A stretch of DNA of 64,000 nt, taken from positions 44,137 through 108,136 of the forward strand of contig JBBTQW010000001.1 in assembly GCA_038065495.1 (NCBI GenBank), read 5' to 3'. The notes below the pieces were generated by a model that was not told the DNA's origin, searched no databases, and worked only from the letters and a program-made list of their open reading frames with translations. Made by a program: the position numbers and the translations under genes. The DNA is from Patescibacteria group bacterium. Its GTDB lineage: Bacteria; Patescibacteriota; Minisyncoccia; Phycocordibacterales; JACOZG01. Below are positions 1 to 64,000 of the stretch, in pieces (position 1 is the stretch's first letter; each line of letters starts with the position of its first letter).

Positions 1-2486
1 TATAATCCACCACTCTTGTTTCCCCATTTTCGCCCAATTCTAATTTATCAATCTTGCCATTCAGTTTAATGTCACCCAAAAAAACGCCCCGCACGCTAAA
101 CTCATTCACTATTCTGTTTGGCCACTGATATTTATACCACTTCAAGTAACCACTCAAGGCTTTCTCGCCTTTCGTCAAACTAGCCGTAAAGTCAGACGGC
201 GAGAACGGTTGTTTCTCCAGATGATACTTAAACCGCGTCAGCAATTTTTCTTCTCGCCACTTCACATCTTCGCGGTATTGATCGAAAAATTCTTTGAGCG
301 TGCTGTGCACGGCTGTACCATAGAGCAAGTGCTTTTCTTGCACTTGCGTCAGTCGCAAAAGATTCTGGTAAAAATATTTGAGTGGACAGGACAGATAATT
401 ATTAAGATCTGTTACCGACATTCCTCTATCTAAGAATATTTTGTTGAGATAAGCTTTCTCGCTCAAACTAGATTTAATTACCGGCTTCATCTTCAGTGTT
501 TCAGCCGCTGAAATTTGCAAATCTTTTGGCTCTATAAATTCCACCAAGCTCTTGTCTATCTCTTCGATAAACTGACTAGCTAGTTGCGGTCGACCGTCCG
601 GCGTATGCTTAGCATAAGTGATACTCACGCTTTTTTTCGCCCTGGTAAGTGCAACATAAAATAATCTCCTTTCGCCATTCTCGTCTTCTGCTTCTTGTTT
701 GCTAAAGCTGCTACGCTTCCGCCGGTTACCGAAGTGGCCGTCGGTGGCGCCAATAATATACACGTGCTCGAATTCTAAACCTTTCGAGCGATGCGCCGTC
801 ATCAAGCGCACACCGCTCTGCGCGGCCAAGACAGTCTGATTCATGCCCAAGCTATGACGTTTTAACGTTTCTAAATAATCAATAAAATCGGCCAATCTAT
901 AATCGTGATGACTCCCCGCTAGTTCTCTGATTTCTTCATAAAAAGCTTGCACTTTGGCGAGCTTTTCTTCGGCTTGATCAGCTTTTAGCAAATAATTCAG
1001 CAAATTACTGTCTTCTAGCACGAGACTGAAAACGTCCAGCAAATTCTGATTATGGCCCGCACGATGCCACTTCTCTAACTTTTTATAAATCTCAACTAAT
1101 TCTTTATTTTTTGTTAACTTCAAATCCTGATAACTTTTTACTTTATAAACTTCCAGACTATCTAAACCCAAGAAATCTAAGCGCAAGAATCGCATCAGAA
1201 AGCTTTCAGAACCAAAGTGATGAATAGTCTCTAAAATCAAAATAATTTTGCTAATCGTGATGTCTTGCAAGAGATTAGTATTAGATTGCACCACAATCGC
1301 CACACTTTCTCGCTCCAGCGCGCGAGCAATGGCATCAGCATCAGCATTATCGCGATAAATCACGGCAATTTCGTCAGGACTTACTCCAGCTTTGATTTTC
1401 TCTTTAATCTCTTGCGCGAGAAAGTAATTTTCCAGATTAGTGTCACGCAGAGCGAGTACTTTAATTTTCTCAGGTAATAATTTATTCGCTGTTAATAATT
1501 TTCCCGAATCAATCAAGCTGTGCGCGGCGTCGAGAATAGTCTGATGCGAGCGATAGCTGTGCGTGAGCGAAATCAATTTCGCTTCTGGATAAAGCTTCTG
1601 GAAATAATTAAAATTGTCTAAGCTGGCACCTTGAAACTGGAAAATCGCCTGTTTCTCATCGCCCACGATAAACAAATTTGGACTCTGGTGAAAGTTAGAT
1701 AATAAAGCGAGCAGTTCATTTTGGCTCTGATTAGCATCTTGATGTTCGTCGGCCAGAATATAGAGAAACTCTTCTTGCAGTTTGCGCAAAAAGCTTTTTT
1801 TCTTTTTTAATACACTCAAGACTTCCATAATCATATCCGCAAAGTCGTACAGATTCTGCGCGCGCAACGCCTGCTCGTATTCGCGATAAATTAATGCCAG
1901 TTCTTGCTCTTTACTATTTTCTTCTACTTTATTCTCAGTAGATTTTAGATAATCAGTAAAATTAATATTATCTTTTTTTAAGCGCTCAATCTCGCTCAAC
2001 AAACTCGGCAAATAATAAAACGGTGCGCCATATGGTCGCAAAATTTTCAGCTTCAGTTTATCTTCCTGATCAGTGATGATTTTTTCTAAAATCTTGACCT
2101 GTGCCACGCGCGAGGCATTACTCGAGCCAATGATTCTGGGGAATTCTTCCGGATAATTCTGAATAATCTCATTACAGAAGCCGTGGAAAGTATTGATATT
2201 GACGCGATAACCCCGCGAGCCGATCAAACTCACCAAGCGCTCCCGCATGGAGTGCACGCCAGAATTGGTGAAAGTGAGCGCCAAGATGCCATCTGGCGGC
2301 GTATCAGTTTCGCGCAAGATATTCGCAATCCGCAAAGTCAAAACCTGCGTCTTGCCTGTGCCCGGGCCAGCCACGACCATCACTGGGCCTTCGATCGTAT
2401 CCACGGCCTCCTTCTGCGCCGGATTAAGCTTGTTATAAGCCAGTGAGAATTTATCAGAAATTTTGTCGAGATGGCGGTCAGGCATG
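1..2486 (-). CDS. UvrD/PcrA-family ATP-dependent DNA helicase with C-terminal PD-(D/E)xK (RecB-like) nuclease domain; partial, C-terminus runs off the left edge
   Basis: Minus-strand translation from ATG at 2486 gives MPDRHLDKISDKFSLAYNKLNPAQKEAVDTIEGPVMVVAGPGTGKTQVLT (Walker A), and later the motif VI stretch TAHRSKGLEFEHVYIIG...EERRLFYVALTRA. The distal part contains LNNYLSCPLKYFYQN, typical of the start of a RecB-type nuclease fold. No minus-strand stop occurs before position 1, so the ORF is absent from the track because it is edge-truncated. Confidence 0.85.
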
Positions 2487-2514
2487 ATGGCTAGATTATA
2501 GCAAATCTGCTAGA

Positions 2515-2976
2515 ATGCCGATTATGTTACACGAAAAAATCAAAAGTGAAGTGAAGCAAGCAATGCTGGAGAAGAATCAGGTCAAGCTGGGCGTGGTGCG
2601 GGGTCTGCTCGCCGCTTTTACGAATGAGTTAGTAAACTTAAAGCGCAAACCGGATGAGTTTCTCGATGACGAGACGGTAATATCAGTCATCAGGCGCGAA
2701 GCGAAAAAGCGCAAAGATTCTATTACGCAATTTGAGGCGGGCGGACGCGCCGATCTAGCTGATGCCGAAAAAGCGGAATTAGTTTTTATCGAAGTTTATT
2801 TGCCGCAACTCATGAGTCGCGATGAGATCAAAAAAATTGCGGAAAGTAAAAAAACAGAATTAGGCGTGAGTAGCAAGGCTGATGCTGGTAAATTTACTGG
2901 CGCGCTGATGAAGGAACTGAAAGGCAAGGCTGACGGCGGTGATGTGAAGGCCGTGGTGGACGAGTTATTGGCTTAA
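2515..2976 (+). CDS. yqeY: GatB/YqeY domain protein
   Basis: 153-aa ORF with typical YqeY sequence (LKEAMKaK..., RREAKKRKDSI..., LSRDEIKKIAE, KGKADGGxV). Confidence 0.8.
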   Translation: MPIMLHEKIKSEVKQAMLEKNQVKLGVVRGLLAAFTNELVNLKRKPDEFLDDETVISVIRREAKKRKDSITQFEAGGRADLADAEKAELVFIEVYLPQLMSRDEIKKIAESKKTELGVSSKADAGKFTGALMKELKGKADGGDVKAVVDELLA

Positions 2977-3031
2977 TTTAAAATAAAAAAAAGAAACCCG
3001 CTCGCGATGCATGACACATCGGGAACGGGTT
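2972..3031 (-). terminator. Rho-independent terminator (nested hairpin AACCCG...CGGGTT plus T-run on minus strand)
   Basis: aagaaacccgctcgcgatgcatgacacatcgggaacgggtt is preceded on the plus strand by an A-run, which is a T-run on the minus strand. It sits directly after the stop of the 3034..3738 gene. Confidence 0.6.
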
Positions 3032-3033
3032 CT

Positions 3034-3738
3034 TCAGCCCACAAGCGCCAGGACGATGTCACCGGCCTCGTGCTTACCATAAGCTGGAAAGAAGAAAAGA
3101 TTGAGAATCTTCTTCGTGCTCCACTTACCCAGAGCCAAGATATACTCTGTCTTGTCTTCTGTGCCGTCAGCAATCCCGAGGAAGCGACCATTGAGCGGAC
3201 ACTCCCTGTGATAGCGACTCATGAACTTAAGCAAGTGAACCGCCCGTGCTGGCCGAGCACCACGGAGCGCAAGCCATCTAACAATCTCGTCATTGGTCAT
3301 GTCGTCTCGGTCTAAGATGAAGAGCCGACAAGACACAATCTGACCGGCCTCTACGGTGTATGAGAACTCTTTCTGAAGAAGCTCACACTGTGTCACTGCC
3401 CGAGGGGCCTCAATTCCTGAAATTGGCCAGTTCCTGGCTGCCGTCTCGCCCGAAGATAGGTCGAGATAGAAAAGCTGCTCCTGAATCACCTCGGTCCAGA
3501 GAACAATCTGATTAGCTGGTGATTCTTGGGCCGATACCGGCGTCACCGCCACTGGTGGTGACAGAAACAGAACTCTCGCCTCAACCTTCTTCATTGGCAG
3601 AGCCGGCTGGACTCGCCGACCGAGACCGGTCAGACGATGAAGCAACCGATGCATCGGTAACCCCAGCCAATGAGGCCAGTGCCGAATCGTTCGGCTAATC
3701 TTGGTCGCCAGAGAAGCAATCAGAACATTGGTCTGCAC
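3034..3738 (-). CDS. hypothetical protein (Arg-rich N-terminus); GTG start
   Basis: 234-aa ORF with GTG start preceded by a strong SD (AAAGGAGGTGA, 5-nt spacer). A nested hairpin plus T-run terminator sits immediately after its stop. GC is visibly higher than the neighbours. No recognisable domain. Confidence 0.6.
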   Translation of the reverse strand: MQTNVLIASLATKISRTIRHWPHWLGLPMHRLLHRLTGLGRRVQPALPMKKVEARVLFLSPPVAVTPVSAQESPANQIVLWTEVIQEQLFYLDLSSGETAARNWPISGIEAPRAVTQCELLQKEFSYTVEAGQIVSCRLFILDRDDMTNDEIVRWLALRGARPARAVHLLKFMSRYHRECPLNGRFLGIADGTEDKTEYILALGKWSTKKILNLFFFPAYGKHEAGDIVLALVG

Positions 3739-3788
3739 AAGTCACCTCCTTTCGGGAGAGTAAAAGACCAGTCCAATTCCAGCCTACT

Positions 3789-4613
3789 CTACTCTATCTC
3801 GTAACGCAAGGTCACAGACACACGCACTTCTTGCGAACCGGGCTGGATGCTTGGCGCTGGAGCGGCCGCCATACCAAGATCGCGACTCGCCTCCATGCTA
3901 TAAATTTTGGTCATTGGATAATCCATACCACCTTCGTCGATACCCAATAATTCTCCAAGCGAGAAACCGGCCGCTTTGGCAATTGACTTAGCCTTAACCT
4001 TGGCCTCCGCAATGGCTTGAGCGCGAGCTTCGTTCTCGGCTGTCACTGGATCATCAATCGTAAAGTCGAGTTGCGAGACCGAGTTAGCGCCTTGTTTGAT
4101 TACACCCGAGAGCGCCTCGCCGATTTTACTAAAATTATCTTGGCGCACTTTCACCGAAACTGTCTGACTAATGGAGTAGCCAACGATCTCTGGCGGCGGA
4201 CAAGTCTGATTGAAACCGTCTGGACGAAAACCGCAATTGGCCGTCTCATAGCGCGGTGAGAGATTGTAACTCTCGGTCTTAATATCTTTCTCATCTAGCC
4301 CCTGATCTTTTAAGAATTTGATGGCTTTATTAACTTTCTCAGTATTGCTTGTCTGCAGTTTGCTAATATCGGTATCGCCCTCGGTGATTACGCTAAACGT
4401 GAACTTAGCGACGTCTGGCACCACCACCACCTTGCCCTCACCACTAGCCGAGAAGCTGCGGAAAGAGGCTGGCTGGATGGAACGCGCATAAGCGCTCACA
4501 TAACGCCAAGCGGAAAAAGCCACTAATAAAATGCTAATAATCAAAACCCAGCCCAAATAATTCTTTAATTTTTCAGTCATGTTCCACATTATAGCTTTTT
4601 TACTTCTAAACAC
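3789..4613 (-). CDS. SIMPL/DUF541-family periplasmic protein (YggE-like), N-terminal TM anchor
   Basis: 274-aa ORF. An N-terminal hydrophobic segment is followed by a SIMPL-like region (...SISQTVSVKVRQ...IAEAKVKAKSIAKAAGFSLGELLGIDEGG...). The start is ambiguous between 4613, 4589 and 4580. Confidence 0.75.
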   Translation of the reverse strand: MFRSKKAIMWNMTEKLKNYLGWVLIISILLVAFSAWRYVSAYARSIQPASFRSFSASGEGKVVVVPDVAKFTFSVITEGDTDISKLQTSNTEKVNKAIKFLKDQGLDEKDIKTESYNLSPRYETANCGFRPDGFNQTCPPPEIVGYSISQTVSVKVRQDNFSKIGEALSGVIKQGANSVSQLDFTIDDPVTAENEARAQAIAEAKVKAKSIAKAAGFSLGELLGIDEGGMDYPMTKIYSMEASRDLGMAAAPAPSIQPGSQEVRVSVTLRYEIE

Positions 4614-5359
4614 AAGAACAAGGGAAATTCATGTCTCGCGCTATTTTCTGCCTTTTGCCTTGGGCCAGATTCACTTTCGCGATGCGAGATCCACTCCTCT
4701 AATCTCGTGACCGCCAAGCCAGCACTAGCGATGAGCTTGAAATAATACTGCAACGGTCTATGAAAAGAAACTGTTTTCTCGCTGGCTGTCTGACTGCCCG
4801 GATGCATGAGGATTTCTGTCTTGCTCTCACTCATGTATTTATCCAGCCGACGAGCTTGCGTTTTCATTACATCATCCCAGAGCCAAGAACTAGCGCCAGC
4901 AATCCGGAACGCCGGATGGTTCAACACCAGAATTATTTTCCCTGACTTTTTCACTACTCTGTTTATTTCACTAAAAACTAATTTAATATTCTCAATATTT
5001 TGCACTGCCAGCACGCAGATTATTTTATCAAAACTGTTACTTTCTAAACTCGCTAAACTTTCTGCATTAGCAATAAGATATTTTATATTTTTGAAATTTT
5101 TACTATTTTCTTGCGCTAGTTTTACCAATTCAGAAGAAATATCAGCACCAACTATTTCTACTCCACCAACTCTCGCCATTTCGCGAGAGAAAAAACCCGA
5201 ACCACAAGCTAAGTCTAAAACTTTCTCGCCACTTTTTAAGTCCAGCAAGCGCAACAAATTTGGCAGAATTACTTGTTTCTGATAAGTGTCTGGATTCTGC
5301 TCGAGATGATCGTCGTACCAATCAGCGACATTGCCCCAAGAAGTGTTATTTTTTACCAT
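4589..5359 (-). CDS. class I SAM-dependent methyltransferase (Methyltransf_11-like)
   Basis: 256 aa with the VLDLACGSGFFSREMA glycine-rich SAM motif and a DKIICVLAVQNIEN motif II region. Confidence 0.85.
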   Translation of the reverse strand: MVKNNTSWGNVADWYDDHLEQNPDTYQKQVILPNLLRLLDLKSGEKVLDLACGSGFFSREMARVGGVEIVGADISSELVKLAQENSKNFKNIKYLIANAESLASLESNSFDKIICVLAVQNIENIKLVFSEINRVVKKSGKIILVLNHPAFRIAGASSWLWDDVMKTQARRLDKYMSESKTEILMHPGSQTASEKTVSFHRPLQYYFKLIASAGLAVTRLEEWISHRESESGPRQKAENSARHEFPLFLCLEVKKL

Positions 5360-5966
5360 GTTTTTTACGCCACCAGAAGAAGACGAGAATTGCGAGTAAA
5401 ATTATCAGTCCCAAATCTTCTAGTTTATTGAAATACTGACTGTATTTGTAGAAAGCGCCGCCGATTTGCCAGCCAAAGAAGCTCACCACGTAAGCGCGAA
5501 CCACGATACCAAAAAAAGTCAGTAAAATATATCTAGTCACTGGCAAGCGTGTGAGGCCAGAAAAGATATTAATCACCACGCTCGGGATTACTGGCACCAA
5601 GCGCAAGCCGAAGAACACCAACTCATCCGCCCGACCACGATGAAACCGGCCCTGCAACTGCTCGATCTCGAGCCAACTCACGCCCACATAGCGCCCCCAA
5701 CGCTCAATCGCCGGCTTGCCGAGGCGATAAGCCAAGCCGTAAGTGACCAGCGAGCCAAGCGTCAGCCCCAGCGCGACCGGGATAGCCACTTGAGTAAGTA
5801 GCGCGAGCAGAGAAGCGCCGGAGATAGCCTGCGCGCCGAGGATAAAAAATCCCGCCGAGAGCATCACTAATGCTGACGGAATCGGCACAATCACCTCTTC
5901 CGTAAAAGCCGCTAAGAAAGCGCCGAGCGCGCCATAATGCGTAATCCAATCAGCCAAGTGTTGCAT
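5346..5966 (-). CDS. DedA/VTT-domain family membrane protein
   Basis: The ORF extends to 6092, but the conserved DedA core begins at MQHLADWITHYGALGAFLAAFTEEVIVPIPS (start 5966). A TATAAT-like element lies just upstream. Downstream motifs YxLGKPAIERWGRYVG and FGLRLVPVIPSVV are typical of DedA. Confidence 0.8.
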   Translation of the reverse strand: MQHLADWITHYGALGAFLAAFTEEVIVPIPSALVMLSAGFFILGAQAISGASLLALLTQVAIPVALGLTLGSLVTYGLAYRLGKPAIERWGRYVGVSWLEIEQLQGRFHRGRADELVFFGLRLVPVIPSVVINIFSGLTRLPVTRYILLTFFGIVVRAYVVSFFGWQIGGAFYKYSQYFNKLEDLGLIILLAILVFFWWRKKHGKK

Positions 5967-6088
5967 GAGAATGAGATTATAACACGATTTTAGACAATCC
6001 TCCTTCGCCAAGGCTTCGGCGAGATAAAGAAAAAAGGCGCATCCAGTTGGACGCGCCCCACCACTTGCGTGGGTTTTCGATCTTTCAT

Positions 6089-6385
6089 TCATTGACTGCG
6101 AATGGTTGCTCCCTTAAACAACCAGCCCGTAAAGACTTCCACCGTCACCCGCTTGCCCACAGGATTGGTCGCCTCTGCGGTGAATCTGGCCGCATCGCTA
6201 TCACTACCTCCGCGGACGCCGATCGCGAACCACGAATGGTCAACAATTTTGATATCGCTGAAACCACTTGTCTCAAGTGCCTTGATTGCGACCTGATCGC
6301 TTACCGTGCACCCGCGACACGACATCAGCGCGACAAGGACAACGATTACGACAACAACGACAACACTGAACCTGTCGATATTCAC
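6089..6385 (-). CDS. small secreted/membrane-anchored hypothetical protein
   Basis: 98 aa with a hydrophobic N-terminus (VVVVVIVVLVALMSCRGC), a good SD (GAAGGAGAAGAATC-GTG/ATG) and consensus promoter module copy P1 upstream. Confidence 0.55.
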   Translation of the reverse strand: MNIDRFSVVVVVVIVVLVALMSCRGCTVSDQVAIKALETSGFSDIKIVDHSWFAIGVRGGSDSDAARFTAEATNPVGKRVTVEVFTGWLFKGATIRSQ

Positions 6386-6458
6386 GATTCTTCTCCTTCA
6401 GAAAAAGTGTTTTACTTGTTTTCAAGGTCCTAGAACAATCTAGTGCCTTCCAACCTCC

Positions 6459-6486
6459 ATTATAGCAAATGGGTAGAAATTGTCAA
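6459..6486 (-). promoter_or_regulatory. sigma70 consensus promoter module P1 (TTGACA-16-TATAAT, then GGAGGTTGG)
   Basis: Reverse complement reads ttgacaatttctacccatttgcTATAATggaggttgg. It drives the 6089..6385 gene. Confidence 0.6.
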
Positions 6487-6550
6487 GGAGCAAAAAAAGC
6501 CTTATTCTTAGGCCTCTTTTAGATCTCAATTTTCGAGTTTCTAACGGGAT

Positions 6551-7282
6551 TTATGATTCCAATGATTGCCCCAAGAACACTTTCTCCAATATCCCCCGCG
6601 CCAGCAAATCTGCTGGCACACCCTCCACCACCACTTTACCTTTATCCAGCACATAAGCCCTCGTAGCGATGCTCGCGAGCGATTGCAAATTATGCTCCAC
6701 CACCACAATCGCCATCTGCCGCGCTTCGTTAATTTCTTTTATTTTTGCAAAAACTTCTTTGACAATCTTTGGCGCCAAGCCCAAGCTCGGCTCATCTAAG
6801 AGCAAAATTTCTGGCTCGCACATCAAGCCGCGCGCAATTGCGAGCATCTGTTGCTGGCCACCAGAGAGGCTACCAGACTTGGCTTTTAATTTAGTCTTCA
6901 AAGCCGGGAAAAGTTCTAAAACACCAGCTAATCTCTCAGCAATTAACTTTTTATCCTTGACCTGCCAGGCGCCGAGCTCTAGATTCTCCGCCACGGTCAA
7001 GTGCCGGAACACGCGCCGGCCTTGCGGCACGAAGGCGATACCCCGCGCCGTCATCTGGTGTGAGACTGGCTGGATCGCCTGCCCGCGCCAGCGCACTGTG
7101 CCCGTATCGATTGGCGCCAGACCAAAGATCGCCTTGAGCACCGTGCTCTTGCCCGCGCCGTTCGGGCCCATCAGCGCCACAATCTCACCCTCATCAGCCG
7201 TCACGCTGGCACCATCCAGTGCCCGCACGCCGCCATAATGGACGTGAACACCAGCGAGTTGTAACAGAGTTTCGGTAGGCAT
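6551..7282 (-). CDS. livF: branched-chain amino acid ABC transporter ATP-binding protein (LivF-type)
   Basis: 243 aa with Walker A GPNGAGKST, ABC signature LSGGQQQ and Walker B ILLLDEP. Confidence 0.9.
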   Translation of the reverse strand: MPTETLLQLAGVHVHYGGVRALDGASVTADEGEIVALMGPNGAGKSTVLKAIFGLAPIDTGTVRWRGQAIQPVSHQMTARGIAFVPQGRRVFRHLTVAENLELGAWQVKDKKLIAERLAGVLELFPALKTKLKAKSGSLSGGQQQMLAIARGLMCEPEILLLDEPSLGLAPKIVKEVFAKIKEINEARQMAIVVVEHNLQSLASIATRAYVLDKGKVVVEGVPADLLARGILEKVFLGQSLES

Positions 7283-7288
7283 TAGAAA

Positions 7289-8416
7289 CTATTCGTACGG
7301 GACATATTTACCATCACGAGCAACTTTTACGCTAGTTTGATCGTTAATGTCGCCGTTGTTGTCAAAATTGATCTGATACGATAAGCCGGGAAAATCAGAC
7401 AGGTCGTCTAATTGCTTCTTAATACATTCTCCAGAATAAGCGCTGTTCTGACAAGCTTCGCCAACAAACGAGAGAATCTTGATCGCATCGTAGTGACGCA
7501 AAGTGAGATAACTAAGAAAATCCTGACCGTAACTCTTCTGATATTCTTCGGCAAATTTAGCTGAGGTTTTATTAGTAGGAGCAGTCACTAGCAAGCCCTC
7601 GGCGGCAGATCCAGCTGTCGAAAATAACTCCGGAACATCACAGGGTTGCCCGCACATCATTGGCACTTTAATCCCCAACTCTTTGGCTTGTTTTAGGATC
7701 GTGCCAGCCTCACGATAGAGAGTAGCCAAGAAAATGCCATCCGGATTAGCCGCCTTGACCTTGGCCAGTTGCGCCCGATAATCCGACTGACCAGGAGCGG
7801 AACTTTCTTCCGCGACAATAGTGGCTCTATTGGCCGCATACTTCTTGAACGCGGCTAGAGCGCCAGTGCCATAGTCACTATTGAGATAAAGCACTGCGAT
7901 TTTCTTCTTACCAAGCTTATCGATAAGCACATCTGCCGTGAGTTCAGCCTCTTTATCCGCCGTACCCACAATGCGAAAAGCGTAATCATCCGGGGTCGAA
8001 TAAGCTGGAGCAGCTGTCAACGCGAGCATTGGAACTTGGTCTTGGTTAACGATCGGGATCAGAGGCATCGCGGCTGGACTGCCAAACACCACAACCACAT
8101 CCACCTTGTTTAACGTCCGCAGTTTATTGTAAGCACTTAGAGCCACTTTTGAATCATAAGCATTGTCCTCAAAAATCACTTCGACCTTCTTCCCTTCAGC
8201 TAGTAAATCTTTCACCGCCAATTCCACGCCCTGCTTGGCAAATTCCCCAGCACTAGCAATCGGTCCAGTCAGCGGCAAAATCGCGCCAATTTTAATTACC
8301 TTTTCAGTGGTAGGAGTGACTGGTGTTACTGAATCTTTCTTCACCAAACAAGAAATCCCCCAGATCACCAGAGCAATCACAACTATCCAGAGCACGATTT
8401 TTGTGGTTTTGTTCAT
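7289..8416 (-). CDS. ABC transporter substrate-binding protein, LivK/Peripla_BP_6 family, N-terminal TM anchor (paralog 1)
   Basis: 375 aa. A TM helix is followed by IKIGAILPLTGPIASAGEFAKQGVELAVKDL..., the Leu/Ile/Val-binding protein family signature. Confidence 0.85.
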   Translation of the reverse strand: MNKTTKIVLWIVVIALVIWGISCLVKKDSVTPVTPTTEKVIKIGAILPLTGPIASAGEFAKQGVELAVKDLLAEGKKVEVIFEDNAYDSKVALSAYNKLRTLNKVDVVVVFGSPAAMPLIPIVNQDQVPMLALTAAPAYSTPDDYAFRIVGTADKEAELTADVLIDKLGKKKIAVLYLNSDYGTGALAAFKKYAANRATIVAEESSAPGQSDYRAQLAKVKAANPDGIFLATLYREAGTILKQAKELGIKVPMMCGQPCDVPELFSTAGSAAEGLLVTAPTNKTSAKFAEEYQKSYGQDFLSYLTLRHYDAIKILSFVGEACQNSAYSGECIKKQLDDLSDFPGLSYQINFDNNGDINDQTSVKVARDGKYVPYE

Positions 8417-8505
8417 GAGTTTAAATTTGGCTTAAATTTTTAACAGCCAAATTCTAGCAAACTAGCGCCTATTAGCCAAGAGTCGAAGCAGAGTCTCGGT
8501 GGGCA

Positions 8506-9675
8506 TTAGTTATTCATCGGCAGAAATGTCTCCTTTCCGTCTATGACCTGCGTCAAAGCTAGAGCATATGTGGGTTTGTGATCTGAACCAAAAATGATTC
8601 GTCCAGCAACACCATCCCAAGTGGTTGCCCGCTTGAAATAATCTCGTAGACATTCAACCTCTTGATTGCCACAAGATTCGATAGCCGCCTTCAGACGGAA
8701 CGGCATATCGTAAACCAGTGCAATCAAATGGTTGTTAAATGCAATAGGACGACCATATTTCGCTTCGTAATTAGCCAGAAAATTTATTGCTACGGATTTT
8801 TCTCGGTCAAAGAGCCCGCCAAAAGCAAAGTGCTTTGGCGGCAAATAACCACCAGTAACTTCCATGATCTTCTTAGCACTAAAGGCGGCGTTAAAGGCTG
8901 TGGGCCTCTCCACACCCAACTCTTTAAGTTGCTTCACAATAAGGCCCATTGTTTCTGGTCCTTGAGTGCCGATCAAGATTCCATCAAAAGTATGTGTTTT
9001 TAACTTTTGAACGATTGTGCGGAAATCATTTACCCCCGGAGAAAAACTCTCATCAAAAACTACTACTCCCCCAGCAGCCTGAAAAGCGGTCTTAAAATTC
9101 TCAGAGAAATCTACCGCGAATTCTTTCTTCTCGGTGATAACAGCGATACTTTTGATATCTTGACCAAAAACATATTTAGCACCCTCTTGGGCATAATAGC
9201 TACTGGGCACAGAGTTACGAAAAACCCATTCCCCTTCATTGGGAATGTTCGATACTGACGTAAGATTGGCAAGGACCAAAACTTTGTCTACAGATGATTG
9301 TGGAGCGATTGTCATCGTCTCGGTCGAGCAATGACCACCCAAAATAACACTGACCTTATCGCTGTTAACCAGTTTTTGCCAGGCATTAATAGCCGACTTA
9401 CCGTCACATTTCCCATCTTCGACAATCATCTCAAATGACCGGCCCAGTACTCCACCACTGCTGTTAATTTCCTCGACCGCCAGAAGAATTGCATTCCTAG
9501 CATCCTCACCATAAATTGCCGCCGTCCCCGATAGTGGCGCAATCACCCCAATCTTAATCGGCTCGGCAGAAATAGCCGGAGCTGGGGCTGGCTCTGTTTT
9601 GCCGCTTTTGCTAACCCAAACCCCCAAGCCAATAACTACTAAAATAACCACAATCCAGCCGATGATTTTGTTCAT
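8506..9675 (-). CDS. ABC transporter substrate-binding protein, LivK/Peripla_BP_6 family (paralog 2)
   Basis: 389 aa with IKIGVIAPLSGTAAIYGEDARNAILLAVEEINSSGGVLGR. Confidence 0.85.
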   Translation of the reverse strand: MNKIIGWIVVILVVIGLGVWVSKSGKTEPAPAPAISAEPIKIGVIAPLSGTAAIYGEDARNAILLAVEEINSSGGVLGRSFEMIVEDGKCDGKSAINAWQKLVNSDKVSVILGGHCSTETMTIAPQSSVDKVLVLANLTSVSNIPNEGEWVFRNSVPSSYYAQEGAKYVFGQDIKSIAVITEKKEFAVDFSENFKTAFQAAGGVVVFDESFSPGVNDFRTIVQKLKTHTFDGILIGTQGPETMGLIVKQLKELGVERPTAFNAAFSAKKIMEVTGGYLPPKHFAFGGLFDREKSVAINFLANYEAKYGRPIAFNNHLIALVYDMPFRLKAAIESCGNQEVECLRDYFKRATTWDGVAGRIIFGSDHKPTYALALTQVIDGKETFLPMNN

Positions 9676-9722
9676 ATTTTATTTGTTAATTTCTAATTTA
9701 TCAAAATCCTAGCACAAGCTGA

Positions 9723-10472
9723 TTATTCTCCCAAATACGCCTCCACTACCTCTCGCTGCGCCAGCACCGCACTTGGCTCGCCCTCGGCGAGCAACTGACC
9801 GGAATCCAGCACAATCACGCGATCCGAAAGTTGCCGAATCAGCTCCATATTATGCTCGATCAAGATCACGACTTTATTTTGCTGTTTTAAATCTTGCAAC
9901 ACATTCGTCACAATTTTGATCATCTCGGGGAAAAGTCCGGCAAATGGTTCGTCGAAAAGAAAGATTTGAATCGGGAAAGTCTGCGCCATCGCGAGCACGC
10001 GCGCGATTTCCAACAATTTTCTCTGTCCGTACGAGAGATTAATCGCCAGTTCGCCATGTTTGCTCCACAAATTTACTTTTTCTAAAACCTCGCGCGCTCG
10101 AGCTAAGTGCAGATTGTTATGCTTTTCAAATAGTGCGCTAAAAACTGGTCTGTCTGTTAGGACTACCAAAATATTATCCAGCACACTCATTTGTTCAAAA
10201 AGTCGCACATCCTGAAAAGTCCGGGTAATCCCGTAACTCGGCACTTGCGCTATCTCTACTTTCTTTAACTTCGTCCGTTCCAGAACTACAATTTCCCCAC
10301 CATCTAGCGGCAAAACGCCGGTAAGCAAATTCACCAGCGTACTCTTGCCCGAGCCGTTGGGTCCAATGATGCTGGTAATCTGCCCGGCGGCAAACTGGAG
10401 CGACAAGTGATCCACCGCGTGCACGGCATCAAACTTCTTTACTAGATTGTGAGTGGAGAGGATGGGAGGCAT
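9723..10472 (-). CDS. livG: branched-chain amino acid ABC transporter ATP-binding protein (LivG-type)
   Basis: 249 aa with GPNGSGKST, LSYGQRKLLEIAR and FLFDEP. It shares a start/stop junction with the upstream SBP gene. Confidence 0.9.
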   Translation of the reverse strand: MPPILSTHNLVKKFDAVHAVDHLSLQFAAGQITSIIGPNGSGKSTLVNLLTGVLPLDGGEIVVLERTKLKKVEIAQVPSYGITRTFQDVRLFEQMSVLDNILVVLTDRPVFSALFEKHNNLHLARAREVLEKVNLWSKHGELAINLSYGQRKLLEIARVLAMAQTFPIQIFLFDEPFAGLFPEMIKIVTNVLQDLKQQNKVVILIEHNMELIRQLSDRVIVLDSGQLLAEGEPSAVLAQREVVEAYLGE

Positions 10473-11599
10473 TATGGTTGGGTATAAAGAACCGCTTTCC
10501 CATTAACGATTTGCTTGACGGTTGGCAGAAGACCAATTGCGTCGCCATTTTCATCGAAACCATAAGTCCCCATTACCCCTTTAAAATCCTTGAGGCTGTG
10601 CAAATAGTCTTTTAGTTTCGAGTTATCCAAACCAACATTATCAATAGCCTGCTTTATCATATAAACAGAATCGTATGTAACAGCGTCAGCAAACTTGATT
10701 GTTGGTGCACGACCATAAAGCGACTCAAATTTATGGAAAAGTTCACTTTTTATTTGATTGTTACCAACATTAGGATCAGCAAAGAAAATCATTCCTTCTG
10801 CTTCGGATATTTCAATGACTTCTTCTAATTCACCAAAATAATTACCGTAAATTGGACCTTTATATCCCAATTGCCGCAATTGTCTTAACGCAGAGATTCC
10901 CCCAAGTGGTGCATTTGGATTCATAACCACTGTTTCTGGTTTTTTGGAAATTACATCAAGGACATAACCCCTAAAATCGGTAGTACCTGGAGGGTAATTT
11001 TCTTCAATGACTTCTCCTTGAAAATATTTTTTAAATGCCTTAAGTAAACCGACTGTAAAATCACTCGTTTCTGTTATGACTGCTACTTTCCCATACTTTT
11101 TATTAATCGTCTCCGCCATAACTCTACCAGTATCATCATCAGAGTAAGAATTACGGAAAATAAATTCTCCAGCACCAGTTAAATCAGGATGCGTAGCCCA
11201 CATCGACATCATCAAAACTTGATTCCTCTCGGCCACCGGTGCTACCGCCAAGGCTTCTTGACCACAAATCACCAACAGAATCTTCACCTTGTTTACCGTA
11301 ATCAATTTTTGCGCCGCAGAGAGTGCATCCTTGGGACCACATTTACCATCCTCGTAAATGATTTCTAAAGCCTGACCATTAACACCTCCGGAAGTGTTTA
11401 TTTCCTCGCGAGCGATTTCCACAACATCCCTCATTTCTTCCCCCCAAGCTGCAGCAAAACCAGACAACGGGCCGATAAAACCAATCTTCACAGTCTCACC
11501 ATTTTTTTCTCCAGAATTCTCACTTTTGCTCGCATAAACAGCGATAAAAATTAGCGCGAGAAGTACGAATAACCAGATTATTTTGTTTTGGGCTTGCAT
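10472..11599 (-). CDS. ABC transporter substrate-binding protein, LivK/Peripla_BP_6 family (paralog 3)
   Basis: 375 aa with VKIGFIGPLSGFAAAWGEEMRDVVEIAREEINTSGGVNGQ. Confidence 0.85.
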   Translation of the reverse strand: MQAQNKIIWLFVLLALIFIAVYASKSENSGEKNGETVKIGFIGPLSGFAAAWGEEMRDVVEIAREEINTSGGVNGQALEIIYEDGKCGPKDALSAAQKLITVNKVKILLVICGQEALAVAPVAERNQVLMMSMWATHPDLTGAGEFIFRNSYSDDDTGRVMAETINKKYGKVAVITETSDFTVGLLKAFKKYFQGEVIEENYPPGTTDFRGYVLDVISKKPETVVMNPNAPLGGISALRQLRQLGYKGPIYGNYFGELEEVIEISEAEGMIFFADPNVGNNQIKSELFHKFESLYGRAPTIKFADAVTYDSVYMIKQAIDNVGLDNSKLKDYLHSLKDFKGVMGTYGFDENGDAIGLLPTVKQIVNGKAVLYTQP

Positions 11600-11611
11600 G
11601 ATTTTATTTTT

Positions 11612-12478
11612 TTATAATTTATATTCCCCTACCAAGCCTTGCGGGCGGTAAAGCATTAGTATAACTAAAATCAGACCATAGACCACCTGCCGCATCTGCG
11701 CCGCGATGTCGCTGGGGAAGCCCACAAAGCGCAATAATTCTGGCAAGAGAATGAGAAACAAAGCGCCGAGTAGCGAGCCACGGAGATTGGCTAAGCCGCC
11801 CAGAATGATAATAGCGAGAATAAAGATAGATTCAAATAGAACGAAACTAGACGGATCAACGAAGGTGATGTAAGAGGCAAAGAGCGAACCAGCCACGGCA
11901 GCCAGCGCGGCTGATAAAACAAAGATTATGAGTTTGTAAAAAGTGGTACGATAGCCAAAAACTTGGAGCGCTTGTTCGTCCTCGCGAATAGCGCGGAGGG
12001 CGCGGCCGAAAGAAGAATTGACGATAAAGCGGCATAAGAAATAAACTAATAACAAAATCGCTAGCACTAATAGCAAAAAGTGAAAGTTGTCAGTCAAGTT
12101 GAGGCCAAAAATCTCCGGACGTCTAATACCGGGGATGCCGAGCGGACCTCTGGTTAGGCTTTGCCAGTTGAGGAAAACCGAATAGATAATAATGTTAAAG
12201 CCAAAAGAGCCGAGCGCGTAATAATCGCCGTGGAAGCGGGACAAAACTAAACCAATTAACAAAGCCAAGACAGAAGTGATGAGCACGCCGAGTAGCAAAG
12301 CCACGAAAAAGTTGAGCCCGGTGCTGGTGAGCAAGATCGCCGTGGCATAGGCGCCCAGACCATAGAACGCCGCATGCGTCACACTTAGCAAGCCGGTGTA
12401 GCCCACCACCAAGTTTAAGCTCAAGCCGAGGATGCCGTAGATGCCAACAAGGATTGCTAAGTGAATTAAGTAAGGCAT
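11612..12478 (-). CDS. livM: branched-chain amino acid ABC transporter permease (LivM-type)
   Basis: 288 aa, polytopic, with the LivM-like GYTGLLSVTHAAFYGLGAY motif. Confidence 0.85.
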   Translation of the reverse strand: MPYLIHLAILVGIYGILGLSLNLVVGYTGLLSVTHAAFYGLGAYATAILLTSTGLNFFVALLLGVLITSVLALLIGLVLSRFHGDYYALGSFGFNIIIYSVFLNWQSLTRGPLGIPGIRRPEIFGLNLTDNFHFLLLVLAILLLVYFLCRFIVNSSFGRALRAIREDEQALQVFGYRTTFYKLIIFVLSAALAAVAGSLFASYITFVDPSSFVLFESIFILAIIILGGLANLRGSLLGALFLILLPELLRFVGFPSDIAAQMRQVVYGLILVILMLYRPQGLVGEYKL

Positions 12479-12490
12479 GATTTTTTACTT

Positions 12491-13351
12491 CTATCTTTTG
12501 AACAAGCCCTGCGGGCGGAAAATTAAGAACACAATTAGTAAAGCAAAAGCGATCGCGTCCTTCCACTCGCCCGAGATCTGCCAAATGCCAAAGTTCTCCA
12601 CCGTGCCAAGCAAGAAGGCGCCCAGCACGCCGCCATAGATATTGCCGATGCCGCCCACAATCGCCGCGATCACGCCCTTGAGCAGCAAGTTGAGCCCCAT
12701 CGTCGGCTCAATGCCAGTGTCGAAGCCCACCAAGACGCCCGCCAAGCCACCAATGGCCGCGGAGAGGAAGAAGACAAAGCTGATGATTTTATCAGTATTA
12801 ATCCCCACCACCCGCGCCACCTCTTCATCATCGCCCACCGCTTTAATTGCCCGGCCAAATCTAGTCCGATTGAGGAAGAACGCTAGCGCGAGCATAATCA
12901 GCAAGCCGCTGGCAAGAATCACCAACTGCACGCCGGTAATCGCGCCGCCAATCACTTCATAAATTTTCCCTTCGCCAGCCGAGAGAGTTTGAAACTGACT
13001 GGAAAACAGGATCGCAATCACGGCTTGGAGAGCTGTGAAAATCCCGAGCGAGGCCACTAGCAAGACCATTGTCGAGGCTTTGCGGCGGCGCAATGGTCGG
13101 TAAACGAAGTAATCTGCTAAGTAACCAACCAAACCGGCAAGTAAAATTGCCAAGACCACGCTCAAGCCCAAGTTCAGACCGATTATTTTATACAACCAAT
13201 ACACGCCATAACCACCGATCGCCATCATCACGCCGTAACTAAGGTCAAAAAACTTGACCGTGCTGTAGATGAGATTAAAGCCAAGCGCGATCATCGTGTA
13301 GATCGCGCCGGCGATAATGCTATTGAGAATGAGTTGCGGCAGGATGCCCAT
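12491..13351 (-). CDS. livH: branched-chain amino acid ABC transporter permease (LivH-type)
   Basis: 286 aa, polytopic BPD_transp_2-like. Confidence 0.85.
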   Translation of the reverse strand: MGILPQLILNSIIAGAIYTMIALGFNLIYSTVKFFDLSYGVMMAIGGYGVYWLYKIIGLNLGLSVVLAILLAGLVGYLADYFVYRPLRRRKASTMVLLVASLGIFTALQAVIAILFSSQFQTLSAGEGKIYEVIGGAITGVQLVILASGLLIMLALAFFLNRTRFGRAIKAVGDDEEVARVVGINTDKIISFVFFLSAAIGGLAGVLVGFDTGIEPTMGLNLLLKGVIAAIVGGIGNIYGGVLGAFLLGTVENFGIWQISGEWKDAIAFALLIVFLIFRPQGLFKR

Positions 13352-13371
13352 TGGGCGAGATTTTTACTTTT

Positions 13372-14544
13372 TTAGCTAGCCAGTTCGGCCTTGCCGTTCT
13401 TGATGACTTTCAACACGTGGCCGCCCACACGATCACCGTCCGCGCCGATCGTTACCAAACCAGAAGCTCCCGGCCAATCTTTGACTGTTCTTACCCAAGT
13501 GGCAATCTTTCCCGCATCAGTCCCGTTTTTGTTAATTCCTTCTGCCAGAATATAGACTAAGTCGTATTGTGCTTGAGCATAGTTACGATAAATCATTTCT
13601 TTGCCGTATTTTTTGAGATAGTCCGCGTCGAGTTTTTGCGATTTCGGCAAGCTCGCTGTCCCTTGTTCGGCAACCAATGCGCCCTCAAGTCTCGTTTTGT
13701 GATTAGTAATCAAGTCAGCATTGCCAGAGACAATGTCGTTTGCCAAGAGTGGCACCGACCACTTGAGATCAGCTAGCTGTTTGAGAATCCGTTCGGCCGT
13801 GCCAGGAGATTGAGGATCGATGAACAAAGCATCAGCATTCGCTGCCCGCAATTTCGTGAGAGTAGAACGAAAGTCAGTGGTAGTGCCTGGATACTCTTCT
13901 TTCGTGATTGTCCCCGCCGTTGCTGGGTAATTAGCTTCGAAAGCACGATAAATACCAAGAGCATAATCCGAGGATTCCTGCAGAACGGCTACCTTTTTCC
14001 AACCATGAGCAATCGCGGCCTCGGCTAGCACCCGACCCTGGCCATTGTCGCTAGCCACAGTCCGGGCGAAAAACAGACTTTTGTTTGTCAAATCAGGACT
14101 AGTGGCTGTGCCAGAAAACACAAAGACTTTCGCTTGCTCGGCAATTGGCAAACCGGCCAGAACGGCGCCAGAACAATCCGAGGCGATCACAATCTTGACG
14201 CCGTCAGCGTTGACTAACTTCTGCATTGCATTAGCACCGCCAGTGCCATTGCATTTCCCGTCTTCGTAAACTAGTTCAAATGTTCGGCCATTAATCACAT
14301 TATTTGTGTTGACTTCTTCCACCGCTAGATCAGTCACATTTTTCACAAACTCTCCCAAAGCTGCGGCGTCGCCAGTTAGTGGCGTAATCACACCAACCTT
14401 AATCGGCCCAGTTTCCACCACCGGAGTGGGAGTTTCTGTAGTAGTGGGTGCGCTAGATTGACTCGCTTTGCCGAGATAGGCCAGACCGATAACCAACAGA
14501 ACCAAGATAATCAAACCAACTATCGCTTTGCCAGTATTGCTCAT
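13372..14544 (-). CDS. ABC transporter substrate-binding protein, LivK/Peripla_BP_6 family (paralog 4), first gene of operon
   Basis: 390 aa with IKVGVITPLTGDAAALGEFVKNVTDLAVEEVNTNNVINGR. Confidence 0.85.
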   Translation of the reverse strand: MSNTGKAIVGLIILVLLVIGLAYLGKASQSSAPTTTETPTPVVETGPIKVGVITPLTGDAAALGEFVKNVTDLAVEEVNTNNVINGRTFELVYEDGKCNGTGGANAMQKLVNADGVKIVIASDCSGAVLAGLPIAEQAKVFVFSGTATSPDLTNKSLFFARTVASDNGQGRVLAEAAIAHGWKKVAVLQESSDYALGIYRAFEANYPATAGTITKEEYPGTTTDFRSTLTKLRAANADALFIDPQSPGTAERILKQLADLKWSVPLLANDIVSGNADLITNHKTRLEGALVAEQGTASLPKSQKLDADYLKKYGKEMIYRNYAQAQYDLVYILAEGINKNGTDAGKIATWVRTVKDWPGASGLVTIGADGDRVGGHVLKVIKNGKAELAS

Positions 14545-14593
14545 GTTATGTATTATTTTAAATTTTTAATTTCTCTATTTTTCACAGTCTTTC

Positions 14594-14627
14594 TGCACAC
14601 TCTATTATTATATCATTTCCTCCAACT
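14594..14627 (-). promoter_or_regulatory. candidate promoter for the liv-type operon (TTGCAA-15-TGaTATAAT, extended -10), overlapping the 3' end of pepF
   Basis: Reverse complement reads ttgcaaagttggaggaaatgaTATAAT. Inferred by eye only. Confidence 0.35.
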
Positions 14628-16392
14628 TTGCAATCTTCGCCTCTATTTCCTTCAAACCGCGCTCAAAAAACGCCGGATTTCTCACGTCTACACCAACTTG
14701 CGCGAAAATATCCTCCGGCGAAGCGCTAGAACCGGCAGATAAAAACTGTCTGATTTTTTCTTCAAACTTATTATTTTCTTGATAGCTGGAATATAAAGCA
14801 TTAGAGACTAATTCGCCGAAAGCGTAAGAATAAACATAGAAAAAATTGCGCAAGTGCGACCATGAGACGAAAAAGTAGCCATCAGCTTCTGTGAGCTTAA
14901 ACACCGGCCCAAGATAAGCGCTCATGTGCTGATTTAACAATTTCGCAATTTTTTCTTTACTCAAGCTCCCCTGTTTTCTGATTTGATTATGCAGATCAAG
15001 CTCAAAGTTGAAGCACGCGATTTGCCGGAAGATGGTCATCACAGAGTCATTAATCCGGTCATGTAAAGCTATTATTTTCTCTTTTTCAGTCAGCAGATTA
15101 AACACTTCGTCAAAGACGAAATTTTCGAATAAAGTGCTGGCCACTTCGGCCGTCGCGATGCTGTGGCCGCGGTAGAGCGGCGGCTGGGCGGCATCGCCCA
15201 GCCTGGCATGCATGGCATGCCCCAGCTCGTGAGCCAAAGTCATCAGTGACTTAAAATCCGACAAGTGATTGAGCAAGACAAAGGTTGGCAAGCCTTCTGT
15301 ACTAGAGCAATAAGCGCCGCCGGTCTTCCCGACTTTCGGAAACACATCAATCTGGCCGTTGGCCAAGAATTCTTCAAAAGCCGTCACATAAATCGGATTA
15401 ACTCGGCCGAAAGCTTTCTTCACAATTTCTACCGCTTGGGCAAAAGTAATTTTCTGCGTGGTCTGGCCTACTGGCGCAGCGCGATCGGCGTAAGTTAGGT
15501 TTTTCAAACCCAACATTTTCGCTTTCGCTTTATAAAATCTGTGGCTGATGTGAAAATTTTTAGTAACCGTTTTGACGAGATTATCCACGGTTTTCTCTTC
15601 ATTCTGATAACCCAGAACCGTGGCCGAGTAAGGTTGCGCATAGCCGCGCAGTTCGTCATTGATTTTTTTGTTTAAAACTATGGCGTTTAGTTCACTCTCG
15701 GCGAAATCAGCGACGCTGGCTAATTTTTGATTTACCAAAGTGTGCAATTCTCGTCGCTCTTTCGTTGCCAAAGATTGGATTTTCCCCATTGCTTCGGCCA
15801 GTGGCAATTTTTTATTTTTCCAGAGAATTTCTTGTTTAGAAACAATTTTGTCGTTCCCGCGCACCCACAGCTCATGGGCTGGCAAACTCTTCAAGTTCAT
15901 GATTTTTTCTTCAGCAACAGAGAGCACATGCTTGGCTTCGCGAAAAGCGCATTGGAGTAAAAAACTATATTTCTGCAACTTAGCGTGCTTAAGAAATTTG
16001 GCCTGCAGTTCTGGTTTAATTTTCGTCAGCGCCACACCAAAGAAGGTGATCTTGTTGCCACTATTGGTGTACCTCTGCCCGAGCAAATTTAGCTTCGCCT
16101 CCACTTTGGCATTTTTACTGTCCAGATCATGTTGATAAGCAAAGTAAGCATAAGGCTTACTAAATGCCTGATCAGATAATTTCTCATAATCTGCGAGCGC
16201 TAGCGCGAGCTTGACCGGATCAGTCAGGTAATCCGTTTTGTTCGCATATTTCTGCGCAAACTTTTCATGTGCTTGTTCCATCTTCTGCAAATCACGTTCT
16301 ATGGCCGAATCAGCGTTATTCCGGTACAGCAAACTAAAATCCCAATCCGTTTTGATTTTACTTGTTTTATTTCCAGTCATAATAATCCGCAA
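14608..16392 (-). CDS. pepF: oligoendopeptidase F (M3 family zinc metallopeptidase)
   Basis: 594 aa with an HELGHAMH zinc-binding HEXXH motif and M3B-like length and architecture. Confidence 0.9.
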   Translation of the reverse strand: MRIIMTGNKTSKIKTDWDFSLLYRNNADSAIERDLQKMEQAHEKFAQKYANKTDYLTDPVKLALALADYEKLSDQAFSKPYAYFAYQHDLDSKNAKVEAKLNLLGQRYTNSGNKITFFGVALTKIKPELQAKFLKHAKLQKYSFLLQCAFREAKHVLSVAEEKIMNLKSLPAHELWVRGNDKIVSKQEILWKNKKLPLAEAMGKIQSLATKERRELHTLVNQKLASVADFAESELNAIVLNKKINDELRGYAQPYSATVLGYQNEEKTVDNLVKTVTKNFHISHRFYKAKAKMLGLKNLTYADRAAPVGQTTQKITFAQAVEIVKKAFGRVNPIYVTAFEEFLANGQIDVFPKVGKTGGAYCSSTEGLPTFVLLNHLSDFKSLMTLAHELGHAMHARLGDAAQPPLYRGHSIATAEVASTLFENFVFDEVFNLLTEKEKIIALHDRINDSVMTIFRQIACFNFELDLHNQIRKQGSLSKEKIAKLLNQHMSAYLGPVFKLTEADGYFFVSWSHLRNFFYVYSYAFGELVSNALYSSYQENNKFEEKIRQFLSAGSSASPEDIFAQVGVDVRNPAFFERGLKEIEAKIAKLEEMI

Positions 16393-16431
16393 TCTAGCAC
16401 AAAAAGGGTAACAAGTCAGCGCTTTCTCGTT

Positions 16432-16674
16432 TTACCGATGAGGACAACCGGCCCAGCAACAAGGTCGGCGTTTACCAGCGATCAGCTCTGCGCGCGTTCT
16501 GGTAATTCGGTGCGTTCTGGTTTCTACTTTTTTCGCCGATTCAATCCAACAAATCCACTCATTGCGCGCAAGTGGTGTGATGCTTTCCCAAGCTGTCAGA
16601 GCTCTTGGCGCGGTAGCAAGCTCTTGGCGCAAATCTGACAACATTTTGTGTGGGAGTGGTTTGGCGGTTTTCAT
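16432..16674 (-). CDS. YdeI/OmpD-associated (bacteriocin-protection-like) family small protein
   Basis: 80 aa. WESITPLARNEWICWIESAKKVETRTHRITRTRAELIAGKRRP matches the conserved core of the YdeI/OmdA family as I remember it. Confidence 0.55.
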   Translation of the reverse strand: MKTAKPLPHKMLSDLRQELATAPRALTAWESITPLARNEWICWIESAKKVETRTHRITRTRAELIAGKRRPCCWAGCPHR

Positions 16675-16750
16675 GTGCTGCTATTTTAGCATTTTTTGAG
16701 CCTCGTAAAGTCCTTTTCTTTACCAGATTTATCATATAGTATGTGAGCAT

Positions 16751-16821
16751 TGCCGGCTCGTCTAATGGTAGGACGACTGCCTCTGGAGCAGTTAATTGGG
16801 GTTCGAGTCCCTGGCCGGCAG
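16751..16821 (+). tRNA. tRNA-Gln (anticodon CTG)
   Basis: Acceptor TGCCGGC/GCCGGCA, 3-bp D-stem (Gln-like), anticodon stem ACTGC/GCAGT with loop CTCTGGA, T-loop TTCGAGT. No encoded CCA. Confidence 0.85.
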
Positions 16822-16825
16822 CAGT

Positions 16826-17470
16826 ATGGGACAAAAAAACTACGATTGGGCCAAAACTCCGAGTCTAGCAATATTCATTGTGTATGTAACTGGGTTTTTA
16901 GTTTGGAATATGTATTTAGCTCATTTTGCCTTTTTCGAATACGACCTACTTCAAACTAGATTTATTTCTGCAGGGATATTAACGCTCTTTCTGCCAGCAA
17001 TTTTAATCCTATGGAAAGAAAAAAATGAGTGGCTTTTTTCTAAAAGAGACCGACTTGTAAAGTTTGTTTTGTACGCGATATGGATAGTATTTTTTGGTGG
17101 TTTAATCTTCCCCCACATACCACAACACCTAGGTGGTAGCAAACCGAAAATATCAAGCGTAGTGGCGTCTACAAGCACTCTGGAAAATCTTAGTATAATG
17201 GGTGTAACCCTGGCTGATGCCGGAGAAGGAAAACAACGAGTTCAGACTATTCCGATGTGTAAAATATACCAGAACAGAGACTCTGTAATTTTTGGCGTTG
17301 TAAGAGACACAGGGAGTGAGATCATCTCCAACAGAGTTTTAATCTTAAATAAAGTTCAAGTCGAGGCAGAATCTGTAACACCCGATGATCCCCAACAATA
17401 CACCCAGATATGCAGGTTAATTAGAGAGGTATATGGAATCAAAGAAGGAGTAGTAACTGAAACCCGGTAG
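16826..17470 (+). CDS. hypothetical polytopic membrane protein
   Basis: The ORF-track entry starts at 16796 inside the tRNA. The first ATG after the tRNA is 16826 (MGQKNYDW...). Several hydrophobic helices, AT-rich, no recognisable domain. Confidence 0.5.
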   Translation: MGQKNYDWAKTPSLAIFIVYVTGFLVWNMYLAHFAFFEYDLLQTRFISAGILTLFLPAILILWKEKNEWLFSKRDRLVKFVLYAIWIVFFGGLIFPHIPQHLGGSKPKISSVVASTSTLENLSIMGVTLADAGEGKQRVQTIPMCKIYQNRDSVIFGVVRDTGSEIISNRVLILNKVQVEAESVTPDDPQQYTQICRLIREVYGIKEGVVTETR

Positions 17471-17585
17471 AAAACTATCGCTTCTTAAAGTCTTCGCCAG
17501 CGGCGGAATAATATGCTAAATTAACAGAGTTAGTGAAGAAATTATTAAAATAAAAATAAAAGTTAGCTAAAATAAAAAAAATAAC

Positions 17586-18203
17586 ATGATGAAACAAGAA
17601 CAAACACAACGCGGTTTTATTTTCCCACTTGTGATCGTAATCGTCGCGGCTCTCGCCATTGGCGGCGGCGTTTATTACTCTAAACAGAAACAGAACGCCA
17701 ACCCAGCAAGTACTGAAACAGCAACAACTGAAACTACAACCACCACCGAGACCAGCACGGCGACGAGCAATACGAGTGATGGTACTAATGTCAGCAACAA
17801 TGGCACTAATGGCACACTCCGCCAACTCTTGGCCCTTAGCGGCGACTGGACCTGCACGGTGGAGAATAAAACTCCAGGCGCGGAATCAACCGGCACGGTT
17901 TATCTCTCCGGCCAGATGATGCGCGGCGACTTTATGCTCCAGAATCAAGCCACGAGCGAAGCGCACATGATCAAGACCGGCAATGATATGTATGTGTGGA
18001 ACGGCGCGCAAGGCGCCAAAATGAGCATGGATATGACCACGCAAGCTGGTAATACACAGACAAAAAGCAACAACAGCGTGGATCTGGATCAGAAAGTGGA
18101 TTACCAGTGCCAGAGCTGGACCAAAGATGAGAGTAAATTTGCCGTACCAAGTGGCGTCAGCTTTATTGATCTCGCGGCAATGTTGAAACTAAAAGCTTAC
18201 TAA
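17586..18203 (+). CDS. secreted/anchored Thr/Ser-rich low-complexity protein, hypothetical
   Basis: 205 aa with an N-terminal hydrophobic anchor (FIFPLVIVIVAALAIGGG), then TETATTETTTTTETSTATSNTS low complexity and a Cys-containing C-terminal domain. Confidence 0.55.
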   Translation: MMKQEQTQRGFIFPLVIVIVAALAIGGGVYYSKQKQNANPASTETATTETTTTTETSTATSNTSDGTNVSNNGTNGTLRQLLALSGDWTCTVENKTPGAESTGTVYLSGQMMRGDFMLQNQATSEAHMIKTGNDMYVWNGAQGAKMSMDMTTQAGNTQTKSNNSVDLDQKVDYQCQSWTKDESKFAVPSGVSFIDLAAMLKLKAY

Positions 18204-18212
18204 AAATAAAAA

Positions 18213-19250
18213 CTAAACTGGTTTTGCTAGTTTAACCAGCGCCAGTTCCAGAGGTAAGAGAGAAACCGCCGCTTTGGCGGTTTCTGTATGTGCCGCGAGC
18301 AGTTCCCGCAGAATTTCTGGCAAGCGGCTAGCGTTCTCGTGTTCACTTAATTTTTTAATACTATTTATTTCATCAGCGCTCAAACCGGCCAACCAAATTG
18401 TTTGCGAATTTTTGTCATCAAGTCTAACTAACAAAGCGAGACGCAACTGGCGCAATAATAATTTAATCAGCGTCTGCGCGGAATAACTACGCGAGTTACT
18501 CGCTTGCACTTGCTCTAGGGCCACACTCAAATTATTTTCCAGAATCGCTTGCGCGAGCCTGCGGACGAGAACAGCCGCGGGTGCGCCAGTCACCAGTTCG
18601 GCCTCGGCCAGCGTGATTTTGTGATCGCTTGAAGCGCTCATCGCTTGTTGGAGCAAGCCGGTCACGTCGCGGAAGGAGCCATCGCCGAGCAAAGCGATTA
18701 ACTCGCCCGCATCTTTGTCTAATTTAAATTTTTCTTGTTTGGCAATATGTTGCAAGAGATCTTGCAAAGCCGGCTGGCTGGGCTTCTGGAAGGCAAAAGT
18801 CTGACAACGAGAAATGATCGTCTCCGGTACGCGTTCGAGTTCTGTCGTCGCCAAGATAAACACCACATGACTTGGCGGCTCTTCCAGAATTTTCAAGAGT
18901 GCGTTGAACGCCTCTTTCGTCAGCATATGCACTTCGTCAATAATGTAGACTTTCCGCGGCGAGCGAAACGGCAGTGTGCCTACTGCCTCGCGCAAAGCTC
19001 TAATCTCATCAATTCCCCGATTAGAAGCGCCGTCAATTTCGTACAAATCTTCTGGCTGGGTTTCCAGTTCTCTGGCCAAAATTCTAGCCACGCTGGTCTT
19101 GCCCGTGCCGCGCGAGCCGGCAAAGAGGTAAGCATGCGCGATATTGCCGAGCTTGAGCGCGCCGGAGAGCACTTGCACCACGCTCTCTTGCCCGATCACT
19201 TCGCTAAATTTACTTGGCCGATATTTGCGATACAGTGCGAGTTCAGACAT
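18213..19250 (-). CDS. dnaX: DNA polymerase III subunit gamma/tau, short form
   Basis: 345 aa with YRKYRPSKFSEVIGQESVV...AHAYLFAGSRGTGKTSVARILA (Walker A), a DEVHML box and SRCQ sensor. Confidence 0.85.
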   Translation of the reverse strand: MSELALYRKYRPSKFSEVIGQESVVQVLSGALKLGNIAHAYLFAGSRGTGKTSVARILARELETQPEDLYEIDGASNRGIDEIRALREAVGTLPFRSPRKVYIIDEVHMLTKEAFNALLKILEEPPSHVVFILATTELERVPETIISRCQTFAFQKPSQPALQDLLQHIAKQEKFKLDKDAGELIALLGDGSFRDVTGLLQQAMSASSDHKITLAEAELVTGAPAAVLVRRLAQAILENNLSVALEQVQASNSRSYSAQTLIKLLLRQLRLALLVRLDDKNSQTIWLAGLSADEINSIKKLSEHENASRLPEILRELLAAHTETAKAAVSLLPLELALVKLAKPV

Positions 19251-19284
19251 GAATATTAGCGCATTATAACGGAATTTTGAGCAA

Positions 19285-19321
19285 GAAAAAAGGGCCCCAA
19301 CATCACAATGATGAGGGGCCC
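19285..19321 (-). terminator. Rho-independent terminator (GGGCCCC...GGGGCCC hairpin plus T-run on minus strand)
   Basis: Plus strand reads aaaaaaGGGCCCCaacatcacaatgatgaGGGGCCC. It terminates the minus-strand gene 19360..19593. Confidence 0.6.
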
Positions 19322-19359
19322 GGAAAGTACTCCATTTTCTAGCTTCGGGCTGCTGGCCG

Positions 19360-19593
19360 TTAGCTGAAGGTCATACCAGATTTGTTGTTGCTACCGAACG
19401 CGAAAGCGAGCGCGCTGGCGACGAGAGAGTTGATCTGCGCGGTGATCCTCTTCTTCAGGTGGTTGGTAGCGCGGCTGGTGGGATCGTTGTTGTGTCGCGT
19501 AATCAATTTGTTCACGATGAATCCTCCAAAAAATGGAGACCACTTGGCGAAGCAGTTCTCTCTGGCAAACGAGCCAGAAACTGGATCAAACAT
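19360..19593 (-). CDS. small hypothetical protein (77 aa), weakly supported
   Basis: ORF flanked by two terminators with a weak upstream promoter-like element (TTGGCA-14-TATATT) but no SD. The C-terminus is hydrophobic. Confidence 0.35.
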   Translation of the reverse strand: MFDPVSGSFARENCFAKWSPFFGGFIVNKLITRHNNDPTSRATNHLKKRITAQINSLVASALAFAFGSNNKSGMTFS

Positions 19594-19669
19594 AAAGAAC
19601 TGCGGCCACGTTTAATATAGCACAAAACTATTCTGCCAAGCCAGAGTTATCCACAGTGGATTTTTAAGC

Positions 19670-19706
19670 AAAAAAAAATGCCCCCGAACAACAGCTGTTC
19701 GGGGGC
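19670..19706 (-). terminator. Rho-independent terminator (GCCCCCGAACA...TGTTCGGGGGC plus T9 on minus strand)
   Basis: Plus strand reads aaaaaaaaatGCCCCCGAACAacagcTGTTCGGGGGC. It ends the transcript started at promoter P2. Confidence 0.65.
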
Positions 19707-19876
19707 AGAAGGGATCATGTTTTGGCATCTGTTATCTTTGGGCCATCCTAGGGACAGCTTGCAGAGCGTGTCAGGCTCAATGATGCTCAACGATTGAATC
19801 CTTTCAATGGTTGGTCTCTACATTGTTTAGTGGCCGGCCACACAGTGTGGCCGGGTCGCTGCGCCGCCGAGGTTGA

Positions 19877-19990
19877 TCAGCTGCTGGCGTCGTCGCCGTC
19901 GTGCATCGTGATGTCGTGAGAACTCTGATAACAATTACGATGGGTGTTGACCGTGGCGAAATTGCCACCATAGTGATTCCGGACGAGCAT
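19877..19990 (-). CDS. candidate 37-aa peptide (MLVRNHYGGNFATVNTHRNCYQSSHDITMHDGDDASS) on a promoter-to-terminator transcript of about 400 nt; could instead be a non-coding sRNA
   Basis: ATG at 19990 is preceded by AAAGGAGCCTCAA (strong SD, 7-nt spacer). Promoter P2 lies upstream and the terminator at 19670-19706 downstream. The longer track ORF 19877..20080 would need a GTG start without an SD. Confidence 0.35.
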   Translation of the reverse strand: MLVRNHYGGNFATVNTHRNCYQSSHDITMHDGDDASS

Positions 19991-20089
19991 TTGAGGCTCC
20001 TTTGGTCCAAAACGTGGACCGGTAGAAAGAACTTGTCCCCTGTGACTGCGTGTGTCTCTCAAGACAACTCCTCCAATCACTCTACCCCC

Positions 20090-20117
20090 AGTATAGCAAG
20101 CCCACAGGATTTGTCAA
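20090..20117 (-). promoter_or_regulatory. sigma70 consensus promoter module P2 (TTGACA-16-TATACT, then GGGGGTAGAGTG)
   Basis: Reverse complement reads ttgacaaatcctgtgggcttgcTATACTgggggtagagtg, nearly identical to P6. Confidence 0.65.
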
Positions 20118-20158
20118 GTGTTTTGGCAAGATCAAGAGTTTAAATAGCCGAAATACGC

Positions 20159-21145
20159 CTAACTAGAGCCGTTTTTTAGATACTCACTCACAATTTGCTC
20201 AACTTCTGAAGCGCTATTGGTGAGCATTAGCTTCTCACGCAGTTCTTTCGCTCCATCCCAGCCATTTACATACGCTTTATAGTGCTTCTTCATGATCGCG
20301 AAGCTTTTTATTTCTCCCAAAAGTTCAGCAAAAAGCTTAGTATGCTCCAGCATCACACGTAAACGTAACTCCCGCCCCTCGATTCCCCCGGGAAATTTAT
20401 TTTTGGAAAATAGAAATGGATTGCCGAAAATCGCTCGGCCGAGCATCGCGCCATCAGCGCCAGTTGTTGATACTTTTTCTCGCGCATCAGCTAAATCTTT
20501 CAGATCGCCATTGCCAATTATTAAACACGTGCTTCCCGAATTATTTCTAATCTCTACTGCTCTCTTCACTTCTTCCCAACGCGCCGGCACTTTCGACATT
20601 TCTTCGCGCGTGCGCGCGTGGATCGTGATAACCGCTGGCTCTTCAGCCAATAACTCTGGCAACCAGTTTTCTAGCTCATTATTTTTGTAACCCAATCTAG
20701 TTTTGACCGAAACCGGAATATTTTTACCAGCTAATGCTATCCCCTGTTTCGCTGATCTGATTAATTCGCGCGCGAGTTTGGGTGTTTTAATTAAAGCTGC
20801 GCCAGCGCCTTGCTTCTCAATACTCCGGTCCGGACAGCCCATATTAATATCCAAACCATCGAAACCCAGTTCCGCAATCAGCTTGCTTGCCTGCTCCATC
20901 TTGGCCGGCTTGCTTGTAAAAATCTGCGCCACGATTGGCCGCTCTTGTTCAGAATATTTGAGATCATGAAGCAAAACTTCCCGCCCCGGACTCATCAGGC
21001 CATCAGCGGAGACAAACTCCGTCCAGAGTACATCCGGTTTGCCATATTTGGTGATGATTCTTCTGAAAGCGCAGTCAGTCACATCCGCCATTGGCGCAAG
21101 GACGAAAAATGGCTTAGCCAAATCTTGCCAAAAATTTCCACTCAT
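20159..21145 (-). CDS. dus: tRNA-dihydrouridine synthase
   Basis: 328 aa with LAPMADVTDCAFRRII..., the FMN-binding TIM-barrel Dus signature and the catalytic Cys region INMGCP. Confidence 0.9.
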   Translation of the reverse strand: MSGNFWQDLAKPFFVLAPMADVTDCAFRRIITKYGKPDVLWTEFVSADGLMSPGREVLLHDLKYSEQERPIVAQIFTSKPAKMEQASKLIAELGFDGLDINMGCPDRSIEKQGAGAALIKTPKLARELIRSAKQGIALAGKNIPVSVKTRLGYKNNELENWLPELLAEEPAVITIHARTREEMSKVPARWEEVKRAVEIRNNSGSTCLIIGNGDLKDLADAREKVSTTGADGAMLGRAIFGNPFLFSKNKFPGGIEGRELRLRVMLEHTKLFAELLGEIKSFAIMKKHYKAYVNGWDGAKELREKLMLTNSASEVEQIVSEYLKNGSS

Positions 21146-21157
21146 ACTTAATCAAGT

Positions 21158-22042
21158 TTAATTAGCAAATTTATAAAAAACTTTCCCCGGGAAGCGTAAA
21201 TCAAGATATTCTAACTCTTGCTTATTCTTTTGCGCTATTTGATATTCTGTAACAAAATCCGGCGCGAGCAGAGCCGCTTGCAGAGTTAAATTTAATTCAC
21301 TACTCACCTGTTCCAGATTAGCCAAAACTGTGAGTGGCCGAGAGAGCGTATCAGCCGCGCGCGTGGCCGTCAAACGATAATCGCTAGCGCTATTCGCCAC
21401 CAGTTCGCTAATCGCCAAGCCAGATAGAATCGTCTGACTGAACGTGTGATTGAGCGTCGTGATTAAATTAGTGATTTGGGTAAAGTTTTGGACCGAAAAT
21501 GGTCGCGTGTTGAGCGCAAGATTTGGGCCTGATGTGGTAAATCTGACAAAAGATTCGCCGGAGAAAACTGGTGCCGGCGCAAAGGCCAGACCAGACTGAT
21601 CGAGCAAGAAACAGATTTGTGGCTGATCACTACCACACCAGAGATATTGCCCGCGCCGCTCGGCCACAACAATCTTGATCGTTGTAAAGTTCTCGCGTGA
21701 GATTTGCGCTGACTCTAGGGTTGGGAATTGCGCGAGCAAGGCTTGCGCGAGCGCCCGCCGCGGATACCACAGGGCATTGCGCCGTGGTAGCACGAACAAA
21801 TAATCACCGGCGAGAAATTCTTGCGTGGCTTGATCTAAAATATCCTGACTCACTGTTTCTTGACCAGCGATCTGGACTTGGCTGATGAGCAAACGCGAGT
21901 GATTGGCAAAAATAATAAAATCAGCAAGCAGCGCGAGAGCGAGCAACAGCCACAGGCTAGAGCGCCAGAGGCGCTCGCGCTGGCGCCGCGCCAGCGCTTG
22001 CTCGCTAAAAATCGCTTTCTTACTTTGCCGGGCGGCACTCAT
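21158..22042 (-). CDS. FtsQ/DivIB-like cell division protein (TM anchor + POTRA-like region), tentative
   Basis: 294 aa. A TM segment (WRSSLWLLLALALLADFIIF) is followed by ...ISQVQIAGQETVSQDILDQA... resembling the POTRA start of FtsQ. Weak family call. Confidence 0.45.
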   Translation of the reverse strand: MSAARQSKKAIFSEQALARRQRERLWRSSLWLLLALALLADFIIFANHSRLLISQVQIAGQETVSQDILDQATQEFLAGDYLFVLPRRNALWYPRRALAQALLAQFPTLESAQISRENFTTIKIVVAERRGQYLWCGSDQPQICFLLDQSGLAFAPAPVFSGESFVRFTTSGPNLALNTRPFSVQNFTQITNLITTLNHTFSQTILSGLAISELVANSASDYRLTATRAADTLSRPLTVLANLEQVSSELNLTLQAALLAPDFVTEYQIAQKNKQELEYLDLRFPGKVFYKFAN

Positions 22043-24510
22043 GCGTTAGTACTAGTTTGCAAACTCAAAGTGCCAGCGAGCCAAGTGGCGCTCGCGCCCG
22101 GCTTGAGCCGACCACTGATAATGGCATCGGCCACCGCTTGCTCTACGTGATCTTGAATATAACGCGCCATTGGCCGAGCGCCAAAGAGCGGATCACTACC
22201 CTTCTGCACCACTTCGGCCACCAATTCTGGCGTGACTTGGAAAGCGATCCCCTGCTCGCGCAAGCGCAGAACTAATTTCTCTAGCTGGAGCTTAGCCACT
22301 TGCGCTAGATTCTGCTCGCTAAGCGGCTGGAAGATCACAACTTCATCAAATCGGTTCAGCAATTCTGGACGGAAAATGCCCGCCTGCACGATTTGATTGA
22401 TTAGTTCAGCCCGCATCGTGCTGGGATCACGCTTAGCTCTGATCATTTGCCAAATAATTTCGGCGCCGGCATTGGACGTAGCCAAGAAAACGATATTTCG
22501 CGCATTAACTCTCCGACCCAACATATCAGAAAAGTAGCCTTCGTCGAGAATTTGCAAAAATAAATTCAGCACGTCTTTGTTAGTCTTTTCAAATTCATCC
22601 AAGAGCAAGACGCCATAAGGATTCTGGCGCAAAAGCTTGGCGAGTAGGCCAGGTTTACCATCGCTAAACGAGCCGATCAAGCGCGAGAGTGACTCGGCGG
22701 ATTGATACTCGCTCATATCCAGGCGCATCATCGCCTCCTCGCGGCCAAAGAGTACCCGCGCCAAGGCTTTGGCCGTTTCCGTCTTACCCACGCCAGTGGA
22801 GCCGAGGAACAAGAACGAGCCAATCGGGCGTTTCTCGTTCCGCACACCCGCGCGAGCTCGTCTTAGAGCCTCACTAATCGCCGCGAGCGCTGTCTCCTGG
22901 CCAATTACTTGCTTTTTCAGCTCTGTTTCTAGACCCAATAACTTAGCCTGTTCCGGCGCGGCAATCGGACCGAGCGGAATGCCGGTCTTCTCTTGCACAA
23001 AAGTGAGCACTTCATCGCGTTCGATTATTCTCGTCTCTCTCCCCGCTTCTCGCTCATGATTTATCACCCACGGCACAATTTCCGTCAGCAGATCCAACGC
23101 CTGATCAGAAATATTCTCAGACGGAAAATAGCGTTCCGCACTGGTGATTAGTGCTGTTAGTGCCTGATAAGTAAAAAAGATTTGTGACTTATTTTTTGAC
23201 TCTAAATCAACCGCCTGCGTTTCTAGAATTTTTATCAATCTAGTTTGATCAATAGTGGCGACTAATAATTGCTCAAAGCGTTGCAAGAGCGTGTCGCGTG
23301 TTTCTAACTCCCGATGGAAGAGTTCACGATCAGCGAGTGCTACTACCATCAGCGCCGGCGAGATGAGAAACTGATCAAGTAAAGCCGTGATGTTACTGCC
23401 TAAGCGTTCGGCCCCAGCCAGCAAAGCGGGCAAGTCGTCGATAATCAGAATAATATTGCCGGCGCTGATAGCCTCACTCAAGAGCTTGAACAATTCCCGC
23501 TCCAGCAGCTCCCGCTCGCGGAAGGCGGCCAAGAAGAGCGCGGTGTGGAAGAGTATTGGCCGGCGATGTTCCAAGCCGGGCGGCACCGCGCCCAGCGCGA
23601 GCTCGCGCACCAGTTCCCACACAATATCTAGCTTGCCGGAGCCAGCCTCGCCCACCACCAGCGCATTGGCCTCCGCCGAGCGCAAGAGAATAGTGGCGAG
23701 CCGCCGCGCCTCGGCGCGGCGGGCACTGGTGCCCGCGGCCAGCGTGGCCGTGGGCTCGCCCGCGAGCAAGTCCTCGCTGTAGCGGAGCAAGGTCGGCACT
23801 TGGCCATAAGACCAAGTCTTGGCCAAGCCCGGGATGCGCTCTAAGTGCTCGCGACTCCACCAACGCTCGGCTCGCGCTCGCGCTTCGATCTCATTCACGA
23901 TCCACTCCACAGCGCCATCAAGTTCCGCGATTTTAATATTTAAGCTAAATAGCCACTTGCTAAAACTCTCATCATGCTGGTAGAGCCAGTCGGCCAAGCG
24001 GCGCAAAGTGAGCGCCTCTGCGCCGCCCAGTTCTAGTTTGACCACTGTTTGTAAATTAGCGTCGCGTTGCTGGAGAAAGCTCGCAATTTGCTGGTAACTC
24101 ACGCCCAAGCGTTGCATCACAGCGAGACCAGTTGAGGAAGTTAAGAAAGCGCTCCAGACATCATCATTTTTTAACTTAAACAAAATCCGGCCAACGGTGA
24201 AAGTAAACAGATCTGCGCGATGATAATTATTATCCAGAATATTGTCGTAATAATAAGAACGGAAAAAGCACTCTATTAAATAGACTAGTAGAGTTAGTGC
24301 CAGCGTGATCATCGCCAAGCCAATCCAGCGTGAGAGAGCGACAGCGCCGCCTTGCCACCAAGCGTGAGCGAGCAACAAAATCAGACCAAGCGCGAGCAAT
24401 TTGCCAACAAACAACAAAATATTCCGCGCACGACGGGAGATTAATTCTTCCAGCAACAAAACTGGATAGAGACGACTCAAACGAATTTTATCAGCAAGGG
24501 TAGAGGGCAT
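22039..24510 (-). CDS. membrane-anchored Clp/Hsp100-like AAA+ ATPase with a degenerate first ATPase module and an intact ClpA/ClpC-type D2 module
   Basis: 823 aa. The N-terminus has 2-3 TM helices. The first module is degenerate (GEAGSGKLDIV...IILIIDDLP) and the second is a canonical ClpA/B D2 (GSTGVGKTETAKALA...LLDEFEKTNKDVLNLFLQILDEG...FLATSN). GC-rich. Confidence 0.7.
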   Translation of the reverse strand: MPSTLADKIRLSRLYPVLLLEELISRRARNILLFVGKLLALGLILLLAHAWWQGGAVALSRWIGLAMITLALTLLVYLIECFFRSYYYDNILDNNYHRADLFTFTVGRILFKLKNDDVWSAFLTSSTGLAVMQRLGVSYQQIASFLQQRDANLQTVVKLELGGAEALTLRRLADWLYQHDESFSKWLFSLNIKIAELDGAVEWIVNEIEARARAERWWSREHLERIPGLAKTWSYGQVPTLLRYSEDLLAGEPTATLAAGTSARRAEARRLATILLRSAEANALVVGEAGSGKLDIVWELVRELALGAVPPGLEHRRPILFHTALFLAAFRERELLERELFKLLSEAISAGNIILIIDDLPALLAGAERLGSNITALLDQFLISPALMVVALADRELFHRELETRDTLLQRFEQLLVATIDQTRLIKILETQAVDLESKNKSQIFFTYQALTALITSAERYFPSENISDQALDLLTEIVPWVINHEREAGRETRIIERDEVLTFVQEKTGIPLGPIAAPEQAKLLGLETELKKQVIGQETALAAISEALRRARAGVRNEKRPIGSFLFLGSTGVGKTETAKALARVLFGREEAMMRLDMSEYQSAESLSRLIGSFSDGKPGLLAKLLRQNPYGVLLLDEFEKTNKDVLNLFLQILDEGYFSDMLGRRVNARNIVFLATSNAGAEIIWQMIRAKRDPSTMRAELINQIVQAGIFRPELLNRFDEVVIFQPLSEQNLAQVAKLQLEKLVLRLREQGIAFQVTPELVAEVVQKGSDPLFGARPMARYIQDHVEQAVADAIISGRLKPGASATWLAGTLSLQTSTNA

Positions 24511-24516
24511 GATTTT

Positions 24517-24906
24517 TTATTTAAACAACAAGGCTAGACCCAAAACTAAAGCCAAAATAATAATCAACGGCAAAACCAGCCATAGAATTAAAGTAACTGA
24601 GCCGAGCAAAATTACTAATAAATAAACCAAACCACCGAACACGAGCATAATTATTCTGATCACAGCGCCAACCAAACGCATGAGAGAATTGATGAAGAAA
24701 GTCGCAAGCGTAGCGCCGAGATTAAAGCGCGCTGGATAAACTTCGCCCAACCTCTTCCACGGCGCTAATAAAGTTCTGGCTAAAACTGAGATTGAGAAAA
24801 AGTGATAAATAAACCAGAGATAATTGCCCCAGATCACGACCAAATCGCGCCAGGCTAGGGTGTAATGCCACCAGAGATACTCAAACGGTAGGGCCAATAA
24901 CGGCAT
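24517..24906 (-). CDS. hypothetical polytopic membrane protein
   Basis: 129 aa, highly hydrophobic, overlapping the serS stop by about 26 nt. Confidence 0.45.
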   Translation of the reverse strand: MPLLALPFEYLWWHYTLAWRDLVVIWGNYLWFIYHFFSISVLARTLLAPWKRLGEVYPARFNLGATLATFFINSLMRLVGAVIRIIMLVFGGLVYLLVILLGSVTLILWLVLPLIIILALVLGLALLFK

Positions 24907-26143
24907 AGCCTAAATATTTTGCTAAAGCCTCTGGCAACTTAATGCTGCCGTCAGCTTGTTGATAATTCTCGATCAGTGAGACCAAAATTCTTGGCGTCGG
25001 TATAGCCGTGCTATTGAGCGAGTGCGCATATTTTAACTTCCCATCTTCTCCATCGCGATAACGGATATTCAATCTTCTCGTCTGGAAATCATGGAAATAA
25101 GAAGCCGAACTAATCTCGCGATATTTGCCCTCCAGTGGCACCCACAGTTCAATGTCATATTTCTTCACCTGACCCAAACCAAGATCGCCACCGCAGTTCA
25201 CCACCGTGCGATACGGAATGCCGAGCAACTCAATAAATTCTTCCGTATTTCTATTCAGCGCCTCATGCTCTTGCACGGATAAATTGTGATCGGCGGCGCA
25301 GAGCGTGACTTGTTCTAGTTTGTAAAATTCATGAACTCTAATCAAGCCTTTCACATCACGGCTGTGGCTGCCCGCTTCTCTGCGAAAGCACGGCGAGAAG
25401 GCTAAATATTTTACCGGCAAATCAGCTAGTTCTAAAATCTCATCTCCATGCAAGCCCATCGTGGCCACTTCGGCAGTTCCCGCAAGATAATCTGCATCTT
25501 GCGTTTTATACAAGTCCTCTTCGCTCTGCGGCAAAAAGCCCGTGCCCAGCAAATTCTCACGCTTCACCAGCGACGGTACAATAATTGGCGTAAAACCTTT
25601 CTGACTAAAGAAGTCCAGCGCCATTCGCCAGATCGCCATAGAGAGCGTGACGCCAGCGTTCTTGAGAACATAACCTCGGAAACCCGCTACTTTCGTGCCA
25701 CGTTCTAGATCAAGCAAGTTTAATTTAGTCATCAGCTCAATGTGATCTTTGGGAGTAAAATCAAACTTTGGCTTCTCGCCCCAAGTTTTGATCTCCTGAT
25801 TGTCAGCATCGCTCTCACCGTCCGGCACAGAAATATCCGGAATATTCGGCACTTGCAACATCAGCTTCTGCCAGCTTGTCATCAATTCTCGCAGCGCTTC
25901 TTCGCCAGTTTTGAACTTCACTTTCAACTCTTTTAATTTTTCCAAAAGTTCTGGGGTTTTATTTCTGGCCAATTCTTCGCCCAGTTTATTCTGTTCAGAT
26001 CTAAGCGCTTGCACTTCTTGCATCAGTTTTAACCGCTCGTCATCTATTTTCAGTAAATCTTCAACGTTAAAATCCACACGCTTCTTCTTAGCCGCGGCAC
26101 GCACCAGATCAGCATTTTCCCGAATAAACTTGATGTCTAGCAT
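24881..26143 (-). CDS. serS: seryl-tRNA synthetase
   Basis: Start at MLDIKFIRENADLV (the ORF extends 11 codons upstream). An N-terminal coiled coil is followed by class II motifs (FRREAGSHSRDVKGLIRVHEF..., GGDLG...). Confidence 0.9.
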   Translation of the reverse strand: MLDIKFIRENADLVRAAAKKKRVDFNVEDLLKIDDERLKLMQEVQALRSEQNKLGEELARNKTPELLEKLKELKVKFKTGEEALRELMTSWQKLMLQVPNIPDISVPDGESDADNQEIKTWGEKPKFDFTPKDHIELMTKLNLLDLERGTKVAGFRGYVLKNAGVTLSMAIWRMALDFFSQKGFTPIIVPSLVKRENLLGTGFLPQSEEDLYKTQDADYLAGTAEVATMGLHGDEILELADLPVKYLAFSPCFRREAGSHSRDVKGLIRVHEFYKLEQVTLCAADHNLSVQEHEALNRNTEEFIELLGIPYRTVVNCGGDLGLGQVKKYDIELWVPLEGKYREISSASYFHDFQTRRLNIRYRDGEDGKLKYAHSLNSTAIPTPRILVSLIENYQQADGSIKLPEALAKYLGYAVIGPTV

Positions 26144-26221
26144 GTTAAATAAAATTATAACAAAAAAACGCCTCATCTCACAATCAAGTGGGACAAGGCG
26201 TGGCGGACGACAAAACAGAAC

Positions 26222-26545
26222 TTAATCGAATTTGGACTTTAGTGCCTTCTTCAATCGTTCGAAATCTCCATTACTCAAGGGATTGCCCTCACTTTGTTCC
26301 GGGCAATTGTACAAGCGAAGCACGAAAGCATCGGCTTGCGATTTGACCAAATCGAGCTCAGCAATCAACTTTCTAGTCAAAACCTTGAGACGACTCGCAG
26401 TACCAACTCCCATGTTTGGCTTATCAGCCCGACCAAAGCGAAAACGGAAACGAGCTTCCACACTCGGATCTTCAGAAATTATTACCCGAATCACATTAGC
26501 TCGAGCAATTTCAATTTCCGTTAGTTCAGCAAACTCTCGAATCAT
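26222..26545 (-). CDS. hypothetical protein (107 aa)
   Basis: ORF with a plausible context upstream of serS. No recognisable domain. Confidence 0.45.
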   Translation of the reverse strand: MIREFAELTEIEIARANVIRVIISEDPSVEARFRFRFGRADKPNMGVGTASRLKVLTRKLIAELDLVKSQADAFVLRLYNCPEQSEGNPLSNGDFERLKKALKSKFD

Positions 26546-26600
26546 ATGATCCTCCCATGTTTAGAGACCAAGTCCATTCTAATGCTACAATATTCCGCAC

Positions 26601-27467
26601 ATGAGCACAATCAAGCGCTTATCCCCAAGCCAGTTTCCGTCACTTCTGCGCGAAATTAATGACCCGCCGAAAGAGCTATATTTAGAAGGCAAATTGCCGG
26701 ACGCCAGTTTTATTTATCTCACGATCGTTGGCTCGCGCAAATATTCTAGTTACGGCCGAGAAGCTTGTGAGAAAGTTATTGCCGAACTAGCTGGCTATCC
26801 CGTCGCGATTATTTCTGGCTTGGCGGTGGGAATAGACACGATTGCGCATCAAGCAGCACTCCAAGCTGGCTTGCCCACCGTGGCGATCCCGGGTTCGGGC
26901 TTGGGCCGGAATGTGCTCCATCCCAGTTCTAATAAAAAACTCGCTGATGAAATCATAGAAGCCGGTGGCGCGCTCTTGAGTGAATTCCCGCCCGATTATC
27001 CAGCTGGCTTACACACTTTCCCACGCCGAAATAGAATCATGGCTGGCCTCGCGAAAGCTGTGCTGATAGTAGAAGCCGGCGACAAAAGTGGCACGCTGAT
27101 CACAGCGAAATTAGCAACAGATTATAATCGCGACGTCCTCGCCATCCCGGGCTCAATCTTCTCAGCCGGCTCGCTGGGCACGAATAATTTGATCAAGCTT
27201 GGCGCGACGCCGGTTTGCTCGGGTCGTGATTTGCTGATTGGTTTGGGTTTTGACTTACCTGACGAATATGGCCAGCAGAAATTAAATTTAGAGAGTTTAA
27301 CTAAATCAGAACAGAAAGTTTATGAAATCCTAAAGATCGAACCCCTCCCGCGCGACGAATTGATCCGGAATCTCAATCTGCCAATTAGTGAAGCAAATGT
27401 GCTACTAGCGATGATGGAAATTAAGGGAATTATCAAAGAGATGATGGGAGAATTACGGGTGGGGTGA
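26601..27467 (+). CDS. dprA: DNA processing protein DprA (Smf)
   Basis: 288 aa with the Rossmann-like DprA core (VGSRKYSSYGREA..., GLAVGIDTIAHQAALQAG..., GSLITAKLA). Confidence 0.85.
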   Translation: MSTIKRLSPSQFPSLLREINDPPKELYLEGKLPDASFIYLTIVGSRKYSSYGREACEKVIAELAGYPVAIISGLAVGIDTIAHQAALQAGLPTVAIPGSGLGRNVLHPSSNKKLADEIIEAGGALLSEFPPDYPAGLHTFPRRNRIMAGLAKAVLIVEAGDKSGTLITAKLATDYNRDVLAIPGSIFSAGSLGTNNLIKLGATPVCSGRDLLIGLGFDLPDEYGQQKLNLESLTKSEQKVYEILKIEPLPRDELIRNLNLPISEANVLLAMMEIKGIIKEMMGELRVG

Positions 27468-27472
27468 GAAAT

Positions 27473-27506
27473 AAAAAAACCCCGCACCATTTCTGGTTTG
27501 GGGTCT
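27473..27506 (-). terminator. Rho-independent terminator for gene 27539..27838 (hairpin plus T-run on minus strand)
   Basis: Plus strand reads aaaaaaACCCCGCACCatttctGGTTTGGGGT. Confidence 0.5.
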
Positions 27507-27538
27507 TACGAACAGTTCTTGAAGACCAGGGTCGTCTC

Positions 27539-27838
27539 CTAAGCTGGCCAATCCCTGCTGTATGGAGTGGTCATGATCCGCATTGTCTCCCGAGGATCTC
27601 TGGAGAGAATGTGATGACAGGACCGATCATCCAAGAAACCAAACTTGTGGTAGTCTCCCAAGACCATTTGGTCAACCTCGGAGTAGAATGCAAGCGCGCT
27701 GGCGGCAACTTTTTTCAGAACATGTTCGATTCTTGTGCCATCGGGCAGATCGAGCACCTGCATTCTGGGGAAATCGTCCTCCTTAGTAACAACGCCATCA
27801 CCGATGTAAAGGGGGCGATAAACCAATTTAACCTTCAT
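27539..27838 (-). CDS. small hypothetical protein A (99 aa) expressed from consensus promoter P3
   Basis: Strong SD (GGAAGGAGAAAATCC-ATG), promoter P3 upstream and a terminator downstream. The antisense track ORF 27464..27904 is rejected. Confidence 0.6.
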   Translation of the reverse strand: MKVKLVYRPLYIGDGVVTKEDDFPRMQVLDLPDGTRIEHVLKKVAASALAFYSEVDQMVLGDYHKFGFLDDRSCHHILSRDPRETMRIMTTPYSRDWPA

Positions 27839-27917
27839 GGATTTTCTCCTTCCGGCCTTTTGGGGCCAAAAATAAGGTTATTTCTTGTCAAAGTGCTACG
27901 ATAGCACCTCAACCCCC

Positions 27918-27946
27918 AGTATAGCAAATTGCGGTTTATTTGTCAA
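27918..27946 (-). promoter_or_regulatory. sigma70 consensus promoter module P3 (TTGACA-17-TATACT, then GGGGGTTGAGG)
   Basis: Reverse complement reads ttgacaaataaaccgcaatttgcTATACTgggggttgagg. Confidence 0.65.
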
Positions 27947-27966
27947 GTATTATAACTCACCCCCAG

Positions 27967-27993
27967 CCCCCTCTCTTAATTTAAGAGAGGGGG
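27967..27993. promoter_or_regulatory. 27-bp perfect palindrome (CCCCCTCTCTTAA-T-TTAAGAGAGGGGG) between divergent promoters; candidate operator
   Basis: Self-complementary 13+1+13 nt, centred between the -35 of P3 (minus) and a plus-strand TTGACA-16-TAAACT element at 28009-28036. No T-run on either side, so unlikely to be a terminator. Confidence 0.5.
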
Positions 27994-28042
27994 CGAGATG
28001 TTAGAAATTTGACAAAAAAGTAGCTCATGCTAAACTTTCCCA

Positions 28043-28256
28043 AGTTCACACCAGCTGGTAGTCCCTTGACCCCGACGCGTCCGCCGATAACCGCAAGCTT
28101 GGTTTCGGCGTCCGAGGCGACCCGTAGCGTTCGGGAGCCGGCCACGAAAAGTGGTTGGCTCGAGCCCGAGAAAATATCGGATACGTCGGGAAGCATTTTG
28201 GGGATTTCCGTGAACACAGTTTGCATTGGTACTCACTGATGCAAACTGTTTTTTTA
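28043..28256 (+). ncRNA. candidate structured small RNA or topA leader (about 210 nt, GC-rich) ending in a canonical terminator
   Basis: A plus-strand promoter-like TTGACA-16-TAAACT lies at 28009-28036. The GC-rich segment has several hairpins (CCGA...TCGG, GGCCAC-GAAAA-GTGGTT) and ends with ACAGTTTGCAT...ATGCAAACTGT plus T7 at 28215-28256. The overlapping track ORFs are low-complexity and lack an RBS. Confidence 0.35.
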
Positions 28257-28314
28257 TTTCTCACAAATTTGCAACTTGTTAACAATCTGTGCTACTAATG
28301 TAACTTAAGATGAT

Positions 28315-28391
28315 CCCGTTAGAAGTAACTCTTTCTACTTTCGTAACGGAAAAACAAAATTAAAAATTAATATTCTTAAACTTCTAACGGG
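28315..28391 (+). promoter_or_regulatory. 12-bp perfect inverted repeat (CCCGTTAGAAGT ... ACTTCTAACGGG) in the topA 5' leader; the right arm abuts the ATG
   Basis: Left arm 28315-28326, right arm 28380-28391, with the topA ATG at 28392. Could sequester the translation initiation region. Confidence 0.4.
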
Positions 28392-30578
28392 ATGAAATTA
28401 CTGATTGTCGAGTCGCCGGCGAAAGCGAAAACGATTGCCAAATATCTGGATGGCGAGTACACCGTGCGCGCGAGCGTCGGGCATATTCGTGATCTGCCGA
28501 AGAGTAATAAAAACGCGATTGATATCGAGGCCGGCTTCGTGCCGAATTATGTGATTAGTCCAGGGAAAGAAAAAGTGGTGAGTGAATTGAAAAGCTTGGC
28601 CAAGAAGGCTGAGAAAACGGTGCTCGCGACAGATCCGGACCGTGAAGGTGAAGCAATCGCTTGGCACATTAAGGAAGCACTGGGCTTGAAGAATCCGGAC
28701 AGAATCGTGTTCCATGAGATTACGAAAGAAGCCGTGCAAGAAGCGGCCGAACATCCAAGAAAAATTGATGAAAATTTAAGATCAGCGCAAGAGGCGCGAC
28801 GCGTGCTCGACAGACTATTTGGTTATGACTTGTCTGGTTTGATCTGGCAGAAGTTGCGCTACGGTTTATCAGCTGGCCGCGTGCAGTCCCCCGCGCTAAG
28901 AATCTTGGTGGAACGCGAACGCGAGATTAAAGCGTTTATTCCGGAAAAATTCTGGGTGCTGGAAGCGCTGTTGGCTACTAAAGAAAAAAAAGAAATCTTG
29001 TTTACTTGCGTAGAAGAGCCGAAGACGCAAGAAAGCGCTGACGAGATTGTGAATCTAGCGAAAAAATCAGACTGGCAAGTGGCGAGCGTCAAACAAACGC
29101 CAACGAAACGCTCGCCGCGCGCACCGTTTACGACATCAACGCTCCAGCAAGCGGCTTCTTCTCGTCTCGGCTACTCACCGTCTATCACAATGCGACTGGC
29201 GCAGAAGCTGTATGAAGCCGGTCACATCACTTACATGCGCACGGACAGCACTAATCTATCCCAACAAGCGCTGGCTGAAATTGCTGGTTTGGTGGAAACA
29301 CAATTTGGTCAGAAATATTTGCAAGTCAGAAAGTATGCGACTAAATCGAAGAACGCGCAGGAAGCGCATGAGGCGATCCGGCCATCTCACGCAAGTAATC
29401 TGAATGCTGGCAATTCGCCGCAAGAGCAGAAACTTTACAAATTAATCTGGTCACGCGCGGTGGCGAGTCAGATGAAAGACGCTGAGATGCTGAAAACAGA
29501 AATTATTGCGCAAGCTCGCCCCGCCAATGGCGGGGCAGGTGAGAAAAAAGTTCCTGATTTTAAAACTTTGGGATCAGTCATCACTTTCGACGGCTGGCTC
29601 AAAGCTGACCCGGCCGCGCGCGGCGAAGACGTGGAATTGCCAAAAATTTCTGACGGCGAAAAGCTTGATCTCAAAAATATCAACGCGCTTGGTAAAGAAA
29701 CGCAACCGCCGAAGAGATATAGTGAAGCTGGCCTCGTGAAAGAATTGGAAAAGCGCGGGATTGGCCGACCGAGCACTTATGCGCCCACCATCAAGACGAT
29801 TATTGATCGCGGTTATGTGGAAAAGGTGGAACGCAGTCTCAAGCCGACAGAAACGGGCGAAGTGGTGAGTAGCTTTTTGGAAGAAAATTTTGCCAGCTAT
29901 ATCAGCGACGACTTCACTCGCGAGATGGAAGATAAGCTGGACTTGATCGCGACTGGCGAACATGAGTATGTGAAGACGCTGAAAGATTTCTACGGCCCCT
30001 TCAAGAAAGAAATCGCGTCGAAGAAAAAATTGCCGAAAATTACTAATCTTGGGGCTGCGCCGGCTGATCTGCTCTGCCCGGTCTGTGGTAGCGCAATGAT
30101 TATCAAACTCAGTCGCTCTGGCAAATTTTATTCTTGTTCACGATTCCCAGACTGCGTGGGAGCGCGCAAGATGGACGGGAATGTGATGGAAGGGCCGAAA
30201 GAAACGGGCGAGCTCTGCCCAGACTGCAAAGACGGCAAATTGATCGAGCGCGAAGGTAAATTTGGTAAGTTTATTGCTTGCAGTAATTATCCGAAGTGCA
30301 AATTTATCAAAAAAGATCCAAGCCAAGAAGCAGCCGGCGATACTGGCGTAACTTGCACAGTTTGTAAGAAAGGCACGATGCGCGAGAAGCGCGGGAGATT
30401 TGGCATATTCTATGGTTGCTCAAATTATCCGGACTGCAAAAATATTATTAAAACCAAACCAACTGGCAAGATCTGCGAGATGTGTGGCGCGCTAATGATG
30501 GCGGGGACGAAAACGATTCCGGACAGATGCTCGAACAAAGCCTGCGCCAATCACAATCCGCACAAGCTGATGAAATAA
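28392..30578 (+). CDS. topA: DNA topoisomerase I with C-terminal zinc-ribbon repeats
   Basis: 728 aa with MKLLIVESPAKAKTIAKYLDGEYTVRASVGHIRDLP (Toprim), active-site Tyr region (HITYMRTDS) and three C4 zinc ribbons near the C-terminus. Confidence 0.95.
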   Translation: MKLLIVESPAKAKTIAKYLDGEYTVRASVGHIRDLPKSNKNAIDIEAGFVPNYVISPGKEKVVSELKSLAKKAEKTVLATDPDREGEAIAWHIKEALGLKNPDRIVFHEITKEAVQEAAEHPRKIDENLRSAQEARRVLDRLFGYDLSGLIWQKLRYGLSAGRVQSPALRILVEREREIKAFIPEKFWVLEALLATKEKKEILFTCVEEPKTQESADEIVNLAKKSDWQVASVKQTPTKRSPRAPFTTSTLQQAASSRLGYSPSITMRLAQKLYEAGHITYMRTDSTNLSQQALAEIAGLVETQFGQKYLQVRKYATKSKNAQEAHEAIRPSHASNLNAGNSPQEQKLYKLIWSRAVASQMKDAEMLKTEIIAQARPANGGAGEKKVPDFKTLGSVITFDGWLKADPAARGEDVELPKISDGEKLDLKNINALGKETQPPKRYSEAGLVKELEKRGIGRPSTYAPTIKTIIDRGYVEKVERSLKPTETGEVVSSFLEENFASYISDDFTREMEDKLDLIATGEHEYVKTLKDFYGPFKKEIASKKKLPKITNLGAAPADLLCPVCGSAMIIKLSRSGKFYSCSRFPDCVGARKMDGNVMEGPKETGELCPDCKDGKLIEREGKFGKFIACSNYPKCKFIKKDPSQEAAGDTGVTCTVCKKGTMREKRGRFGIFYGCSNYPDCKNIIKTKPTGKICEMCGALMMAGTKTIPDRCSNKACANHNPHKLMK

Positions 30579-30592
30579 GTTAGAATAGACTT

Positions 30593-31147
30593 ATGCCGAG
30601 CTGGCACATATTACTTACAATCACTCACCTCTTCGGCCTCGCGCTGGGCGCTGGCGGGGCCTTCGCGAGCGATTGGATCTTCCTCCTTAGCGCTCATGAT
30701 AGTCATATCTCGCGCACCGAGACGCGCTTCTTGAGCCTCGGCAGTAAGCTCGTCTGGACGGGCGTGGCGATTCTCGCTCTATCCGGCTTGGGTTTATTCT
30801 TACTCGATCCCACTCGCCTGCTCGCTTCGCCCAAGTTCCTCGCCAAGATGAGCGTTATTCTGATAATTATCTTGAACGGCATCTCGTTCCACTTTCTGCA
30901 CTTGCCCAGAATTAGACGCCATGCCGGCGAACACTTCCCCTCCTCCGACGAATTTATGCGTTACCGCTTCCCGCTCGTCGCGAGTGGCGCAATCTCCTTC
31001 GTCTCCTGGTCCAGCGCGCTCATCCTCGGTGCTTGGCGATCAGTTCCCTTTTCTTATCCCCAGATCATGCTCGTTTATCTCGCTACGCTGATTATCGCCA
31101 TTCTCGTATCTTATTTAGCCAGAAAAAAGCTTGTGCCGGATGAGTGA
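30593..31147 (+). CDS. hypothetical polytopic membrane protein
   Basis: 184 aa with 4-5 TM helices, just downstream of topA. Confidence 0.55.
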   Translation: MPSWHILLTITHLFGLALGAGGAFASDWIFLLSAHDSHISRTETRFLSLGSKLVWTGVAILALSGLGLFLLDPTRLLASPKFLAKMSVILIIILNGISFHFLHLPRIRRHAGEHFPSSDEFMRYRFPLVASGAISFVSWSSALILGAWRSVPFSYPQIMLVYLATLIIAILVSYLARKKLVPDE

Positions 31148-31252
31148 GTTTTTAAAGCTTAACAAATAAAGTGCAATATGCTAGGCTGGGATGTCAGATC
31201 GTTGAAAAGCAAATAAACCCCGTTTTTTGGCCCTAGGTCAAAAGGAGATTGT

Positions 31253-31474
31253 ATGTCGCTTGAACTAGCATGGAAATCTATCAGAGTCTTTGGGCTTTTT
31301 TGGATGTTCGGCTTTTTCGCCAGTGGGACACTCTTGGCGCAGGTAATGATTGGGACCAGACCACTGATCTTCGTGAACGGAGTGGTCTTTGTCATGGTCT
31401 ACATGACTGGAGCGCTGAGGGGTGTCAGATACAACATCGACCACCTCTTCATGAAACCTCCCGCCGACAATTAA
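31253..31474 (+). CDS. small membrane protein (73 aa), hypothetical
   Basis: Strong SD (AAAAGGAGATTGT-ATG), two TM helices and the terminator hairpin at 31494-31535 (GGCACATTTGG...CCAGATGTGC plus T-run). Confidence 0.5.
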   Translation: MSLELAWKSIRVFGLFWMFGFFASGTLLAQVMIGTRPLIFVNGVVFVMVYMTGALRGVRYNIDHLFMKPPADN

Positions 31475-31493
31475 CGCGTAGATCTACCACATT

Positions 31494-31535
31494 GGCACAT
31501 TTGGCCTAACAAACCAGATGTGCTTTTTTCTTTTT
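31494..31535 (+). terminator. Rho-independent terminator
   Basis: GGCACATTTGGcctaacaaaCCAGATGTGC followed by TTTTTTCTTTTTC. Confidence 0.6.
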
Positions 31536-31558
31536 CTAAAAACTAAACCGTAAAATTT

Positions 31559-31963
31559 CTATTCAAAAACTTTTTCCTTCAAAGCGCTGGCAACAAATTC
31601 GTCGAGATCTTCTTGCTTAGCCATTTCTGCCACTGTCAACCAGAGGAAAGCATCATGCTCCGGACTTAATTTAACTTTGCCATCAGCAGTCGAAAGATAA
31701 CTTAGACGAACCACTTGCTTATCAGCTCTGATAATATCTTGCGCTAGAAAAAGTTGTGGCGACGAAGTGAGCACGAGACCTGTTTCTTCTTCAACTTCTC
31801 TCGCTAAATTGGTAATTAAGTCAGTTCCGGGTTCAATCCGTCCACCAACAACGTCCCAAATGCCATTTACCAAATGCCGATTCTCAGGCGCACGACGCAC
31901 CAGTAAATATTTGCCGTCTTTATTTTTGAGAAAAGCTTTTACTCCCACTTGTAATGGCAACAT
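31559..31963 (-). CDS. NUDIX hydrolase
   Basis: 134 aa with the Nudix box GGRIEPGTDLITNLAREVEEETGL (GX5EX7REUXEEXGU). Confidence 0.8.
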   Translation of the reverse strand: MLPLQVGVKAFLKNKDGKYLLVRRAPENRHLVNGIWDVVGGRIEPGTDLITNLAREVEEETGLVLTSSPQLFLAQDIIRADKQVVRLSYLSTADGKVKLSPEHDAFLWLTVAEMAKQEDLDEFVASALKEKVFE

Positions 31964-31965
31964 AT

Positions 31966-32910
31966 TTAAACTGTGAAATTTTTGAGATTATAAAGCTCGG
32001 CCTCGTCGTCAGGCGAGCTATCGTCTATTGCTTCTGGTAAAACTTCTGAAACATTTTCCGGAATCGGCGAGGCTTGTTGGAACTGCGGCGAGTTTAATAA
32101 ATCAAAAATTTGCGAGAGATCGTCATTGGAGAAAAAGTCGATAGTCACTTTGCCACCTACCTCTTTTTTTTCTACGCGCACGCGGGTGCCCAGTTTCTCG
32201 GTCAACTTCTGCTCTAGTTCCACGATCGTTGGATCAACGAGATAATTCTTGTTACGAACTTTCTCATGTGCCACTCTTCTGGCGAGACTTTCGGCCTCAC
32301 GCACGGTCAGTTTGCGCGTCATAATTTCTTGGAAGAGCGTTTGCTGTTCGGCTGGCCGGTCACCAAGCATCAAGAGCGGTCGGGTGTGACCCTCAGAAAT
32401 TTTCCCATCAGCCAGCGCTTGGATCATCTCGGCTGGTAGAGCGAGTAGGCGAATCGAATTAGAAACATACTCTCGACTCTTGCCCACGCGCTTGGCCACC
32501 TCCACATGCGTGAGTTTGAAGTCTTGGACAAGTTGCTGGAAGGCGCTGGCGCGATCCACCGGATTCAAGTCTTCGCGTTGCAAGTTCTCGATAATCGCCA
32601 TCTCCAGCTTGAGCTTATCGCTCTGCTCGCCGTCGCGGATCACCGCCGGCACTTGCGAGATGCCGGCTAGCTTAGACGCCCGCCAACGCCGCTCGCCAGC
32701 AATCAGTTCGTACTCCACGGCTAATCCCCCATCTGGCCGGGCAAATTCTTGTCTTGTCACCACCAGTGGCTGGAGCACGCCGTATTGCCGGATCGAATCG
32801 GCCAAGGCGCGGAGCTTGTCTTCGTCAAAGTCATGCCGCGGCTGAAAAGGATTCGGCTTGATCTTATCAACCTCAATCCAGAAGATAGCGTTATTGTAAG
32901 TCTCGCTCAT
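31966..32910 (-). CDS. parB: ParB/Spo0J chromosome partitioning protein (no adjacent parA)
   Basis: 314 aa. ParB box region IKPNPFQPRHDFDEDKLRALADSIRQYGVLQPLVV and the HTH region GISQ...VAKRVGKSREYVSNSIRLLAL. Confidence 0.85.
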   Translation of the reverse strand: MSETYNNAIFWIEVDKIKPNPFQPRHDFDEDKLRALADSIRQYGVLQPLVVTRQEFARPDGGLAVEYELIAGERRWRASKLAGISQVPAVIRDGEQSDKLKLEMAIIENLQREDLNPVDRASAFQQLVQDFKLTHVEVAKRVGKSREYVSNSIRLLALPAEMIQALADGKISEGHTRPLLMLGDRPAEQQTLFQEIMTRKLTVREAESLARRVAHEKVRNKNYLVDPTIVELEQKLTEKLGTRVRVEKKEVGGKVTIDFFSNDDLSQIFDLLNSPQFQQASPIPENVSEVLPEAIDDSSPDDEAELYNLKNFTV

Positions 32911-32932
32911 TTCTGCTATTTTAACACAAGTT

Positions 32933-33018
32933 GCCGGAGTGGCGGAATGGCATACGCATACGACTCAAAATCGTACGACCGCAAGGTCTTGTGGGTTCAA
33001 GTCCCACCTCCGGCACCA
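32933..33018 (+). tRNA. tRNA-Leu (anticodon CAA), CCA encoded
   Basis: Acceptor GCCGGAG/CTCCGGC, anticodon stem TACGA/TCGTA with loop CTCAAAA, a 15-nt variable arm, T-loop TTCAAGT and a 3' ACCA. Confidence 0.85.
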
Positions 33019-33021
33019 ATT

Positions 33022-33093
33022 GCTCTCGTCTTTCAATGGATAGGATATCTCCCTCCGAAGGAGATGATGCAGGTTCGATTCCTGCCGAGAGCA
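33022..33093 (+). tRNA. tRNA-Arg (anticodon CCG)
   Basis: Acceptor GCTCTCG/CGAGAGC, anticodon stem TCTCC/GGAGA with loop CTCCGAA, T-arm GCAGG-TTCGATT-CCTGC. The D-arm is imperfect by eye. Confidence 0.75.
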
Positions 33094-33102
33094 CAGTCAA
33101 AT

Positions 33103-33132
33103 AAAAAAAACCGGACGTTGGTGGTCCGGTTT
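33103..33132 (-). terminator. bidirectional hairpin terminator (ACCGGAC...GTCCGGT; T8 on minus strand)
   Basis: Plus strand reads aaaaaaaACCGGACgttggtgGTCCGGTtt. It follows the tRNA pair and terminates the minus-strand gene 33151..33345. Confidence 0.6.
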
Positions 33133-33150
33133 GAGCGTGATCAGTAAAAG

Positions 33151-33345
33151 CTAGTAAAGAATCGGTCCGTGGAAATCTTCCGCGGTAAGCCGCCGTGAAC
33201 GCTCAATTGCTTCCAACTCTTCGCGAGCGGCCTCACGAAACTCACTCACAATCCGCTCATGACGAATTCTGGCTTCCGCACTTGAGGCAAGAAGTTTACC
33301 AATTTCAGTTTCTTCAACCCGAAGAATTCGCGGTTTAAGACGCAT
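33151..33345 (-). CDS. small hypothetical protein (64 aa), charged/helical
   Basis: SD AAGGAGAAAACTAGT-ATG with a terminator immediately downstream. Confidence 0.45.
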   Translation of the reverse strand: MRLKPRILRVEETEIGKLLASSAEARIRHERIVSEFREAAREELEAIERSRRLTAEDFHGPILY

Positions 33346-33511
33346 ACTAGTTTTCTCCTTGTTACAGTTTACAAATGTGCGACTATGTCTATACTACATA
33401 AATTATGACCAAAAACAAAATCCTCGTCCTCCTCGGATCAACGGCCAGTGACAAAATAACAGAATAAAAAAGTGCCGTCCGTCTTGGTAGACGAACGGCA
33501 CTGGGATGGAA

Positions 33512-34378
33512 TCATGGTTTGGCAATCACCACTTGATCCTTCTTCCTGAATCGAGCAGTTGCTCGAACAATCGGCAGGACCACCAGAGCGGCAAATTGTG
33601 AGAAAGGACTTTCTTGAAGCCCGTCAGTATGGCTCTTGACCATATCGGCGAGCTCCTGTTCCTCCTCCAAGATAGTGTCGTAGCCGGGCCAGTCGATGGG
33701 GTCTTCTCCCGTATAATTGGCCCAGATCCGAGCAGCGTCCTTCTTGGACCTCTCATACTCCTCTTTCGCACCACGACGATAAACCTCCCAAGCGTGCATG
33801 ATCATCATGTCATACATACGGAAGATTGTTTTGATCCGCCGATCAGCCACCAAAGCCTTGAGCAACGACCCTACTAAGACCGCACCGAAGGCCAGGACGA
33901 AAGAAGCATAAGTCGGCTGCACTGGTTGCTCGAAGTTGACCCAAGGGATGAAGGCTTTACCAAAGGTAAAGCCGAACCCGCCGAGGATTGCGGTACGACC
34001 AAGTGCTTTGGCCAACCCAATCCGTTTGGTGGATTGAGTGATTTCTTGGATCCGGTGCTCGCGCTCCTTAATGGCTCGTTGTTCAAGCTCTTCCACATCG
34101 TGACGTCGTCGCTCGATACCTCGCGCCAAGGAAACAATCACCGTCTTGAGACCAGAGAGGAACTGCCATTCGGCTGTCCCAATCCGGGCCTCATACCTAC
34201 GGCAGACCTTCTCAAAATCACTAACCGACTCGGAAGCAAGCTTGAGAGTGGGTCGAGTTGAGCCACCATTCATGCTCGCCAGATAGTAACAGTAGGCAAT
34301 GTCGAGAACTCGGTCTGGTGTATAGAACGCCAAGGCCGAGTCCTTCTTTCGCGAACTCTTTCTCTTCATGTTCATCAA
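33512..34378 (-). CDS. hypothetical membrane protein (288 aa), GC-rich block
   Basis: Two central TM helices flanked by charged soluble regions. No recognisable domain. Confidence 0.55.
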   Translation of the reverse strand: MMNMKRKSSRKKDSALAFYTPDRVLDIAYCYYLASMNGGSTRPTLKLASESVSDFEKVCRRYEARIGTAEWQFLSGLKTVIVSLARGIERRRHDVEELEQRAIKEREHRIQEITQSTKRIGLAKALGRTAILGGFGFTFGKAFIPWVNFEQPVQPTYASFVLAFGAVLVGSLLKALVADRRIKTIFRMYDMMIMHAWEVYRRGAKEEYERSKKDAARIWANYTGEDPIDWPGYDTILEEEQELADMVKSHTDGLQESPFSQFAALVVLPIVRATARFRKKDQVVIAKP

Positions 34379-35193
34379 CCCTCGGGAGTAAGCTGGTTGG
34401 CGTCGTCCTCTTGACTACTGTGACTGTCGTGAGAATCGTGACCGGAATCAGTGATTTCGATATCGTCAGCCCCCTTCACAGCTACGCTGTCGTAGAGACT
34501 ATCGATACGACTCTCCTGCAATCTAAGAAACGGCACATTCTCTATCTTACGCAGAAGGCGCAAGCCATCAGGCGTAAAGATCAGGATTGTGCCAGCCAGA
34601 AGGAGCATCTGTTCGGCCGCATCGGGATACTGATAGCTCACAGTTTTAGAACCGCGAGCCAGCGAGTCATCCTTCTTGCCAAACTGATAATGCTCAATCG
34701 AGTTGGGCGAGAGAACCCAACGATCGTTCAGCCTTGTGTCAACAAACATGAGCGCCCCCAACATCGACAAGATAACACTGATAGTCAAGCCAAAGTTCGG
34801 ACTGTATGCCGGCTTCAGCTCCCAGAAGGTGTTCATGATTGTACTCAAGAACAAGACATTCTTGACATCTCTAAGCCACAAGCCACCGACCCAAAGCAGA
34901 GCAACCGCGACAAGAGTAAAAATCGTCTGGTCGCGAGAGAGCTCAAAGCCGAGCGCGATGACCACCAGCGTCAAGGCTGTAATGTAGGTCCAACCCGCCG
35001 CCTCTGGACTAATCCAGGCGTAATGAGTTGGTACCCACAGCAGAAACCCGAGAAGCCAGATGGGCCAGAAGAAGATGAACTTGGGATACGCGTACACAAC
35101 AATCTTGGTGGGATCGCGTTCCCGCTTGAAGACGCAGACGCAAGCACTGCAGACCTTCTTCACCGCGGACAAGGGATTAAACTTAAACGACAT
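34375..35193 (-). CDS. hypothetical polytopic membrane protein (272 aa) with Cys-rich N-terminus and acidic His/Ser/Asp-rich C-terminal tail
   Basis: Its stop overlaps the downstream start by 4 nt (ATGA), indicating a co-translated pair. N-terminal CSACVCV, 4-5 TM helices, C-terminal DSGHDSHDSHSSQEDD. Confidence 0.55.
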   Translation of the reverse strand: MSFKFNPLSAVKKVCSACVCVFKRERDPTKIVVYAYPKFIFFWPIWLLGFLLWVPTHYAWISPEAAGWTYITALTLVVIALGFELSRDQTIFTLVAVALLWVGGLWLRDVKNVLFLSTIMNTFWELKPAYSPNFGLTISVILSMLGALMFVDTRLNDRWVLSPNSIEHYQFGKKDDSLARGSKTVSYQYPDAAEQMLLLAGTILIFTPDGLRLLRKIENVPFLRLQESRIDSLYDSVAVKGADDIEITDSGHDSHDSHSSQEDDANQLTPEG

Positions 35194-35354
35194 ACCGTTC
35201 CTCCAGTGGTGCCGCCAGGCACCAAAAAGTTTTCAAAGAGCGTTCCAAACCATTGGAAGCCAGCAAGAGGTTAGCATACTACACTTTATTTGTCAATAGC
35301 CAAATTCTCCACCCCTGTTTGTGCTCTTGGGACAAAGAGTTTAAGGTGATAATA

Positions 35355-36248
35355 ATGAAAGTCCCCCATTTCCTCGTCATCCTCGGACCAACGGCCTCTG
35401 GCAAGTCAGGACTGGCTGTTAAATTAGCCAAAAAGTTTGATGGTGAAATAATCAGCGCTGACTCCAGACAAGTTTATCGCGGTTTAGATATCGGCGCGGG
35501 GAAAATTACAAAACGCGAAATGCAGAATGTGCCACACTATTTATTAGACGTGGCGAATCCGAAACGCGTGTTTTCTGTCGCGCAATATCAGAAATTGGCA
35601 AAGCAAAAAATTAGAGAGATTCTAGCGAGAAATAAATTGCCAATCATCTGCGGCGGCACGGGCTTCTATATTCAGGCTGTTGTTGATGATTTAGTGTTAC
35701 CAGAAGTGCAAGCTAATCTGAAATTACGTGAGAGCTTAGCGAGAAAAAATCCGGAAGAGTTATTTAAGATTCTGCAGAAATTAGACAAGACTAGAGCGCA
35801 GAATATTGATAAAAATAATCCGAGAAGATTAATTAGAGCAATTGAAATTGCGAAAAGTTTGGGTCAGGTGCCGAATTTTAATAAAAATAAAAAAGCTGAG
35901 AATGAAAATAAGAACATTGTAATCATTGGTCTCAATCCCCCAGCCGAAAAACTAAAAAAACTAATCAAGATTAGACTAGAAAAAAGATTAAAATCTGGAC
36001 TGATTACGGAAGTGAGAAATTTGCATGAGCAAGAGAAGTTGAGCTGGAAGAGATTAGAAAACTTGGGACTAGAATATAAATTTGTCGCGCTATTCCTCCA
36101 GAAAAAAATAAAAGATAAGAAAGAATTCACAGAAAAATTAAATACCGCGATTTGGCATTATGCGAAGAGGCAAATGACTTGGTTCAAGCGCGACGAACGA
36201 ATACGCTGGCTGACAGAAAAACAAGCGTTGAAGTTAAAGCTGAAATAA
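35355..36248 (+). CDS. miaA: tRNA dimethylallyltransferase
   Basis: Start at MKVPHFLVILGPTASGKSGLAV (P-loop), with ISADSRQVYRGLDIGAGKIT. The track ORF extends 34 codons upstream without an RBS. Confidence 0.85.
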   Translation: MKVPHFLVILGPTASGKSGLAVKLAKKFDGEIISADSRQVYRGLDIGAGKITKREMQNVPHYLLDVANPKRVFSVAQYQKLAKQKIREILARNKLPIICGGTGFYIQAVVDDLVLPEVQANLKLRESLARKNPEELFKILQKLDKTRAQNIDKNNPRRLIRAIEIAKSLGQVPNFNKNKKAENENKNIVIIGLNPPAEKLKKLIKIRLEKRLKSGLITEVRNLHEQEKLSWKRLENLGLEYKFVALFLQKKIKDKKEFTEKLNTAIWHYAKRQMTWFKRDERIRWLTEKQALKLKLK

Positions 36249-36603
36249 GACAATACAAGCACCAAGCGTTAATCACGAAAGCTTGGAGATAAACGAAAGC
36301 AAGCGAGGCCGAGAACGCAAGCAAACTGAGCCACCAGACTACTTTGATCAACTTTTTATTCGGCTGTTGAAGGTTAAGTAAGATTAAAATAAAAACCGTG
36401 AGATAGAAAAGCGCGCCAAGCAGAGCGACTGGCACGCCAGCGATCTGGGAATAGACACTATTCGTGACCGTATCGCAACCAGCTAGGATAGTACACGGGA
36501 TAGGCGTGCCAGTGTAGTGCTTGATCGTGAGAAAAGTGGCATCGGCAAAGCCAATGAAGCTAAGCGCTAAGAGCGTCAGTGATAAGTTTTTTGAATTCAT
36601 CAT
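36184..36603 (-). CDS. vitamin K epoxide reductase (VKOR) family membrane protein
   Basis: 139 aa. VKOR family placement is by resemblance only; no canonical CXXC redox motif was located. Confidence 0.7.
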   Translation of the reverse strand: MMNSKNLSLTLLALSFIGFADATFLTIKHYTGTPIPCTILAGCDTVTNSVYSQIAGVPVALLGALFYLTVFILILLNLQQPNKKLIKVVWWLSLLAFSASLAFVYLQAFVINAWCLYCLISALTSTLVFLSASVFVRRA

Positions 36604-37324
36604 AACTTTTAGGATTAGTGATCTTGCCGCCGTTTAAGTAAAAAGTGGGTGTCCCCTCCACGCCCGAGCGCAAGCCACTCTGATAATGTTGCTCGATTTT
36701 ATCTTTTACTATTTTGGTATCAATATCAACTTCGAGTTTAGTGAGATTAACGCCGGTATTTTTTATTAAATTTACTAGTGTCTCGCGCGCGGCAATCTGC
36801 TCGGACCAAGCCTGCTGACCAGCATAGATTGCATCGGCGGCTAACCAGAACTTGCCCTGCAAACCAGCCGCCTCGACTACTTGTGAGGCCAGTTGAGCGT
36901 TCGCGTGATTCTGGCGGAGTGGGAAGTGGCGGAAGGTCACACCAATCTTATCACCAAACTCCTCACGCAACTGCGTTACCCAAGTAGCATAAAAGGCGCA
37001 AGCTGGGCATTGGAAGTCGCCATACTCCACCAATTGCACTGGAGATTCTTGACTACCAGCCGTCCAATCTGCGGCGGTCACCGGATCAGCCAGCTTGCCC
37101 GCCACAGCGCCAGCGCCTGGAGGCGTGACTGTGGCGAGTTTATATAAACCAAAAACCGTGCCAGCGAGAATCAATACTGCGAGTAACCAGGGCCAGAGTT
37201 TGCGTCCAGAATTACCACCACTACTCGCGCTAGCGCTGGAATTGCTATTCTTCTGCTTTTGCCGCGCCTCGCGCTCTTGCTCGTAAAGTTCTTTGGGACT
37301 CAAATTAGATTGATTTTCAGTCAT
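36560..37324 (-). CDS. DsbA-like thioredoxin-fold thiol:disulfide oxidoreductase, TM anchored
   Basis: 254 aa. A TM anchor is followed by YGDFQCPACAFY (CXXC). It overlaps the VKOR gene by 44 nt. Confidence 0.8.
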   Translation of the reverse strand: MTENQSNLSPKELYEQEREARQKQKNSNSSASASSGGNSGRKLWPWLLAVLILAGTVFGLYKLATVTPPGAGAVAGKLADPVTAADWTAGSQESPVQLVEYGDFQCPACAFYATWVTQLREEFGDKIGVTFRHFPLRQNHANAQLASQVVEAAGLQGKFWLAADAIYAGQQAWSEQIAARETLVNLIKNTGVNLTKLEVDIDTKIVKDKIEQHYQSGLRSGVEGTPTFYLNGGKITNPKSYDEFKKLITDALSA

Positions 37325-37347
37325 AATTCCTATATCCTACCAGATAA

Positions 37348-37419
37348 GGGCCTATAGTTTCAATGGTAAAACAGCGGTCTCCAAAACCGTAGTTCCCCGT
37401 TCGAGTCGGGGTGGGCCCG
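37348..37419 (+). tRNA. tRNA-Trp (anticodon CCA)
   Basis: Acceptor GGGCCTA/TGGGCCC, anticodon stem GCGGT/ACCGT with loop CTCCAAA, T-arm CCCCG-TTCGAGT-CGGGG. Confidence 0.8.
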
Positions 37420-37497
37420 CCTTCGCTAGCGCTTCGGCGGGCAAGCCCGCTTTACCACAATCCGTAAACCCGCTTTAGCAAAATTTGCTCTACTAGC

Positions 37498-37656
37498 CTA
37501 CTTTTTGATCTCTTTGTGAGTCGTGTGTTTGCGGCACCAGCGACAGTGCTTCTTGGTCTCAATCTTGCGCTCCACGAGCTTGCGATTTTTCCGGCTCCAG
37601 TAATTAACCCGTTTGCAGGTCGTGCAGGCCAGCCGAATCAGTTGATCTTGTGACAT
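37498..37656 (-). CDS. rpmG: 50S ribosomal protein L33
   Basis: 52-aa ORF MSQDQLIRLACTTCKRVNYWSRKNRKLVERKIETKKHCRWCRKHTTHKEIKK. The CxxC...CxxC pattern and length match L33. Absent from the ORF track because it is under 60 aa. Confidence 0.8.
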   Translation of the reverse strand: MSQDQLIRLACTTCKRVNYWSRKNRKLVERKIETKKHCRWCRKHTTHKEIKK

Positions 37657-37699
37657 AGGTAGATAAGACTAATATAAAACGAGAAAAAGAGCAAATAAC

Positions 37700-37786
37700 T
37701 GGTGCGCCGGGCAGGATTCGAACCTGCGTAGCCCAATGGGCGACAGATTTACAGTCTGTTGTAATTGACCACTCTACCACCGACGC
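37700..37786 (-). tRNA. tRNA-Tyr (anticodon GTA), CCA encoded
   Basis: Reverse complement has acceptor GCGTCGG/CCGGCGC, anticodon stem ACAGA/TCTGT with loop CTGTAAA, a long variable arm, T-arm GCAGG-TTCGAAT-CCTGC and ACCA. Confidence 0.85.
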
Positions 37787-37800
37787 GTGGCCACACTATA

Positions 37801-40515
37801 TTACTTTACGCTATGCGAGGCAACTGGATTGGCGCGCAAGGTGCGACGACCAGACTTGAGCGCTTTCTTGATCTCTAGCGCTGGTTTGCCATTTTTTAGC
37901 TCCACCGAGAGCGCACCGCCGCCCTCGATCTGCTTGGCAATAATAAACTCGGCGACTTGGTTAAGAATCTCGTTCTGGATCAAGCGCTTGAGCGGCCGCA
38001 CGCCATACTCGGCGCTATAGCCCTCACGCGCCAGATAAGCCATCACTTCGGCCGAGACTTGCAAACTGATGTTCTTGTGACTCAAACGCCGGCGCACTAG
38101 CTCCAGTTGGATGTCCACAATTTCTTTAATCACTTCGGCTGGTAGTGGATTGAAAATAATAATGTCGTCTAATCTATTCAAGAATTCCGGGCGGAAATGA
38201 TTTTTTAAACTTTCCATGATTCTCTGCTTGGTTTCGTTATAATCCGGCAAACCAGCATTCTCGCCGCTGGCGAAGCCGATTTTCTGCAATCTCTGGATAA
38301 ACTCACTGCCGATATTGGACGTGAGAATAATGATCGTGTTCTTGAAATTTACTGTTCTCCCTTTGCCGTCAGTTAGCCGGCCATTGTCTAAGACTTGTAG
38401 AAGAATGTTAAAGACTTCTGGATGCGCTTTCTCAATTTCATCAAACAGCAAGACCGAATATGGCCGATGGCGCACCGTCTCGGTGAGTGAGCCGCCTTCC
38501 TCATAACCCACATAGCCGGGCGGCGAGCCGATCAGTTTGGAAACCGAATATTTCTCCATATATTCGCTCATATCGATCCGCACCAGCGCCTTGTCGTCGT
38601 CGAACATAAAATGCGCCAGCGTCCGGGCCAGTTCCGTCTTGCCCACGCCCGTTGGCCCGAGCAGCATAAACGAGCCAATCGGCCGATCCGGGTCCGCCAC
38701 GCCAGCGCGAGAACGTTTAACGGCTTCTGCAATCTTCCGCACCGCTTCATCTTGGCCCCGCACGCGGCGCTTGAGCTCGTCCTCCATCCGCGTTAGCCGA
38801 CCCACCTCGCTCTCCAGCATCTTGGTCACTGGGATATGCGTCCAGCGCGCCACCACCTTGGCAATCTCCTCATCCGTCACTTCTTCTTTTAGAATCCTTC
38901 TAGAACTCTGCAGCTTTTTTAACTTAACATCACGCAGCTTTAGTTCTTTTTCCAATTGCGGAATCCGACCATATCTAATCTCCGCCGCGCGGGAGAGATC
39001 TGCTCGGGCCTCGGTCTGCTCGGCTTCCAGTTTGAGATTATTTAGCTCGCGCTTAAGCGTTTTGATCTCACCAATCACCTCCTTCTCATTCTTCCACTTC
39101 AGCTCCAGCTCGCTCACTTGCTCGCGCAAGTCGCTGATTTCTTTATCAATTTTCTTGACGCGCGCCTTAGTCGCTTTGTCGTCATTGAGAGTTAACTCTT
39201 TCTTGAGCGCTTCGCGTTCTACTTCTAATCTCATAATCTTCGTATCTGCTTCGCCTAATGCTATTGGCTTATTCTCCAATTGCAATCTTAGCGCGCTCGC
39301 CGCTTCGTCTACCAAGTCGATCGCCTTGTCTGGCAAGAACCTGTCAGCAATATACCTACTCGACAAGTTTACGGCCGCCACAATCGCGCTATCCGTGATG
39401 TGCACGCCGTGATGCGACTCATAGCGCGGTTTGAGTCCGCGCAAGATCGTAATCGCGTCTTCCACCGTTGGCTCTTCCACGTAGACTGGTTGGAAGCGGC
39501 GCGTGAGCGCTTGATCTTTCTCAATATACTTCTGATATTCCTTCGTCGTCGTCGCGCCAATCGCGCGCAGTTCGCCGCGCGCCAGCGCCGGCTTAAGCAT
39601 ATTACTCGCATCAATCGCTCCTTCCGCTGCCCCCGCTCCCACGATAGTGTGAATTTCGTCAATAAATAAAATAAATTTGTTACTCGAGCGTTCTAATTCT
39701 TTCAAAACACCCTTCAAACGCTCTTCGAACTCGCCCCGATACTTCGTCCCCGCCACGAGCAAGCCCAAATCAAGTGAGATTAATTCTTTCTCGCGTAGCG
39801 ATTCCGGAATATCACCACGCACAATCTTAATCGCCAAACCTTCGGCAATTGCCGTCTTGCCCGTCCCCGCTTCGCCAATCAAAATTGGATTATTTTTGGT
39901 CCGGCGCGACAAGATTTCCATTAATCTCTGGATTTCTTCTTCCCGGCCAATCACCGGATCCAGTTTATCTTCTCGTGCTAGATCGGTTAAGTTTTTTGTA
40001 AACTTTTCAATATTCTTAAACTTTTTTGGCACTTCCGGCTCTGGATTATTATCTTGATTTGCCCGCAATTCTTGCAACACTTTCAACACCCTGTCTTTAG
40101 TCACCCGAAATCTGTTTAAAACCTCATGCGCTGGGTTGGGAGTTTCTAATAAGCCTAACAACAGATGCTCAACAGAAACAAATTCATCTTGCAAATTTGC
40201 ACTAATCTTAGCTGCAGTGTCGAAAACTTTCACCAATTCTGGCGTGAGATAGATTTGGTAAGCAGCCGATAAAACCGCCGGTTGCTCGTGACCATCCAAA
40301 CTTTCTAGCACATAATCTGCGAGCATCACCGTGTCCACTTCGATTTTGTCGAGAATAGAATTAAACAAACTATCTTCTTGCAAGAGTAATGCCGCCAGCA
40401 AGTGGAGTGGCCCAACCTGATTCTGCCCACGCTCAATGGCCAGCTCGTGCGTTTTGCGAATTACTTCTTTGGCCTTAGACGTAAAATTAGAAAATGGCGG
40501 CGGCAAATTACTCAT
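37801..40515 (-). CDS. clpB: ATP-dependent chaperone ClpB
   Basis: 904 aa with two AAA+ modules (GEAGTGKTAIAEGLA; GPTGVGKTELARTLA) and a long middle coiled-coil domain. Confidence 0.95.
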   Translation of the reverse strand: MSNLPPPFSNFTSKAKEVIRKTHELAIERGQNQVGPLHLLAALLLQEDSLFNSILDKIEVDTVMLADYVLESLDGHEQPAVLSAAYQIYLTPELVKVFDTAAKISANLQDEFVSVEHLLLGLLETPNPAHEVLNRFRVTKDRVLKVLQELRANQDNNPEPEVPKKFKNIEKFTKNLTDLAREDKLDPVIGREEEIQRLMEILSRRTKNNPILIGEAGTGKTAIAEGLAIKIVRGDIPESLREKELISLDLGLLVAGTKYRGEFEERLKGVLKELERSSNKFILFIDEIHTIVGAGAAEGAIDASNMLKPALARGELRAIGATTTKEYQKYIEKDQALTRRFQPVYVEEPTVEDAITILRGLKPRYESHHGVHITDSAIVAAVNLSSRYIADRFLPDKAIDLVDEAASALRLQLENKPIALGEADTKIMRLEVEREALKKELTLNDDKATKARVKKIDKEISDLREQVSELELKWKNEKEVIGEIKTLKRELNNLKLEAEQTEARADLSRAAEIRYGRIPQLEKELKLRDVKLKKLQSSRRILKEEVTDEEIAKVVARWTHIPVTKMLESEVGRLTRMEDELKRRVRGQDEAVRKIAEAVKRSRAGVADPDRPIGSFMLLGPTGVGKTELARTLAHFMFDDDKALVRIDMSEYMEKYSVSKLIGSPPGYVGYEEGGSLTETVRHRPYSVLLFDEIEKAHPEVFNILLQVLDNGRLTDGKGRTVNFKNTIIILTSNIGSEFIQRLQKIGFASGENAGLPDYNETKQRIMESLKNHFRPEFLNRLDDIIIFNPLPAEVIKEIVDIQLELVRRRLSHKNISLQVSAEVMAYLAREGYSAEYGVRPLKRLIQNEILNQVAEFIIAKQIEGGGALSVELKNGKPALEIKKALKSGRRTLRANPVASHSVK

Positions 40516-40545
40516 AATATTTTAATTAACTAAAAATTTAGTAAA

Positions 40546-41370
40546 TTATTTCGGCAAAGCATTAAGCGTTTCTCGCACCATCTTGGCGGTGAGGGCGAGA
40601 CCAACGTCAGTCGAGACGCCCACGGCCTTGCCCTTAGTATTAACAATCGGCCCGCCCAGATTGTTCTGATTGGCCGCGCTGGTGTTGATAAATACGGTGG
40701 ACGAAGCAGTATTACTAAACAGGCCCGAGACAATACCACCAGCCACCGTAATTGGTCCATTGTCTGGCACACCCAGCGCCACGACCGTCTGGCCGGGCAG
40801 AGCTTCCGTCTCAACCAAATCTAATTTGGTAAGTTTGGGATTAGTAATATTTTTCCCGTCAGCGTCCTTGAGACTGGCCAAATCTAACTTGAGTAGCGTG
40901 ATCCCGCGCTTGGCGTCGCTCCGCACCACTTGCGCCATAGCTGTGCGCTTATCGCTCAAGAAAACTTGATAAGCACCCGGGACATTAGCAATCGTCGCTT
41001 GATTATTGGTGGCAAAAATTTTATCAGCTGTGGCGAGCAAACCTTCGTCAGTAATAATAAAACCCGAGCCAAGTGTACTGCCAGCTTTGTCGGCAATGCG
41101 CACTACCGCCGGGCTAGCCGCGTTGATCACATCCACAATCAATTGCTCCTCCGTCACGATCACCGGCACCTCTTTGATCACCGTGGTGGTCTTGGTATCG
41201 CCGGGCACGGTCTTCTCGATCGTCCGCTCCACCACGCGATTAATCGTCTGCGTTACTGTCGGTGGCGCTTGCTCTAATAAAGTGACTGTTACAATCCCCG
41301 TCGCGATACTCGTGACGAAGCTAATCAACAAAGTGAGCAAAACGATTTGATTTTTGTTTAATTCTTCCAT
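40546..41370 (-). CDS. trypsin-like (S1/HtrA-type) serine protease domain protein without PDZ, TM anchored
   Basis: 274 aa. A TM anchor is followed by GSGFIITDEGLLATADKI, HV...D and NNLGGPIVNTKG (equivalent to GNSGGP). There is no evident PDZ domain, so the HtrA assignment is tentative. Confidence 0.65.
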   Translation of the reverse strand: MEELNKNQIVLLTLLISFVTSIATGIVTVTLLEQAPPTVTQTINRVVERTIEKTVPGDTKTTTVIKEVPVIVTEEQLIVDVINAASPAVVRIADKAGSTLGSGFIITDEGLLATADKIFATNNQATIANVPGAYQVFLSDKRTAMAQVVRSDAKRGITLLKLDLASLKDADGKNITNPKLTKLDLVETEALPGQTVVALGVPDNGPITVAGGIVSGLFSNTASSTVFINTSAANQNNLGGPIVNTKGKAVGVSTDVGLALTAKMVRETLNALPK

Positions 41371-41383
41371 TTTTCTTTATTTT

Positions 41384-41974
41384 TTAACTATTTTGCATAA
41401 TATACCATACTTTTTCCCAATTTACAACGTTCCAAAACGCGTCCACGTAATCCGCTCTTTTGTTCTGATACTTGAGATAATAAGCGTGTTCCCACACATC
41501 CAAGCCAAGCAAAATCTTGGCACCACTCGGCAAATCCTGATTCGCGCTTGTTTCAATCTTTAATCTTCCCGCCTCATCAACAATCAACCAGACCCAACCA
41601 GAACCAAACCGACTCAAAGCCGCGTCTTTAAATAATTTTTTAAAATTCTCCAAACTTTCGAAATTCTCATTTATTTTTGCCAGCAATTCCGAATAATTGG
41701 TAATTTGCGTTTGAGTATTTTCTGCCGGTATTAGAATTTCCCAGAAAAAACTGTGATTCCAGTGGCCACCAGCATTATTTTTCACTACCGGATTTTCACT
41801 GGCACACAGTTCCAACAAACTTTTCTGGGCCAACTCCGGATTTTTCTCTAGCTCACCGTTTAGCTTATCAATATAAGCCTGATGATGCTTAGTGTGATGA
41901 ATCCGCATCGTCGCCTCATCAATCCACGGCTCTAATGTGTTGTATTCGTAATTTAGTTTGGGTAGTGTGTACAT
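41384..41974 (-). CDS. sodA: Fe/Mn superoxide dismutase
   Basis: Start at [25 protein letters not shown] and [18 protein letters not shown] are classic SOD motifs. Confidence 0.9.
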
Positions 41975-42067
41975 ATCCAGATTATAATAAAAAAACGACC
42001 TCATGTCAGCAACCAGGCTGATGTGAGGTCGTTATAATATTTCGTACAGTCCTGATGGGTCTGCACG

Positions 42068-42418
42068 CTACTTCTTCTCCTTTGGTCGGACACTTGGCTC
42101 AAAAGACCGGAGGAATGCCAGAGCCGCTTTCTTGATGATAATTTTTCCACCCTGCATCGGTGGAAGAATTGGCATCCAACAATTTCCCATTGCATCATAC
42201 GGACGATAACCGAGTCTAAACCCTATTGATTCCTTGAAAGGAACCCGGACATGGGCCGTGAGGAAACCAGGACACCCTTTCTCGGCGAAACAATGTATAT
42301 CACCCTCATCACGCGGTCTGAATTTCTCTGGATCCATCGCATGTTTGAGCCATCTAATCTTCCGGAGATTGAGCAGATCTTCCCTTTCGCTGACCGCTTC
42401 ACTTGGCTTTTTTGCCAT
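42068..42418 (-). CDS. small basic hypothetical protein B (116 aa) expressed from consensus promoter P4
   Basis: Promoter P4 upstream, Cys/His-containing (HCFAEKGCPGF), no recognisable family. Confidence 0.5.
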   Translation of the reverse strand: MAKKPSEAVSEREDLLNLRKIRWLKHAMDPEKFRPRDEGDIHCFAEKGCPGFLTAHVRVPFKESIGFRLGYRPYDAMGNCWMPILPPMQGGKIIIKKAALAFLRSFEPSVRPKEKK

Positions 42419-42493
42419 CTGAGCTCTCGCTTTCTTTGCAATGTACTTCTAGCATAATCTGGCTAGAATTCAGCTGCTGGTAATACCAGCTCA

Positions 42494-42522
42494 ACTCTCA
42501 CTATAGCAAATACTGGAGACTT
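42494..42522 (-). promoter_or_regulatory. sigma70 consensus promoter module P4 (TTGACA-17-TATAGT, then GAGAGTTGAGC)
   Basis: Reverse complement reads ttgacaagtctccagtatttgcTATAGTgagagttgagc. Confidence 0.6.
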
Positions 42523-42523
42523 G

Positions 42524-43597
42524 TCAAGTCACAGAAGGATCGAGCTGTTTGTTTAATTTCTTCACACTGTTTAATTTTTTCAAAATATCCGGCAAAACTC
42601 GCAAAACGTAATCTAAATCACTCTTTTTCGTTTCCGGACTCAAACTAAATCTGACTGCACTCGAATCTGTCTTAATTAGATCATGTGTCTGCAAACTGCA
42701 AGCCGCGCCAGTAGAACAAGCAATGCCTTTGGCATCCAGTTCCAGGACAATCTGCTCGCCCAGCAAACCAGCGAAGCTCACGCTCACATTATTCGCCAAC
42801 CTAACTTCTTTTTTATTTTCAGTTATTTCTGGTCCGTTTAATTTTACATTTTTTAACTTTAATAATTTAACAATAAAATAATCGCGAAGTTTGCTCACTT
42901 TCTGATTATTCATTTCTCTATTTTTCTGTGCTAATTCTAACGCTCGCGCAAATTTAATTATCCCTGCCACATTTTCTGTCCCCGAACGCAATCCCCGCTC
43001 TTGTCCGCCACCAAGCAAAACTGGTAATATTTTTATCCCACGCCGCACAAACAAACAACCTACGCCAGCCACGCCAATTTTTGCGCCGTTCAAAGTCAGC
43101 AAATCCACGCCAAGCTTCTGCACATTGAGATCTAAATATTTCGCCGCCTGGCAAGCGTCGGTGTGCAGATACGGTGTTCTAGATTTATTTGCTAATCTAA
43201 ATTTTCTAATTACTTTCGCTACTTCTCTAATATTATTTATCACGCCAATCTCGTTGTGTGCATAAATAACAGAAACGAGATCTGTTTGTTTTTTTAAATT
43301 ATTTTTTAATTCAGAAATATTAGAAATAAAACTAGCGTTAAACTTTTTTGCTGGTTCTAAGACAGATGCATGCTCTAAATCTGTTGTGATTAAGTGTCTA
43401 GGTTTAAGACCAAAAATCGCGAGATTGTTAGATTCTGTGCCGCCAGAGGTAAAAATAATTTCATCTGGTTGCGCGTGTAATATTTCTGCTACTTTTCGGC
43501 GCGCTTGATCTAACTTTCTCGCAGCTAGAATTCCCTCTTGATGTAAACTTGAGGGATTGTCTTGCCCGGCGGCGGAGTCAAGATAAATTTGCTTCAT
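42524..43597 (-). CDS. cysteine desulfurase (class V aminotransferase, NifS/IscS/SufS-like)
   Basis: 357 aa with a PLP-lysine region and the catalytic Cys region GIACSTGAACS. Confidence 0.85.
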   Translation of the reverse strand: MKQIYLDSAAGQDNPSSLHQEGILAARKLDQARRKVAEILHAQPDEIIFTSGGTESNNLAIFGLKPRHLITTDLEHASVLEPAKKFNASFISNISELKNNLKKQTDLVSVIYAHNEIGVINNIREVAKVIRKFRLANKSRTPYLHTDACQAAKYLDLNVQKLGVDLLTLNGAKIGVAGVGCLFVRRGIKILPVLLGGGQERGLRSGTENVAGIIKFARALELAQKNREMNNQKVSKLRDYFIVKLLKLKNVKLNGPEITENKKEVRLANNVSVSFAGLLGEQIVLELDAKGIACSTGAACSLQTHDLIKTDSSAVRFSLSPETKKSDLDYVLRVLPDILKKLNSVKKLNKQLDPSVT

Positions 43598-43627
43598 TAC
43601 GCCGATTCTAGTATAATTTCCGCCACG

Positions 43628-44083
43628 ATGCCAGCTTTTCTTAATTTTGCGATTTTTGAGCCTTTTTACTTACTGCTAGCCGCCGTGCTCATTTTGCTAG
43701 CCTGGGTCGCCTACTTGGAGTGGCGGCTCAAGCGCTTTATGACCGGCCAGACCGGCGCGAGCTTGGAAAATAGCTTTGCTGATTTAACCGAAAGCGTCAA
43801 ACAAACTGACAAAGTTAACGAAGAGATTCAGCAACACTTGATCAAAATGGAAGAGCGTCTCCAGAAGAGCGTGCAGCATGTCAAAACAGTTAGATTTAAT
43901 CCGTTTACGGAAACTGGCGGCAATCACAGCTTTGCCACGGCTCTACTCGACGAACATGGCAATGGCGCAGTGATCTCCACACTGTACTCGCGCGATAAGA
44001 CCAGCGTCTTTGCCAAGCCAATCAAATCTCGCGTTTCAGAGTTTGAGCTAACCAAAGAAGAAGAACAAGCTATCGCTAAATAG
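43628..44083 (+). CDS. hypothetical membrane-anchored protein (possibly DUF4446-like)
   Basis: Start at MPAFLNFAIFEPFYLLLAAVLILLAWVAY (TM), then charged helices and TETGGNHSFATALLDEHGNGAVIS. Confidence 0.5.
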   Translation: MPAFLNFAIFEPFYLLLAAVLILLAWVAYLEWRLKRFMTGQTGASLENSFADLTESVKQTDKVNEEIQQHLIKMEERLQKSVQHVKTVRFNPFTETGGNHSFATALLDEHGNGAVISTLYSRDKTSVFAKPIKSRVSEFELTKEEEQAIAK

Positions 44084-44115
44084 CAAAATAGCCAAAATAA
44101 TTTTTTACTAAAATC

Positions 44116-45603
44116 ATGTCTAAACAAAAACGCTCGCCAATTGTGGTGGTGATGGGTCACATCGACCACGGCAAATCCAGTTTGCTTGACTACATCCGGC
44201 AAACCAATGTCACTGCCGGCGAAGCTGGGGGCATTACCCAAGCCGTGAGCGCTTACGAAGCGGATGGCCTCACTTTCTTAGACACGCCCGGCCACGAGGC
44301 TTTCTCTGGTATTCGCGAACGTGGCGCCAGTATTGCTGATTTGGCTATTTTAATTGTCTCGGCGGAGGAAGGCGTGAAAGCGCAAACCCTAGAAACACTA
44401 GCGCAAATCCAAGCGGCTAATATTCCGTTCATTGTGGCGATTAATAAAATAGACAGACCAAATGCCAATGCTAATTTAGTAAAACAGCAGTTAGCTGAAA
44501 AAAATTTATTGCTGGAAGGTTATGGCGGCACGGTACCGGTCGCCGAAATCTCGGCCAAGACGGGCGCTGGTGTGCCAGAACTGCTGGAACTACTACACTT
44601 ACTGGCTGAAATGCAAAATCTCACGGCTGACTCAGCCGCACCGGCACAAGGCTTTGTACTAGAGGCGCACATGGACCACCGTGCCGGCGTGACGACAACT
44701 TTAATTATCAAAGACGGCACGCTCCAGACTGGCAGTTTTATCTTGATCGGTAATGATCTGAGTAAGATAAAGAGGTTAAATAATTTTAAAGGCGAAATGG
44801 TAAGAAGTCTGGGACCAGCTTCCCCAGCGCAGGTCGTGGGCCTCGCGGCATTGCCGACTGTGGGCGCGAGCTTCGTGGCTTATGCTGGTAAAGTAGAAGC
44901 AGAAAAAGCGCTAGCAGAAAGTGTCACGCCAGAAAAAAACCAACACAAAACGGCCGAGAATAATCAAGCTAACACTAATCAAGAAACTAAAAATAATCAG
45001 ACGGAAGTGCCAGTGATCCTGAAAGCCGATGTGCTCGGCAGTCTGGAGGCGCTCAAGAAAGAAGTGCTGAAGTTAGGTTCTGATCTGGTGCGGATAAAAA
45101 TCTTGAGCGAGGGCGTGGGTCGGATTAACGAGAACGAAGTCAAGCAAGCAGGTTCCGCGCGTGGGGCGATCATCCTCGGCTTCAACGTCGCACGAGAAAA
45201 CAGCGTAAACGAACTAGCAGAAAAGCTGGGTGTGGAAATTGCCACTTTTGAGATTATTTATAAATTGTCAGAATGGTTAGCAGAACAGCTTAAGCTCCGC
45301 ACGCCTAAGCAAGAAGTGGTGACGACCCTTGGTCGAGCTAAATTATTAAAAATCTTTAGCGCCACGCGCGAGCGGCAGATTGTGGGCGGCGTGGTGACAG
45401 AAGGCCAGATCGCACTGGGCAAGACGATCAAAATCTTGCGGCGTGATAACGAGATTGCGCGCGGCAAGATTGTGGAACTGCAAGAGCAGAAACTGCCGAC
45501 GAAAGAAGTTGGCGCCGATCGGCAGTTTGGTGCCGCGGTGGAAGTGAAAGTCGCACTGGTAGCTGGCGATGTGATTGAGGCGATTACAGTCGTCCAATCT
45601 TAA
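44116..45603 (+). CDS. infB: translation initiation factor IF-2, N-terminally truncated form (G domain to C-terminus)
   Basis: 495 aa starting directly at the G domain (VVVMGHIDHGKSSLLDYIR, DTPGHEAF, NKID) and continuing into the IF-2 C-terminal beta-barrels. Confidence 0.9.
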   Translation: MSKQKRSPIVVVMGHIDHGKSSLLDYIRQTNVTAGEAGGITQAVSAYEADGLTFLDTPGHEAFSGIRERGASIADLAILIVSAEEGVKAQTLETLAQIQAANIPFIVAINKIDRPNANANLVKQQLAEKNLLLEGYGGTVPVAEISAKTGAGVPELLELLHLLAEMQNLTADSAAPAQGFVLEAHMDHRAGVTTTLIIKDGTLQTGSFILIGNDLSKIKRLNNFKGEMVRSLGPASPAQVVGLAALPTVGASFVAYAGKVEAEKALAESVTPEKNQHKTAENNQANTNQETKNNQTEVPVILKADVLGSLEALKKEVLKLGSDLVRIKILSEGVGRINENEVKQAGSARGAIILGFNVARENSVNELAEKLGVEIATFEIIYKLSEWLAEQLKLRTPKQEVVTTLGRAKLLKIFSATRERQIVGGVVTEGQIALGKTIKILRRDNEIARGKIVELQEQKLPTKEVGADRQFGAAVEVKVALVAGDVIEAITVVQS

Positions 45604-45618
45604 TCAAGCTAAAAAATT

Positions 45619-45969
45619 ATGCCGAGACATGAAGAACGATTAGTAGCCGAACTGCGACGCCTAGCCGCGAGTTTCCTTACACGCGAATCTGACGGCCGCT
45701 CGCTGATTACGGTGACGCACGTGGAGCTATTGCCATCGGGGCGCAAAGCGGTGATTCTGATTTCGGTTTTGCCCGAGCAAGAAGAATTGCGGGCCATCGC
45801 CTTTGCCCGTCGGCGACGCAACGATCTCACTCACTACATTCGCGAACATGTGCGCACCGGCCACCTGCCGGAGCTGGACTTTGCTCTGGACTTAGGCGAG
45901 AAGCATCGACAGAAAATTGACGCCCTAGTGCTAAGCGATGAGCAGAAAAAATTAGATAAGCTGCGCTAA
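45619..45969 (+). CDS. rbfA: ribosome-binding factor A
   Basis: 116 aa with the KH-like RbfA core (LITVTHVELLPSGRKAVILISVL). It lies directly downstream of infB, the conserved gene order. Confidence 0.8.
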   Translation: MPRHEERLVAELRRLAASFLTRESDGRSLITVTHVELLPSGRKAVILISVLPEQEELRAIAFARRRRNDLTHYIREHVRTGHLPELDFALDLGEKHRQKIDALVLSDEQKKLDKLR

Positions 45970-45990
45970 GTTTGCTAGAGTAAATTGGTC

Positions 45991-46062
45991 GGCCTAGTCG
46001 CCAAGTGGTAAGGCAAGAGTCTGCAAAACTCTTATACGGCGGTTCGATTCCGCCCTAGGCCT
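45991..46062 (+). tRNA. tRNA-Cys (anticodon GCA)
   Basis: Acceptor GGCCTAG/CTAGGCC, anticodon stem AGAGT/ACTCT with loop CTGCAAA, T-loop TTCGATT. Confidence 0.85.
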
Positions 46063-46067
46063 CCTCT

Positions 46068-46150
46068 GCCCGGGTGGCGGAATGGTATACGCGACAGACT
46101 TAAAATCTGTTGACCGTAAGGTCTTGTGGGTTCGAGTCCCACCCCGGGCA
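46068..46150 (+). tRNA. tRNA-Leu (anticodon TAA)
   Basis: Acceptor GCCCGGG/CCCGGGC, anticodon stem ACAGA/TCTGT with loop CTTAAAA, long variable arm, T-loop TTCGAGT. Confidence 0.85.
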
Positions 46151-46175
46151 CTGTGTTATGATTTAAAAAAATTAA

Positions 46176-46251
46176 GCCCTGTTAGCTCAGCTGGTAGAGC
46201 AGTCGCCTCTTAAGCGAACGGTCGGGGGTTCGATTCCCTCACAGGGCACCA
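46176..46251 (+). tRNA. tRNA-Lys (anticodon CTT), CCA encoded
   Basis: Acceptor GCCCTGT/ACAGGGC, D-arm GCTCAGCTGGTAGAGC, anticodon loop CTCTTAA, T-loop TTCGATT and ACCA. Confidence 0.85.
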
Positions 46252-46298
46252 AAAAAATCATCTCTCCATAAGCTCGGGATGATTTTTCTTTTCGCGAA
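46252..46298. terminator. bidirectional terminator hairpin (A-run, hairpin, T-run)
   Basis: aaaaaaATCATCtctccataagctcggGATGATttttcttttc lies between the tRNA cluster (+) and the 46306..46554 gene (-). Confidence 0.45.
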
Positions 46299-46305
46299 AA
46301 CCAGA

Positions 46306-46554
46306 CTAGAGACCGTAGACGTAATAACCCACTATCGCGTAATCGGCCAGATTATCCAGTAGCATCACACCGCTGCGATTATCGATCGCGCCGTTATTGA
46401 ATAGCGCGGCGGAAGCGTTATCGGCAATAACCGTCTGCACGTAACCACTCTGGCTTACATAAGCAAATGTGGCAGCTTGAGAGAAAGCCGGGATACCCAC
46501 GAGCAATAACGCCATTACTAGCAAACTGACTGGGAAAGTTAAATTCTTAATCAT
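46306..46554 (-). CDS. small secreted hypothetical protein (82 aa) with signal peptide
   Basis: N-terminal signal (LLVMALLLVGIPAFSQAATFA), C-terminus ...GYYVYGL. Confidence 0.5.
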   Translation of the reverse strand: MIKNLTFPVSLLVMALLLVGIPAFSQAATFAYVSQSGYVQTVIADNASAALFNNGAIDNRSGVMLLDNLADYAIVGYYVYGL

Positions 46555-46653
46555 TAGTTTTATTTTTTATTTTATTTTTCTATTAATAATCTCGATCACT
46601 CTTACCCTGTGCCGTTAAAGCACCAGAAACATTACAGTTATTCCTGCTATTTC

Positions 46654-47208
46654 CTATTTCCTTTTGAGCTCACTCACCTCTTTCTCTAATTTCTTGATCT
46701 GGAGTTCCAGCTTCTGCGTATGTCCCACCAGCTTAGACTCCACTTGTTTAGCATGACTAGCCAGCGTCTCGGCCACCACCATCATGTCGGTAACATCTTC
46801 GATCGCCAATAGGATAATGGGCGGGAAAATCCCCGAAGTCGCATCTTCTTTGGGGTGGATCTGCCGGGCGTTTAAGATCATCACCTTGCGGCCAATCACC
46901 GGGAACTCATGCGCCACCTCAAAGCCTTTAAAGAAAGTGTTCTTGGGCAAAATATCTTCTAATAATTTCCTTAGAGACGGAATATTCCACTGGCCATTGC
47001 CCAGCTCATAGACTACCCGGTTCTCCGTTTCTCTGGCTTCCACCTGGAAGGCTAGATAAAATGATTCATTGGCCGCCATGACCCGTAACTCTTTATCCAG
47101 AATCAGAACCGGCTCACGCACCACGTCCACCACCGTCTTAATGTAAGTCCAACTCTCTTCCCACAATCGTCCGACGAGATCAGCATTTTTATTTGTTTCC
47201 ATAGCCAC
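46654..47208 (-). CDS. PAS-like sensor domain protein with C-terminal coiled coil (putative regulator), tentative
   Basis: 184 aa with a PAS-fold-like stretch of about 110 aa (REPVLILDKELRVMAANESFYLAFQVE...VMILNARQI) and a KLELQIKKLEKEVSELKRK coiled coil. Divergent from the ECF sigma gene. Confidence 0.45.
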   Translation of the reverse strand: MAMETNKNADLVGRLWEESWTYIKTVVDVVREPVLILDKELRVMAANESFYLAFQVEARETENRVVYELGNGQWNIPSLRKLLEDILPKNTFFKGFEVAHEFPVIGRKVMILNARQIHPKEDATSGIFPPIILLAIEDVTDMMVVAETLASHAKQVESKLVGHTQKLELQIKKLEKEVSELKRK

Positions 47209-47402
47209 CTAGACGTTGAAATTTCCAAAACATTACAGTCACCCATTCTATCCAATCCATCCAATCCATTGTCATTAGCTATTACCAGCCGACAAGCGTA
47301 AGATCAGAGTAAGACTGGCGCAAACGTTCTTAGAGCTATTGACTTTTGTGCTGTAATATTCCGGTAATCAAAGCTCCTCCAACGCGTCTTAAACTAGATA
47401 AC

Positions 47403-47930
47403 ATGCTAACCACCAAACAAGCGATTATCCAACGGGCATTGCTCGCTCTCGCCCACAGCGATTACAGCAAGGGGCTTAATTCCCATGCTTTCTTCAAAGT
47501 CAGCGACCGGGCAGTGGGCGAAGACTTAGTCCAAGACACTTTTACCAAAACTTGGCGCTATCTGGTGCGCGGCGGCAAGATCGAGATCATGAAGGCGTTT
47601 CTCTATCACATTCTTAATAATCTAATTATCGACGAGTACCGCAAGCGCAAACATAAGAACGCTTCGCTAGACTTGTTACTAGAAAAAGGCTTTGAGCCCA
47701 GCGCGCGAGAAACTGATAAATTATTCGACATCTTGGATGGCAGAGCGGCGCTGTTGCTAATCCAAAATCTGCCGGCAAATTATCAGAGGGTGATGCGCTT
47801 GCGTTATGTGCAAGATTTATCGCTCAAAGAAATTTCGCTCATCACCGGGCAGTCTACCAATACCGTGGCGGTCCAGACTCATCGCGGACTGGAAAAGCTC
47901 AAAGTCTTGTACCATTCGTCTCGGCCGTAA
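47403..47930 (+). CDS. RNA polymerase sigma factor, sigma-70 family (ECF-type)
   Basis: Start at MLTTKQAIIQ. Region 2 is DLVQDTFTKTWRYL and region 4 is YQRVMRLRYVQDLSLKEISLITGQSTNTVAVQTHRGLEKLK. Confidence 0.85.
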   Translation: MLTTKQAIIQRALLALAHSDYSKGLNSHAFFKVSDRAVGEDLVQDTFTKTWRYLVRGGKIEIMKAFLYHILNNLIIDEYRKRKHKNASLDLLLEKGFEPSARETDKLFDILDGRAALLLIQNLPANYQRVMRLRYVQDLSLKEISLITGQSTNTVAVQTHRGLEKLKVLYHSSRP

Positions 47931-47953
47931 ACTCCTGCTACAATAAATCCGCC

Positions 47954-48040
47954 AGCCGAGGTGGCGAAATGGCAGACGCATCAGCTTTAGGAGCTGACGG
48001 GGGCAACCCCATGGAGGTTCAAGTCCTCTCCTCGGCACCA
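47954..48040 (+). tRNA. tRNA-Leu (anticodon TAG), CCA encoded
   Basis: Acceptor GCCGAGG/CCTCGGC, anticodon stem TCAGC/GCTGA with loop TTTAGGA, long variable arm, T-loop TTCAAGT and ACCA. Confidence 0.85.
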
Positions 48041-48047
48041 GTATAAC

Positions 48048-48611
48048 GTGAAGAAAAAACTTAATTTTATCAAAACCGCCGCACTGGATCCCAATATCGG
48101 CGCCGTGGCGCGCAGTTCGCGATATGTCGTTAAGACTGTTTTAAGCAAATTAAAAGGCGAGGTCTTGAATCAAGTTTGGGAATATGGCCCAGGCGATGGC
48201 GTGGTGACCCGAGAAATTCTCAAGTTGTTACCAAAAAACGGCAAACTGACAGTAATCGAAACTAATGCGCATTTTGTCCGATCGCTAAAGCAAATCCCTG
48301 ATGCGCGATTAGAGATTATCCACGGCACGATCCAAGAAACACTACCAAGATTGCTCAAGCAAATTAGTCTAGAGAAAATTAAAGTAGATGCAACTATCTC
48401 CAGCGTGCCTTTTTCTTTCTTCACTCCACGCGAGCGTGATCAGATTATAAGACAAACCAGCTCGGCACTACGAGACGATGGCAAGTTTGTGGTCTTCAAC
48501 CAATACACGCCACTGATGTTCTTCCCAATCAAAAAACACCTCAAAAAGCTCAGGCTAAGTTATGAATTCCGCAATCTGCCACCGTGTTTCATCTTTTCTG
48601 CCAAAAAATAG
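48048..48611 (+). CDS. small class I SAM-dependent methyltransferase (rRNA-adenine-dimethylase-like fold), GTG start
   Basis: 187 aa with the SAM motif VWEYGPGDGVVTREIL. The start is uncertain, since the GTG lies 8 nt after the tRNA. Confidence 0.65.
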   Translation: MKKKLNFIKTAALDPNIGAVARSSRYVVKTVLSKLKGEVLNQVWEYGPGDGVVTREILKLLPKNGKLTVIETNAHFVRSLKQIPDARLEIIHGTIQETLPRLLKQISLEKIKVDATISSVPFSFFTPRERDQIIRQTSSALRDDGKFVVFNQYTPLMFFPIKKHLKKLRLSYEFRNLPPCFIFSAKK

Positions 48612-48650
48612 AGAGTATTTCCAGGCCTAAAAATAAGGCTTTTTTACCCC

Positions 48651-48680
48651 TTGACAAGAATGGGCCTATGGGTGTATAAT
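48651..48680 (+). promoter_or_regulatory. sigma70 consensus promoter module P5 (TTGACA-18-TATAAT, then GGGGGTTGG)
   Basis: ttgacaagaatgggcctatgggtgTATAATgggggttgg lies about 95 nt upstream of the SPFH gene. Confidence 0.65.
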
Positions 48681-48773
48681 GGGGGTTGGTTGAGTAAGGG
48701 GCTCGTGTGAGCTTCTGAAAATAGGAAACGGACAGTTGTTTGTAAACTGAATATAGAAGAAGGAGAATGTGTT

Positions 48774-49955
48774 ATGGCAGAGGTAAACTATCGCTCAACA
48801 GAAAACTTGGGGTGGTATCGCTCCGTTGTGGTACTTTTGTACATCACCTTTGTGGCAGTCGGTATTGCACTTTGGTGCTTCCCGATCGAAATCGTAAAGG
48901 GAAAGCCATTTGGACTTGATGTAACGTTCGGGTTCTTAGTCGTTTGTTACACCCTGGCTAGCTTACGGCAAGTTGGTGAAGATGAGCACGCGGCCAAAAC
49001 ATTTTTTGGTCGACCAATGCAGAACGTAGACTCTGGTCTAACGTTCGTACCGCTCTTTATCTGCAGACTGGTACGCTTCTCTACCAATCTCCAGACACTC
49101 GTTATCGGTTCTCCACGAGAACATCCAACGGAAAGGGACTCAGATGGTAAGATAAAAACATTTGACTTTGTCCCATCTCGAGGAACTCTGGTCAGTGAGG
49201 AGCCACTACGCATTACCACAGCAAGCTATACTGCTGCTGAGTGGAAAGTAGACGGGAATCCACTGTCAGAGGACGATGTTAAGAAAAGATTCCCAAGAGA
49301 AGACGCTTTAGCTGGCCGAAGTACCATTGACCCACAGATCATTGTCACATTTATCGTGCTTGACGCATGTAAATTTGTGAAGGCAGTTGGCTCAAAAATC
49401 GAATTGGCCGTTGCGCCAATTGCCCAAGCGGCACGTGGGACACTCCAGGCCTTTTGTGGTAAAAGAGATTTGTCGTTTATCATCCACCAACTTGAGGACG
49501 AAGCACAGAAACAACTGCTCCGCGACCTTGAGATACTGGTTGGTGACCCGGATTCTCTTGACCCAAATTCCAAGAAAGAACCTTTACACTGGGGTGTAGA
49601 CATCCGTGGTGTACGCATTAGTGACATCGGATTATCCTACAAGGTGAACAATGCCTTGTCGGAAGCCAGAGCGGCTGGAGCCAGAAAAGAGACGACGATC
49701 ACCGATGCCGAAGCTAACAAGAAAAAGTTCGAGCTTGAGGGCGAAGGTGCTGCGAAAGCTGCTTTCTTACTCCTACAAGCTCAGGCGCGAGGTTCTGCCA
49801 AGATGGCCAAGATAATGAAAACGGACGAAGGCAAACTTGCCGCCCAGCTACAAGCGATGAAAGAAGCGCTGAGCAAGGGCGACAACAAGCTCTTCATGGT
49901 CGGAGGAAAATTCCACGATCTGATGGAAATCCTGGCCAGCGCGCTTGGAAAGTGA
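48774..49955 (+). CDS. SPFH/Band-7 (stomatin/flotillin/HflKC-like) domain membrane protein
   Basis: 393 aa. An N-terminal TM hairpin is followed by a Band-7-like core, then an Ala/Lys/Glu-rich coiled coil (EANKKKFELEGEGAAKAAFLLLQAQARG) typical of flotillin-like proteins. SD GAAGGAGAA. Confidence 0.7.
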   Translation: MAEVNYRSTENLGWYRSVVVLLYITFVAVGIALWCFPIEIVKGKPFGLDVTFGFLVVCYTLASLRQVGEDEHAAKTFFGRPMQNVDSGLTFVPLFICRLVRFSTNLQTLVIGSPREHPTERDSDGKIKTFDFVPSRGTLVSEEPLRITTASYTAAEWKVDGNPLSEDDVKKRFPREDALAGRSTIDPQIIVTFIVLDACKFVKAVGSKIELAVAPIAQAARGTLQAFCGKRDLSFIIHQLEDEAQKQLLRDLEILVGDPDSLDPNSKKEPLHWGVDIRGVRISDIGLSYKVNNALSEARAAGARKETTITDAEANKKKFELEGEGAAKAAFLLLQAQARGSAKMAKIMKTDEGKLAAQLQAMKEALSKGDNKLFMVGGKFHDLMEILASALGK

Positions 49956-50017
49956 GAATGATGATTTAGGCTAAGACAAGGCCGTTTGCAGTATTCTGCA
50001 GGCGGCCTTTTTTATAC

Positions 50018-50045
50018 TTGACAAATCCTATGTACTTGCTATAAT
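50018..50045 (+). promoter_or_regulatory. sigma70 consensus promoter module P6 (TTGACA-16-TATAAT, then GGGGGTAGTGG)
   Basis: ttgacaaatcctatgtacttgcTATAATgggggtagtgg is near-identical to P2 over about 40 nt. Confidence 0.65.
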
Positions 50046-50108
50046 GGGGGTAGTGGTGCTGTATTGCGGCACTTTGACAACAAAATAACCAGAAAACAGG
50101 AGAATAAA

Positions 50109-50303
50109 ATGGACATTTTCCAGTGTCTATGCGTGGCCGCTATGATCGTCGGCGTGATTGGCTTTATTGCCAGTTTATGGGGAATCGGTCTCGGTTTCTT
50201 GGCTAGGTTATCACTGCGGACCGCTTGCTTTGCCTGCCAACAAATCCGGAGAGCCCGCCGTGAACACAAAAATAAAACAAAGAAAGAACAGGTGAAATCA
50301 TGA
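50109..50303 (+). CDS. small TM protein (64 aa) with Cys-containing basic tail
   Basis: Start at MDIFQCLCVAAMIVGV with SD AACAGGAGAATAAA-ATG. Its TGA stop overlaps the next ATG (ATGA), indicating translational coupling. Confidence 0.5.
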   Translation: MDIFQCLCVAAMIVGVIGFIASLWGIGLGFLARLSLRTACFACQQIRRARREHKNKTKKEQVKS

Positions 50304-51061
50304 AGTGGAAAAGTGCGCTCATTTCCATTGCTCTCGTAACTCTGACAATTTGGGCATTATCCTGGTGGAACAAAAACTCCACCAAATTACCACCGCCACC
50401 AACAGCACAGACGACAACAGGTACGACAAAGGAAGACAAAGAAACGGAAAGCAAGACAGACCGCACAACACCAACGCTGATCATGGTGGCAATAGTCGCC
50501 ACGATTGTCGTCGGAATTGCAATCAAACGACAGAGAGAAAAAGCTGAACTCGAGCGTCAAAAAAAGATTGCGAAAGAAACCCCCAAAGAGAAAGAGGCCA
50601 GACTGGATCAGGAGAAAAAAGACAAAGAAGCTTGGCAGAAAAGAAAGAAGAGTTTGAGTAAGTGGTTACTTGCCACTTTTCTAATCCTCCTCATCCTCTT
50701 CGCTGGCTGGAAAATCGGAGTAGTGGGTTATGTGCGGCAAGCTATGGCCAGCAACTCACGACCGGTGGGTACTGTTACAACAGTAACCAGAGCTCCGGCA
50801 CCGCAAATGCCGAGGTCTGGACATGCTGAGCTGTGGGTAGATGATCAGCACTGGGAAGAATTCGAGATCCATCACGAGGATGTCGAAATTCACCACTTCA
50901 ATGACGGACCAGTGGTTATCATCCCACCCCACGGCGCACCGGTGAGAAGTTATCCTAAGGAAGTCACCGTGTGGCCAAAGGATACTCAACGCAAGGGTGT
51001 CTGGCGCGTCCAGGCACTAAACCCTGGGCCGAAGTTTCGAGACACGTGGACTTGGGACTAA
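50300..51061 (+). CDS. hypothetical membrane protein (253 aa, 3 TM) with Thr-rich and Lys/Glu-rich linkers and His-rich C-terminal domain
   Basis: Start coupled to the upstream small gene. C-terminal HWEEFEIHHEDVEIHHFNDG. Confidence 0.6.
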   Translation: MKWKSALISIALVTLTIWALSWWNKNSTKLPPPPTAQTTTGTTKEDKETESKTDRTTPTLIMVAIVATIVVGIAIKRQREKAELERQKKIAKETPKEKEARLDQEKKDKEAWQKRKKSLSKWLLATFLILLILFAGWKIGVVGYVRQAMASNSRPVGTVTTVTRAPAPQMPRSGHAELWVDDQHWEEFEIHHEDVEIHHFNDGPVVIIPPHGAPVRSYPKEVTVWPKDTQRKGVWRVQALNPGPKFRDTWTWD

Positions 51062-51134
51062 ACTCCCGAGTACCAAAAAGCCCCGCGCGCAACTACTTGT
51101 TGCGTGGCGGGGCTTTATTTTTTGATTTAGCAGA

Positions 51135-51416
51135 TTAGCGACAGTTAATCGTCGCGCAAACCAAGTTGAGAATACCGATCGCCGAGATCATAATGAAGAG
51201 GCCAATCACACCCCAGAGCACATGCTGGGCGCCCTTCTTGCGCGCCTCCTCATTGGTCTGCTCCGAGAGCATCTCGTACACACCGTAGAGAAAGGTGACA
51301 AAGGCGACGGCCCCCAAGAGTGTAATAATCGGCTTCGCAATTTTATCTACCACCTTATCAAGCACCGGCAAGCCTTTAACAGCTTGGGCATAAGCGACTG
51401 GCCAGAAGTTGGACAT
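51135..51416 (-). CDS. VirB2/TrbC-like (T4SS-pilin-like) small two-TM protein, paralog 1
   Basis: 93 aa. Architecture is leader, TM1, charged loop (EQTNEEARKKGAQH), TM2 (LWGVIGLFIMISAIGIL) and a short tail. Confidence 0.55.
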   Translation of the reverse strand: MSNFWPVAYAQAVKGLPVLDKVVDKIAKPIITLLGAVAFVTFLYGVYEMLSEQTNEEARKKGAQHVLWGVIGLFIMISAIGILNLVCATINCR

Positions 51417-51429
51417 GCTTAATAGCTAA

Positions 51430-51792
51430 CTACTGACGCGGAATCTGAGGCAACGGCTGGCCAGGACCCTGACTATTGCCAAGACGGAAGGTGCCGCCGA
51501 GCAAATTGACTAGACCCCAAACCGAGACCATCACAAAGATCGCGATAATACCATTGATCATCATACTGCGACCGGCGGACTGTGCATCTTCGTCACCAGC
51601 CGACATCACATACTTGAGCACGCCGTAGAGGAAGTAGACCACGGCTAAACCGATGATGAGCGGAATAACGTAAACGTTGATAATCCGGATAATGATCTCA
51701 AAGATTCCCTCCACACTATTCTGCGCTAGCGCGAGCACTGGCAGGGCCAGAGCGGCCAGAGGCACAGCATACTTTTTTACAATCTGTAACAT
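51430..51792 (-). CDS. VirB2/TrbC-like (T4SS-pilin-like) small protein, paralog 2, with signal peptide
   Basis: 120 aa. Signal peptide (AVPLAALALPVLALAQNS), TM1, loop (SAGDEDAQSAGRSMM), TM2 (INGIIAIFVMVSVWGLVNLLGGTF). Confidence 0.6.
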   Translation of the reverse strand: MLQIVKKYAVPLAALALPVLALAQNSVEGIFEIIIRIINVYVIPLIIGLAVVYFLYGVLKYVMSAGDEDAQSAGRSMMINGIIAIFVMVSVWGLVNLLGGTFRLGNSQGPGQPLPQIPRQ

Positions 51793-51868
51793 ATTTTTTA
51801 CTTATTTTACTTCTTATAAACTAATAATAACTAAACTAAGTTGACCCCTAAATTATACTAAACTTGGG

Positions 51869-52153
51869 CTAAGAACCAAAGTAGGGCAATGGCGGCGTGC
51901 TGTTATCTAGCACAAAGGTGCCACCCAGCACATTTACCAAGCCCCACACCGAGATCATCACAAAGAGGCCAATAATCCCGTACAACATCATCTTCCTCCC
52001 CTCTTCTTGCTCTTTGGCATCGCCTGCTTTGCTCATATATTTTAGCACCCCAAGGAGAAAGTAGACAACCGCCGCGCCAATAAATAGCGCAATGAGCGGC
52101 TGCAGAATCGCGTCGGTAAAGAGTTTGACTAAGCCAGCAAAATCTCTAGTCAT
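51869..52153 (-). CDS. VirB2/TrbC-like (T4SS-pilin-like) small protein, paralog 3
   Basis: 94 aa. Clearly paralogous to 51430..51792, sharing ...VVYFLLGVLKYMSKAGDAKEQEEGRKMMLYGIIGLFVMISVWGLVNVLGGTF. Confidence 0.6.
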   Translation of the reverse strand: MTRDFAGLVKLFTDAILQPLIALFIGAAVVYFLLGVLKYMSKAGDAKEQEEGRKMMLYGIIGLFVMISVWGLVNVLGGTFVLDNSTPPLPYFGS

Positions 52154-52180
52154 AATATTTTATATAATTATTTAACAAAA

Positions 52181-52516
52181 TTATTTCAAGCTATTAATCG
52201 TCTGGCCGATGGCAGAAGAAATGATGTACGCACCCAATATAATCGCCGCGCCAATGACCACGCCCAGCAGAGCACGTTTCGCGTCACTCAACTTATCCGG
52301 TGCGCCACGAGCTTGGACGAAGAGGAAACCCACATACACTATCGCCACCACCAGCACCGGCAGGCCCACCTGCACTACAATCTCGAGCAATTTATTTACA
52401 AAATCTTGAATGCTACAAATATTGATCGGATTGCTGATTGGCCCGGAACCGCCGCAGTTGCCTGAGCTTGGACGCGGGATTACATCAGCCGCGTAAACGA
52501 TAAATTGATCTAACAT
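52181..52516 (-). CDS. VirB2/TrbC-like (T4SS-pilin-like) small protein, paralog 4 (Cys pair N-terminal to TM1)
   Basis: 111 aa with NCGGSGPISNPINICSIQDFVNKLLEIVV, TM1, loop (QARGAPDKLSDAKRA) and TM2. Confidence 0.55.
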   Translation of the reverse strand: MLDQFIVYAADVIPRPSSGNCGGSGPISNPINICSIQDFVNKLLEIVVQVGLPVLVVAIVYVGFLFVQARGAPDKLSDAKRALLGVVIGAAIILGAYIISSAIGQTINSLK

Positions 52517-52546
52517 GACGAGTTCATTCTAGCACTTTATTGCTCA

Positions 52547-53011
52547 CTACTGGGGCAAGAAGCTGTGGACAGAGCTCTTGAGCGTATCTTTGGCGAGATA
52601 ATTAAAGATCGTATTGACGATTAGCCACGCGGCCAGCACCAGCGCCAGGCCAATGATCGCCGCCTGCAGGATCTCAATTGCTTGCTTGCGCTTCTCCGGT
52701 TTGGCTGGCTGGCTGGCCATGCCAATGCCGGCATAAGCAATCGCCACGGTGGCCACCGGCACAGCGAGGACAAAAGTAAAATAGTTCACAATATTCTGCA
52801 CAAGCTTAAAGAAGTCATTGGTCTGGCACTCGGCCTGGCCGGGATTGCCGCAAGGCACAATATTACTAGCCACTTGCGCGTGAGTCACCGAAGCCGAAAA
52901 AATTAGCGTGAGGCTAAAAAGTAAAACTAAAGCGAGAACAATAATTCTGCTAAATAAATTATTCATTATTATTTGCCGGCAAGAGATCTTGTAATTGCGC
53001 GCTGGCATCAC
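52547..53011 (-). CDS. VirB2/TrbC-like (T4SS-pilin-like) small protein, paralog 5 (Cys pair; start possibly internal at 52966)
   Basis: 154-aa ORF. A signal/TM is followed by PCGNPGQAECQTNDFFKLVQNIVNYF, TM1, loop (ASQPAKPEKRKQA) and TM2. The upstream 45 nt overlap the SBP-like gene, so the start may be MNNLFSR. Confidence 0.55.
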   Translation of the reverse strand: MMPARNYKISCRQIIMNNLFSRIIVLALVLLFSLTLIFSASVTHAQVASNIVPCGNPGQAECQTNDFFKLVQNIVNYFTFVLAVPVATVAIAYAGIGMASQPAKPEKRKQAIEILQAAIIGLALVLAAWLIVNTIFNYLAKDTLKSSVHSFLPQ

Positions 53012-54284
53012 TCACCGCGCGGCTGGGATCAACGCGGCCAAGCGCAAGCGACTCGGCCATCTGGCGCCAGAGCAGGAGCGTTTTATCCGGTGCCGGATCT
53101 AGCCAGTCGCGGGCAATTACGGCGGCTTGGTAGAGCACACTCTGGTCTGGATCAGCCGGGAGCGTGGCCAGCAAGTCATTACGCGCCGGTGGCAGAGTGG
53201 CCGCCGTGGCAACGAGCGCGGCAAAGTCCGGACCGGAGAGCAAGTTAGCCACGGCTATAGCCGTATTGGGATTGGCCGCGCCGCGAGCGAGGGCGAGGAA
53301 GTGGAAGCGGCCGAGAGTGAGCTGGCGCGATCCGCCCTCACGCTGGGGTGGCGTGGCAATGTAGAAGTTAAGTTGGGGATTCTGCGCAGCTAGGCGGTCG
53401 ATCTCACTGCCCCAGCCCAAGTACATCGCAAGCTTGCCGCGGAGGAAGGCCTCACGCGCCTCGGGTTGAGAACTATTCCACGCATAGAGCGTATTGGCCG
53501 GATCGGTGAAGCGGAGGAAGAAGGCGAGAGCCTCGCTGGCTGGCTGCTGACTAAAACCCAGCGCCTCTTTAAGCGTCACTTTTGGCAACCCGGCCGAGCG
53601 CGCGACAATGGGATTGCCGGCTTGCATAATCAAGAGTGAGAGCAGCTCTTTGGCATTAGAAATATTAGAGAAAGTGCCAAGGGCAATGCCACTCTGGCTG
53701 ATATTGCCGCGGCCATCGGTCTGCGTTAATAATTTGTTCACGGTCGCTAAGTCTTTCCAAGTTCTGGGTACAGACGGCACTTTGGCATTGGCGAGCAAAT
53801 CTTGATTGTAGAAGAGCACAAGTGGATCAACATATACTGGCCAACCATAGACACCGTCCGGACCAAATAATAATTCCCAATCTCGAATATGCGTGCCAAG
53901 CACAAAAGTATCTTTGAAAGTTTGTTTAGAAAATGTTTCGTACGGAATCTGCTGAAGTTTCGCCGCTTGTCTAGTGAGAATATCAGAAGATAAAGTAACT
54001 AAATCCGGTCCGCGGCCCAGCGCTAGCGCTTCGACTAGATCATTCTCTAGCGTCTCGGGATTTTTCTCCACATATACCAGCGAGAACTGGTCTTGGTGTT
54101 CTTGTCGCGCTTTTTCTAGCACGCTATTCAGCCTTTCCGCCGGGATCGTCCCCCACCAGACCACTGTGCCGCCGAGGCCACCCGTGGGCGCGCGGAAGCC
54201 GGGCAAGACACCGGCAAAAACGAGCACGCCCACGAGCAGCGCGACGATAAAAATAGCAATGATAGTGATCTGGAAGCCGTTCAT
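52959..54284 (-). CDS. TM-anchored extracellular solute-binding-protein-like protein (possible ABC SBP family 1), GC-rich
   Basis: 441 aa. A TM anchor is followed by an alpha/beta periplasmic-binding-like sequence (GTVVWWGT..., ...AMYLGWGSE...). Family call is tentative. Confidence 0.5.
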   Translation of the reverse strand: MNGFQITIIAIFIVALLVGVLVFAGVLPGFRAPTGGLGGTVVWWGTIPAERLNSVLEKARQEHQDQFSLVYVEKNPETLENDLVEALALGRGPDLVTLSSDILTRQAAKLQQIPYETFSKQTFKDTFVLGTHIRDWELLFGPDGVYGWPVYVDPLVLFYNQDLLANAKVPSVPRTWKDLATVNKLLTQTDGRGNISQSGIALGTFSNISNAKELLSLLIMQAGNPIVARSAGLPKVTLKEALGFSQQPASEALAFFLRFTDPANTLYAWNSSQPEAREAFLRGKLAMYLGWGSEIDRLAAQNPQLNFYIATPPQREGGSRQLTLGRFHFLALARGAANPNTAIAVANLLSGPDFAALVATAATLPPARNDLLATLPADPDQSVLYQAAVIARDWLDPAPDKTLLLWRQMAESLALGRVDPSRAVSDASAQLQDLLPANNNE

Positions 54285-54823
54285 GATTTTAATTCTTTTA
54301 TTTTAGCAAAAATCAGACCATAATGATGCTCCCCGGCTGGGAAATTTTCTTGGAACTCAAAGCCAGCCTGCGTGGCAATCTCTTTGACCTGATCTGGTTT
54401 AATTATTTTTTCCGTATTTGGTCCGAGATTAGAAAAAGAATCACTCCAGTCTATTACTATTAGTTTTCCATCCGCTTTTAAAATTCTTTTCGCCTCCAAG
54501 AACATGCTATATTTCTGCTCGGACTGGAATAAAATATTCGCTACCAAAACAGCATCTACACTAGCATCTTGCAATTTAGAGCCACCGAGTTTATCCACAT
54601 CGCCCCAGAGATATTTAATATTCGTGACGCGACGAGATTTAGCCTCGTTCGCTAATCTATCTAGCAATTCCTTCTGTACTTCTACTGCATACACCATCCC
54701 GCTATTACCCACGCGCGCCGCCATAGCCAGCGTGTAAGCGCCCGAACCGGCACCAAAGTCGGCGACGCGCGCGCCTTCTCGCAAACCAAAATACGGTACA
54801 TTTTTTTCCGGATCAGAGAACAT
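54281..54823 (-). CDS. class I SAM-dependent methyltransferase
   Basis: 180 aa with the SAM motif VADFGAGSGAYTLAMA and DAVLVANIL motif II. Confidence 0.8.
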   Translation of the reverse strand: MFSDPEKNVPYFGLREGARVADFGAGSGAYTLAMAARVGNSGMVYAVEVQKELLDRLANEAKSRRVTNIKYLWGDVDKLGGSKLQDASVDAVLVANILFQSEQKYSMFLEAKRILKADGKLIVIDWSDSFSNLGPNTEKIIKPDQVKEIATQAGFEFQENFPAGEHHYGLIFAKIKELKS

Positions 54824-54875
54824 GTTGTGGTGAGAATAATTATAACACTAAATCTGATTTAACAGGACAAGTTAC

Positions 54876-55072
54876 CTGTGATAGAATAATTTTCGACAAC
54901 TTAATAGTAAAAGTAGCCTAAACCAGTGAGTAATCACTGGCATGGCGAAAGTCAGTCACGTAATGCACAGAAAACCCATCATGGGGTCGCATTACGTGCC
55001 GTATCGGGAAACCGATACGAGTGGCGCAAGCCACTACCTGTGGTGGGCTTTCTGTTCCTCGCTACAGGTAAT
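54876..55072 (+). ncRNA. candidate structured non-coding RNA or cis-regulatory leader, unknown class
   Basis: Three plus-strand GNRA-capped hairpins: CCAGTGA-GTAA-TCACTGG, CGTATCGG-GAAA-CCGATACG and GTGGC-GCAA-GCCAC. A 10-bp stem CACGTAATGC...GCATTACGTG encloses ACAGAAAACCCATCATGGGGTC. A long-range 8-bp helix pairs TTACCTGT (54877-84) with ACAGGTAA (55065-72). The GCCAC strand can alternatively pair downstream (CCAC-TACCTGT-GGTGG), giving mutually exclusive hairpins. On the minus strand the loops are non-GNRA, so plus orientation is inferred. No ORF with an RBS is present. Confidence 0.4.
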
Positions 55073-55102
55073 TACAAATAAAAACGCAAAAAAAAATAAA
55101 AT

Positions 55103-55765
55103 ATGAAAATAGTGCGAGACCTTACCGTTGAATATAAAAAGAACCCAGTCCAAGCAATAATTGTGTCATTACTCATCCTCCTCGGGTTAATATTTGCGCG
55201 GTACATAACTATTTCCCTAGTTATAATCGTGTACTTAGCGAGAAAGTTTAAGAAAGACGAACGAGAGAAAAAAGACATGAAGAAGAAATGCTCGCATTGT
55301 CAGACAGAAATAACTTGGCTCGCGACAAGGTGTCCGCATTGTCACGGCAAAATGCAAGTATGGACAGCAGATTCAAAAATAGTAGCCACCATCCTAGCCG
55401 TGTCACTTTTTGTAGGAATAGTAAAGATCAGTTCAATGTCATCGAACACTTCTAGCCTAACCAACACATCACCAAGCGCCCCTTCTCAAGAACAAATAAA
55501 CAAAAAGCGAGAAATAGAATCTATTGTTTACGCAAAAGAAGTCATTAAGGAAACACTGAAAGCTCCCTCAACAGCTAAATTCGTTGATGTAAGGAGCTAC
55601 GAACTTTCAAACCAGAAAGATGTTTGGGCGGTAAACGGTTATGTAGATAGCCAAAATAGTTTTGGCGCGATGATAAGAAACATGTGGGAAGTTCAGCTTG
55701 ATTATAGAAACGGAAAAGGAGGGACGGTAAAAAGTATTCTCTTCGACGGAAAGCAGTTACAATAA
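55103..55765 (+). CDS. hypothetical membrane protein with zinc-ribbon (CxxC...CxxC)
   Basis: 220 aa. N-terminal TM, CSHCQTEITWLATRCPHCHG, second TM, and a C-terminal globular domain. Confidence 0.55.
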   Translation: MKIVRDLTVEYKKNPVQAIIVSLLILLGLIFARYITISLVIIVYLARKFKKDEREKKDMKKKCSHCQTEITWLATRCPHCHGKMQVWTADSKIVATILAVSLFVGIVKISSMSSNTSSLTNTSPSAPSQEQINKKREIESIVYAKEVIKETLKAPSTAKFVDVRSYELSNQKDVWAVNGYVDSQNSFGAMIRNMWEVQLDYRNGKGGTVKSILFDGKQLQ

Positions 55766-55791
55766 AAACTTCAGCTAAAAAGTCTCTGTTT

Positions 55792-58263
55792 TTACAAAAA
55801 CGTCAAACTCGCCAATCTGTCATTCTCACGCAGTTTCATAATTCTCACGCCTTGCGTTTGCCGACCGAGGCTGGGGATCTGGCCGAGAGCGGTGCGGATC
55901 ACCTGGCTCTGCTTGCTCATCGCTACAATCTCACTTTCTTCCGGATAAATCACGCGGCCGCTGACGAGCTTGCCGGTTTTGCTCGTAATTTTGGCCGTTT
56001 TGATCCCCGAGCCACCGCGCTTCTGTGTTTTGTATTCTTTTAATTTTGTTTTTTTGCCATAACCATTTTCCGTCATGATTAGAAATTCGGCGTCACTATT
56101 CCCCGCTTTGACGATACTGGCACCGATCACTTCGTCGCCTTTCTTGAGCTTCATCCCGCGCACGCCGCCAGCTGCGCGACCCATCTCGCGGATGTCTTTT
56201 TCTTTAAATCTGATCGCCTGACCACCAGCCGAAGCGGTGATCACTTCGTCCCCGGCTTCGACAAGAATAACAGAGAGTAGCGAGTCGCCAGCTTCTAATC
56301 TGATAGCAAGAATCCCGCTCCGTCGCACGTCTTGGAAGCTCGCGGCCGAGACTTTCTTAGTCACGCCATGCTTGGTAATCATCAAGAGCGAGGCGGTCTT
56401 CCCCTTACTACTTTTTGGTACCGGCAAGACCGAGGTAATTTTCTCATCATCAGCGAGCGGGAGAAAATTCATCACACTCTTGCCGCGTGTGGCGCGTTTG
56501 CCTTCGGGGATATCATACATCTTGAGCTGATAAGCCTTGCCTCGGTTTGTAAAGAAAAGTAAATCACTGTGTGTGTTCGCCGAGAGTAGAATCGTGACAA
56601 AGTCTTCTTCTTTTACATCTAAATCTCCGACTCCAACGCCGCCACGGCGCTGGGCGCGATACTCCACCGGATCTGTACGCTTCACATAACCACCAGCCGT
56701 CAGCACCAGCACATTCTCTTTTTCCGGGATCAAGTCTTCCGTATTAATCTCCGTCGCGCCGTGCTTCACGACTTTCGTCTTTCTCGGTTTAGCATACTTG
56801 GCCGTGATTTCTTCAAATTCCTGACGCACCACAGCGAGAATTTTCTTGCTACTCGCCAATAAATCTCTTAACGCTTTGATCAGTTCTTGCTTCTCTTTCA
56901 GCTCTTCAATAATTTTCTTAATTTCCAGCCCAGCCAATTTCTGCAGTTTCATTTCCAGAATCGCCACGGCTTGCCGCTCCGTAAATTTAAACTTCTTGAT
57001 TAGATTTTCTTTCGCTGCTTCTGTATCTTGTGATTTTTTAATAGTCGCGATAATTTCGTCAATAATATCTATAGCCTTTTTCAAGCCCAGCAAGATATGC
57101 TCCCGTTCTTCCGCTCTAGCTAAATCAAATTTGCTTCTTCTGGTCACAATCTCCTGCCGATGTTTAACAAATTCTTCCGCCACATCACGGATCGAGAGCA
57201 ATCTGGGCACGCCTTCAACGAGAGCGAGCATGTTGTAATGGAAAACTGTTTCTAATTCCGTATTTTTATATAAAGCGTTAACAACTTTCTGCGGAAAAGC
57301 GCCATTCTTGAGCTCAATCACAATGCGCATGTTGTCGAGCGTCGTTGATTCATCACGCAGACCCCTAATTCCCTCAATCTTTTTCTCACGCACCAAGTCC
57401 GCAATTTTGGTAATCAAATCTTGTTTATTAACTTGATACGGAATAGAAGTGATAATAATCTGGAACAAACCACTTTTTTCTTCAATAATTTCCGTCTCGC
57501 CGCGCACCAGCACGCCGCCGCGGCCGGTCGCGCTGGCATGAGCGATGTCTTTTTCATTAAAAATCAAACCGCCGGTGGGGAAATCCGGACCTTTGATAAA
57601 CTTTAAGAGATCATCAGTCGTAGCACTTGGCTCGTCGATGAGGTGAATCAGAGCGCCCATCACTTCGCCAAGATTGTGCGGCAGGATTTTCGTGGCCATG
57701 CCAACGGCAATGCCCACCGTGCCGTTGATCAATAAATTTGGTATGGCCGATGGCAAGACGCTTGGTTCTTGGCGCGTGCCGTCATAATTGGGAAGAAAGT
57801 TGACCGTGTCTTTTTCCAAATCTCGTAATAGCTCCCCAGCAAGTGGCGCCATTTTTACTTCCGTATAACGCATCGCGGCCGGTGGATCGCCGTCAATCGA
57901 GCCAAAATTTCCCTGGCCGATCACCAATGGATGGAGTAGCGAGAAATCTTGGGCAATTCTGGTAAGCGCGCCGTAGCAAGCCGGATCACCGTGTGGATGA
58001 TATTTACCCAACACATCACCCACTACCAGCGCCGACTTCCGAAATTTGGCCGTCGCGCCCAAACCAAGCTCATGCATGGAGTATAAAATTCTTCTTTGTA
58101 CTGGCTTCAGCCCATCACGGACGTCTGGTAGCGCGCGATCCACGATCACGCTCATGGCGTAGTCGATGTAAGAGGTCTTCATCTCGCCGGTAATATCCGT
58201 GAGGATCACCCGCGGTTCGCCCGCCTCAAAGTTATTAACTAATTTTGTTTCAGACTTTGCCAT
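55792..58263 (-). CDS. gyrA: DNA gyrase subunit A
   Basis: 823 aa with the GyrA N-terminal signature [29 protein letters not shown], active-site Tyr region and C-terminal beta-pinwheel repeats. Confidence 0.95.
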
Positions 58264-58496
58264 CCGGTAATAATACTTAATTTAATATTGCCTAACCAGC
58301 TACTGTTCTCGCTCACAATTGCCACCGTGCTGGTGCTGGTTTCTACAGCCGGAGCTGGCGCCAGAGACCAACGCCAAGACAAGAGCCAGATTAGCACGAT
58401 CAAGAGCGTGATCAAAGTGGTGCTCCACCAGAGGATCGCCCGCCTCTTCTCCTCCGGCTCTTGTCGCAATTTCTCAATGTAATCCCAGAAAGCCAT
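58239..58496 (-). CDS. small TM protein (85 aa), hypothetical
   Basis: ORF overlapping the gyrA start by 25 nt, with a single TM. Weak support. Confidence 0.35.
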
Positions 58497-58539
58497 GAAA
58501 GTTATTTAGTAATTTAGTGAGGAGTTAGTTAGTTGAAAA

Positions 58540-59160
58540 TTAGAACGACTTGATGACCACCACATCGCCAGCTTTCTCGCTTAATTCTTTCTTCTTCACT
58601 GTCCAGCTTTCCACTGCTTCCAGTTTTTCCTCACCCATTTCTTTCAAGAACAGCGCCAAGCTAGAACTAGAAAAATTAACTGGCACAATGACTCTTGGCT
58701 CTAGTTTAGTCGCCAATTTCGCCGCTCCTTTCGGCCCCAAGCCACCCTCGGCCGGCTCAGCGAGTGGCGCAAAGAGAATGTCGATTGTCCCCAAGGCTTC
58801 CACTGTTTCGTTACTCAATTCTGCCTCGGCTAGCGCGCCCAAGTGCACCAGCCGTGCGCCCTCCAGCTGGAGCAAATAAACGGTATTAATTTTCTGCCCC
58901 GGACCAATAGTCGCAAAACCGCGAATCAAATTGCCTTCCACCTCATATTCGCCCGGGCCGTCGATCACAAACGGCACGCGATCGGCGCGCGAGACTTGCT
59001 CCACGCCGGCATAGCCAGCGTCAGAGAGCGAGACCAGCGCCAAGTCGGCGCCAAACTTGACCACTTCCTGATCAGCGCCTTTCCCAATCGGATTAAAAGC
59101 GACGACCCAGTCGCCTTGCTGGATCTTGACCATGCCTAAGCCGTAATGACTGATTATCAT
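58540..59160 (-). CDS. MBL-fold metallo-hydrolase-like protein, tentative
   Basis: 206 aa. The beta-lactamase-like fold is inferred from the patterns (...DLALVSLSD...VHLGAL...DILFAPL...) but no canonical HxHxDH motif was found. Family call is tentative. Confidence 0.55.
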   Translation of the reverse strand: MIISHYGLGMVKIQQGDWVVAFNPIGKGADQEVVKFGADLALVSLSDAGYAGVEQVSRADRVPFVIDGPGEYEVEGNLIRGFATIGPGQKINTVYLLQLEGARLVHLGALAEAELSNETVEALGTIDILFAPLAEPAEGGLGPKGAAKLATKLEPRVIVPVNFSSSSLALFLKEMGEEKLEAVESWTVKKKELSEKAGDVVVIKSF

Positions 59161-59186
59161 GATTTAATTTAGTGGCTTAATTATAG

Positions 59187-59220
59187 CAAAAATCTCGCTA
59201 AGAGTGAAGCGAGATTTTTA
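59187..59220 (-). repeat. repeated hairpin element copy 1 (tagcaaaaaTCTCGCTAAGAGTGAAGCGAGattttt)
   Basis: The 20-mer CTCGCTAAGAGTGAAGCGAG is identical to the one at 63001-63020. It is flanked by A-run and T-run, acts as a bidirectional terminator-like hairpin, and overlaps a TTGCTATAAT -10-like element for the MBL gene. Confidence 0.6.
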
Positions 59221-59284
59221 AGAAAATAAAAAACGGCGCACGTGGTTCTTTGGGAACCAAATGCACCGTTTAAGGACGAACATG

Positions 59285-59614
59285 CTAGGGCTTGCAAAGT
59301 AGGCCATTAAAGACTTCGTCTTCAATGTAACCGACAACCTCTGCATCATCTGTCATTGCCTTGAGAACGTCGTCCAGACGCTCGGATAAGAGCTCGCCGG
59401 CACTCGCACCGTGTTTTGACAAAAAGTGCGTGAAGCCAAAACCGATCAGCACACCGAGCGCATGTGCGCTTTTAACCGTGTCCACCCTATCGAGAATGTG
59501 TGAGAAAAAATCATCCACCACACACCTCGCTCGACTGATTTTTGTCAAACGCGTCCTTAATGCCTCTTTCTCAGGCAAACTAACTTCTCTCAGCGCAATA
59601 GAAACTTCAGCCAT
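59285..59614 (-). CDS. hypothetical protein (109 aa)
   Basis: ORF followed by repeat hairpin copy 1 as terminator. No recognisable domain. Confidence 0.45.
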   Translation of the reverse strand: MAEVSIALREVSLPEKEALRTRLTKISRARCVVDDFFSHILDRVDTVKSAHALGVLIGFGFTHFLSKHGASAGELLSERLDDVLKAMTDDAEVVGYIEDEVFNGLLCKP

Positions 59615-59761
59615 AATAAACTCTCCTGCTTGCTGACACTATTTAACTTTCAAGGTCCGGTGGACAACACGTCCACCATCCAACATTGAGTATAGCATAA
59701 TAACCCCACGACCGTCAAGTGGCAAGACGCGATATAAAATAAGCCTAAAATAAGGCGATTT

Positions 59762-60820
59762 TTAGAAGCTCAGAACCTTGAGATACTGGCTGGAATTTAC
59801 CTCACCCGCAGAGTCGAATTGATAAGACGAAACCTGTCCGGTAATACCAGCTAAGATTTTGGCTTTTAGTTGTTCAATCGATAAGTCTTGAGCGTAGAAA
59901 GTATCGAGAATTCCAAACAAATCAAAAGTAATCGAATCATAGAACGGATATTGCGAGTCTTTGCCATATTTTGCTTTGTAGTCACTCACATATTTCTCGT
60001 AACCGGCTGTATCCAGAGACGCCTTCCAACACACGCCATGCAAACCGTAATCAGCTGGCTTGAAGGGGTAATCGCAAGTGTTCACTTCGCTAATAATTTC
60101 TGGCTTAAAGCTCTGAACTTGCATTTCCTTCAGCACCAGTTGCGCCGCTTTATCACTCGTAGGCACAAAGAGTAATGTATCAATGCCGGAGAATTTTAGT
60201 TTAGTAACTTGCGTGCGATAAGTGTTGTCATTGGCATTATATTTTTCTGTCGTCAAGATTTTGCTACCAAGATTTTCTTGCAAAAGATTGGCCAGCGACT
60301 GGGCATAATCTTGTTCTTCGTGCAAGAGACCGATCTTTTTGTTTTCTGGGATAGTCTTGATATGCTCCACCATTGCCTCGCCCACCGAGAGCGCGTCGGG
60401 AATAAATCTGATCACTTCTGTGCCAGTTTTTCTAATTTCGGCCGAGCCAGCGTAAGCGGTTAGGATTAGATCGCCATTTTGTTGAGCGAGCGGTGCGAGG
60501 GCCATCACACTGCCGCTACATGCAACGTAGAAAATCCTGACGTTTTCTAATTTTAATTTCTGGTAAGCTGAGATCGCTTTTTTAGCATCACATGGATCGT
60601 CTTCAAACATTGGGAGAATATTCTGATAAGTTTGGAGATTAATTGCATTCTTAATCGGCTCACCCATCGAGGCCACTGCTCCGCTCAGCGGGATAATCAC
60701 ACCAATCTTCACCGGTCGTTCTAGTTTTACGGCATTATCTGCCTCTGGATTTTTAGAAGCCAAAACAGCAATACCAATAACAACCACAATAACCACCAAC
60801 CAAATTATTACTTTTTTCAT
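59762..60820 (-). CDS. ABC transporter substrate-binding protein, LivK/Peripla_BP_6 family (paralog 5)
   Basis: 352 aa. A TM anchor is followed by VKIGVIIPLSGAVASMGEPIKNAINL. Confidence 0.8.
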   Translation of the reverse strand: MKKVIIWLVVIVVVIGIAVLASKNPEADNAVKLERPVKIGVIIPLSGAVASMGEPIKNAINLQTYQNILPMFEDDPCDAKKAISAYQKLKLENVRIFYVACSGSVMALAPLAQQNGDLILTAYAGSAEIRKTGTEVIRFIPDALSVGEAMVEHIKTIPENKKIGLLHEEQDYAQSLANLLQENLGSKILTTEKYNANDNTYRTQVTKLKFSGIDTLLFVPTSDKAAQLVLKEMQVQSFKPEIISEVNTCDYPFKPADYGLHGVCWKASLDTAGYEKYVSDYKAKYGKDSQYPFYDSITFDLFGILDTFYAQDLSIEQLKAKILAGITGQVSSYQFDSAGEVNSSQYLKVLSF

Positions 60821-60826
60821 GTTTAA

Positions 60827-61951
60827 TTAATTTTCTAGTTTCACAAATTGACCGTCCTTAACAATCTTGAACAAAGTTGGCTTAGAAGCAACGCCATTTT
60901 CGTCAATACTAATGTTGCCACTCACGCCGTGATAATATTTGATCTTGTGCAATTCTGTTTTGATACACTCAACGTCTTCGCCACATACTAGATAAGCCGC
61001 AACTTCCAGATGTAGAGCGTCATAAGCATTGGAAGCAAAGACATCAGGAAAAACTCCGTATAGCTGCTTAAAGTGATCACGGAAGCCGTTGCTGTCGTCG
61101 CCCAAGATAGCTGGGTCAGCAGATGAGATAATAAAACCTTCAGCAGTTTTGCCAGCCACACTAAGAACAACCGGATCCTCGTTCTGATAATTACCAACCA
61201 GTGGTGTTTGAATGTCTAATTCTTTGGTTTGCTTGATGATCGTTCCTAATGCGCCAGTTAGTTGGGTCACAAAAATCACATCCGGTTTTGCCGCTTTAAT
61301 TTTTGTCAGATTGGTTCTGAAGTCGTTAGTGTCGAGAGAAGTCATCTCGTCAGCCACCACTTGACCACCGAGTTCCGTAAATCTAGCCCCAATATATTTC
61401 CGGTAATCTTTGCCAAACTGCGTATTGTAATAAATAAAAGCCGCTTTTTTGGCTTTCAAATTATTAACCGTAAAATCAGCAATCGTTTTAGCATTATCTC
61501 TGACTAAGAAATTAGTGGAGAAGTAATAATTTTTCCCTAACAAATCATCAACGTTCGCCGCAACACCCATGCTGATAATTTTGTTTGGCTCGGTAATTGC
61601 AATAGACGGAACCAAACCAATCGCGCAAAATTGATTAATAGTTTTTACTTTATCAATATTAATCAGTTTCTGGACCGCCGAAGTAATATCTTTTGGTAGG
61701 CAAGCATCTTCGTAAACAAGATTTATCGCTAAATCTTTCTTTCCACTCTCGAGATCTTTTTTAGCGAGATCAAAACCACGTTTGATATTCTCACCAATTG
61801 AGGCGTAGTTGCCTGTCAGTGGAATAGCAATGCCAATCTTGATCACCTCACCACTTTTCACATCACTATTTTCTGTTTTATTTTTACTCGCAAAAACGAC
61901 GATGAAAATTATTGCGAGAATTATTACTAGCCAAATTATTACTTTTTTCAT
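60827..61951 (-). CDS. ABC transporter substrate-binding protein, LivK/Peripla_BP_6 family (paralog 6)
   Basis: 374 aa. A TM anchor is followed by IKIGIAIPLTGNYASIGENIKRGFDLAKKDL. Confidence 0.8.
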   Translation of the reverse strand: MKKVIIWLVIILAIIFIVVFASKNKTENSDVKSGEVIKIGIAIPLTGNYASIGENIKRGFDLAKKDLESGKKDLAINLVYEDACLPKDITSAVQKLINIDKVKTINQFCAIGLVPSIAITEPNKIISMGVAANVDDLLGKNYYFSTNFLVRDNAKTIADFTVNNLKAKKAAFIYYNTQFGKDYRKYIGARFTELGGQVVADEMTSLDTNDFRTNLTKIKAAKPDVIFVTQLTGALGTIIKQTKELDIQTPLVGNYQNEDPVVLSVAGKTAEGFIISSADPAILGDDSNGFRDHFKQLYGVFPDVFASNAYDALHLEVAAYLVCGEDVECIKTELHKIKYYHGVSGNISIDENGVASKPTLFKIVKDGQFVKLEN

Positions 61952-61975
61952 GATTAATTAATTTAGAATAACTTA

Positions 61976-62977
61976 TTACAATTTAACCGGCACACCATCT
62001 TTAATTTGCTTCAAGATCAGATCGCGCTGGTACACGCCACTGTCATTAAATTTACTGGACGAAATTAATTTATCTTTCACACACTCATAATCACCAGCGC
62101 AGGCAACCACGTTATCTGTTAGCAAAGCCGTGGCTTCTCGGGTTAAGCCAAAAACGGCGGCTTCAGCGTCAGCCATGCCGGCTGGGTAAGAATAGAAAAC
62201 GTCAGAGACGAGCGCGCGCACGGCTGGCAGTTCCACCACATAAGTAGAGAAAACGGGAACAGCCACTTTCTGCTGGCGCAATTTACTGAGACCACTGGCA
62301 AAGAAGAAGGAGATATCTGGCGAATAAATTGCATCCACTTTGGCGAGATTAATCTTGGCTATTTCGGTCGAGACATCGCTGGAATCGTCCAGCAATTTGC
62401 TCTCAATCACGATTTTGCCTTTGAAGGCCGCGCGGAAAGCATCCGCATGCGCTTGAGAAAAGGCGTTGCCGTAACTAATTAACGCCACATTCTTGTAACC
62501 CAATTCATACATTTTGTTGGCAATAAACGTTGATTCATCTTGAAGCGAATACTGGATGTTGAAGAAATTGTTACCACTTTTCTGATACAAATCAGCCGAA
62601 GCGGCAGCCGGCACCAGAGCCAAGATTTTCTGATTATTAAGCAATGGCACGATCGCCTCTTGTGGCGAGCCACAAGCCGGGCCAATCAAAAAAGAGATTT
62701 TCTGAAAGCCGGTTAACTTCTGGAAAGCCGAAACCGCTTCCTTGGGATCACATTTGTCGTCTTCGTAAACTAACTCAACATTTTTCCCAGCCGCTCCGGC
62801 CATCGCGCCTTTCCTAATTTCTTCACCGTAATCGGCCACCACTCCAGTCAGTGGTGCAATTACGCCGATCTTGATTGGCTCACTGGCCACTGGCGCAACT
62901 GGCTTCTTGCTCATCCACACCCCGCCGATTATCAAAACTAAGATAATTATTATTGCCCAAATTGTTGATTTATTCAT
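61976..62977 (-). CDS. ABC transporter substrate-binding protein, LivK/Peripla_BP_6 family (paralog 7)
   Basis: 333 aa. A TM anchor is followed by IKIGVIAPLTGVVADYGEEIRKGAMAG. Confidence 0.8.
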   Translation of the reverse strand: MNKSTIWAIIIILVLIIGGVWMSKKPVAPVASEPIKIGVIAPLTGVVADYGEEIRKGAMAGAAGKNVELVYEDDKCDPKEAVSAFQKLTGFQKISFLIGPACGSPQEAIVPLLNNQKILALVPAAASADLYQKSGNNFFNIQYSLQDESTFIANKMYELGYKNVALISYGNAFSQAHADAFRAAFKGKIVIESKLLDDSSDVSTEIAKINLAKVDAIYSPDISFFFASGLSKLRQQKVAVPVFSTYVVELPAVRALVSDVFYSYPAGMADAEAAVFGLTREATALLTDNVVACAGDYECVKDKLISSSKFNDSGVYQRDLILKQIKDGVPVKL

Positions 62978-62993
62978 GATTTACCCACAGTAG

Positions 62994-63027
62994 CAAAAAA
63001 CTCGCTAAGAGTGAAGCGAGTTTTTTG
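62994..63027 (-). repeat. repeated hairpin element copy 2 (tagcaaaaaaCTCGCTAAGAGTGAAGCGAGtttttt)
   Basis: Identical 20-mer to copy 1 with the same flanks. It acts as terminator for 63054..63881 and sits upstream of the SBP paralog 7 start. Confidence 0.6.
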
Positions 63028-63053
63028 TGAGAAACAGAATCAGTTAGCCAGAT

Positions 63054-63881
63054 CTACGGATAACCAGTACCCGTCTTCATACAAGTGTAAGTGTCTGGAA
63101 TATTGTAAGCGTTGGTGCCCACCACAGTGTAAGCATAACCGGTTGGGCAACCTGGGAATGGCACACCCTTACAAGGGAAGCTATTGAGCGTAATAAACCC
63201 AGCGGTGTGCTGGATTCCACACCAGGCACCAGACTGATTACCGTCATTGGTGCAACGGAACTCGTCTGTGCCGCCGCCCACACAGAGACCCTTGCTCGCC
63301 ACGATTGTGTCGTCAGCCCGGATATTACCGGCCACGTGTAGCTTGTCTTGGCTGTATGGACTCTCGATGCCAATACCCACATTGCCGTTCATAATCGTCA
63401 CCGGACCATCGGCATAGATCGCGCGGTTGGCACTGCCCGCACCGCCGCCGCTCTTAACCCACAGCGCGCTCCAGAAGCCGTTCCAGTTCTTGATACCCGA
63501 GAGCTCGGTACCGGTGAGTGTGCCGCCACCCGGATACCAGACGCGGAAGTTGTAGTCATTCGCGCCGCCGTGATTGCCATTGATAATCGCGCCTGTGAGA
63601 GTGGTAAAGTCGCCGGCATTGCCACTGACAGCATTATAGCCAGCCGGTAACTGACTCGCCGGTGTGGCCGGTGGCGGTGTGTAGCCGCCGGTACTACCAG
63701 ACGTATTGCCACCATATTGCGCCGCTAAGCCAAGCAACCAAGCATTAATCCCATCAATTGTGGACTGGCTGGCGCCAGAAACGCTGGACGGATAAGTTTG
63801 CGCTTGCGCTAACTGTGTAGCCAGCACCGCGCCAGAGACCACAAATAACAAAACAAAAAGACTAATAACTAATTTTTTCAT
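63054..63881 (-). CDS. secreted Gly/Thr/Asn-rich, Cys-containing hypothetical protein (possible adhesin or surface protein)
   Basis: 275 aa with a signal peptide (LFVLLFVVSGAVLATQLAQAQT), Gly-rich low complexity and a Cys-rich C-terminal domain (CVGGGTDEFRCTNDGNQSGAWCG...CKGVPFPGCPTGYAY...YTC). Confidence 0.6.
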   Translation of the reverse strand: MKKLVISLFVLLFVVSGAVLATQLAQAQTYPSSVSGASQSTIDGINAWLLGLAAQYGGNTSGSTGGYTPPPATPASQLPAGYNAVSGNAGDFTTLTGAIINGNHGGANDYNFRVWYPGGGTLTGTELSGIKNWNGFWSALWVKSGGGAGSANRAIYADGPVTIMNGNVGIGIESPYSQDKLHVAGNIRADDTIVASKGLCVGGGTDEFRCTNDGNQSGAWCGIQHTAGFITLNSFPCKGVPFPGCPTGYAYTVVGTNAYNIPDTYTCMKTGTGYP

Positions 63882-63978
63882 GAATAATTTTAAACTAATA
63901 ATTTCGACACTATTTCACACTAATTTAGTATACTCGATTATTATACTTGATTAAAGTAAAGGAATCTATATAATGTCT

Positions 63979-64000
63979 GTCTATGACAAATTTGACCAAA
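63979..64000 (+). CDS. possible start of a plus-strand gene running off the right edge (MSVYDKFDQ...)
   Basis: ATG at 63979 with AAAGGAA 9 nt upstream and TATAAT immediately 5'. Only 7 codons are visible. Confidence 0.2.

What the first reader, a model, noticed from the sequence alone, without database searches (positions are those of the whole stretch)
22039..24510. Membrane-anchored Clp/Hsp100-like ATPase with a degenerate first ATPase module
The 823-aa protein begins with 2-3 TM helices, which is not a feature of ClpA/B/C/X. It then has an AAA-like module with a non-canonical Walker A (GEAGSGKLD) and a DD box (IILIIDDLP), followed by an intact ClpA/ClpC-type D2 module with the sensor and C-terminal small domain.

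It lies in a GC-rich block next to an FtsQ-like gene. A canonical ClpB also exists at 37801-40515, so this is an additional, divergent paralog. It may be a membrane-tethered unfoldase or disaggregase, or a partner for an unknown membrane protease.
Basis: partly seen in the sequence, partly recalled or inferred. Interest (0 to 1): 0.5.

Follow-up and report, generated by a model that had tools for sequence, protein, structure and literature searches.

The report
Membrane-anchored Clp-like ATPase with partner
This gene encodes a membrane-anchored relative of the ClpB/ClpC protein-remodelling ATPases; the family is widespread in the tiny Patescibacteria (CPR), always sits next to a small membrane partner gene, has one dead and one live ATPase ring, and lacks the tyrosine loops such machines normally use to pull on proteins, so it probably works differently from its known relatives.

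Summary
Window 22039-24510 (-) encodes an 823-aa protein with this layout: a two-helix TM hairpin (N-in/C-in), a divergent Clp_N domain, a degenerate D1, no M-domain, then an intact D2 and D2-small.

- Both rings lack the pore-loop tyrosine. D2's GYVG is removed by a 4-aa deletion.
- There is no ClpP-docking IGF/L loop.
- The 129-aa hydrophobic ORF just upstream (24517-24906) is an obligate partner. It is adjacent in 14/14 unfused loci, absent from about 70 control Clp loci, and fused to the ATPase in at least 3 lineages.

The N-terminal signature defines 695 clusters at 50% identity. Named members are all Patescibacteria. On D2 the clade separates from ClpB/ClpC (199/200 bootstraps). In 102 representatives the D1 Walker A is canonical in 1, whereas the D2 catalytic residues are intact in all 102.

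Neighbours are repeatedly cell-envelope or division genes: FtsQ-like, MraZ-RsmH-PBP, MltG, MurJ, LCP.

Best reading: a ClpP- and DnaK-independent, D2-driven membrane remodelling complex, probably acting in envelope or divisome biogenesis, and not a classical threading unfoldase. The architecture is well supported. The function is inferred. No paper describing the family was found.

The parts
22039..24510 (-). Whole ORF, 823 aa: membrane-anchored Clp/Hsp100-like ATPase
   Evidence: ORF. Pfam AAA_2 and ClpB_D2-small. AF2 model pLDDT 84.7, pTM 0.73. Foldseek best matches are two-ring ClpC/ClpB/ClpA, E 1e-44.
24235..24435 (-). N-terminal transmembrane helical hairpin (aa 26-92), N-in/C-in, with a short external loop
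   Evidence: Kyte-Doolittle peaks 2.42 and 2.28. AF2 helices H26-53 and H56-92. Two TM peaks in 95/102 representatives. Positive-inside rule: 3.7 K+R per 15 aa before TM1 against 0.9 per 15 aa in the loop; median loop 12 aa. Coordinates verified.
23866..24225 (-). Divergent Clp_N (double Clp-repeat) domain, aa 96-215
23761..23865 (-). Family-specific conserved linker motif RWWSRxNLxRIPGLAKDWSYGxTxxLDxYSxDL (aa 216-250)
   Evidence: W218, L223 and G236 are invariant and L241 nearly invariant. The motif is retained in the partner-fusion proteins, whose similarity to the reference begins at aa 176-202. Local pLDDT is lower, 58-67. Its role as an interface is inferred.
23041..23724 (-). D1: degenerate (pseudo-ATPase) AAA+ module, aa 263-490
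   Evidence: 27% identical to ClpB D1. No significant Pfam AAA hit. Confidently folded in the model. Family statistics.
23629..23652 (-). D1 Walker A relic GEAGSGKL (Thr/Ser replaced by Leu)
   Evidence: Alignment. In 102 representatives the motif is canonical in 1 and the P-loop Lys is kept in 29.
23431..23448 (-). D1 Walker B relic LIIDDL (catalytic Glu replaced by Asp)
   Evidence: Alignment. DE occurs in 0/102 representatives; DD 18, EN 11, DN 8 and others.
22339..22923 (-). D2 large AAA+ domain (aa 530-724), the only predicted active ATPase
   Evidence: Pfam AAA_2, 1.2e-40. 39% identical to ClpB D2. Walker A G[PST]TGVGKT, Walker B DE, sensor-1 Asn, Arg finger and sensor-2 Arg are present in 102/102 representatives.
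22645..22683 (-). D2 pore-1 loop RLIGSFSDGKPGL: a 4-aa deletion removes the GYVG tyrosine motif
   Evidence: Alignment against ClpB's LIGSPPGYVGYEEGG. A G[YFW][VIL]G motif occurs in 0/102 representatives and the loop is 4-6 aa shorter. An aromatic residue at position 615 occurs in only 59/102 and is absent in the other subclades.
22090..22323 (-). D2-small C-terminal domain (aa 730-807), including the sensor-2 motif GAR
   Evidence: Pfam ClpB_D2-small, 2.1e-21. R779 is invariant.
24517..24906 (-). Partner gene: 129-aa protein with a conserved cytoplasmic N-terminal region (WHY...FFS...TLFxPWKR) and two C-terminal TM helices
   Evidence: No Pfam or NCBIfam hit. A homolog sits directly upstream of the ATPase in 14/14 unfused loci and in none of about 70 control Clp loci. 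It is fused to the ATPase in P0029 (E 6e-27), P0034 and P0042. Its stop codon is 6 nt before the ATPase ATG. An exact database match is named 'hypothetical protein [Patescibacteria group bacterium]'.
21158..22042 (-). FtsQ-like gene (294 aa; one TM plus POTRA), translationally coupled to the ATPase by an ATGA overlap
   Evidence: POTRA_1 at E 0.0011, below the Pfam cutoff. The profile's top four PDB hits are all FtsQ, best E 4.9e-4. Homologs lie next to the pair in L001, L003, L004 and L089. The association is limited to the window's clade.

Best explanation
The gene encodes the ATPase subunit of a Patescibacteria-specific, membrane-embedded Hsp100-type machine.

**Shown**
- A two-helix hairpin anchors the protein in the cytoplasmic membrane, with both ends in the cytoplasm.
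- The hairpin is followed by a divergent Clp_N domain, then a folded but catalytically dead D1, then a fully competent D2 with its small domain.
- Three features are absent: the M-domain, the ClpP-docking loop, and the pore-loop tyrosine in either ring.
- A 129-aa two-TM protein is encoded immediately upstream in every unfused locus examined. In several lineages it is fused to the ATPase, where it replaces the ATPase's own hairpin.

**Inferred**
- The protein forms a ring, as its relatives do. D2 is the sole motor and D1 is a structural or assembly tier.
- The TM hairpins and the partner form a membrane collar.
- The Clp_N domain and the conserved Trp-rich linker motif (RWWSR...GLAKDW) contact the partner or a client at the membrane surface.
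- ATP hydrolysis in D2 drives remodelling (assembly, disassembly or release) of a membrane-embedded client. It acts independently of ClpP and DnaK and probably does not thread a polypeptide processively.
- The gene neighbourhood points to cell-envelope or divisome biogenesis as the process served.
For: **Architecture**
- Domains and motifs.
- Topology: K+R 3.7 before TM1 against 0.9 per 15 aa in the loop; median loop 12 aa.

**Family**
- 695 clusters at 50% identity carry the TM plus Clp_N signature.
- In 102 representatives the D1 Walker A is canonical in 1, D1 Walker B DE occurs in 0, and the D1 pore Tyr in 0. All five D2 catalytic motifs are present in 102/102. GYVG occurs in 0/102. The linker is 15-23 aa against 146 aa in ClpB.
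- No [ILVM]G[FLM] loop is present, whereas ClpC controls carry VGF or LGF.
- On D2 the clade separates from ClpB, ClpC and ClpE in 199/200 bootstraps.
- NCBIfam scores fall far below every Clp equivalog cutoff, for example 380 against 1232 for ClpB.

**Partner**
- Adjacent in 14/14 unfused loci, spanning Parcubacteria to Saccharibacteria, and absent from about 70 control loci.
- Three fusion proteins are only 33-35% identical to one another.

**Context**
- FtsQ-like in 5 loci; MraZ-RsmH-x-PBP in 2; MltG and MurJ; YkuD/S11; LCP; sugar transferases.

**Genetics**
- In the S. epibionticum Tn-seq (PMC10633639, Table S1), SEML1_0700 (860-aa AAA ATPase with the same domain layout) and the overlapping upstream 127-aa SEML1_0701 share the calls NE, NE, GD. 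Read counts fall in parallel, 4124 to 1638 and 258 to 51. The pair lies next to MurT/GatD.
Against: - Nothing here shows oligomeric state, ATPase activity, a physical partner interaction or a client.
- Neighbourhood evidence is weak in compact CPR genomes. The FtsQ link is confined to one clade, and three or four loci show no envelope genes (L090, L026, L023; TatC in L037).
- An aromatic residue (mostly Phe) follows LIGS in 59/102 representatives, including the window protein (F615). It could act as a non-canonical pore-loop aromatic, so threading is not excluded.
- Saccharibacterial members keep the D1 Walker A and B motifs, so 'D1 is dead' applies to the window's clade and not to the whole family.
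- Orthology of SEML1_0700/0701 rests on architecture and gene order. Sequence confirmation failed.
- The Tn-seq phenotype is mild, so the system is not essential in that organism under laboratory co-culture.
Confidence: 0.5

Rival explanations
1. Classical membrane-tethered unfoldase, extractase or disaggregase. The ring threads membrane or aggregated proteins through its central pore using non-canonical loop residues. Examples are F615 after LIGS in the window's clade, or pore-2 loops. It works like Msp1 or the ATPase part of FtsH, and may hand substrates to a separate protease.
For: - It is a full Hsp100 scaffold with a completely conserved D2 engine.
- It has a Clp_N domain, which binds substrates and adaptors in relatives.
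- An aromatic residue is present in the shortened loop in 59/102 representatives.
- The membrane anchor places it next to membrane clients.
- It coexists with a soluble ClpB, which suggests a division of labour.
Against: - A G[YFW][VIL]G motif occurs in 0/102 representatives, and the loop is 4-6 aa shorter.
- The aromatic residue is not conserved across subclades. It is absent in the L006/L008 type and in Saccharibacteria.
- The D1 pore Tyr occurs in 0/102.
- There is no M-domain for DnaK coupling.
- There is no ClpP loop.
- No protease recurs in the neighbourhood.
Confidence: 0.25
2. Motor of a transmembrane conduit. Six TM hairpins plus six two-TM partners would give up to 24 helices, forming a channel under the AAA+ ring. 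ATP hydrolysis would drive export or import of a macromolecule. This is analogous in concept to HSP101 on the EXP2 pore in PTEX, or to Bcs1.
For: - The obligate membrane partner has a fixed 1:1 gene linkage and occurs as fusions.
- A very short external loop is consistent with a pore-lining hairpin rather than a sensor.
- The unusual pore loops could suit a non-standard cargo.
- TatC is adjacent in one locus.
- Patescibacteria depend on exchange with hosts (PMC11665869; general statement).
Against: - There is no evidence of a pore, no conserved polar residues were examined, and no secretion-system genes are nearby.
- The stoichiometry and oligomer are unknown.
- Envelope-biogenesis neighbours are explained equally well by a remodelling role.
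- The Tn-seq phenotype is mild.
Confidence: 0.08
3. Non-enzymatic scaffold or regulator that merely retains an Hsp100 fold, like the plant SMAX1/D53 proteins or ClpT.
For: - D1 is dead and the pore loops are lost.
- SMAX1 appears among the PDB sequence and fold hits.
Against: All five D2 catalytic elements are invariant in 102/102 representatives at no more than 50% mutual identity. That is strong purifying selection on ATP hydrolysis.
Confidence: 0.03
4. Annotation artefact: an ordinary ClpC or ClpB with a mis-called start, so that the TM helices are not translated.
For: Public records name some homologs 'ClpC' or 'Clp protease ATP-binding subunit'.
Against: - The TM hairpin and preceding motif are conserved at the protein level across 695 clusters.
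- There is no alternative downstream start with better support. The only in-frame ATG codons in the first 300 codons after the start are at codons 67 and 132, inside TM2 and Clp_N.
- The partner's stop codon abuts the ATG.
- Every Clp equivalog cutoff is missed by a factor of about three.
Confidence: 0.01

Closest known systems
ClpB / Hsp104 (class I Hsp100 disaggregases)
   Same: - The order Clp_N, D1, D2, D2-small is the same.
- D2 is 39% identical to the window's own ClpB, and ClpB is the best NCBIfam and PDB match.
- Neither has a ClpP-docking loop.
   Different: - It has an N-terminal TM hairpin.
- It has no M-domain: the linker is 22 aa in the window protein (15-23 aa family-wide) against 146 aa in ClpB.
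- The D1 Walker A, Walker B, sensor-1 and pore Tyr are lost.
- The D2 GYVG motif is deleted.
- It scores 380 bits against the 1232 cutoff.
ClpA / ClpC (ClpP-coupled unfoldases)
   Same: - It has a two-ring scaffold, and the best Foldseek hits are ClpC chains.
- Like ClpA, it has no long M-domain.
   Different: - The IGF/IGL/VGF loop is absent, although it is present in the ClpC controls.
- There are no pore-loop tyrosines.
- It is TM-anchored and D1 is dead.
- It scores 329 bits against the 993 cutoff for ClpA.
Torsins with LAP1/LULL1 (eukaryotic ER and nuclear envelope)
   Same: By analogy of working principle:
- Both are Clp/Hsp100-related AAA+ proteins that lack aromatic pore loops.
- Both are membrane-associated through an N-terminal hydrophobic segment.
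- Both work with a dedicated transmembrane partner and with a degenerate AAA+ module (PMC5425593).
   Different: - Torsins have a single AAA+ module and lack the Arg finger, which the cofactor supplies. Here the Arg finger is invariant in cis.
- Here the degenerate AAA+ module is D1 of the same chain.
- The partner here is a small two-TM protein, not an AAA+-like fold.
- The machine faces the cytoplasm rather than a lumen, and it is bacterial.
- No homology beyond the Hsp100 clade was shown.
FtsH and Msp1/ATAD1 (membrane-anchored AAA+ extractases or proteases)
   Same: An N-terminal TM anchor places an AAA+ ring on the cytoplasmic face of a membrane. FtsH also has two TM helices per subunit.
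   Different: - Those proteins belong to the classical AAA clade, with a single AAA module and canonical aromatic pore loops. FtsH also carries an M41 protease domain.
- None of these domains is found here.
- The FtsH loop between its TM helices forms a periplasmic domain, whereas here the loop is about 12 aa.
PTEX HSP101-EXP2 and chloroplast Hsp93-Tic (Hsp100s docked on membrane translocons)
   Different: - Those Hsp100s are soluble, fully active in both rings, and keep their pore tyrosines and M-domain.
- Their membrane coupling comes from separate large pore proteins.

Membership tests
Clp/Hsp100 class I superfamily (two AAA+ modules) | N-terminal Clp_N (double Clp repeat) domain | tested here: met
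Clp/Hsp100 class I superfamily (two AAA+ modules) | Two tandem AAA+ modules, with D2 of the AAA_2 type followed by ClpB_D2-small | tested here: met
   AAA_2 at 1.2e-40 and D2-small at 2.1e-21. D1 aligns with ClpB D1 at 27% identity. Foldseek matches two-ring ClpC, ClpB and ClpA at E 1e-44.
Clp/Hsp100 class I superfamily (two AAA+ modules) | Functional Walker A and B motifs in D1 | tested here: not met
   The window protein has GEAGSGKL and IIDD. Across the family the Walker A is canonical in 1/102 and DE occurs in 0/102.
Clp/Hsp100 class I superfamily (two AAA+ modules) | Conserved aromatic pore-1 loops (KYR in D1, GYVG in D2) | tested here: not met
   The D1 Tyr column has 0/102 aromatic residues. 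The D2 G[YFW][VIL]G motif occurs in 0/102, and the loop is shortened by 4-6 aa.
ClpB (TIGR03346 / PRK10865) | Long coiled-coil M-domain inserted in the D1 small domain | tested here: not met
   There is a 146-aa gap relative to the window's ClpB. The family linker is 15-23 aa.
ClpB (TIGR03346 / PRK10865) | Score at or above the curated equivalog cutoff | tested here: not met
   380.4 bits against a cutoff of 1232.1, and 345.7 against 1417. The window's true ClpB scores 1186.
ClpA / ClpC / ClpE (ClpP partners) | IGF/IGL/VGF ClpP-docking loop after D2 sensor-1 | tested here: not met
   No [ILVM]G[FLM] tripeptide is present. The segment is 47 aa, against 52-62 aa in most ClpC-type controls, which carry VGF or LGF.
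ClpA / ClpC / ClpE (ClpP partners) | Score at or above the curated equivalog cutoff (ClpA, TIGR02639) | tested here: not met
   329.1 bits against a cutoff of 993.15.
ClpV / TssH (type VI secretion) | Equivalog score and T6SS gene context | tested here: not met
   306 bits against a cutoff of 885. No T6SS genes appear in the window or in 17 related loci.
Torsin-like AAA+ | Absence of aromatic pore loops, plus membrane association and a dedicated TM cofactor | tested here: met
   The Torsin properties are taken from PMC5425593. This is a functional analogy only.
Torsin-like AAA+ | A single AAA+ module that lacks its own Arg finger, which the cofactor supplies | tested here: not met
   There are two modules, and the D2 Arg finger R720 is present in 102/102 representatives.
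FtsH | Classical AAA module followed by a Peptidase_M41 domain | tested here: not met
   No M41 or other peptidase domain appears in the Pfam scan.
The family defined here (TM hairpin-Clp_N Hsp100 of Patescibacteria) | TM hairpin plus Clp_N N-terminal signature; small two-TM partner gene immediately upstream or fused; no M-domain; shortened Tyr-less D2 pore loop; intact D2 catalytic residues | tested here: met
   The window protein is the top hit of the N-terminal profile (P0001, 98% identical). The partner lies at 24517-24906. The motifs are shown.
The family defined here (TM hairpin-Clp_N Hsp100 of Patescibacteria) | Hexameric ring, ATPase activity, and a physical complex with the partner | not testable with these tools
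   Only monomer prediction was available. No multimer modelling or experiment was possible.

The most novel reading that the evidence does not exclude
The ATPase ring, its twelve TM helices and the small partner form a new kind of bacterial membrane machine. It would be a non-threading, Torsin-like Hsp100 (or an ATP-driven membrane conduit) that is a lineage-defining component of Patescibacterial cell-envelope or divisome assembly. It may compensate for divisome or envelope factors that these reduced genomes lack.
Probability: 0.18. Interest if true: 0.85.

Novelty: new variant of a known kind. Interest (0 to 1): 0.62.

Why it matters
Hsp100/Clp proteins are textbook soluble threading machines. 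This is a large bacterial clade (about 700 clusters at 50% identity) that differs in several ways:
- It is integral to the membrane.
- It is permanently paired with a small membrane protein.
- It runs on one ring only.
- It has lost the pore-loop tyrosines.

Together these features suggest a different mode of action. The closest conceptual parallel is the poorly understood eukaryotic Torsin system, so a simple bacterial counterpart could be informative.

The family spans Patescibacteria, which make up a large share of uncultivated bacterial diversity and have largely unknown envelope and division biology. A putative ortholog pair sits in a genetically tractable Saccharibacterium and already shows a shared fitness phenotype. 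The hypothesis can therefore be tested directly.

Public annotations such as 'ClpC', 'Clp protease ATP-binding subunit' and 'AAA family ATPase' are misleading for this family.

Tried and rejected
1. **The second 823-aa ORF (55792-58263).** I suspected a paralog, but it is GyrA and the equal length is a coincidence.
2. **Genome-collection scan with the family alignment.** The back-translated patterns were generic D2 motifs, so most of the 80 loci were ordinary ClpB or ClpC. I re-used them as negative controls.
3. **hhalign of the N-domain profile against the window ClpB N-domain.** Not significant (probability 0.4%). The Clp_N assignment needed the structure route.
4. **Linking S. epibionticum SEML1_0700/0701 to the family by sequence.** The last homology search was swamped by near-identical Nanoperiomorbus copies, so the link remains based on architecture and gene order.
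5. **AFDB50 fold search for taxonomic spread.** The library was unavailable.
6. **'GC-rich block' as a sign of horizontal transfer.** Rejected: z=1.0, and synteny with SerRS, DprA, TopA, Dus and DnaX is conserved in relatives.
7. **Strict monophyly of my hand-picked 'family plus fusions' set.** It failed (3/100) because L023 groups with the P0046-like protein. The larger membrane-anchored clade is supported at 199/200. The first two tree scripts failed for technical reasons.
8. **Literature searches.** Seven searches found no description of a TM-anchored Hsp100 or of this family.
9. **L007 upstream small gene.** It is not homologous to the partner. P0046 instead appears to carry a divergent partner-like N-terminus.

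Full report
**1. Observation**

The 823-aa ORF at 22039-24510 (-) is real. Kyte-Doolittle analysis finds two strongly hydrophobic segments, at aa 28-52 and 56-85. AlphaFold2, run with a 34-sequence family alignment, gives a confident model (pLDDT 84.7, pTM 0.73). In that model residues 26-53 and 56-92 form a long helical hairpin.

Pfam detects only the second module: AAA_2 at 561-724 (1e-40) and ClpB_D2-small at 730-807 (2e-21). It finds no Clp_N, no AAA_lid_9 and no significant AAA hit for the first module. NCBIfam matches to ClpB, ClpA, ClpV, ClpG and ClpK all fall about three-fold below their curated cutoffs, for example 380 against 1232 bits for ClpB.

BLASTP against the window's own ClpB (37801-40515, -) aligns D2 at 39% identity and D1 at 27%. 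GEAGSGKL lies opposite GEAGTGKT, and IIDDL opposite FIDEI.

The other 823-aa ORF in the window is GyrA, so the equal length is a coincidence. The 'GC-rich block' is not exceptional: gene GC is 0.526, z=1.0, and six genes are richer.

**2.

*(b) M-domain.* There is none. ClpB has 146 residues where this protein has 22.

*(c) Pore loops.* The D1 pore loop has no tyrosine. In D2 a four-residue deletion removes GYVG: LIGS----FSDGKPG against LIGSPPGYVGYEEGG.

*(d) ClpP-docking loop.* The segment after sensor-1 is 47 aa and has no [ILVM]G[FLM] tripeptide. ClpC-type proteins from Bacillus-like control loci carry VGF or LGF there.

*(e) D2 catalytic residues.* The D2 Walker A, Walker B, sensor-1 Asn, Arg finger and sensor-2 GAR are all present.

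*(f) Linker.* A Trp-rich motif between Clp_N and D1, RWWSRxNLxRIPGLAKDWSYGxTxxLDxYSxDL (aa 216-250), is among the most conserved parts of the protein outside D2.

*(g) Topology.* The positive-inside rule indicates N-in/C-in with only a ~12-aa external loop. There are 3.7 K+R per 15 aa before TM1 against 0.9 in the loop (n=96). The whole ATPase therefore faces the cytoplasm, and there is no external domain.

**3. The family**

Full-length homologs at 35-98% identity exist. Where they are named, they come from Parcubacteria or Patescibacteria such as Vogelbacteria. Their names include 'hypothetical protein', 'AAA family ATPase', 'ClpC' and 'Clp R domain-containing protein'.

A profile of the family-specific N-terminus (TM hairpin plus Clp_N) was searched against 1.84 billion cluster representatives. 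It finds 695 clusters at E<=1e-3 and 473 at E<=1e-10. Most full-length hits are about 800-830 aa, and the match almost always begins near residue 1.

Motif states in 102 full-length representatives:

| Feature | Count out of 102 |
|---|---|
| Two TM peaks | 95 |
| D1 Walker A canonical | 1 |
| D1 P-loop Lys retained | 29 |
| D1 Walker B 'DE' | 0 |
| D1 pore-loop Tyr | 0 |
| D2 Walker A, Walker B, sensor-1, Arg finger, sensor-2 | 102 each |
| GYVG-type motif in D2 | 0 |
| Aromatic residue after LIGS | 59 |

The D2 loop is 4-6 aa shorter than in ClpB, and the linker is 15-23 aa.

More distant members were found in Parcubacteria DG_74_3, other Patescibacteria and Saccharibacteria/Saccharimonadales. 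They share the TM anchor, the lack of an M-domain and the shortened Tyr-less D2 loop. The saccharibacterial ones keep GKT/GKS, and two of the three also keep DE, in D1. D1 decay is therefore specific to the window's (Parcubacteria) branch, whereas the pore-loop loss and the membrane anchoring are family-wide.

A D2-only neighbour-joining tree places all membrane-anchored forms in one clade, apart from ClpB, ClpC and ClpE, in 199/200 bootstraps. That clade includes the fusions and a zinc-ribbon/TM subgroup (P0039, P0040, P0043 and the L014 protein). A canonical, TM-less Clp from a Saccharibacterium (L034), with both tyrosine loops intact, falls outside it.

**4. The partner**

The 129-aa ORF directly upstream (24517-24906, -) has no Pfam or NCBIfam match. 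Its stop codon lies 6 nt before the ATPase start. It has a conserved N-terminal region (WHY...FFS...TLFxPWKR) and two C-terminal TM helices.

A homolog lies immediately upstream of the ATPase gene, often overlapping it, in all 14 unfused family loci where upstream sequence is available. These loci range from 89% to about 30% ATPase identity and run from Parcubacteria to Saccharibacteria. Nine of them were not used to build the profile. None of the roughly 70 ordinary ClpB or ClpC loci from other phyla has it.

In three proteins (P0029, P0034, P0042) the partner is fused to the N-terminus of the ATPase. There it replaces the ATPase's own TM hairpin and the first part of Clp_N. The three are only 33-35% identical to one another over their full length. 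P0046 seems to carry a more divergent version of the same fusion.

Fusion plus invariant adjacency is strong evidence that the two proteins act in one complex. It also fixes the partner's C-terminus on the cytoplasmic side.

**5. Context**

In the window the order on the minus strand is serS, partner, ATPase, FtsQ-like, dus. The ATPase and FtsQ-like genes share an ATGA overlap. The FtsQ-like assignment rests on a sub-threshold POTRA_1 hit and on a family profile whose four best PDB hits are all FtsQ.

Neighbours of the pair in other loci:

| Locus or organism | Neighbouring genes |
|---|---|
| L001, L003, L004, L089 | FtsQ-like |
| L006, L008 | MraZ (L006); MraZ-RsmH-(114 aa)-PBP (L008), the start of the dcw cluster |
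| L088 | YceG/MltG and MurJ |
| L089 | YkuD/Peptidase_S11 protein |
| L010 | LCP-family protein |
| L009 | Sugar transferases |
| L037 | TatC |
| L090, L026, L023 | No recognisable envelope gene |

This recurring theme comes from several different gene orders, which makes it suggestive. I did not test it statistically, and CPR operons are mixed.

**6. Experimental hint from the literature**

The Tn-seq study of the Saccharibacterium Southlakia epibionticum (PMC10633639, Tables S1 and S2) lists SEML1_0700, an 'AAA family ATPase' of 860 aa. It has AAA_2 at 544-706, D2-small at 713-792, only a weak D1 AAA hit, and no Clp_N hit. The overlapping upstream gene SEML1_0701 is a 127-aa hypothetical protein.

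Both genes have the calls NE, NE, GD over passages P0 to P2. Normalised reads fall in parallel, from 4124 to 2517 to 1638 and from 258 to 157 to 51. The pair lies beside MurT/CobQ(GatD). The canonical ClpC, SEML1_0512 (Clp_N x2, UVR), is NE throughout.

Architecture and gene order match this family. My attempt to confirm this by sequence failed, so I treat it as a lead. If orthologous, the pair is dispensable but beneficial, and the two genes behave alike.

**7. Mechanism**

*Shown:* the membrane anchor and topology, the domain order, the dead D1 in this clade, the intact D2, the missing M-domain, the missing ClpP loop, the missing pore tyrosines, and the obligate partner gene.

*Inferred from established knowledge of Hsp100 proteins:* ring assembly through the AAA+ and D2-small domains, and D2 as the only motor.

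*Inferred from the losses:*
- No ClpP coupling. The IGF/L loop is required for docking in ClpA, ClpC and ClpX.
- No DnaK coupling. The M-domain mediates it in ClpB.
- Classical hand-over-hand threading is unlikely, because the aromatic pore-1 residues are critical for it. PMC5425593 summarises this and notes that Torsins, which also lack them, are thought not to thread.

I therefore favour an ATP-driven remodeller acting on a membrane-embedded client through the partner, the Clp_N domain and the Trp-rich linker, most likely in envelope or divisome biogenesis. My overall confidence is about 0.5: high for the architecture and the complex, and roughly one in three for the envelope role.

The main rival, at 0.25, is a threading extractase or disaggregase that uses the non-canonical Phe retained after LIGS in 59/102 members, including F615 here. 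A channel-motor reading (0.08), a non-enzymatic scaffold (0.03) and an annotation artefact (0.01) are less likely, for the reasons given under rivals.

**8. Comparison and novelty**

The protein belongs to the Hsp100 superfamily by fold and by D2 sequence. It fails the defining tests for ClpB (M-domain, cutoff), ClpA/ClpC (ClpP loop, cutoff), ClpV (cutoff, context), FtsH (no protease domain, different AAA clade) and Torsin (two modules, own Arg finger).

Functionally, its closest parallel is the Torsin-cofactor system. Both are Hsp100-related, membrane-associated and free of pore-loop aromatics, and both are paired with a TM cofactor and a degenerate AAA+ module.

Seven full-text searches found no description of a TM-anchored Hsp100 or of this family. 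The library does not cover all journals, so prior description cannot be excluded. I rate it a new variant of a known kind, with interest about 0.6.

Noticed in passing
window 37801-40515 (-): The 'canonical' ClpB (904 aa; full M-domain; 1186 bits against the ClpB cutoff of 1232) carries KIGFASG exactly where ClpC proteins have their VGF/LGF ClpP-docking tripeptide. Two reference ClpBs have nothing there. The canonical Clp of a Saccharibacterium (L034) has MGF at the same place. It may be a ClpB/ClpC hybrid able to dock ClpP in Patescibacteria.
   Followed up: partly
window 54915-55035 (+): Strong match to the Rfam LOOT RNA family (RF03000): 89 bits against a gathering score of 46, over the full-length model.
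   Followed up: no
window 19251-20158: A gap of about 900 bp between dnaX and dus contains no convincing ORF. No Rfam family reaches threshold there; the best hits are sub-threshold at E 0.016-0.1.
   Followed up: partly
window 7289-14544 (-): An expanded Liv-type uptake cluster: four paralogous Peripla_BP_6 solute-binding proteins, two BPD_transp_2 permeases and an ABC ATPase, followed by an M3 oligopeptidase at 14608-16392.
   Followed up: no
P0039, P0040, P0043 and locus L014 (5001-6536 region): A sister subgroup of membrane-anchored Clp-like ATPases has an N-terminal zinc-ribbon-like CxxC...CxxC motif before the TM segment. In some of them D1 is partly degenerate and the D2 loop is shortened and Tyr-less. 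Several come from MAGs labelled Gammaproteobacteria, a label that may be unreliable.
   Followed up: partly
L091 (1108-3414), plus P0034 and P0042: Partner-ATPase fusion proteins lack the ATPase's own TM hairpin and the first Clp repeat. In these lineages the partner alone supplies the membrane anchor.
   Followed up: yes
window 24881-24906: The serS gene (24881-26176, -) overlaps the start of the partner gene by 26 nt. The order serS, partner, ATPase, with DprA and TopA upstream and Dus and DnaX downstream, is conserved in L003 and L089, indicating vertical inheritance.
   Followed up: yes

Follow-up and report, generated by a model that had tools for sequence, protein, structure and literature searches.

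A palindrome between divergent promoters

In a Paceibacteria (Patescibacteria) genome, the DNA that separates dprA from topA raises the question of why a long perfect palindrome should lie between two divergent promoters upstream of an essential gene. The first-pass annotation of the window, the whole stretch of 64,000 nt that was analysed, regarded the palindrome as the operator of a dimeric repressor controlling both transcripts, and the GC-rich segment behind the plus-strand promoter as either an attenuating leader of topA or an independent sRNA. The view favoured here is that the locus is probably a rearrangement-prone spacer carrying a triplex-type repeat and an orphan RNA unit, and not a regulated divergent operon; the placement of the palindrome between two promoters would then reflect the history of the spacer rather than operator function.

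The palindrome itself is there as described, CCCCCTCTCTTAA-T-TTAAGAGAGGGGG at 27967-27993, a 13+1+13 arrangement that one more G-C pair extends to 14+1+14 (27966-27994), with no T-run beside it. It occurs once in the 64-kb window, and as single-stranded DNA it has a predicted folding energy of -14.7 kcal/mol (z = -6.1). Both promoters are likewise borne out, P3 on the minus strand at 27918-27946 (TTGACA-17-TATACT, matching at 11 of 12 positions and TG-extended), which precedes a small gene here called gene A, and a plus-strand promoter at 28009-28036 (TTGACA-16-TAAACT, 10 of 12 matches, also with a TG extension). A promoter scan of the surrounding 2 kb gave six sites where 2.3 would be expected, and the two described here rank among the best three.

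A site at which a dimeric repressor, or alternatively an upstream activator, co-regulated both transcripts would account for a perfect palindrome between two strong divergent promoters, which is where the palindromic operators of dimeric repressors are found. Its centre falls at about -63 and about -69 relative to the two predicted transcription starts, which, to judge from the coordinates, is a position used by upstream activators; moreover, at locus L042 another copy, its half-sites and spacing unchanged, is placed between divergent serS and dprA genes. However, the palindrome stands outside both promoters, 14 and 19 bp from their -35 boxes and overlapping neither these nor the -10 boxes, and with a perfect 29 bp it exceeds the usual length of an operator. 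Nor is it conserved alongside the promoter pair: relative L094 has P3 without any palindrome, and the palindromes of relative L090 are different ones.

A cognate DNA-binding regulator is also absent from the neighbourhood, where, besides gene A, the genes encode DprA, TopA and SerS. Gene A (27539-27838, minus strand, 99 aa) belongs to a small uncharacterised family and has no Pfam match. Its structural model (pLDDT 95) is beta-grasp-like, with weak matches to ubiquitin/MoaD/TtuB-like proteins, and contains neither an HTH nor an RHH, so that the predicted fold is not a DNA-binding one. Eleven remote homologs were found, none with the palindrome or the RNA beside it, and gene A was rejected as a regulator or partner.

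A repeat family with a triplex-type architecture

The search for further copies of the palindrome had been set beforehand as the observation that could overturn its reading as an operator. It found none elsewhere in the 64-kb window, while a scan of metagenome contigs with the pattern CCCCTCTCTTA-NNN-TAAGAGAGGGG found identical 11-bp arms and a 3-nt centre on at least 118 contigs. By crude ORF calls among the matches listed, copies lie in tandem (49), convergent (13) and divergent (11) gene contexts and a further 27 fall within ORF calls, with orientation relative to the flanking genes unbiased (17 versus 16 among the matches listed). Certain copies are read through in frame within annotated ORFs, and the neighbouring genes are varied, including pth, aspS and a glycosyltransferase among others. 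The carriers are divergent: homologs of window proteins on 20 of the contigs show 27-67% identity, the GC content of these contigs ranges from 30 to 57%, and Patescibacteria-annotated proteins were present on the 2 contigs checked. The palindrome and the tail described below are thus one copy of a widespread Patescibacteria repeat, found across ultra-small groundwater bacteria.

A tail accompanies the palindrome in all of the approximately 130 copies listed. It reads GGGG(T/A)GAGTTA (T in 86%, A in 13%), starts 2-5 nt from the hairpin, and conservation drops sharply right after GAGTTA(T). In the window it lies on the minus strand at 27952-27964 (GGGGGTGAGTTAT), 2 nt past the hairpin. Several simpler explanations for these sequences were tried and set aside. 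The tail does not combine a Shine-Dalgarno sequence and a start codon, because GGGGTGAGTTATG is found in only about 8% of copies, not above chance, and orientation is unbiased; nor is it part of a -10 box, TATAAT not being conserved after GAGTTA. A DNA uptake sequence would be far denser than one copy per 64 kb, and a phage or mobile-element origin was rejected, the palindrome being absent from IMG/VR and without an Rfam family.

The tail and the palindrome can be read together as the three blocks of a class II intrastrand triplex motif. As defined by Holder et al. 2015 (PMC4666352), who also review earlier PIT-element work (Maher laboratory), such a motif consists of a pyrimidine-rich and a purine-rich block that form a Watson-Crick hairpin, with a stem of 6-15 nt and a loop of 1-6 nt, and a third block that lies 3' of the purine arm beyond a short loop and pairs with it in antiparallel orientation. 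In the window, on the minus strand, the palindrome provides a pyrimidine arm (all pyrimidine except for a terminal G and a loop-proximal AA), a loop and a purine arm, with a stem of 13-14 bp and a loop of 1-3 nt. The candidate third strand, which would bind by reverse-Hoogsteen pairing, mirrors the purine arm, placing G opposite G-C and T or A opposite A-T; with the tail GGGGGTGAGTT aligned to the arm GGGGGAGAGAA, taken from its base towards the loop, 11 of 11 triplets obey this code, across a loop of 2 nt.

The family at large follows the same antiparallel code, in which G-C pairs are faced by G and A-T pairs by A or T. Complete compliance at the eight basal positions was found in 95 of 293 hairpin strands, as against 0.027% of random flanks, and 64 distinct arm/tail pairs change together, a count that ignores shared ancestry. 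When tails were compared with their own and with swapped stems, the mean fit was 0.90 to their own stem and 0.76 to other stem types, and the own stem was fitted better in 28 of 35 variant stems, again with shared ancestry ignored. The triplet code gains comparative support of an independent kind from this covariation of stem and tail. Moreover, the arms differ in length from copy to copy and their complementarity remains perfect, as expected of a nucleic-acid fold and not of a protein site, and the asymmetric tail that is always present would be needless for a symmetric dimer.

Judged by these blocks and their register, the repeat has the architecture of a class II purine-motif intrastrand triplex and is of the same kind as the BoxC/PIT/TMECO elements of E. 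coli. In both, a single strand carries three blocks: a C/T-rich arm, then, past a short loop, a G/A-rich arm, and, beyond another loop of some 3 nt, a third block that is G-rich and in mirror register (G.GC, A.AT or T.AT). Stems of 9-13 nt and loops less conserved than the stems are also common to both, as are multiple copies in mostly intergenic positions without orientation bias or regard to neighbouring gene function, the pairing of certain copies in inverted configuration, and loci that vary unusually among close relatives. The sequences are different, CCCCTCTCTTA/TAAGAGAGGGG/GGGGTGAGTTA here as opposed to CCCTCNCCC/GGGNGAGGG/GGGNGAGGG in E. coli, where the TMECO pattern is CCCTCNCCC-N3-6-GGGNGAGGG-N3-GGGNGAGGG (PMC4666352). 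The Patescibacteria family is in addition richer in A-T triplets, its tail always ends in TTA(T), an identical 25-mer is common to very divergent hosts, and the in-frame copies within annotated ORFs set it apart. REP/BIME sequences with their RAYT transposases are likewise short intergenic palindromes in many copies and both orientations, some in inverted pairs, but they combine an imperfect palindrome with a GTAG head that the family logo lacks, whereas the arms here are strictly pyrimidine or purine and perfectly complementary and are accompanied by the mirror tail.

What such a structure might do is best approached through the published analogue. TMECO elements are intergenic, show no strand bias and bear no relation to gene function; they form triplexes in vitro, their loci differ between strains, and in vivo footprinting indicated little or only transient formation (PMC4666352). 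For the Patescibacteria family, triplex formation is predicted from the triplet code and by this analogy. If the repeats act, it would be on DNA in a single-stranded or supercoiled state, and by analogy they may mark loci at which DNA is gained, lost or swapped. A protein may also bind the hairpin or the duplex and affect P3 or the promoter of the RNA. The claim that the palindrome serves as a repressor operator for both transcripts is nevertheless not supported, because the palindrome is a generic repeat spread over at least 118 contigs and all gene contexts, convergent gaps and ORFs included, and is not restricted to the promoters of a regulon; a shared regulatory site of either kind is very unlikely. 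A false lead is thereby removed, and where a long perfect palindrome lies between divergent promoters in genomes of this kind it would be advisable to check for the triplex-motif family before an operator is called. Intrastrand triplex repeats, so far reported mainly from Proteobacteria and Cyanobacteria, are extended by this new family, very widely shared and with clear stem-tail covariation, to the Candidate Phyla Radiation.

The dprA-topA gap as a variable locus

The order serS-dprA-topA is kept in 80 genomes, among which the dprA-topA gap ranges from less than 100 nt to about 1.9 kb and contains unrelated ORFs. Gene A and the RNA are missing from all relatives examined, the closest of which have DprA proteins 93, 91, 84 and 79% identical, and the contents of the gap differ among the window and relatives L090, L091, L092 and L094 (DprA identity 79-93%). 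The flanks of the repeat are thus variable, as in other class II triplex motifs, an assessment made at the dprA-topA locus alone. The gap is a variable hotspot, probably rearrangement-prone, and is a further instance of such repeats accompanying local genome plasticity, in this case next to the essential topA; a stretch of 900 bp has seen the shuffling of promoters, of small ORFs, of an RNA-like unit and of an insertion bounded by terminal inverted repeats.

Palindromes come and go in this gap. L094 has kept P3 without a palindrome, L090 carries two variants that are different and shorter, and in L092 a single variant is found and a divergent promoter is lacking. In L092 and L093 the variant C7TTAATCAAG7 sits directly between the dprA stop codon and the topA promoter, and a hairpin of some sort is found 80-125 nt upstream of topA in many relatives. 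Such positions would suit a relic or active terminator, or an insulator shielding the topA promoter from dprA read-through. However, a T-run is missing, the family has no preferred orientation and occupies divergent gaps as well, and in both the window and L090 the palindromes lie between divergent units where there is nothing to terminate. E. coli PIT elements, moreover, are reported to lack terminator activity (PMC4666352), and this role is harder still to credit than that of an operator.

The leader behind P3 is about 70 nt long (27839-27911, minus strand), with two small hairpins and a ribosome-binding site, GGAAGGAG; together with P3 it is conserved at 83-88% in L090 and L094, and it precedes three unrelated ORFs in the three genomes. 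P3 and its leader would thus stay fixed and the small ORF behind them change from one related genome to the next. Gene A, the ORF carried in the window, ends in a terminator at 27468-27500 on the minus strand, a hairpin CCCCAAACCA-GAAA-TGGTGCGGGG followed by T7. A perfect 17-nt inverted repeat (27464-27480 and 28248-28264) has its left copy here, made up of the T-run of this terminator plus the 9 nt that follow; its right copy overlaps the end of the RNA terminator on the other side of the palindrome.

A further step would be to see the triplex repeats as recombination joints of a cassette-like system, in which P3 and its leader acquire unrelated small ORFs, or RNA genes like the GC-rich unit, from a shared pool, the orphan RNA being, in addition or alternatively, a new structured regulatory RNA that gates a second topA promoter. 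The 25-mer and its tail have stayed the same in hosts that share only about 40% protein identity, which such a scheme would explain because the repeat would be an exchange site. We regard this extension as improbable.

A candidate structured RNA upstream of topA

The second part of the original description concerned the plus strand, and its physical elements stand. The segment behind the plus-strand promoter is GC-rich (up to 66%, compared with about 47% nearby) and strongly folded, and it ends in an intrinsic terminator at 28216-28256, with a 15-pair stem (28216-28249) followed by T7. The spacing to topA, given as about 140 nt, is 136 nt from the end of the T-run to the ATG at 28392. The region 28040-28258 has a predicted energy of -97.8 kcal/mol on the plus strand (z = -6.5), while the minus strand of the segment reaches only z = -3.4. 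Without the terminator, the candidate RNA body of 175 nt (28042-28216) still folds at -78.6 kcal/mol (z = -4.1), and its minimum-energy and centroid structures are the same. A closing helix surrounds four hairpins, GUUCAC at 28044-28049 pairing with GUGAAC at 28209-28214; it begins 1-2 nt past the predicted +1, and its other end meets the terminator.

Comparative searches returned nothing that resembles this RNA. Rfam 15 gave no match in a search of the whole window or in one of the region, whether judged by the gathering threshold or by permissive E-values, and ARAGORN found no tRNA or tmRNA there. The comparison set comprised 94 loci with dprA and topA and 1.4 Mb of related DNA overall; nhmmer and a single-sequence covariance model found no homolog in either, and tblastx and sensitive blastn against all loci gave no match. 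Phage and plasmid collections (blastn) were equally devoid of matches to the segment, as was IMG/VR in a scan for exact 23-mers. An 81-aa ORF annotated over the RNA in the GenBank MAG retrieved itself alone in a protein search. The segment contains no tandem repeats, and its interpretation as an array was rejected. RNAduplex predictions of pairing between the RNA and the topA 5' region or the gene A mRNA were no better than those of shuffled sequences (z = -1 to -2).

The proposal of an independent sRNA stands in part. The anatomy fits, a promoter, a 5' end coinciding with the closing helix and an intrinsic terminator all being predicted by consensus scans, and with its compact fold the unit resembles stand-alone bacterial sRNA genes; it differs from these in having no homolog, covariation or target found, so that comparative support is wanting. 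Most probably the GC-rich unit, about 215 nt long, yields a stable and compact transcript that stops at the terminator, a species-specific orphan sRNA. Expression of the RNA, as well as any function of the repeat or of the RNA, is predicted from the sequence features. The orphan RNA, together with the conserved leader and its swapped cargo, would be a suitable target for metatranscriptomics of groundwater Patescibacteria.

A competing explanation is that the segment is inert captured DNA, either filler from a rearrangement or a foreign fragment, with a chance promoter and a locally assembled terminator. It is confined to this species, has homologs nowhere among the sequences searched, is atypical in GC content, and lies in a hotspot adjoining a triplex-motif repeat. 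In addition, the terminator finishes with 17 nt that repeat, in inverted orientation, the ancestral end of dprA, which points to local rearrangement. Set against this is a fold far better than that of shuffled sequences even without the terminator, with a well-defined ensemble, and a closing helix that runs from within 2 nt of +1 to the terminator, which would be unlikely in random filler. We therefore hold inert DNA to be doubtful, although it is the most serious of the alternatives, and prefer the orphan sRNA.

The topA promoter and the start of topA

The idea of an attenuating leader depends on how topA is transcribed. Downstream of the RNA terminator lies a further promoter, P1 (28269-28299, plus strand, TTGCAA-N18-TACTAAT), which is kept in all seven of the closest relatives and was found in 32 of 87 loci. 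In most of the loci with P1, including those of the seven closest relatives, the ATG follows the -10 box by 7-13 nt, which suggests that the topA mRNA is nearly leaderless there. topA is predicted to be transcribed from this conserved promoter of its own and, having it, would not need the RNA. A side effect of the RNA terminator would be to insulate topA from the upstream promoter.

Under the leader hypothesis the RNA acts in cis, and transcripts from the upstream promoter get as far as topA only by passing the terminator at 28216-28256, so that conditional expression is added to that from P1. The RNA shares the strand of topA and lies upstream of it, and it resembles riboswitch and attenuator leaders in being a helix-closed domain just before an intrinsic terminator, with the 3' strand of the closing helix abutting the terminator stem as in riboswitch expression platforms. 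The hypothesis keeps some probability because the promoter of the RNA, TTGACAAAAAAG-N7-TGCTAAACT, closely resembles the one that lies directly upstream of topA and drives it in L012 and L017. Yet the domain, unlike known leaders, matches no aptamer in Rfam and is not conserved upstream of topA, being present in no relative, even at 91-93% DprA identity. The terminator is strong, no convincing antiterminator alternative was seen, and P1 places a complete, conserved promoter between terminator and gene. Of the original claim, then, the resemblance of the promoter survives, while the position of P1 after the terminator and the lack of the RNA in all relatives speak against it, and we consider attenuation of topA unlikely. 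The unit, from promoter to terminator, would instead be wedged between two promoter types, each of which drives topA in some relatives.

A 7-bp repeat, AAATTTG, occurs at 28005-28011 and again at 28265-28271, and was considered as a possible target duplication left by insertion of the RNA unit. It may reflect merely similar -35 contexts, because the left copy belongs to the promoter type of L012 and L017.

The first-pass annotation had passed over four features of this spacer: the conserved tail of 12-13 nt by the palindrome, P1, the 17-nt inverted repeat, and an 82-nt insertion at the topA start. The last of these (28314-28395, plus strand) is bounded by 12-bp terminal inverted repeats, CCCGTTAGAAGT and ACTTCTAACGGG, duplicates ATGA and is not present in L091. 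The ancestral start codon, ATG 28310, now opens an upstream ORF of 17 codons, and topA begins at 28392.

The locus

The window comes from a metagenome-assembled genome of the Paceibacteria type within the Patescibacteria, and the same region was assembled independently from ERR3858121. Local gene order runs from serS (minus strand) through a 107-aa ORF (minus), dprA (26601-27467, plus) and gene A (27539-27838, minus) to topA (28392-30578, plus). The sequence features described in the first-pass annotation, namely a palindrome, divergent promoters, a terminator and a GC-rich structured segment, are all present, and the palindrome is longer than noted, extending to 14+1+14 nt (27966-27994). A promoter scan places it between P3, the minus-strand promoter of gene A (TTGACA-17-TATACT with a TG extension, 27946..27918), and the plus-strand promoter of the GC-rich RNA (TTGACA-16-TAAACT with a TG extension, 28009-28036); the scan returned 6 promoter-like sites in the 2-kb stretch against 2.3 expected. 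The RNA segment closes with an intrinsic terminator (15-pair stem plus T7, 28216-28256), and the topA promoter P1 lies intact 3' of it (28269-28299). Matches to Rfam and ARAGORN in the window are restricted to a LOOT RNA (RF03000; 54915-55035, plus strand, 89 bits) and nine tRNAs, all of them elsewhere than this locus.

The palindrome as a generic repeat

The palindrome had been proposed to be the operator of a dimeric repressor controlling both divergent transcripts. A search for further copies found none in the window, but the pattern CCCCTCTCTTA-NNN-TAAGAGAGGGG occurs on at least 118 metagenome stretches. One comparison locus from another genome, L042, carries CCCCTCTCTTA-CGG-TAAGAGAGGGG between serS and dprA, with the same half-sites and spacing as in the window. 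Among the matches listed, several contigs hold two or three copies, gene contexts are of every type (tandem 49, convergent 13, divergent 11), and orientation is unbiased (17 versus 16). The hosts are divergent: window proteins have homologs on 20 of the contigs, at 27-67% identity, and contig GC runs from 30 to 57%; on the two repeat-bearing contigs that were checked, proteins are annotated as Patescibacteria, and IMG/VR contained no copy of the repeat. Nor does the palindrome travel with the two promoters: it is missing from L094 although P3 and its leader are the same there, L090 has two shorter variants, and L092 and L093 have a variant without a divergent promoter. Judged on these comparisons, the operator model fails, and the palindrome is better described as a generic repeat. 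Occurrence as a generic repeat at many unrelated sites is the very result that the first-pass annotation had set as a refutation of the operator.

Some copies are read through within annotated ORFs. In L201 (MEK7669333.1) and L115 (MEK7155057.1), repeats of this kind are in frame within an annotated ORF or form its end, encoding an internal 'PPLILRGG' or the C-terminus 'ITHPRPLS*', an arrangement reminiscent of the in-frame palindromic elements in Rickettsia. In other Paceibacteria, very long (44 bp) perfect palindromes also occur 100-230 nt upstream of topA (L039 2894-2937 and 2772-2795, L068 2879-2922, L015 2789-2832); those of L039 and L068 have the core AAGTTCGCCATGGCGAACTT in common, and they are a different family at a comparable position.

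A third block and a triplet code

Every repeat copy among the matches listed is accompanied on one or both sides, at a distance of 2-5 nt (mode 3), by a block GGGG(T/A)GAGTTA, past which conservation ends abruptly. In the window this tail occupies 27964..27952 (minus), and 5 nt separate it from the P3 -35 box. The tail equals the stem in length and mirrors its purine arm, with G opposite G-C pairs and T or A opposite A-T pairs; the antiparallel triplets G.GC, A.AT and T.AT define the purine (reverse-Hoogsteen) triplex motif. A search of all comparison loci recovered about 75 further pyrimidine/purine palindromes with other stems and matching changes in the tail, such as GGGGAGAGGA with GGGGTGAGGT, AGAGGGAGAAT with AGAGGGAGTTA, GGGAGGAGAA with GGGAGGAGTT and, in the L090 ortholog, AGGGGGAAT with AGGGGGTTA. 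Full compliance with the triplet code over the eight basal positions was found in 95 of 293 hairpin strands versus 0.027% of random flanks, and tails fit their own stem (mean 0.90) better than stems of other types (0.76), the own stem being the better one for 28 of 35 variant stems.

This architecture matches that of the class II intrastrand triplex motifs, which were initially noted as BoxC, later termed PIT elements and studied in E. coli as TMECO, with the pattern CCCTCNCCC-N3-6-GGGNGAGGG-N3-GGGNGAGGG (PMC4666352). Class II elements are intergenic, without strand bias or link to gene function, have loops less conserved than their stems, and sometimes occur in inverted pairs; they form triplexes in vitro with little footprint in vivo, showed no promoter or terminator activity, and have loci with significantly more rearrangement between strains (PMC4666352). 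According to the same paper, RNA does not form purine-motif triplexes, which fits the unbiased orientation of the Patescibacteria repeat. By its pattern of bases, the palindrome with its tail belongs to the class of intrastrand triplex repeats, as a member from the Patescibacteria. Its sequence differs from the known class II elements, it has no Rfam entry, and its sequence string was not found in the literature, and thus it would represent a new family of an already known architecture.

Three head-to-tail copies with tail stand at a 51-nt period in L213 (1166-1303). Upstream of pth, two genomes share orthologous two-tailed copies (L098 ~4130-4230, L125 ~190-290) that are more strongly conserved than the adjoining coding sequence; each has an extra small hairpin with compensatory stem changes (GGC-CACA-GCC versus GCC-CGAA-GGC).

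Gene A and its expression platform

P3 and the leader behind it, roughly 70 nt with two hairpins and a GGAAGGAG ribosome-binding site, show 83-88% conservation across the window (27839-27946, minus), L090 (3484-3585) and L094 (5706-5820). The ORF that they drive is a different and unrelated one in each genome, of 99, 50 and 264 aa respectively, so that cargo has been exchanged behind a constant expression platform. Gene A falls in a small family without a Pfam match, made up of proteins of 92-99 aa, whose homologs elsewhere lack an adjoining palindrome or RNA. Its model (pLDDT 95) has a beta-grasp-like fold, with weak ubiquitin-, MoaD- and TtuB-like matches and no others; as modelled, this is not a DNA-binding fold.

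The GC-rich RNA segment and topA

The plus strand at 28040-28258 folds at -97.8 kcal/mol (z = -6.5), more strongly than the minus strand. The body alone gives z = -4.1, its minimum-energy and centroid structures coincide, and the closing helix runs from 1-2 nt past the predicted start to the base of the terminator. Rfam returned no match even at permissive thresholds, nor did phages, plasmids or IMG/VR, and 1.4 Mb of Patescibacteria DNA yielded no homolog to either nhmmer or a covariance model. The suggestion of an independent sRNA fits the promoter, closed fold and terminator and finds no support from homologs: on its predicted features, the unit is an orphan specific to this species and built like an sRNA gene. 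The GenBank MAG annotates as a gene an 81-aa ORF (27981-28226, minus) that overlaps the palindrome as well as the RNA and its promoter; this ORF lacks homologs and is very probably a false gene call.

The other proposal, that the RNA is an attenuating leader of topA, was weighed against 80 genomes with a TopA relative, in which dprA is upstream of topA in nearly all and serS in most, and against the closest relatives added via DprA (93, 91, 84, 79, 76 and 75% identity). Both the GC-rich segment and gene A are absent from all of these relatives. TTGC[AC]A-N16-18-TAnTA[AC]T directly precedes topA in 32 of 87 loci, all seven closest among them. In most loci with such a P1-type promoter, again including all seven, only 7-13 nt separate the ATG from the conserved -10 box (TACTAAT), so that in this clade (L003-L096; window 28269-28312) the topA mRNA seems to be leaderless or nearly so. 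With P1 intact downstream of the terminator, the RNA would not be required as a leader and is probably dispensable for topA transcription. In favour of a connection, its promoter, TTGACAAAAAAG-N7-TGCTAAACT, closely resembles the one directly preceding topA in L012 and L017, which places the RNA between two alternative topA-type promoters; read-through into topA from the upstream one is possible, and the RNA possibly attenuates this second promoter.

Apparent rearrangement between dprA and topA

The dprA-topA gap varies from less than 100 nt to about 1.9 kb, and the ORFs within it are unrelated from one genome to the next; 18 enlarged gaps were scanned and contained no known RNA. In the gap of L047 (~1160-1540) a long, hairpin-rich GC-rich stretch without an Rfam match ends in a terminator-like hairpin, and could represent a further uncharacterised RNA. 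In the window, gene A, the palindrome and the RNA are bracketed by a perfect 17-nt inverted repeat, GTGAGAAATAAAAAAAC / GTTTTTTTATTTCTCAC (27464-27480 and 28248-28264), with the ancestral end of dprA as its left copy and the final 17 nt of the RNA terminator as its right copy; the stems of the two terminators are unrelated. An insertion of 82 nt, with 12-bp terminal inverted repeats (CCCGTTAGAAGT / ACTTCTAACGGG) and a duplicated ATGA, lies at the ancestral near-leaderless topA ATG (28310-28395) and is absent from L091, whose sequence is otherwise identical at this place. As a result, a 17-codon upstream ORF begins at the former ATG (28310), while the topA start has moved to 28392, where no ribosome-binding site is clear. 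A similar hairpin, CCCGTTAGAAAT...ATTTCTAATGGG, stands before topA in L036. Overall, the dprA-topA neighbourhood has the look of a rearrangement hotspot.

Follow-up and report, generated by a model that had tools for sequence, protein, structure and literature searches.

The region considered here lies between the genes for ParB and miaA in the window, that is, in the whole 64-kb stretch of DNA that was analysed. It opens with two plus-strand tRNA genes, tRNA-Leu(CAA) at 32933-33018 and tRNA-Arg(CCG) at 33022-33094, a pair that the first-pass annotation had named and that is borne out by both ARAGORN and Rfam; an Rfam scan of 32800-35500 yielded these two tRNAs and no further match. Between ParB and miaA there are only three protein-coding genes, here called A, B and C, all on the minus strand, and no integrase or recombinase domain occurs in any of them, in agreement with the initial description, which had reported the same three open reading frames (64, 288 and 272 aa) and no integrase. 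On the right, the slot is closed by miaA (tRNA dimethylallyltransferase, 297 aa; 35355-36248, plus strand), which matches the Pfam model IPPT and is intact, with its IPT/IPPT domains.

Gene A (33151-33345, minus strand) is provided with an AAGGAG ribosome-binding site and encodes a charged protein of 64 aa in which no hydrophobic segment was found; a PDB sequence search with this protein gave no match. The gene ends at a terminator-like hairpin (33108-33132, minus strand; nine pairs and then T8) that had been taken for a bidirectional terminator. The hairpin is there, with an A-run and a T-run on its flanks, but the T-tract on the plus strand is weak, and the structure scores as a terminator on the minus strand only. 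Gene A is a separate transcription unit with a terminator of its own. The reading frame of gene B (33512-34378, minus strand) corresponds to 288 aa if translation starts at the TTG at 34378, and to 285 aa (33512-34369) from the ATG at 34369, as called in the public annotation. Gene C (34375-35193, minus strand; 272 aa) has a GGAGG ribosome-binding site, and the C-B operon is ended by a strong terminator hairpin (33471-33502, minus strand) of 14 pairs and a T-run. A 338-aa plus-strand reading frame antisense to C (34258-35274) was set aside as a shadow ORF because the minus-strand frame of C has homologues and a confident structural model.

The base composition had been said to shift to higher GC right after the tRNAs. 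Just past the tRNAs, in gene A and the spacer, the GC content drops to 0.45-0.47; it is 0.50-0.53 across B and C and higher still elsewhere in the window, namely 0.56-0.575 in ParB and 0.54-0.55 at 30500-31099, so that a visible contrast is seen only against the AT-rich miaA (0.35-0.44). Among the 60 ORFs of the window, B (0.525) stands at the 83rd and C (0.516) at the 80th percentile of per-gene GC. The suggested check of windowed GC and codon usage, hence, dismissed the GC shift and left a mild codon signal: the GC3 of C is 0.64 (97th percentile), and the synonymous-codon fit is at the 8th-18th percentile. The composition of B and C deviates mildly and is no outlier, and the GC content carries no signal of foreign origin.

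A variable slot and a repeat of the miaA start

The gene order around the locus is conserved in nine syntenic relatives (L009, L010, L012, L016, L018, L022, L028, L029 and L030), where it runs TopA, ParB, tRNA-Leu(CAA), slot, miaA, tRNA-Trp, L33, tRNA-Tyr, ClpB. The ParB-adjacent tRNA-Leu(CAA) is present in all nine and serves as the fixed left landmark of the slot; tRNA-Arg(CCG) was not found at the corresponding position in the relatives. The presence or absence of the genes across related genomes, which had been proposed as a check, proved informative: L029 and L030, distant relatives with MiaA 47-64% identical, have nothing in the slot, and the other seven hold unrelated cargo there. This cargo includes a peroxiredoxin, cupredoxin and beta-propeller proteins, MurB/MurA-like genes, a histidine kinase and, in L018, a C5 methylase, which is probably part of a restriction-modification system, together with a PPDK-like gene. 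B and C are absent from the tRNA-Leu(CAA)-miaA slot of all nine relatives.

The pair is bracketed by two copies of a 26-nt direct repeat on the plus strand. The right copy (35371-35396) lies within codons 6-14 of the functional miaA, and the left copy (33421-33446; TCCTCGTCCTCCTCGGATCAACGGCC), located 1,950 nt away, matches it at 24 of the 26 nucleotides; these are the sole two matches in the 64 kb, and no match was found in 100 shuffles. The left copy belongs to the relic of a miaA 5' end, a plus-strand ORF of 20 codons at 33405-33467 (MTKNKILVLLGSTASDKITE, then a stop codon), with a promoter-like site (33368-33395, plus strand; TTTACA, 16 nt, TATACT; 10/12 matches) 9 nt upstream of its ATG. 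Relative to the repeat core, the relic ATG and the real miaA ATG are in the same register. Furthermore, a Lys directly precedes the hydrophobic strand in the MiaA N-terminus of 26 out of 30 relatives, and it is the relic, MTKNKILVLL, that matches this clade pattern, whereas the active N-terminus, MKVPHFLVIL, departs from it, its first six codons (MKVPHF) being atypical of the clade. No exact run within the core exceeds 8 nt, a short length for homologous recombination.

All five contigs that carry these exact proteins show the identical arrangement with the site occupied, and exact-protein look-ups found no empty-site strain of the same species. An independent case is provided by L018, where a miaA 5' repeat of 141 nt, 95% identical, flanks one cargo gene; among 40 related loci, no miaA 5' relic was found other than that of L018. 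Two further candidates were rejected, the one in L013 as a chance match within another gene and the one in L033 as an unrelated 33-nt repeat.

One could envisage that B and C are ordinary core genes inherited vertically, the 26-nt repeat being a coincidence of P-loop coding. The GC content within the range of the window, the presence of both genes in every contig of the species and the wide distribution of the C family, usually in stable chromosomal contexts, would all fit such a history, which, however, hardly accounts for a slot that lacks B and C in nine relatives out of nine and varies in content from genome to genome, for a DNA match of this length combined with an in-register ATG and a promoter-like site, or for the extreme rarity of the B family (see below). 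We consider it very unlikely. Because B and C are missing from the slot in all nine relatives and the pair is framed by a repeated piece of the miaA 5' end, the conclusion that they are acquired accessory cargo, inserted at the start of miaA, is supported. The first-pass annotation had arrived at acquired cargo as well, on grounds that have to be replaced: apart from GC, it cited the placement beside the tRNAs and proposed a search for repeats of the tRNA 3' end that would mark an att site, but neither the tRNA-Arg nor the tRNA-Leu 3' end has a second copy in the 64 kb with 3 mismatches allowed, a local repeat search gave none either, and insertion at a tRNA att site is rejected. The inserted unit consists of B and C to the exclusion of gene A, since gene A is placed beyond the repeats, ends at a separate terminator and does not accompany the pair elsewhere, no homologue of it being found beside other C-B pairs.

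Gene C and its partner B

The protein encoded by gene C starts with an amphipathic helix and has three Cys among its first 30 residues. Its sequence shows four strong hydrophobic segments, and four membrane helices (38-57, 63-82, 87-110 and 132-156) precede a PH-like beta-domain (158-235). The acidic tail is disordered and contains 10 Asp/Glu, 3 His and 6 Ser. The early description of a polytopic protein with a Cys-rich N-terminus and an acidic tail, thus, stands. The domain assignment comes from an AlphaFold2 model built on an 82-sequence alignment (pLDDT 89.1), in which a beta-sandwich capped by a C-terminal helix, as in the PH fold, directly follows the membrane helices. In a Foldseek search with this model, the best E-value was 0.011, and the bacterial PH structure 3b77 ranked 22nd. 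The family comprises at least 419 clusters at 50% identity, none of them annotated, and its PH-like core is the best-conserved part. Sequence searches yielded nothing comparable: C has no Pfam match at E <= 1; none of the 82 family members matches a PH-clan model of Pfam at E <= 0.01 or even at E <= 10, and their scans against Pfam and NCBIfam up to E <= 10 returned scattered noise only; the C profile found no match in a PDB sequence search, nor was there a match in a viral fold library. The C family, widespread and confidently modelled as membrane-anchored and PH-like, broadens the known range of bacterial PH-like membrane proteins.

The N-terminal region of protein B is basic. In the centre, two hydrophobic segments (approximately 120-143 and 152-176), both of which had been noticed at the outset, form a hairpin; one of them is strong and the other weaker and Gly-rich. 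The C-terminal region carries the conserved motif EEYxRxKxDA..W. B represents a rare orphan family, for which no more than four homologue clusters were found in 5.8 billion proteins. The B profile gave no PDB sequence match, no Pfam match and no similarity to C, and no PH domain was detected in B. A kinship of B to a 490-570-aa protein encoded upstream of C in 8 other loci was rejected (hhalign probability 0.4%). Neither B nor C belongs to any curated family, and searches of A, B and C against Pfam, NCBIfam, PADLOC and PHROGs gave nothing significant; the locus defines two protein families that lack annotation.

C is followed by B on the same strand in the window, in L006/L132, in L125 and in L127, i.e. 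in four lineages with 33-53% identity, and the two genes form a conserved module, with C first. The junction between them reads GAGGGTTGATGAACATG, and its geometry depends on the start codon of B: the TTG start produces a TTGA overlap, the first ATG a TGATG with 1 nt shared, and the annotated ATG a gap of 5 nt. The ATGA overlap that had been put forward as a sign of translational coupling is not what the junction sequence contains; a true ATGA overlap is found in the homologous pair of L006/L132, and the stretch GAGGG(A/T)TGA is common to the window and L132. Judging by these junctions, tight translational coupling of C and B is plausible in the lineage of the window. In the two high-GC lineages, however, a spacing of 106-130 nt separates C from B, so that coupling is not universal. 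The small ORFs adjoining C-B pairs, of 64 aa in the window and 78 aa in L006, are mutually non-homologous and highly charged.

The homologues of C (419 clusters) are mostly solitary and sit amid metabolic and housekeeping genes. The genes that flank C at 40 loci, and the C-B pair at 4, are those for dehydrogenases, kinases, HU, RluD, Wzy, tRNAs and the like, and no defence or mobile genes were found near the C-B pairs of L125, L127 and L132. These contexts bear on the initial proposal that B and C make up a two-component membrane module of anti-phage defence or abortive infection, or else an immunity system; in such a module, one protein would sense the infection and the other disrupt the membrane. 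The pair is, indeed, accessory and occupies a variable slot that holds a C5 methylase in L018, the two membrane-protein genes are closely linked, and the lack of annotation for either family leaves room for an undescribed system. Even so, the best PADLOC hit, of B to PbeC (E = 0.019, 11.5 bits, 80 residues), is not significant, and A and C have no PADLOC match at all; there is no match in PHROGs and no relative of B or C on the viral contigs scanned; the homologues reside amid ordinary chromosomal genes and not in defence islands; and domains typical of effectors or sensors, such as those of nucleases, proteases or NTPases, are absent. PADLOC, PHROGs, viral contigs, viral folds and gene neighbourhoods having furnished no positive evidence, we regard this proposal as unlikely.

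A different function is suggested by analogy with paired membrane proteins of the YdbS/YdbT type (bPH_2, PF03703), such as DdE and DdF of the enterocin DD14 locus, both of which are needed for the export of this leaderless bacteriocin (PMC8657885). Like these proteins, C in its model carries a cytoplasm-facing PH-like beta-sandwich with a C-terminal helix right after the membrane helices, and its gene adjoins a co-oriented second membrane-protein gene, as in the enterocin locus (PMC8657885). By this analogy, C and B could be a device for the export of, or self-protection against, a small peptide or bacteriocin, and small ORFs do lie beside the pairs in the window and in L006. There are, however, differences. 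C has four membrane helices before a single PH-like domain, as against two helices with one domain in YdbS and six with three in YdbT (PMC8657885); C and its 81 relatives match no bPH model (bPH_1 to bPH_6, YcxB and related); and B has no detectable PH domain, so that C and B are probably not a YdbS/YdbT-type pair. In addition, the small neighbours do not resemble bacteriocins and are unrelated to each other, gene A is located outside the repeats and behind a terminator, and genes for ABC transporters or bacteriocins are absent nearby. An export or self-protection role of this kind appears improbable.

Proposed insertion and function of the C-B pair

The best explanation of the whole, in which we place about half of our confidence, combines an insertion of approximately 1.95 kb at the start of miaA with an accessory membrane complex of C and B. 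Along with B and C, the inserted segment would have brought a promoter to replace the original one and the first six miaA codons. Its recombination with the chromosome would have taken place within the 26-nt core, either as a circular intermediate that underwent a single crossover or in a site-specific event catalysed in trans. The original miaA start would thereby have been displaced and miaA itself left intact. We infer both the mechanism and the direction of this event, since the insert neither contains nor adjoins a recombinase gene and the exact-protein look-ups yielded only occupied sites.

The proposed insertion resembles integrative elements that have an attachment core in the end of a target gene, inasmuch as short direct repeats bracket the cargo, one copy being in the target, and, as with those that bring a replacement end, the target ORF (miaA) is intact and the displaced original end is kept as a relic. 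It differs from them in that the C-B insert lacks an integrase or recombinase and measures only about 1.95 kb with two genes, and in that its site lies in the 5' end of a protein-coding gene and not in a tRNA 3' end; moreover, the 141-nt repeat of L018 is more like homologous recombination. With the flexible or additive islets at tRNA hot spots, the locus shares a fixed tRNA-adjacent slot whose cargo differs from genome to genome; unlike in such islets, no tRNA end is duplicated, and the recombination scar is in miaA, on the opposite side of the slot.

As to function, C and B would be co-produced and assemble into a complex in the cytoplasmic membrane, with the GAGGG coding for the final residues of C acting as the ribosome-binding site of B in the lineage of the window. 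The PH-like domain of C would expose a conserved polar face (N164, E167, H168, R180, K183, Y189, D191 and E194) at the inner surface of the membrane, where it could bind a ligand or a partner, and B may serve as a helical scaffold. Reasoning purely by analogy of fold, the pair would most likely have an accessory role at the membrane, for example in envelope maintenance, in stress tolerance or in the handling of small molecules or peptides. In this it would be loosely comparable to the paired PH-domain membrane proteins YdbS/YdbT and DdE/DdF, a dedicated anti-phage system being less likely.

A bolder proposal is that C and B constitute a hitherto undescribed membrane system of two components, founded on a novel family of PH-like-domain membrane proteins, that moves as a recombinase-less cassette aimed at the 5' end of miaA and equipped with its own replacement start. 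We deem this rather unlikely; if it were true, the case of L018 would point to a general route of gene gain at miaA in Patescibacteria. These bacteria have tiny genomes, and the ways in which they gain genes are poorly understood. The practical value of the locus, which supplies targets for family curation, is modest, and it demonstrates no new mechanism; what it offers is a tangible scar left by the gain of genes, namely a 26-nt repeat with a relic miaA start, and a second, independent case in one relative.

Genes and base composition next to tRNA-Leu(CAA)

The tRNA-Leu(CAA) (32933-33018) and tRNA-Arg(CCG) (33022-33094) genes, placed by ARAGORN and Rfam, are followed by three minus-strand genes, here called A, B and C, and then by miaA, the tRNA dimethylallyltransferase gene (plus strand, 35355-36248). 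Gene A (33151-33345) encodes 64 aa, gene B (33512-34378) 288 aa if read from TTG, or 285 aa from the ATG at 34369 used in the public annotation, and gene C (34375-35193) 272 aa; the ribosome-binding sites of A (AAGGAG) and C (GGAGG) are good. Since gene A is closed by its own hairpin followed by eight T residues (33132-33108, minus strand), and gene B by a 14-pair hairpin with a T-run (33502-33471, minus strand), A and the C-B operon are separate transcription units. A 338-aa plus-strand ORF (34258-35274), antisense to C and longer than it, is what a naive longest-ORF choice would retain; homology and a confident structure model identify the minus-strand frame as the real gene C. At the C/B junction, GAGGGTTGATGAACATG, the two genes overlap by TTGA or by 1 nt, or are separated by 5 nt, according to which start codon B uses; the ATGA overlap initially described is not present. 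Farther along, the 3' end of miaA overlaps convergently, by ~65 nt, that of a VKOR-family gene (minus strand, 36184-36603), which also overlaps a DsbA-like gene (36560-37324).

The rise in GC that had been perceived after the tRNAs is not there either: GC directly past them drops to 0.45-0.47, amounts to 0.50-0.53 across B and C, and reaches 0.575 in the adjoining ParB gene. The true contrast of B and C is with the AT-rich miaA (0.35-0.44). Among 60 window ORFs, B and C rank at the 83rd and 80th percentiles of GC, respectively, the GC3 of C at the 97th, and the synonymous-codon fit at the 8th-18th, a mild deviation that is insufficient as a stand-alone signal. Hence the original description stands with regard to the tRNAs and the three minus-strand ORFs, and falls with regard to the GC shift and the ATGA overlap. 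A search for the proposed att site found the 3' ends of tRNA-Leu and tRNA-Arg once each in the window, with 3 mismatches allowed, and the ORFs here include no integrase, as had been stated.

Variable cargo and a scar at the 5' end of miaA

The suggestion that these genes are acquired cargo nevertheless proved right on other grounds, namely, comparison with relatives and a repeat-and-relic structure in miaA. Scanning species-representative genomes with MiaA yielded 9 syntenic relatives (MiaA 47-64% identical), which keep the order TopA, ParB, tRNA-Leu(CAA), [slot], miaA, tRNA-Trp, L33, tRNA-Tyr, ClpB. The slot is empty (85-314 nt) in L029 and L030 (L-numbers denote loci of other genomes retrieved as relatives of window genes) and holds unrelated cargo in seven other genomes: a peroxiredoxin (L008, L028), a YNCE-like beta-propeller protein with a cupredoxin (L009), MurB-like and HTH-EPSP-synthase-like (MurA-like) genes (L010), a histidine kinase with a membrane protein (L012), a 144-aa protein without assigned identity (L022), or a 285-aa protein, also without assigned identity, together with a C5 DNA methylase and a PPDK_N/PEP-utilizer gene (L018). 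The presence/absence check that had been recommended thus shows a varying slot, the window's genome being the only one to have B and C there. The interval that varies across L008-L030 in this Patescibacteria group corresponds to 32911-35354 of the window. The tRNA-Arg(CCG) gene, which starts 3 nt past tRNA-Leu(CAA), is absent at that position in 9/9 syntenic relatives; it and gene A may represent the same earlier gain.

A repeat search revealed a 26-nt direct repeat at 33421-33446 and 35371-35396 (24/26 identical, 1,950 nt spacing), which has no other match in the 64 kb and did not appear in any of 100 shuffles. The right copy comprises miaA codons 6-14 (MKVPHFLVILGPTASGKS...), and the left copy sits within a 20-codon ORF, 33405-33467 (MTKNKILVLLGSTASDKITE and a stop codon), whose ATG is in the same register relative to this core as the true miaA ATG, and which is preceded by a promoter-like site (TTTACA, 16 nt, TATACT). 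Of 30 relatives, 26 have a Lys directly ahead of the hydrophobic strand at the N-terminus of MiaA (e.g. MNKIIVILGPT); the 20-codon ORF conforms to this pattern, and the active miaA start (PHF-LVIL) departs from it. The arrangement is the same on all five contigs with identical A and MiaA proteins, which rules out misassembly; no empty-site strain is found among them.

The simplest reading of this scar is that a segment of ~1.95 kb recombined inside the 26-nt core and that the original start of miaA survives as a relic; besides B and C, the segment would have brought the terminator, a new promoter with a ribosome-binding site, and six miaA codons to replace the old ones, whereas gene A lies outside it. 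Because a recombinase is absent, the mechanism can only be inferred: either a circular intermediate could have entered by a single crossover, or a site-specific reaction could have been catalysed in trans. The status of B and C as accessory cargo, acquired by insertion at the 5' end of miaA, is well supported, and the recombinase-less scar is the most unusual element of the locus.

A comparable structure is seen in L018 (3336-5830, contig JAHIHZ010000028.1), where a 56-codon miaA 5' fragment (3336-3506) precedes the full miaA, which begins at 5597. The two have a common 141-nt repeat (95% identity) that flanks one cargo gene, the 658-aa PPDK_N/PEP-utilizer; this locus represents another insertion at the 5' end of miaA, independent of the first. 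The C5 cytosine methylase and the 285-aa protein lie directly upstream. No further relics were found in 40 loci. In L033, two exact copies of a 33-nt sequence, GGAATTCCGAGAGCTTCGCTCGAGGAAGGAAAA, lie upstream of miaA (7807-7839) and in the miaA-aligning region (8172-8204); they may belong to a small repetitive element that interrupts miaA.

The C-B pair and the wider C family

Protein B, described earlier as having two central membrane helices, has one strong central hydrophobic segment and a second that is weaker and Gly-rich. The initial search gave B a single homologue (48% identity), and a two-sequence profile added three more at 33-35%. In every readable B locus, a C homologue lies directly upstream on the same strand: L006/L132 (a 1.0-Mb contig, GC 0.44; C 266 aa, B 286-289 aa), L125 (GC 0.64; 262 and 318 aa) and L127 (GC 0.63; 256 and 319 aa). 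The C-then-B order is therefore kept in four lineages at 33-53% identity, and C and B are a well-supported conserved module. The junction GAGGG(A/T)TGA is common to the window and L132, where the ATGA overlap is real; in the high-GC lineages (L125, L127), the genes are 106-130 nt apart. The gene 3' of the pair differs: it encodes 64 aa in the window and an unrelated 78 aa in L006, and L125 (9102-9458) and L127 (3737-4081) have a Cys-rich protein of 114-118 aa (78% mutual identity) that could be a third component particular to these lineages and, from its motifs CCDQNKPKCC and CLRVCQGGP, looks redox- or metal-related. Directly upstream of the pair, L132 (9541-9813) and L127 (1199-1549) have an HU-type DNA-binding gene, co-oriented with the pair in one distant lineage and divergent in the other, which may be coincidence.

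Protein C shows the polytopic character, Cys-rich N-terminus and acidic His/Ser-rich tail noted before, with four strong membrane segments in a hydropathy analysis. An indexed search found 8 homologues (35-44% identity); an exhaustive profile search extended the family to 419 representative clusters at E <= 0.001 (221 at E <= 1e-10), the matches being mainly full-length, 220-320 aa. In the AlphaFold2 model (82-sequence alignment; pLDDT 89.1, pTM 0.77), an amphipathic helix (7-22) and a short strand (31-34) precede membrane helices 38-57, 63-82, 87-110 and 132-156, with a short helix at 115-125, and are followed by a beta-rich domain (158-220) with a helix cap (223-235) and the disordered acidic tail. 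Conservation within the family is highest in the PH-like core, with W159, N164, D191, E194 and G201 as the top positions and E167, H168, R180, K183, Y189 and P190 also common; it does not extend to the Cys-rich N-tail. The assignment of C as a PH-like-domain membrane protein is well supported.

In 40 loci, C is usually solitary amid ordinary genes, including alcohol dehydrogenases, PfkB kinase, SDR, MFS transporter and ComF-like genes. At 8 loci, the gene directly upstream on the same strand encodes a protein of 490-570 aa that has no Pfam match and combines a membrane hairpin at its N-terminus with a large, conserved soluble portion (L001:6444-7985, L088:4450-5991, L102, L103, L118, L119, L122, L123); it is a second recurring partner of C. 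As it is unrelated to B (hhalign probability 0.4%), the C family seems to pair with differing membrane-hairpin partners.

Possible function of the module

The first-pass annotation proposed a defence or abortive-infection module, and both B and C do come from unannotated families; however, the sole PADLOC match was a non-significant one to PbeC (E = 0.019), searches of viral contigs gave no relatives of either protein, and the loci examined near C or the C-B pair had no recurring defence genes, integrases or phage genes, so that this proposal is unsupported. C and B are probably produced jointly and assembled into a complex in the cytoplasmic membrane; at the inner surface of that membrane, the PH-like domain of C would use its conserved polar face to bind a ligand or partner. 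In B, the conserved positions (PDRxLDxAY, VSLxxGIxRR, GGxG within the first hydrophobic segment, and EEYxRxKxDA..W) give no indication of a catalytic site. The nearest known analogues are the YdbS/YdbT-type pairs, membrane proteins with bacterial PH domains, one of which, DdE/DdF, is required to export a leaderless bacteriocin (PMC8657885). Unlike these, C lacks a sequence match to bacterial PH-domain models, the pair differs in domain architecture and B shows no PH domain; its membership in that family is not established. B had no match in Pfam or PDB, a PDB sequence search found no relative of C, and 82 members of the C family had no meaningful Pfam/NCBIfam match, even at E <= 10. Both families are thus absent from curated databases, and new there, while the themes of a bacterial membrane protein with a PH-like domain and of a variable chromosomal slot are already known.
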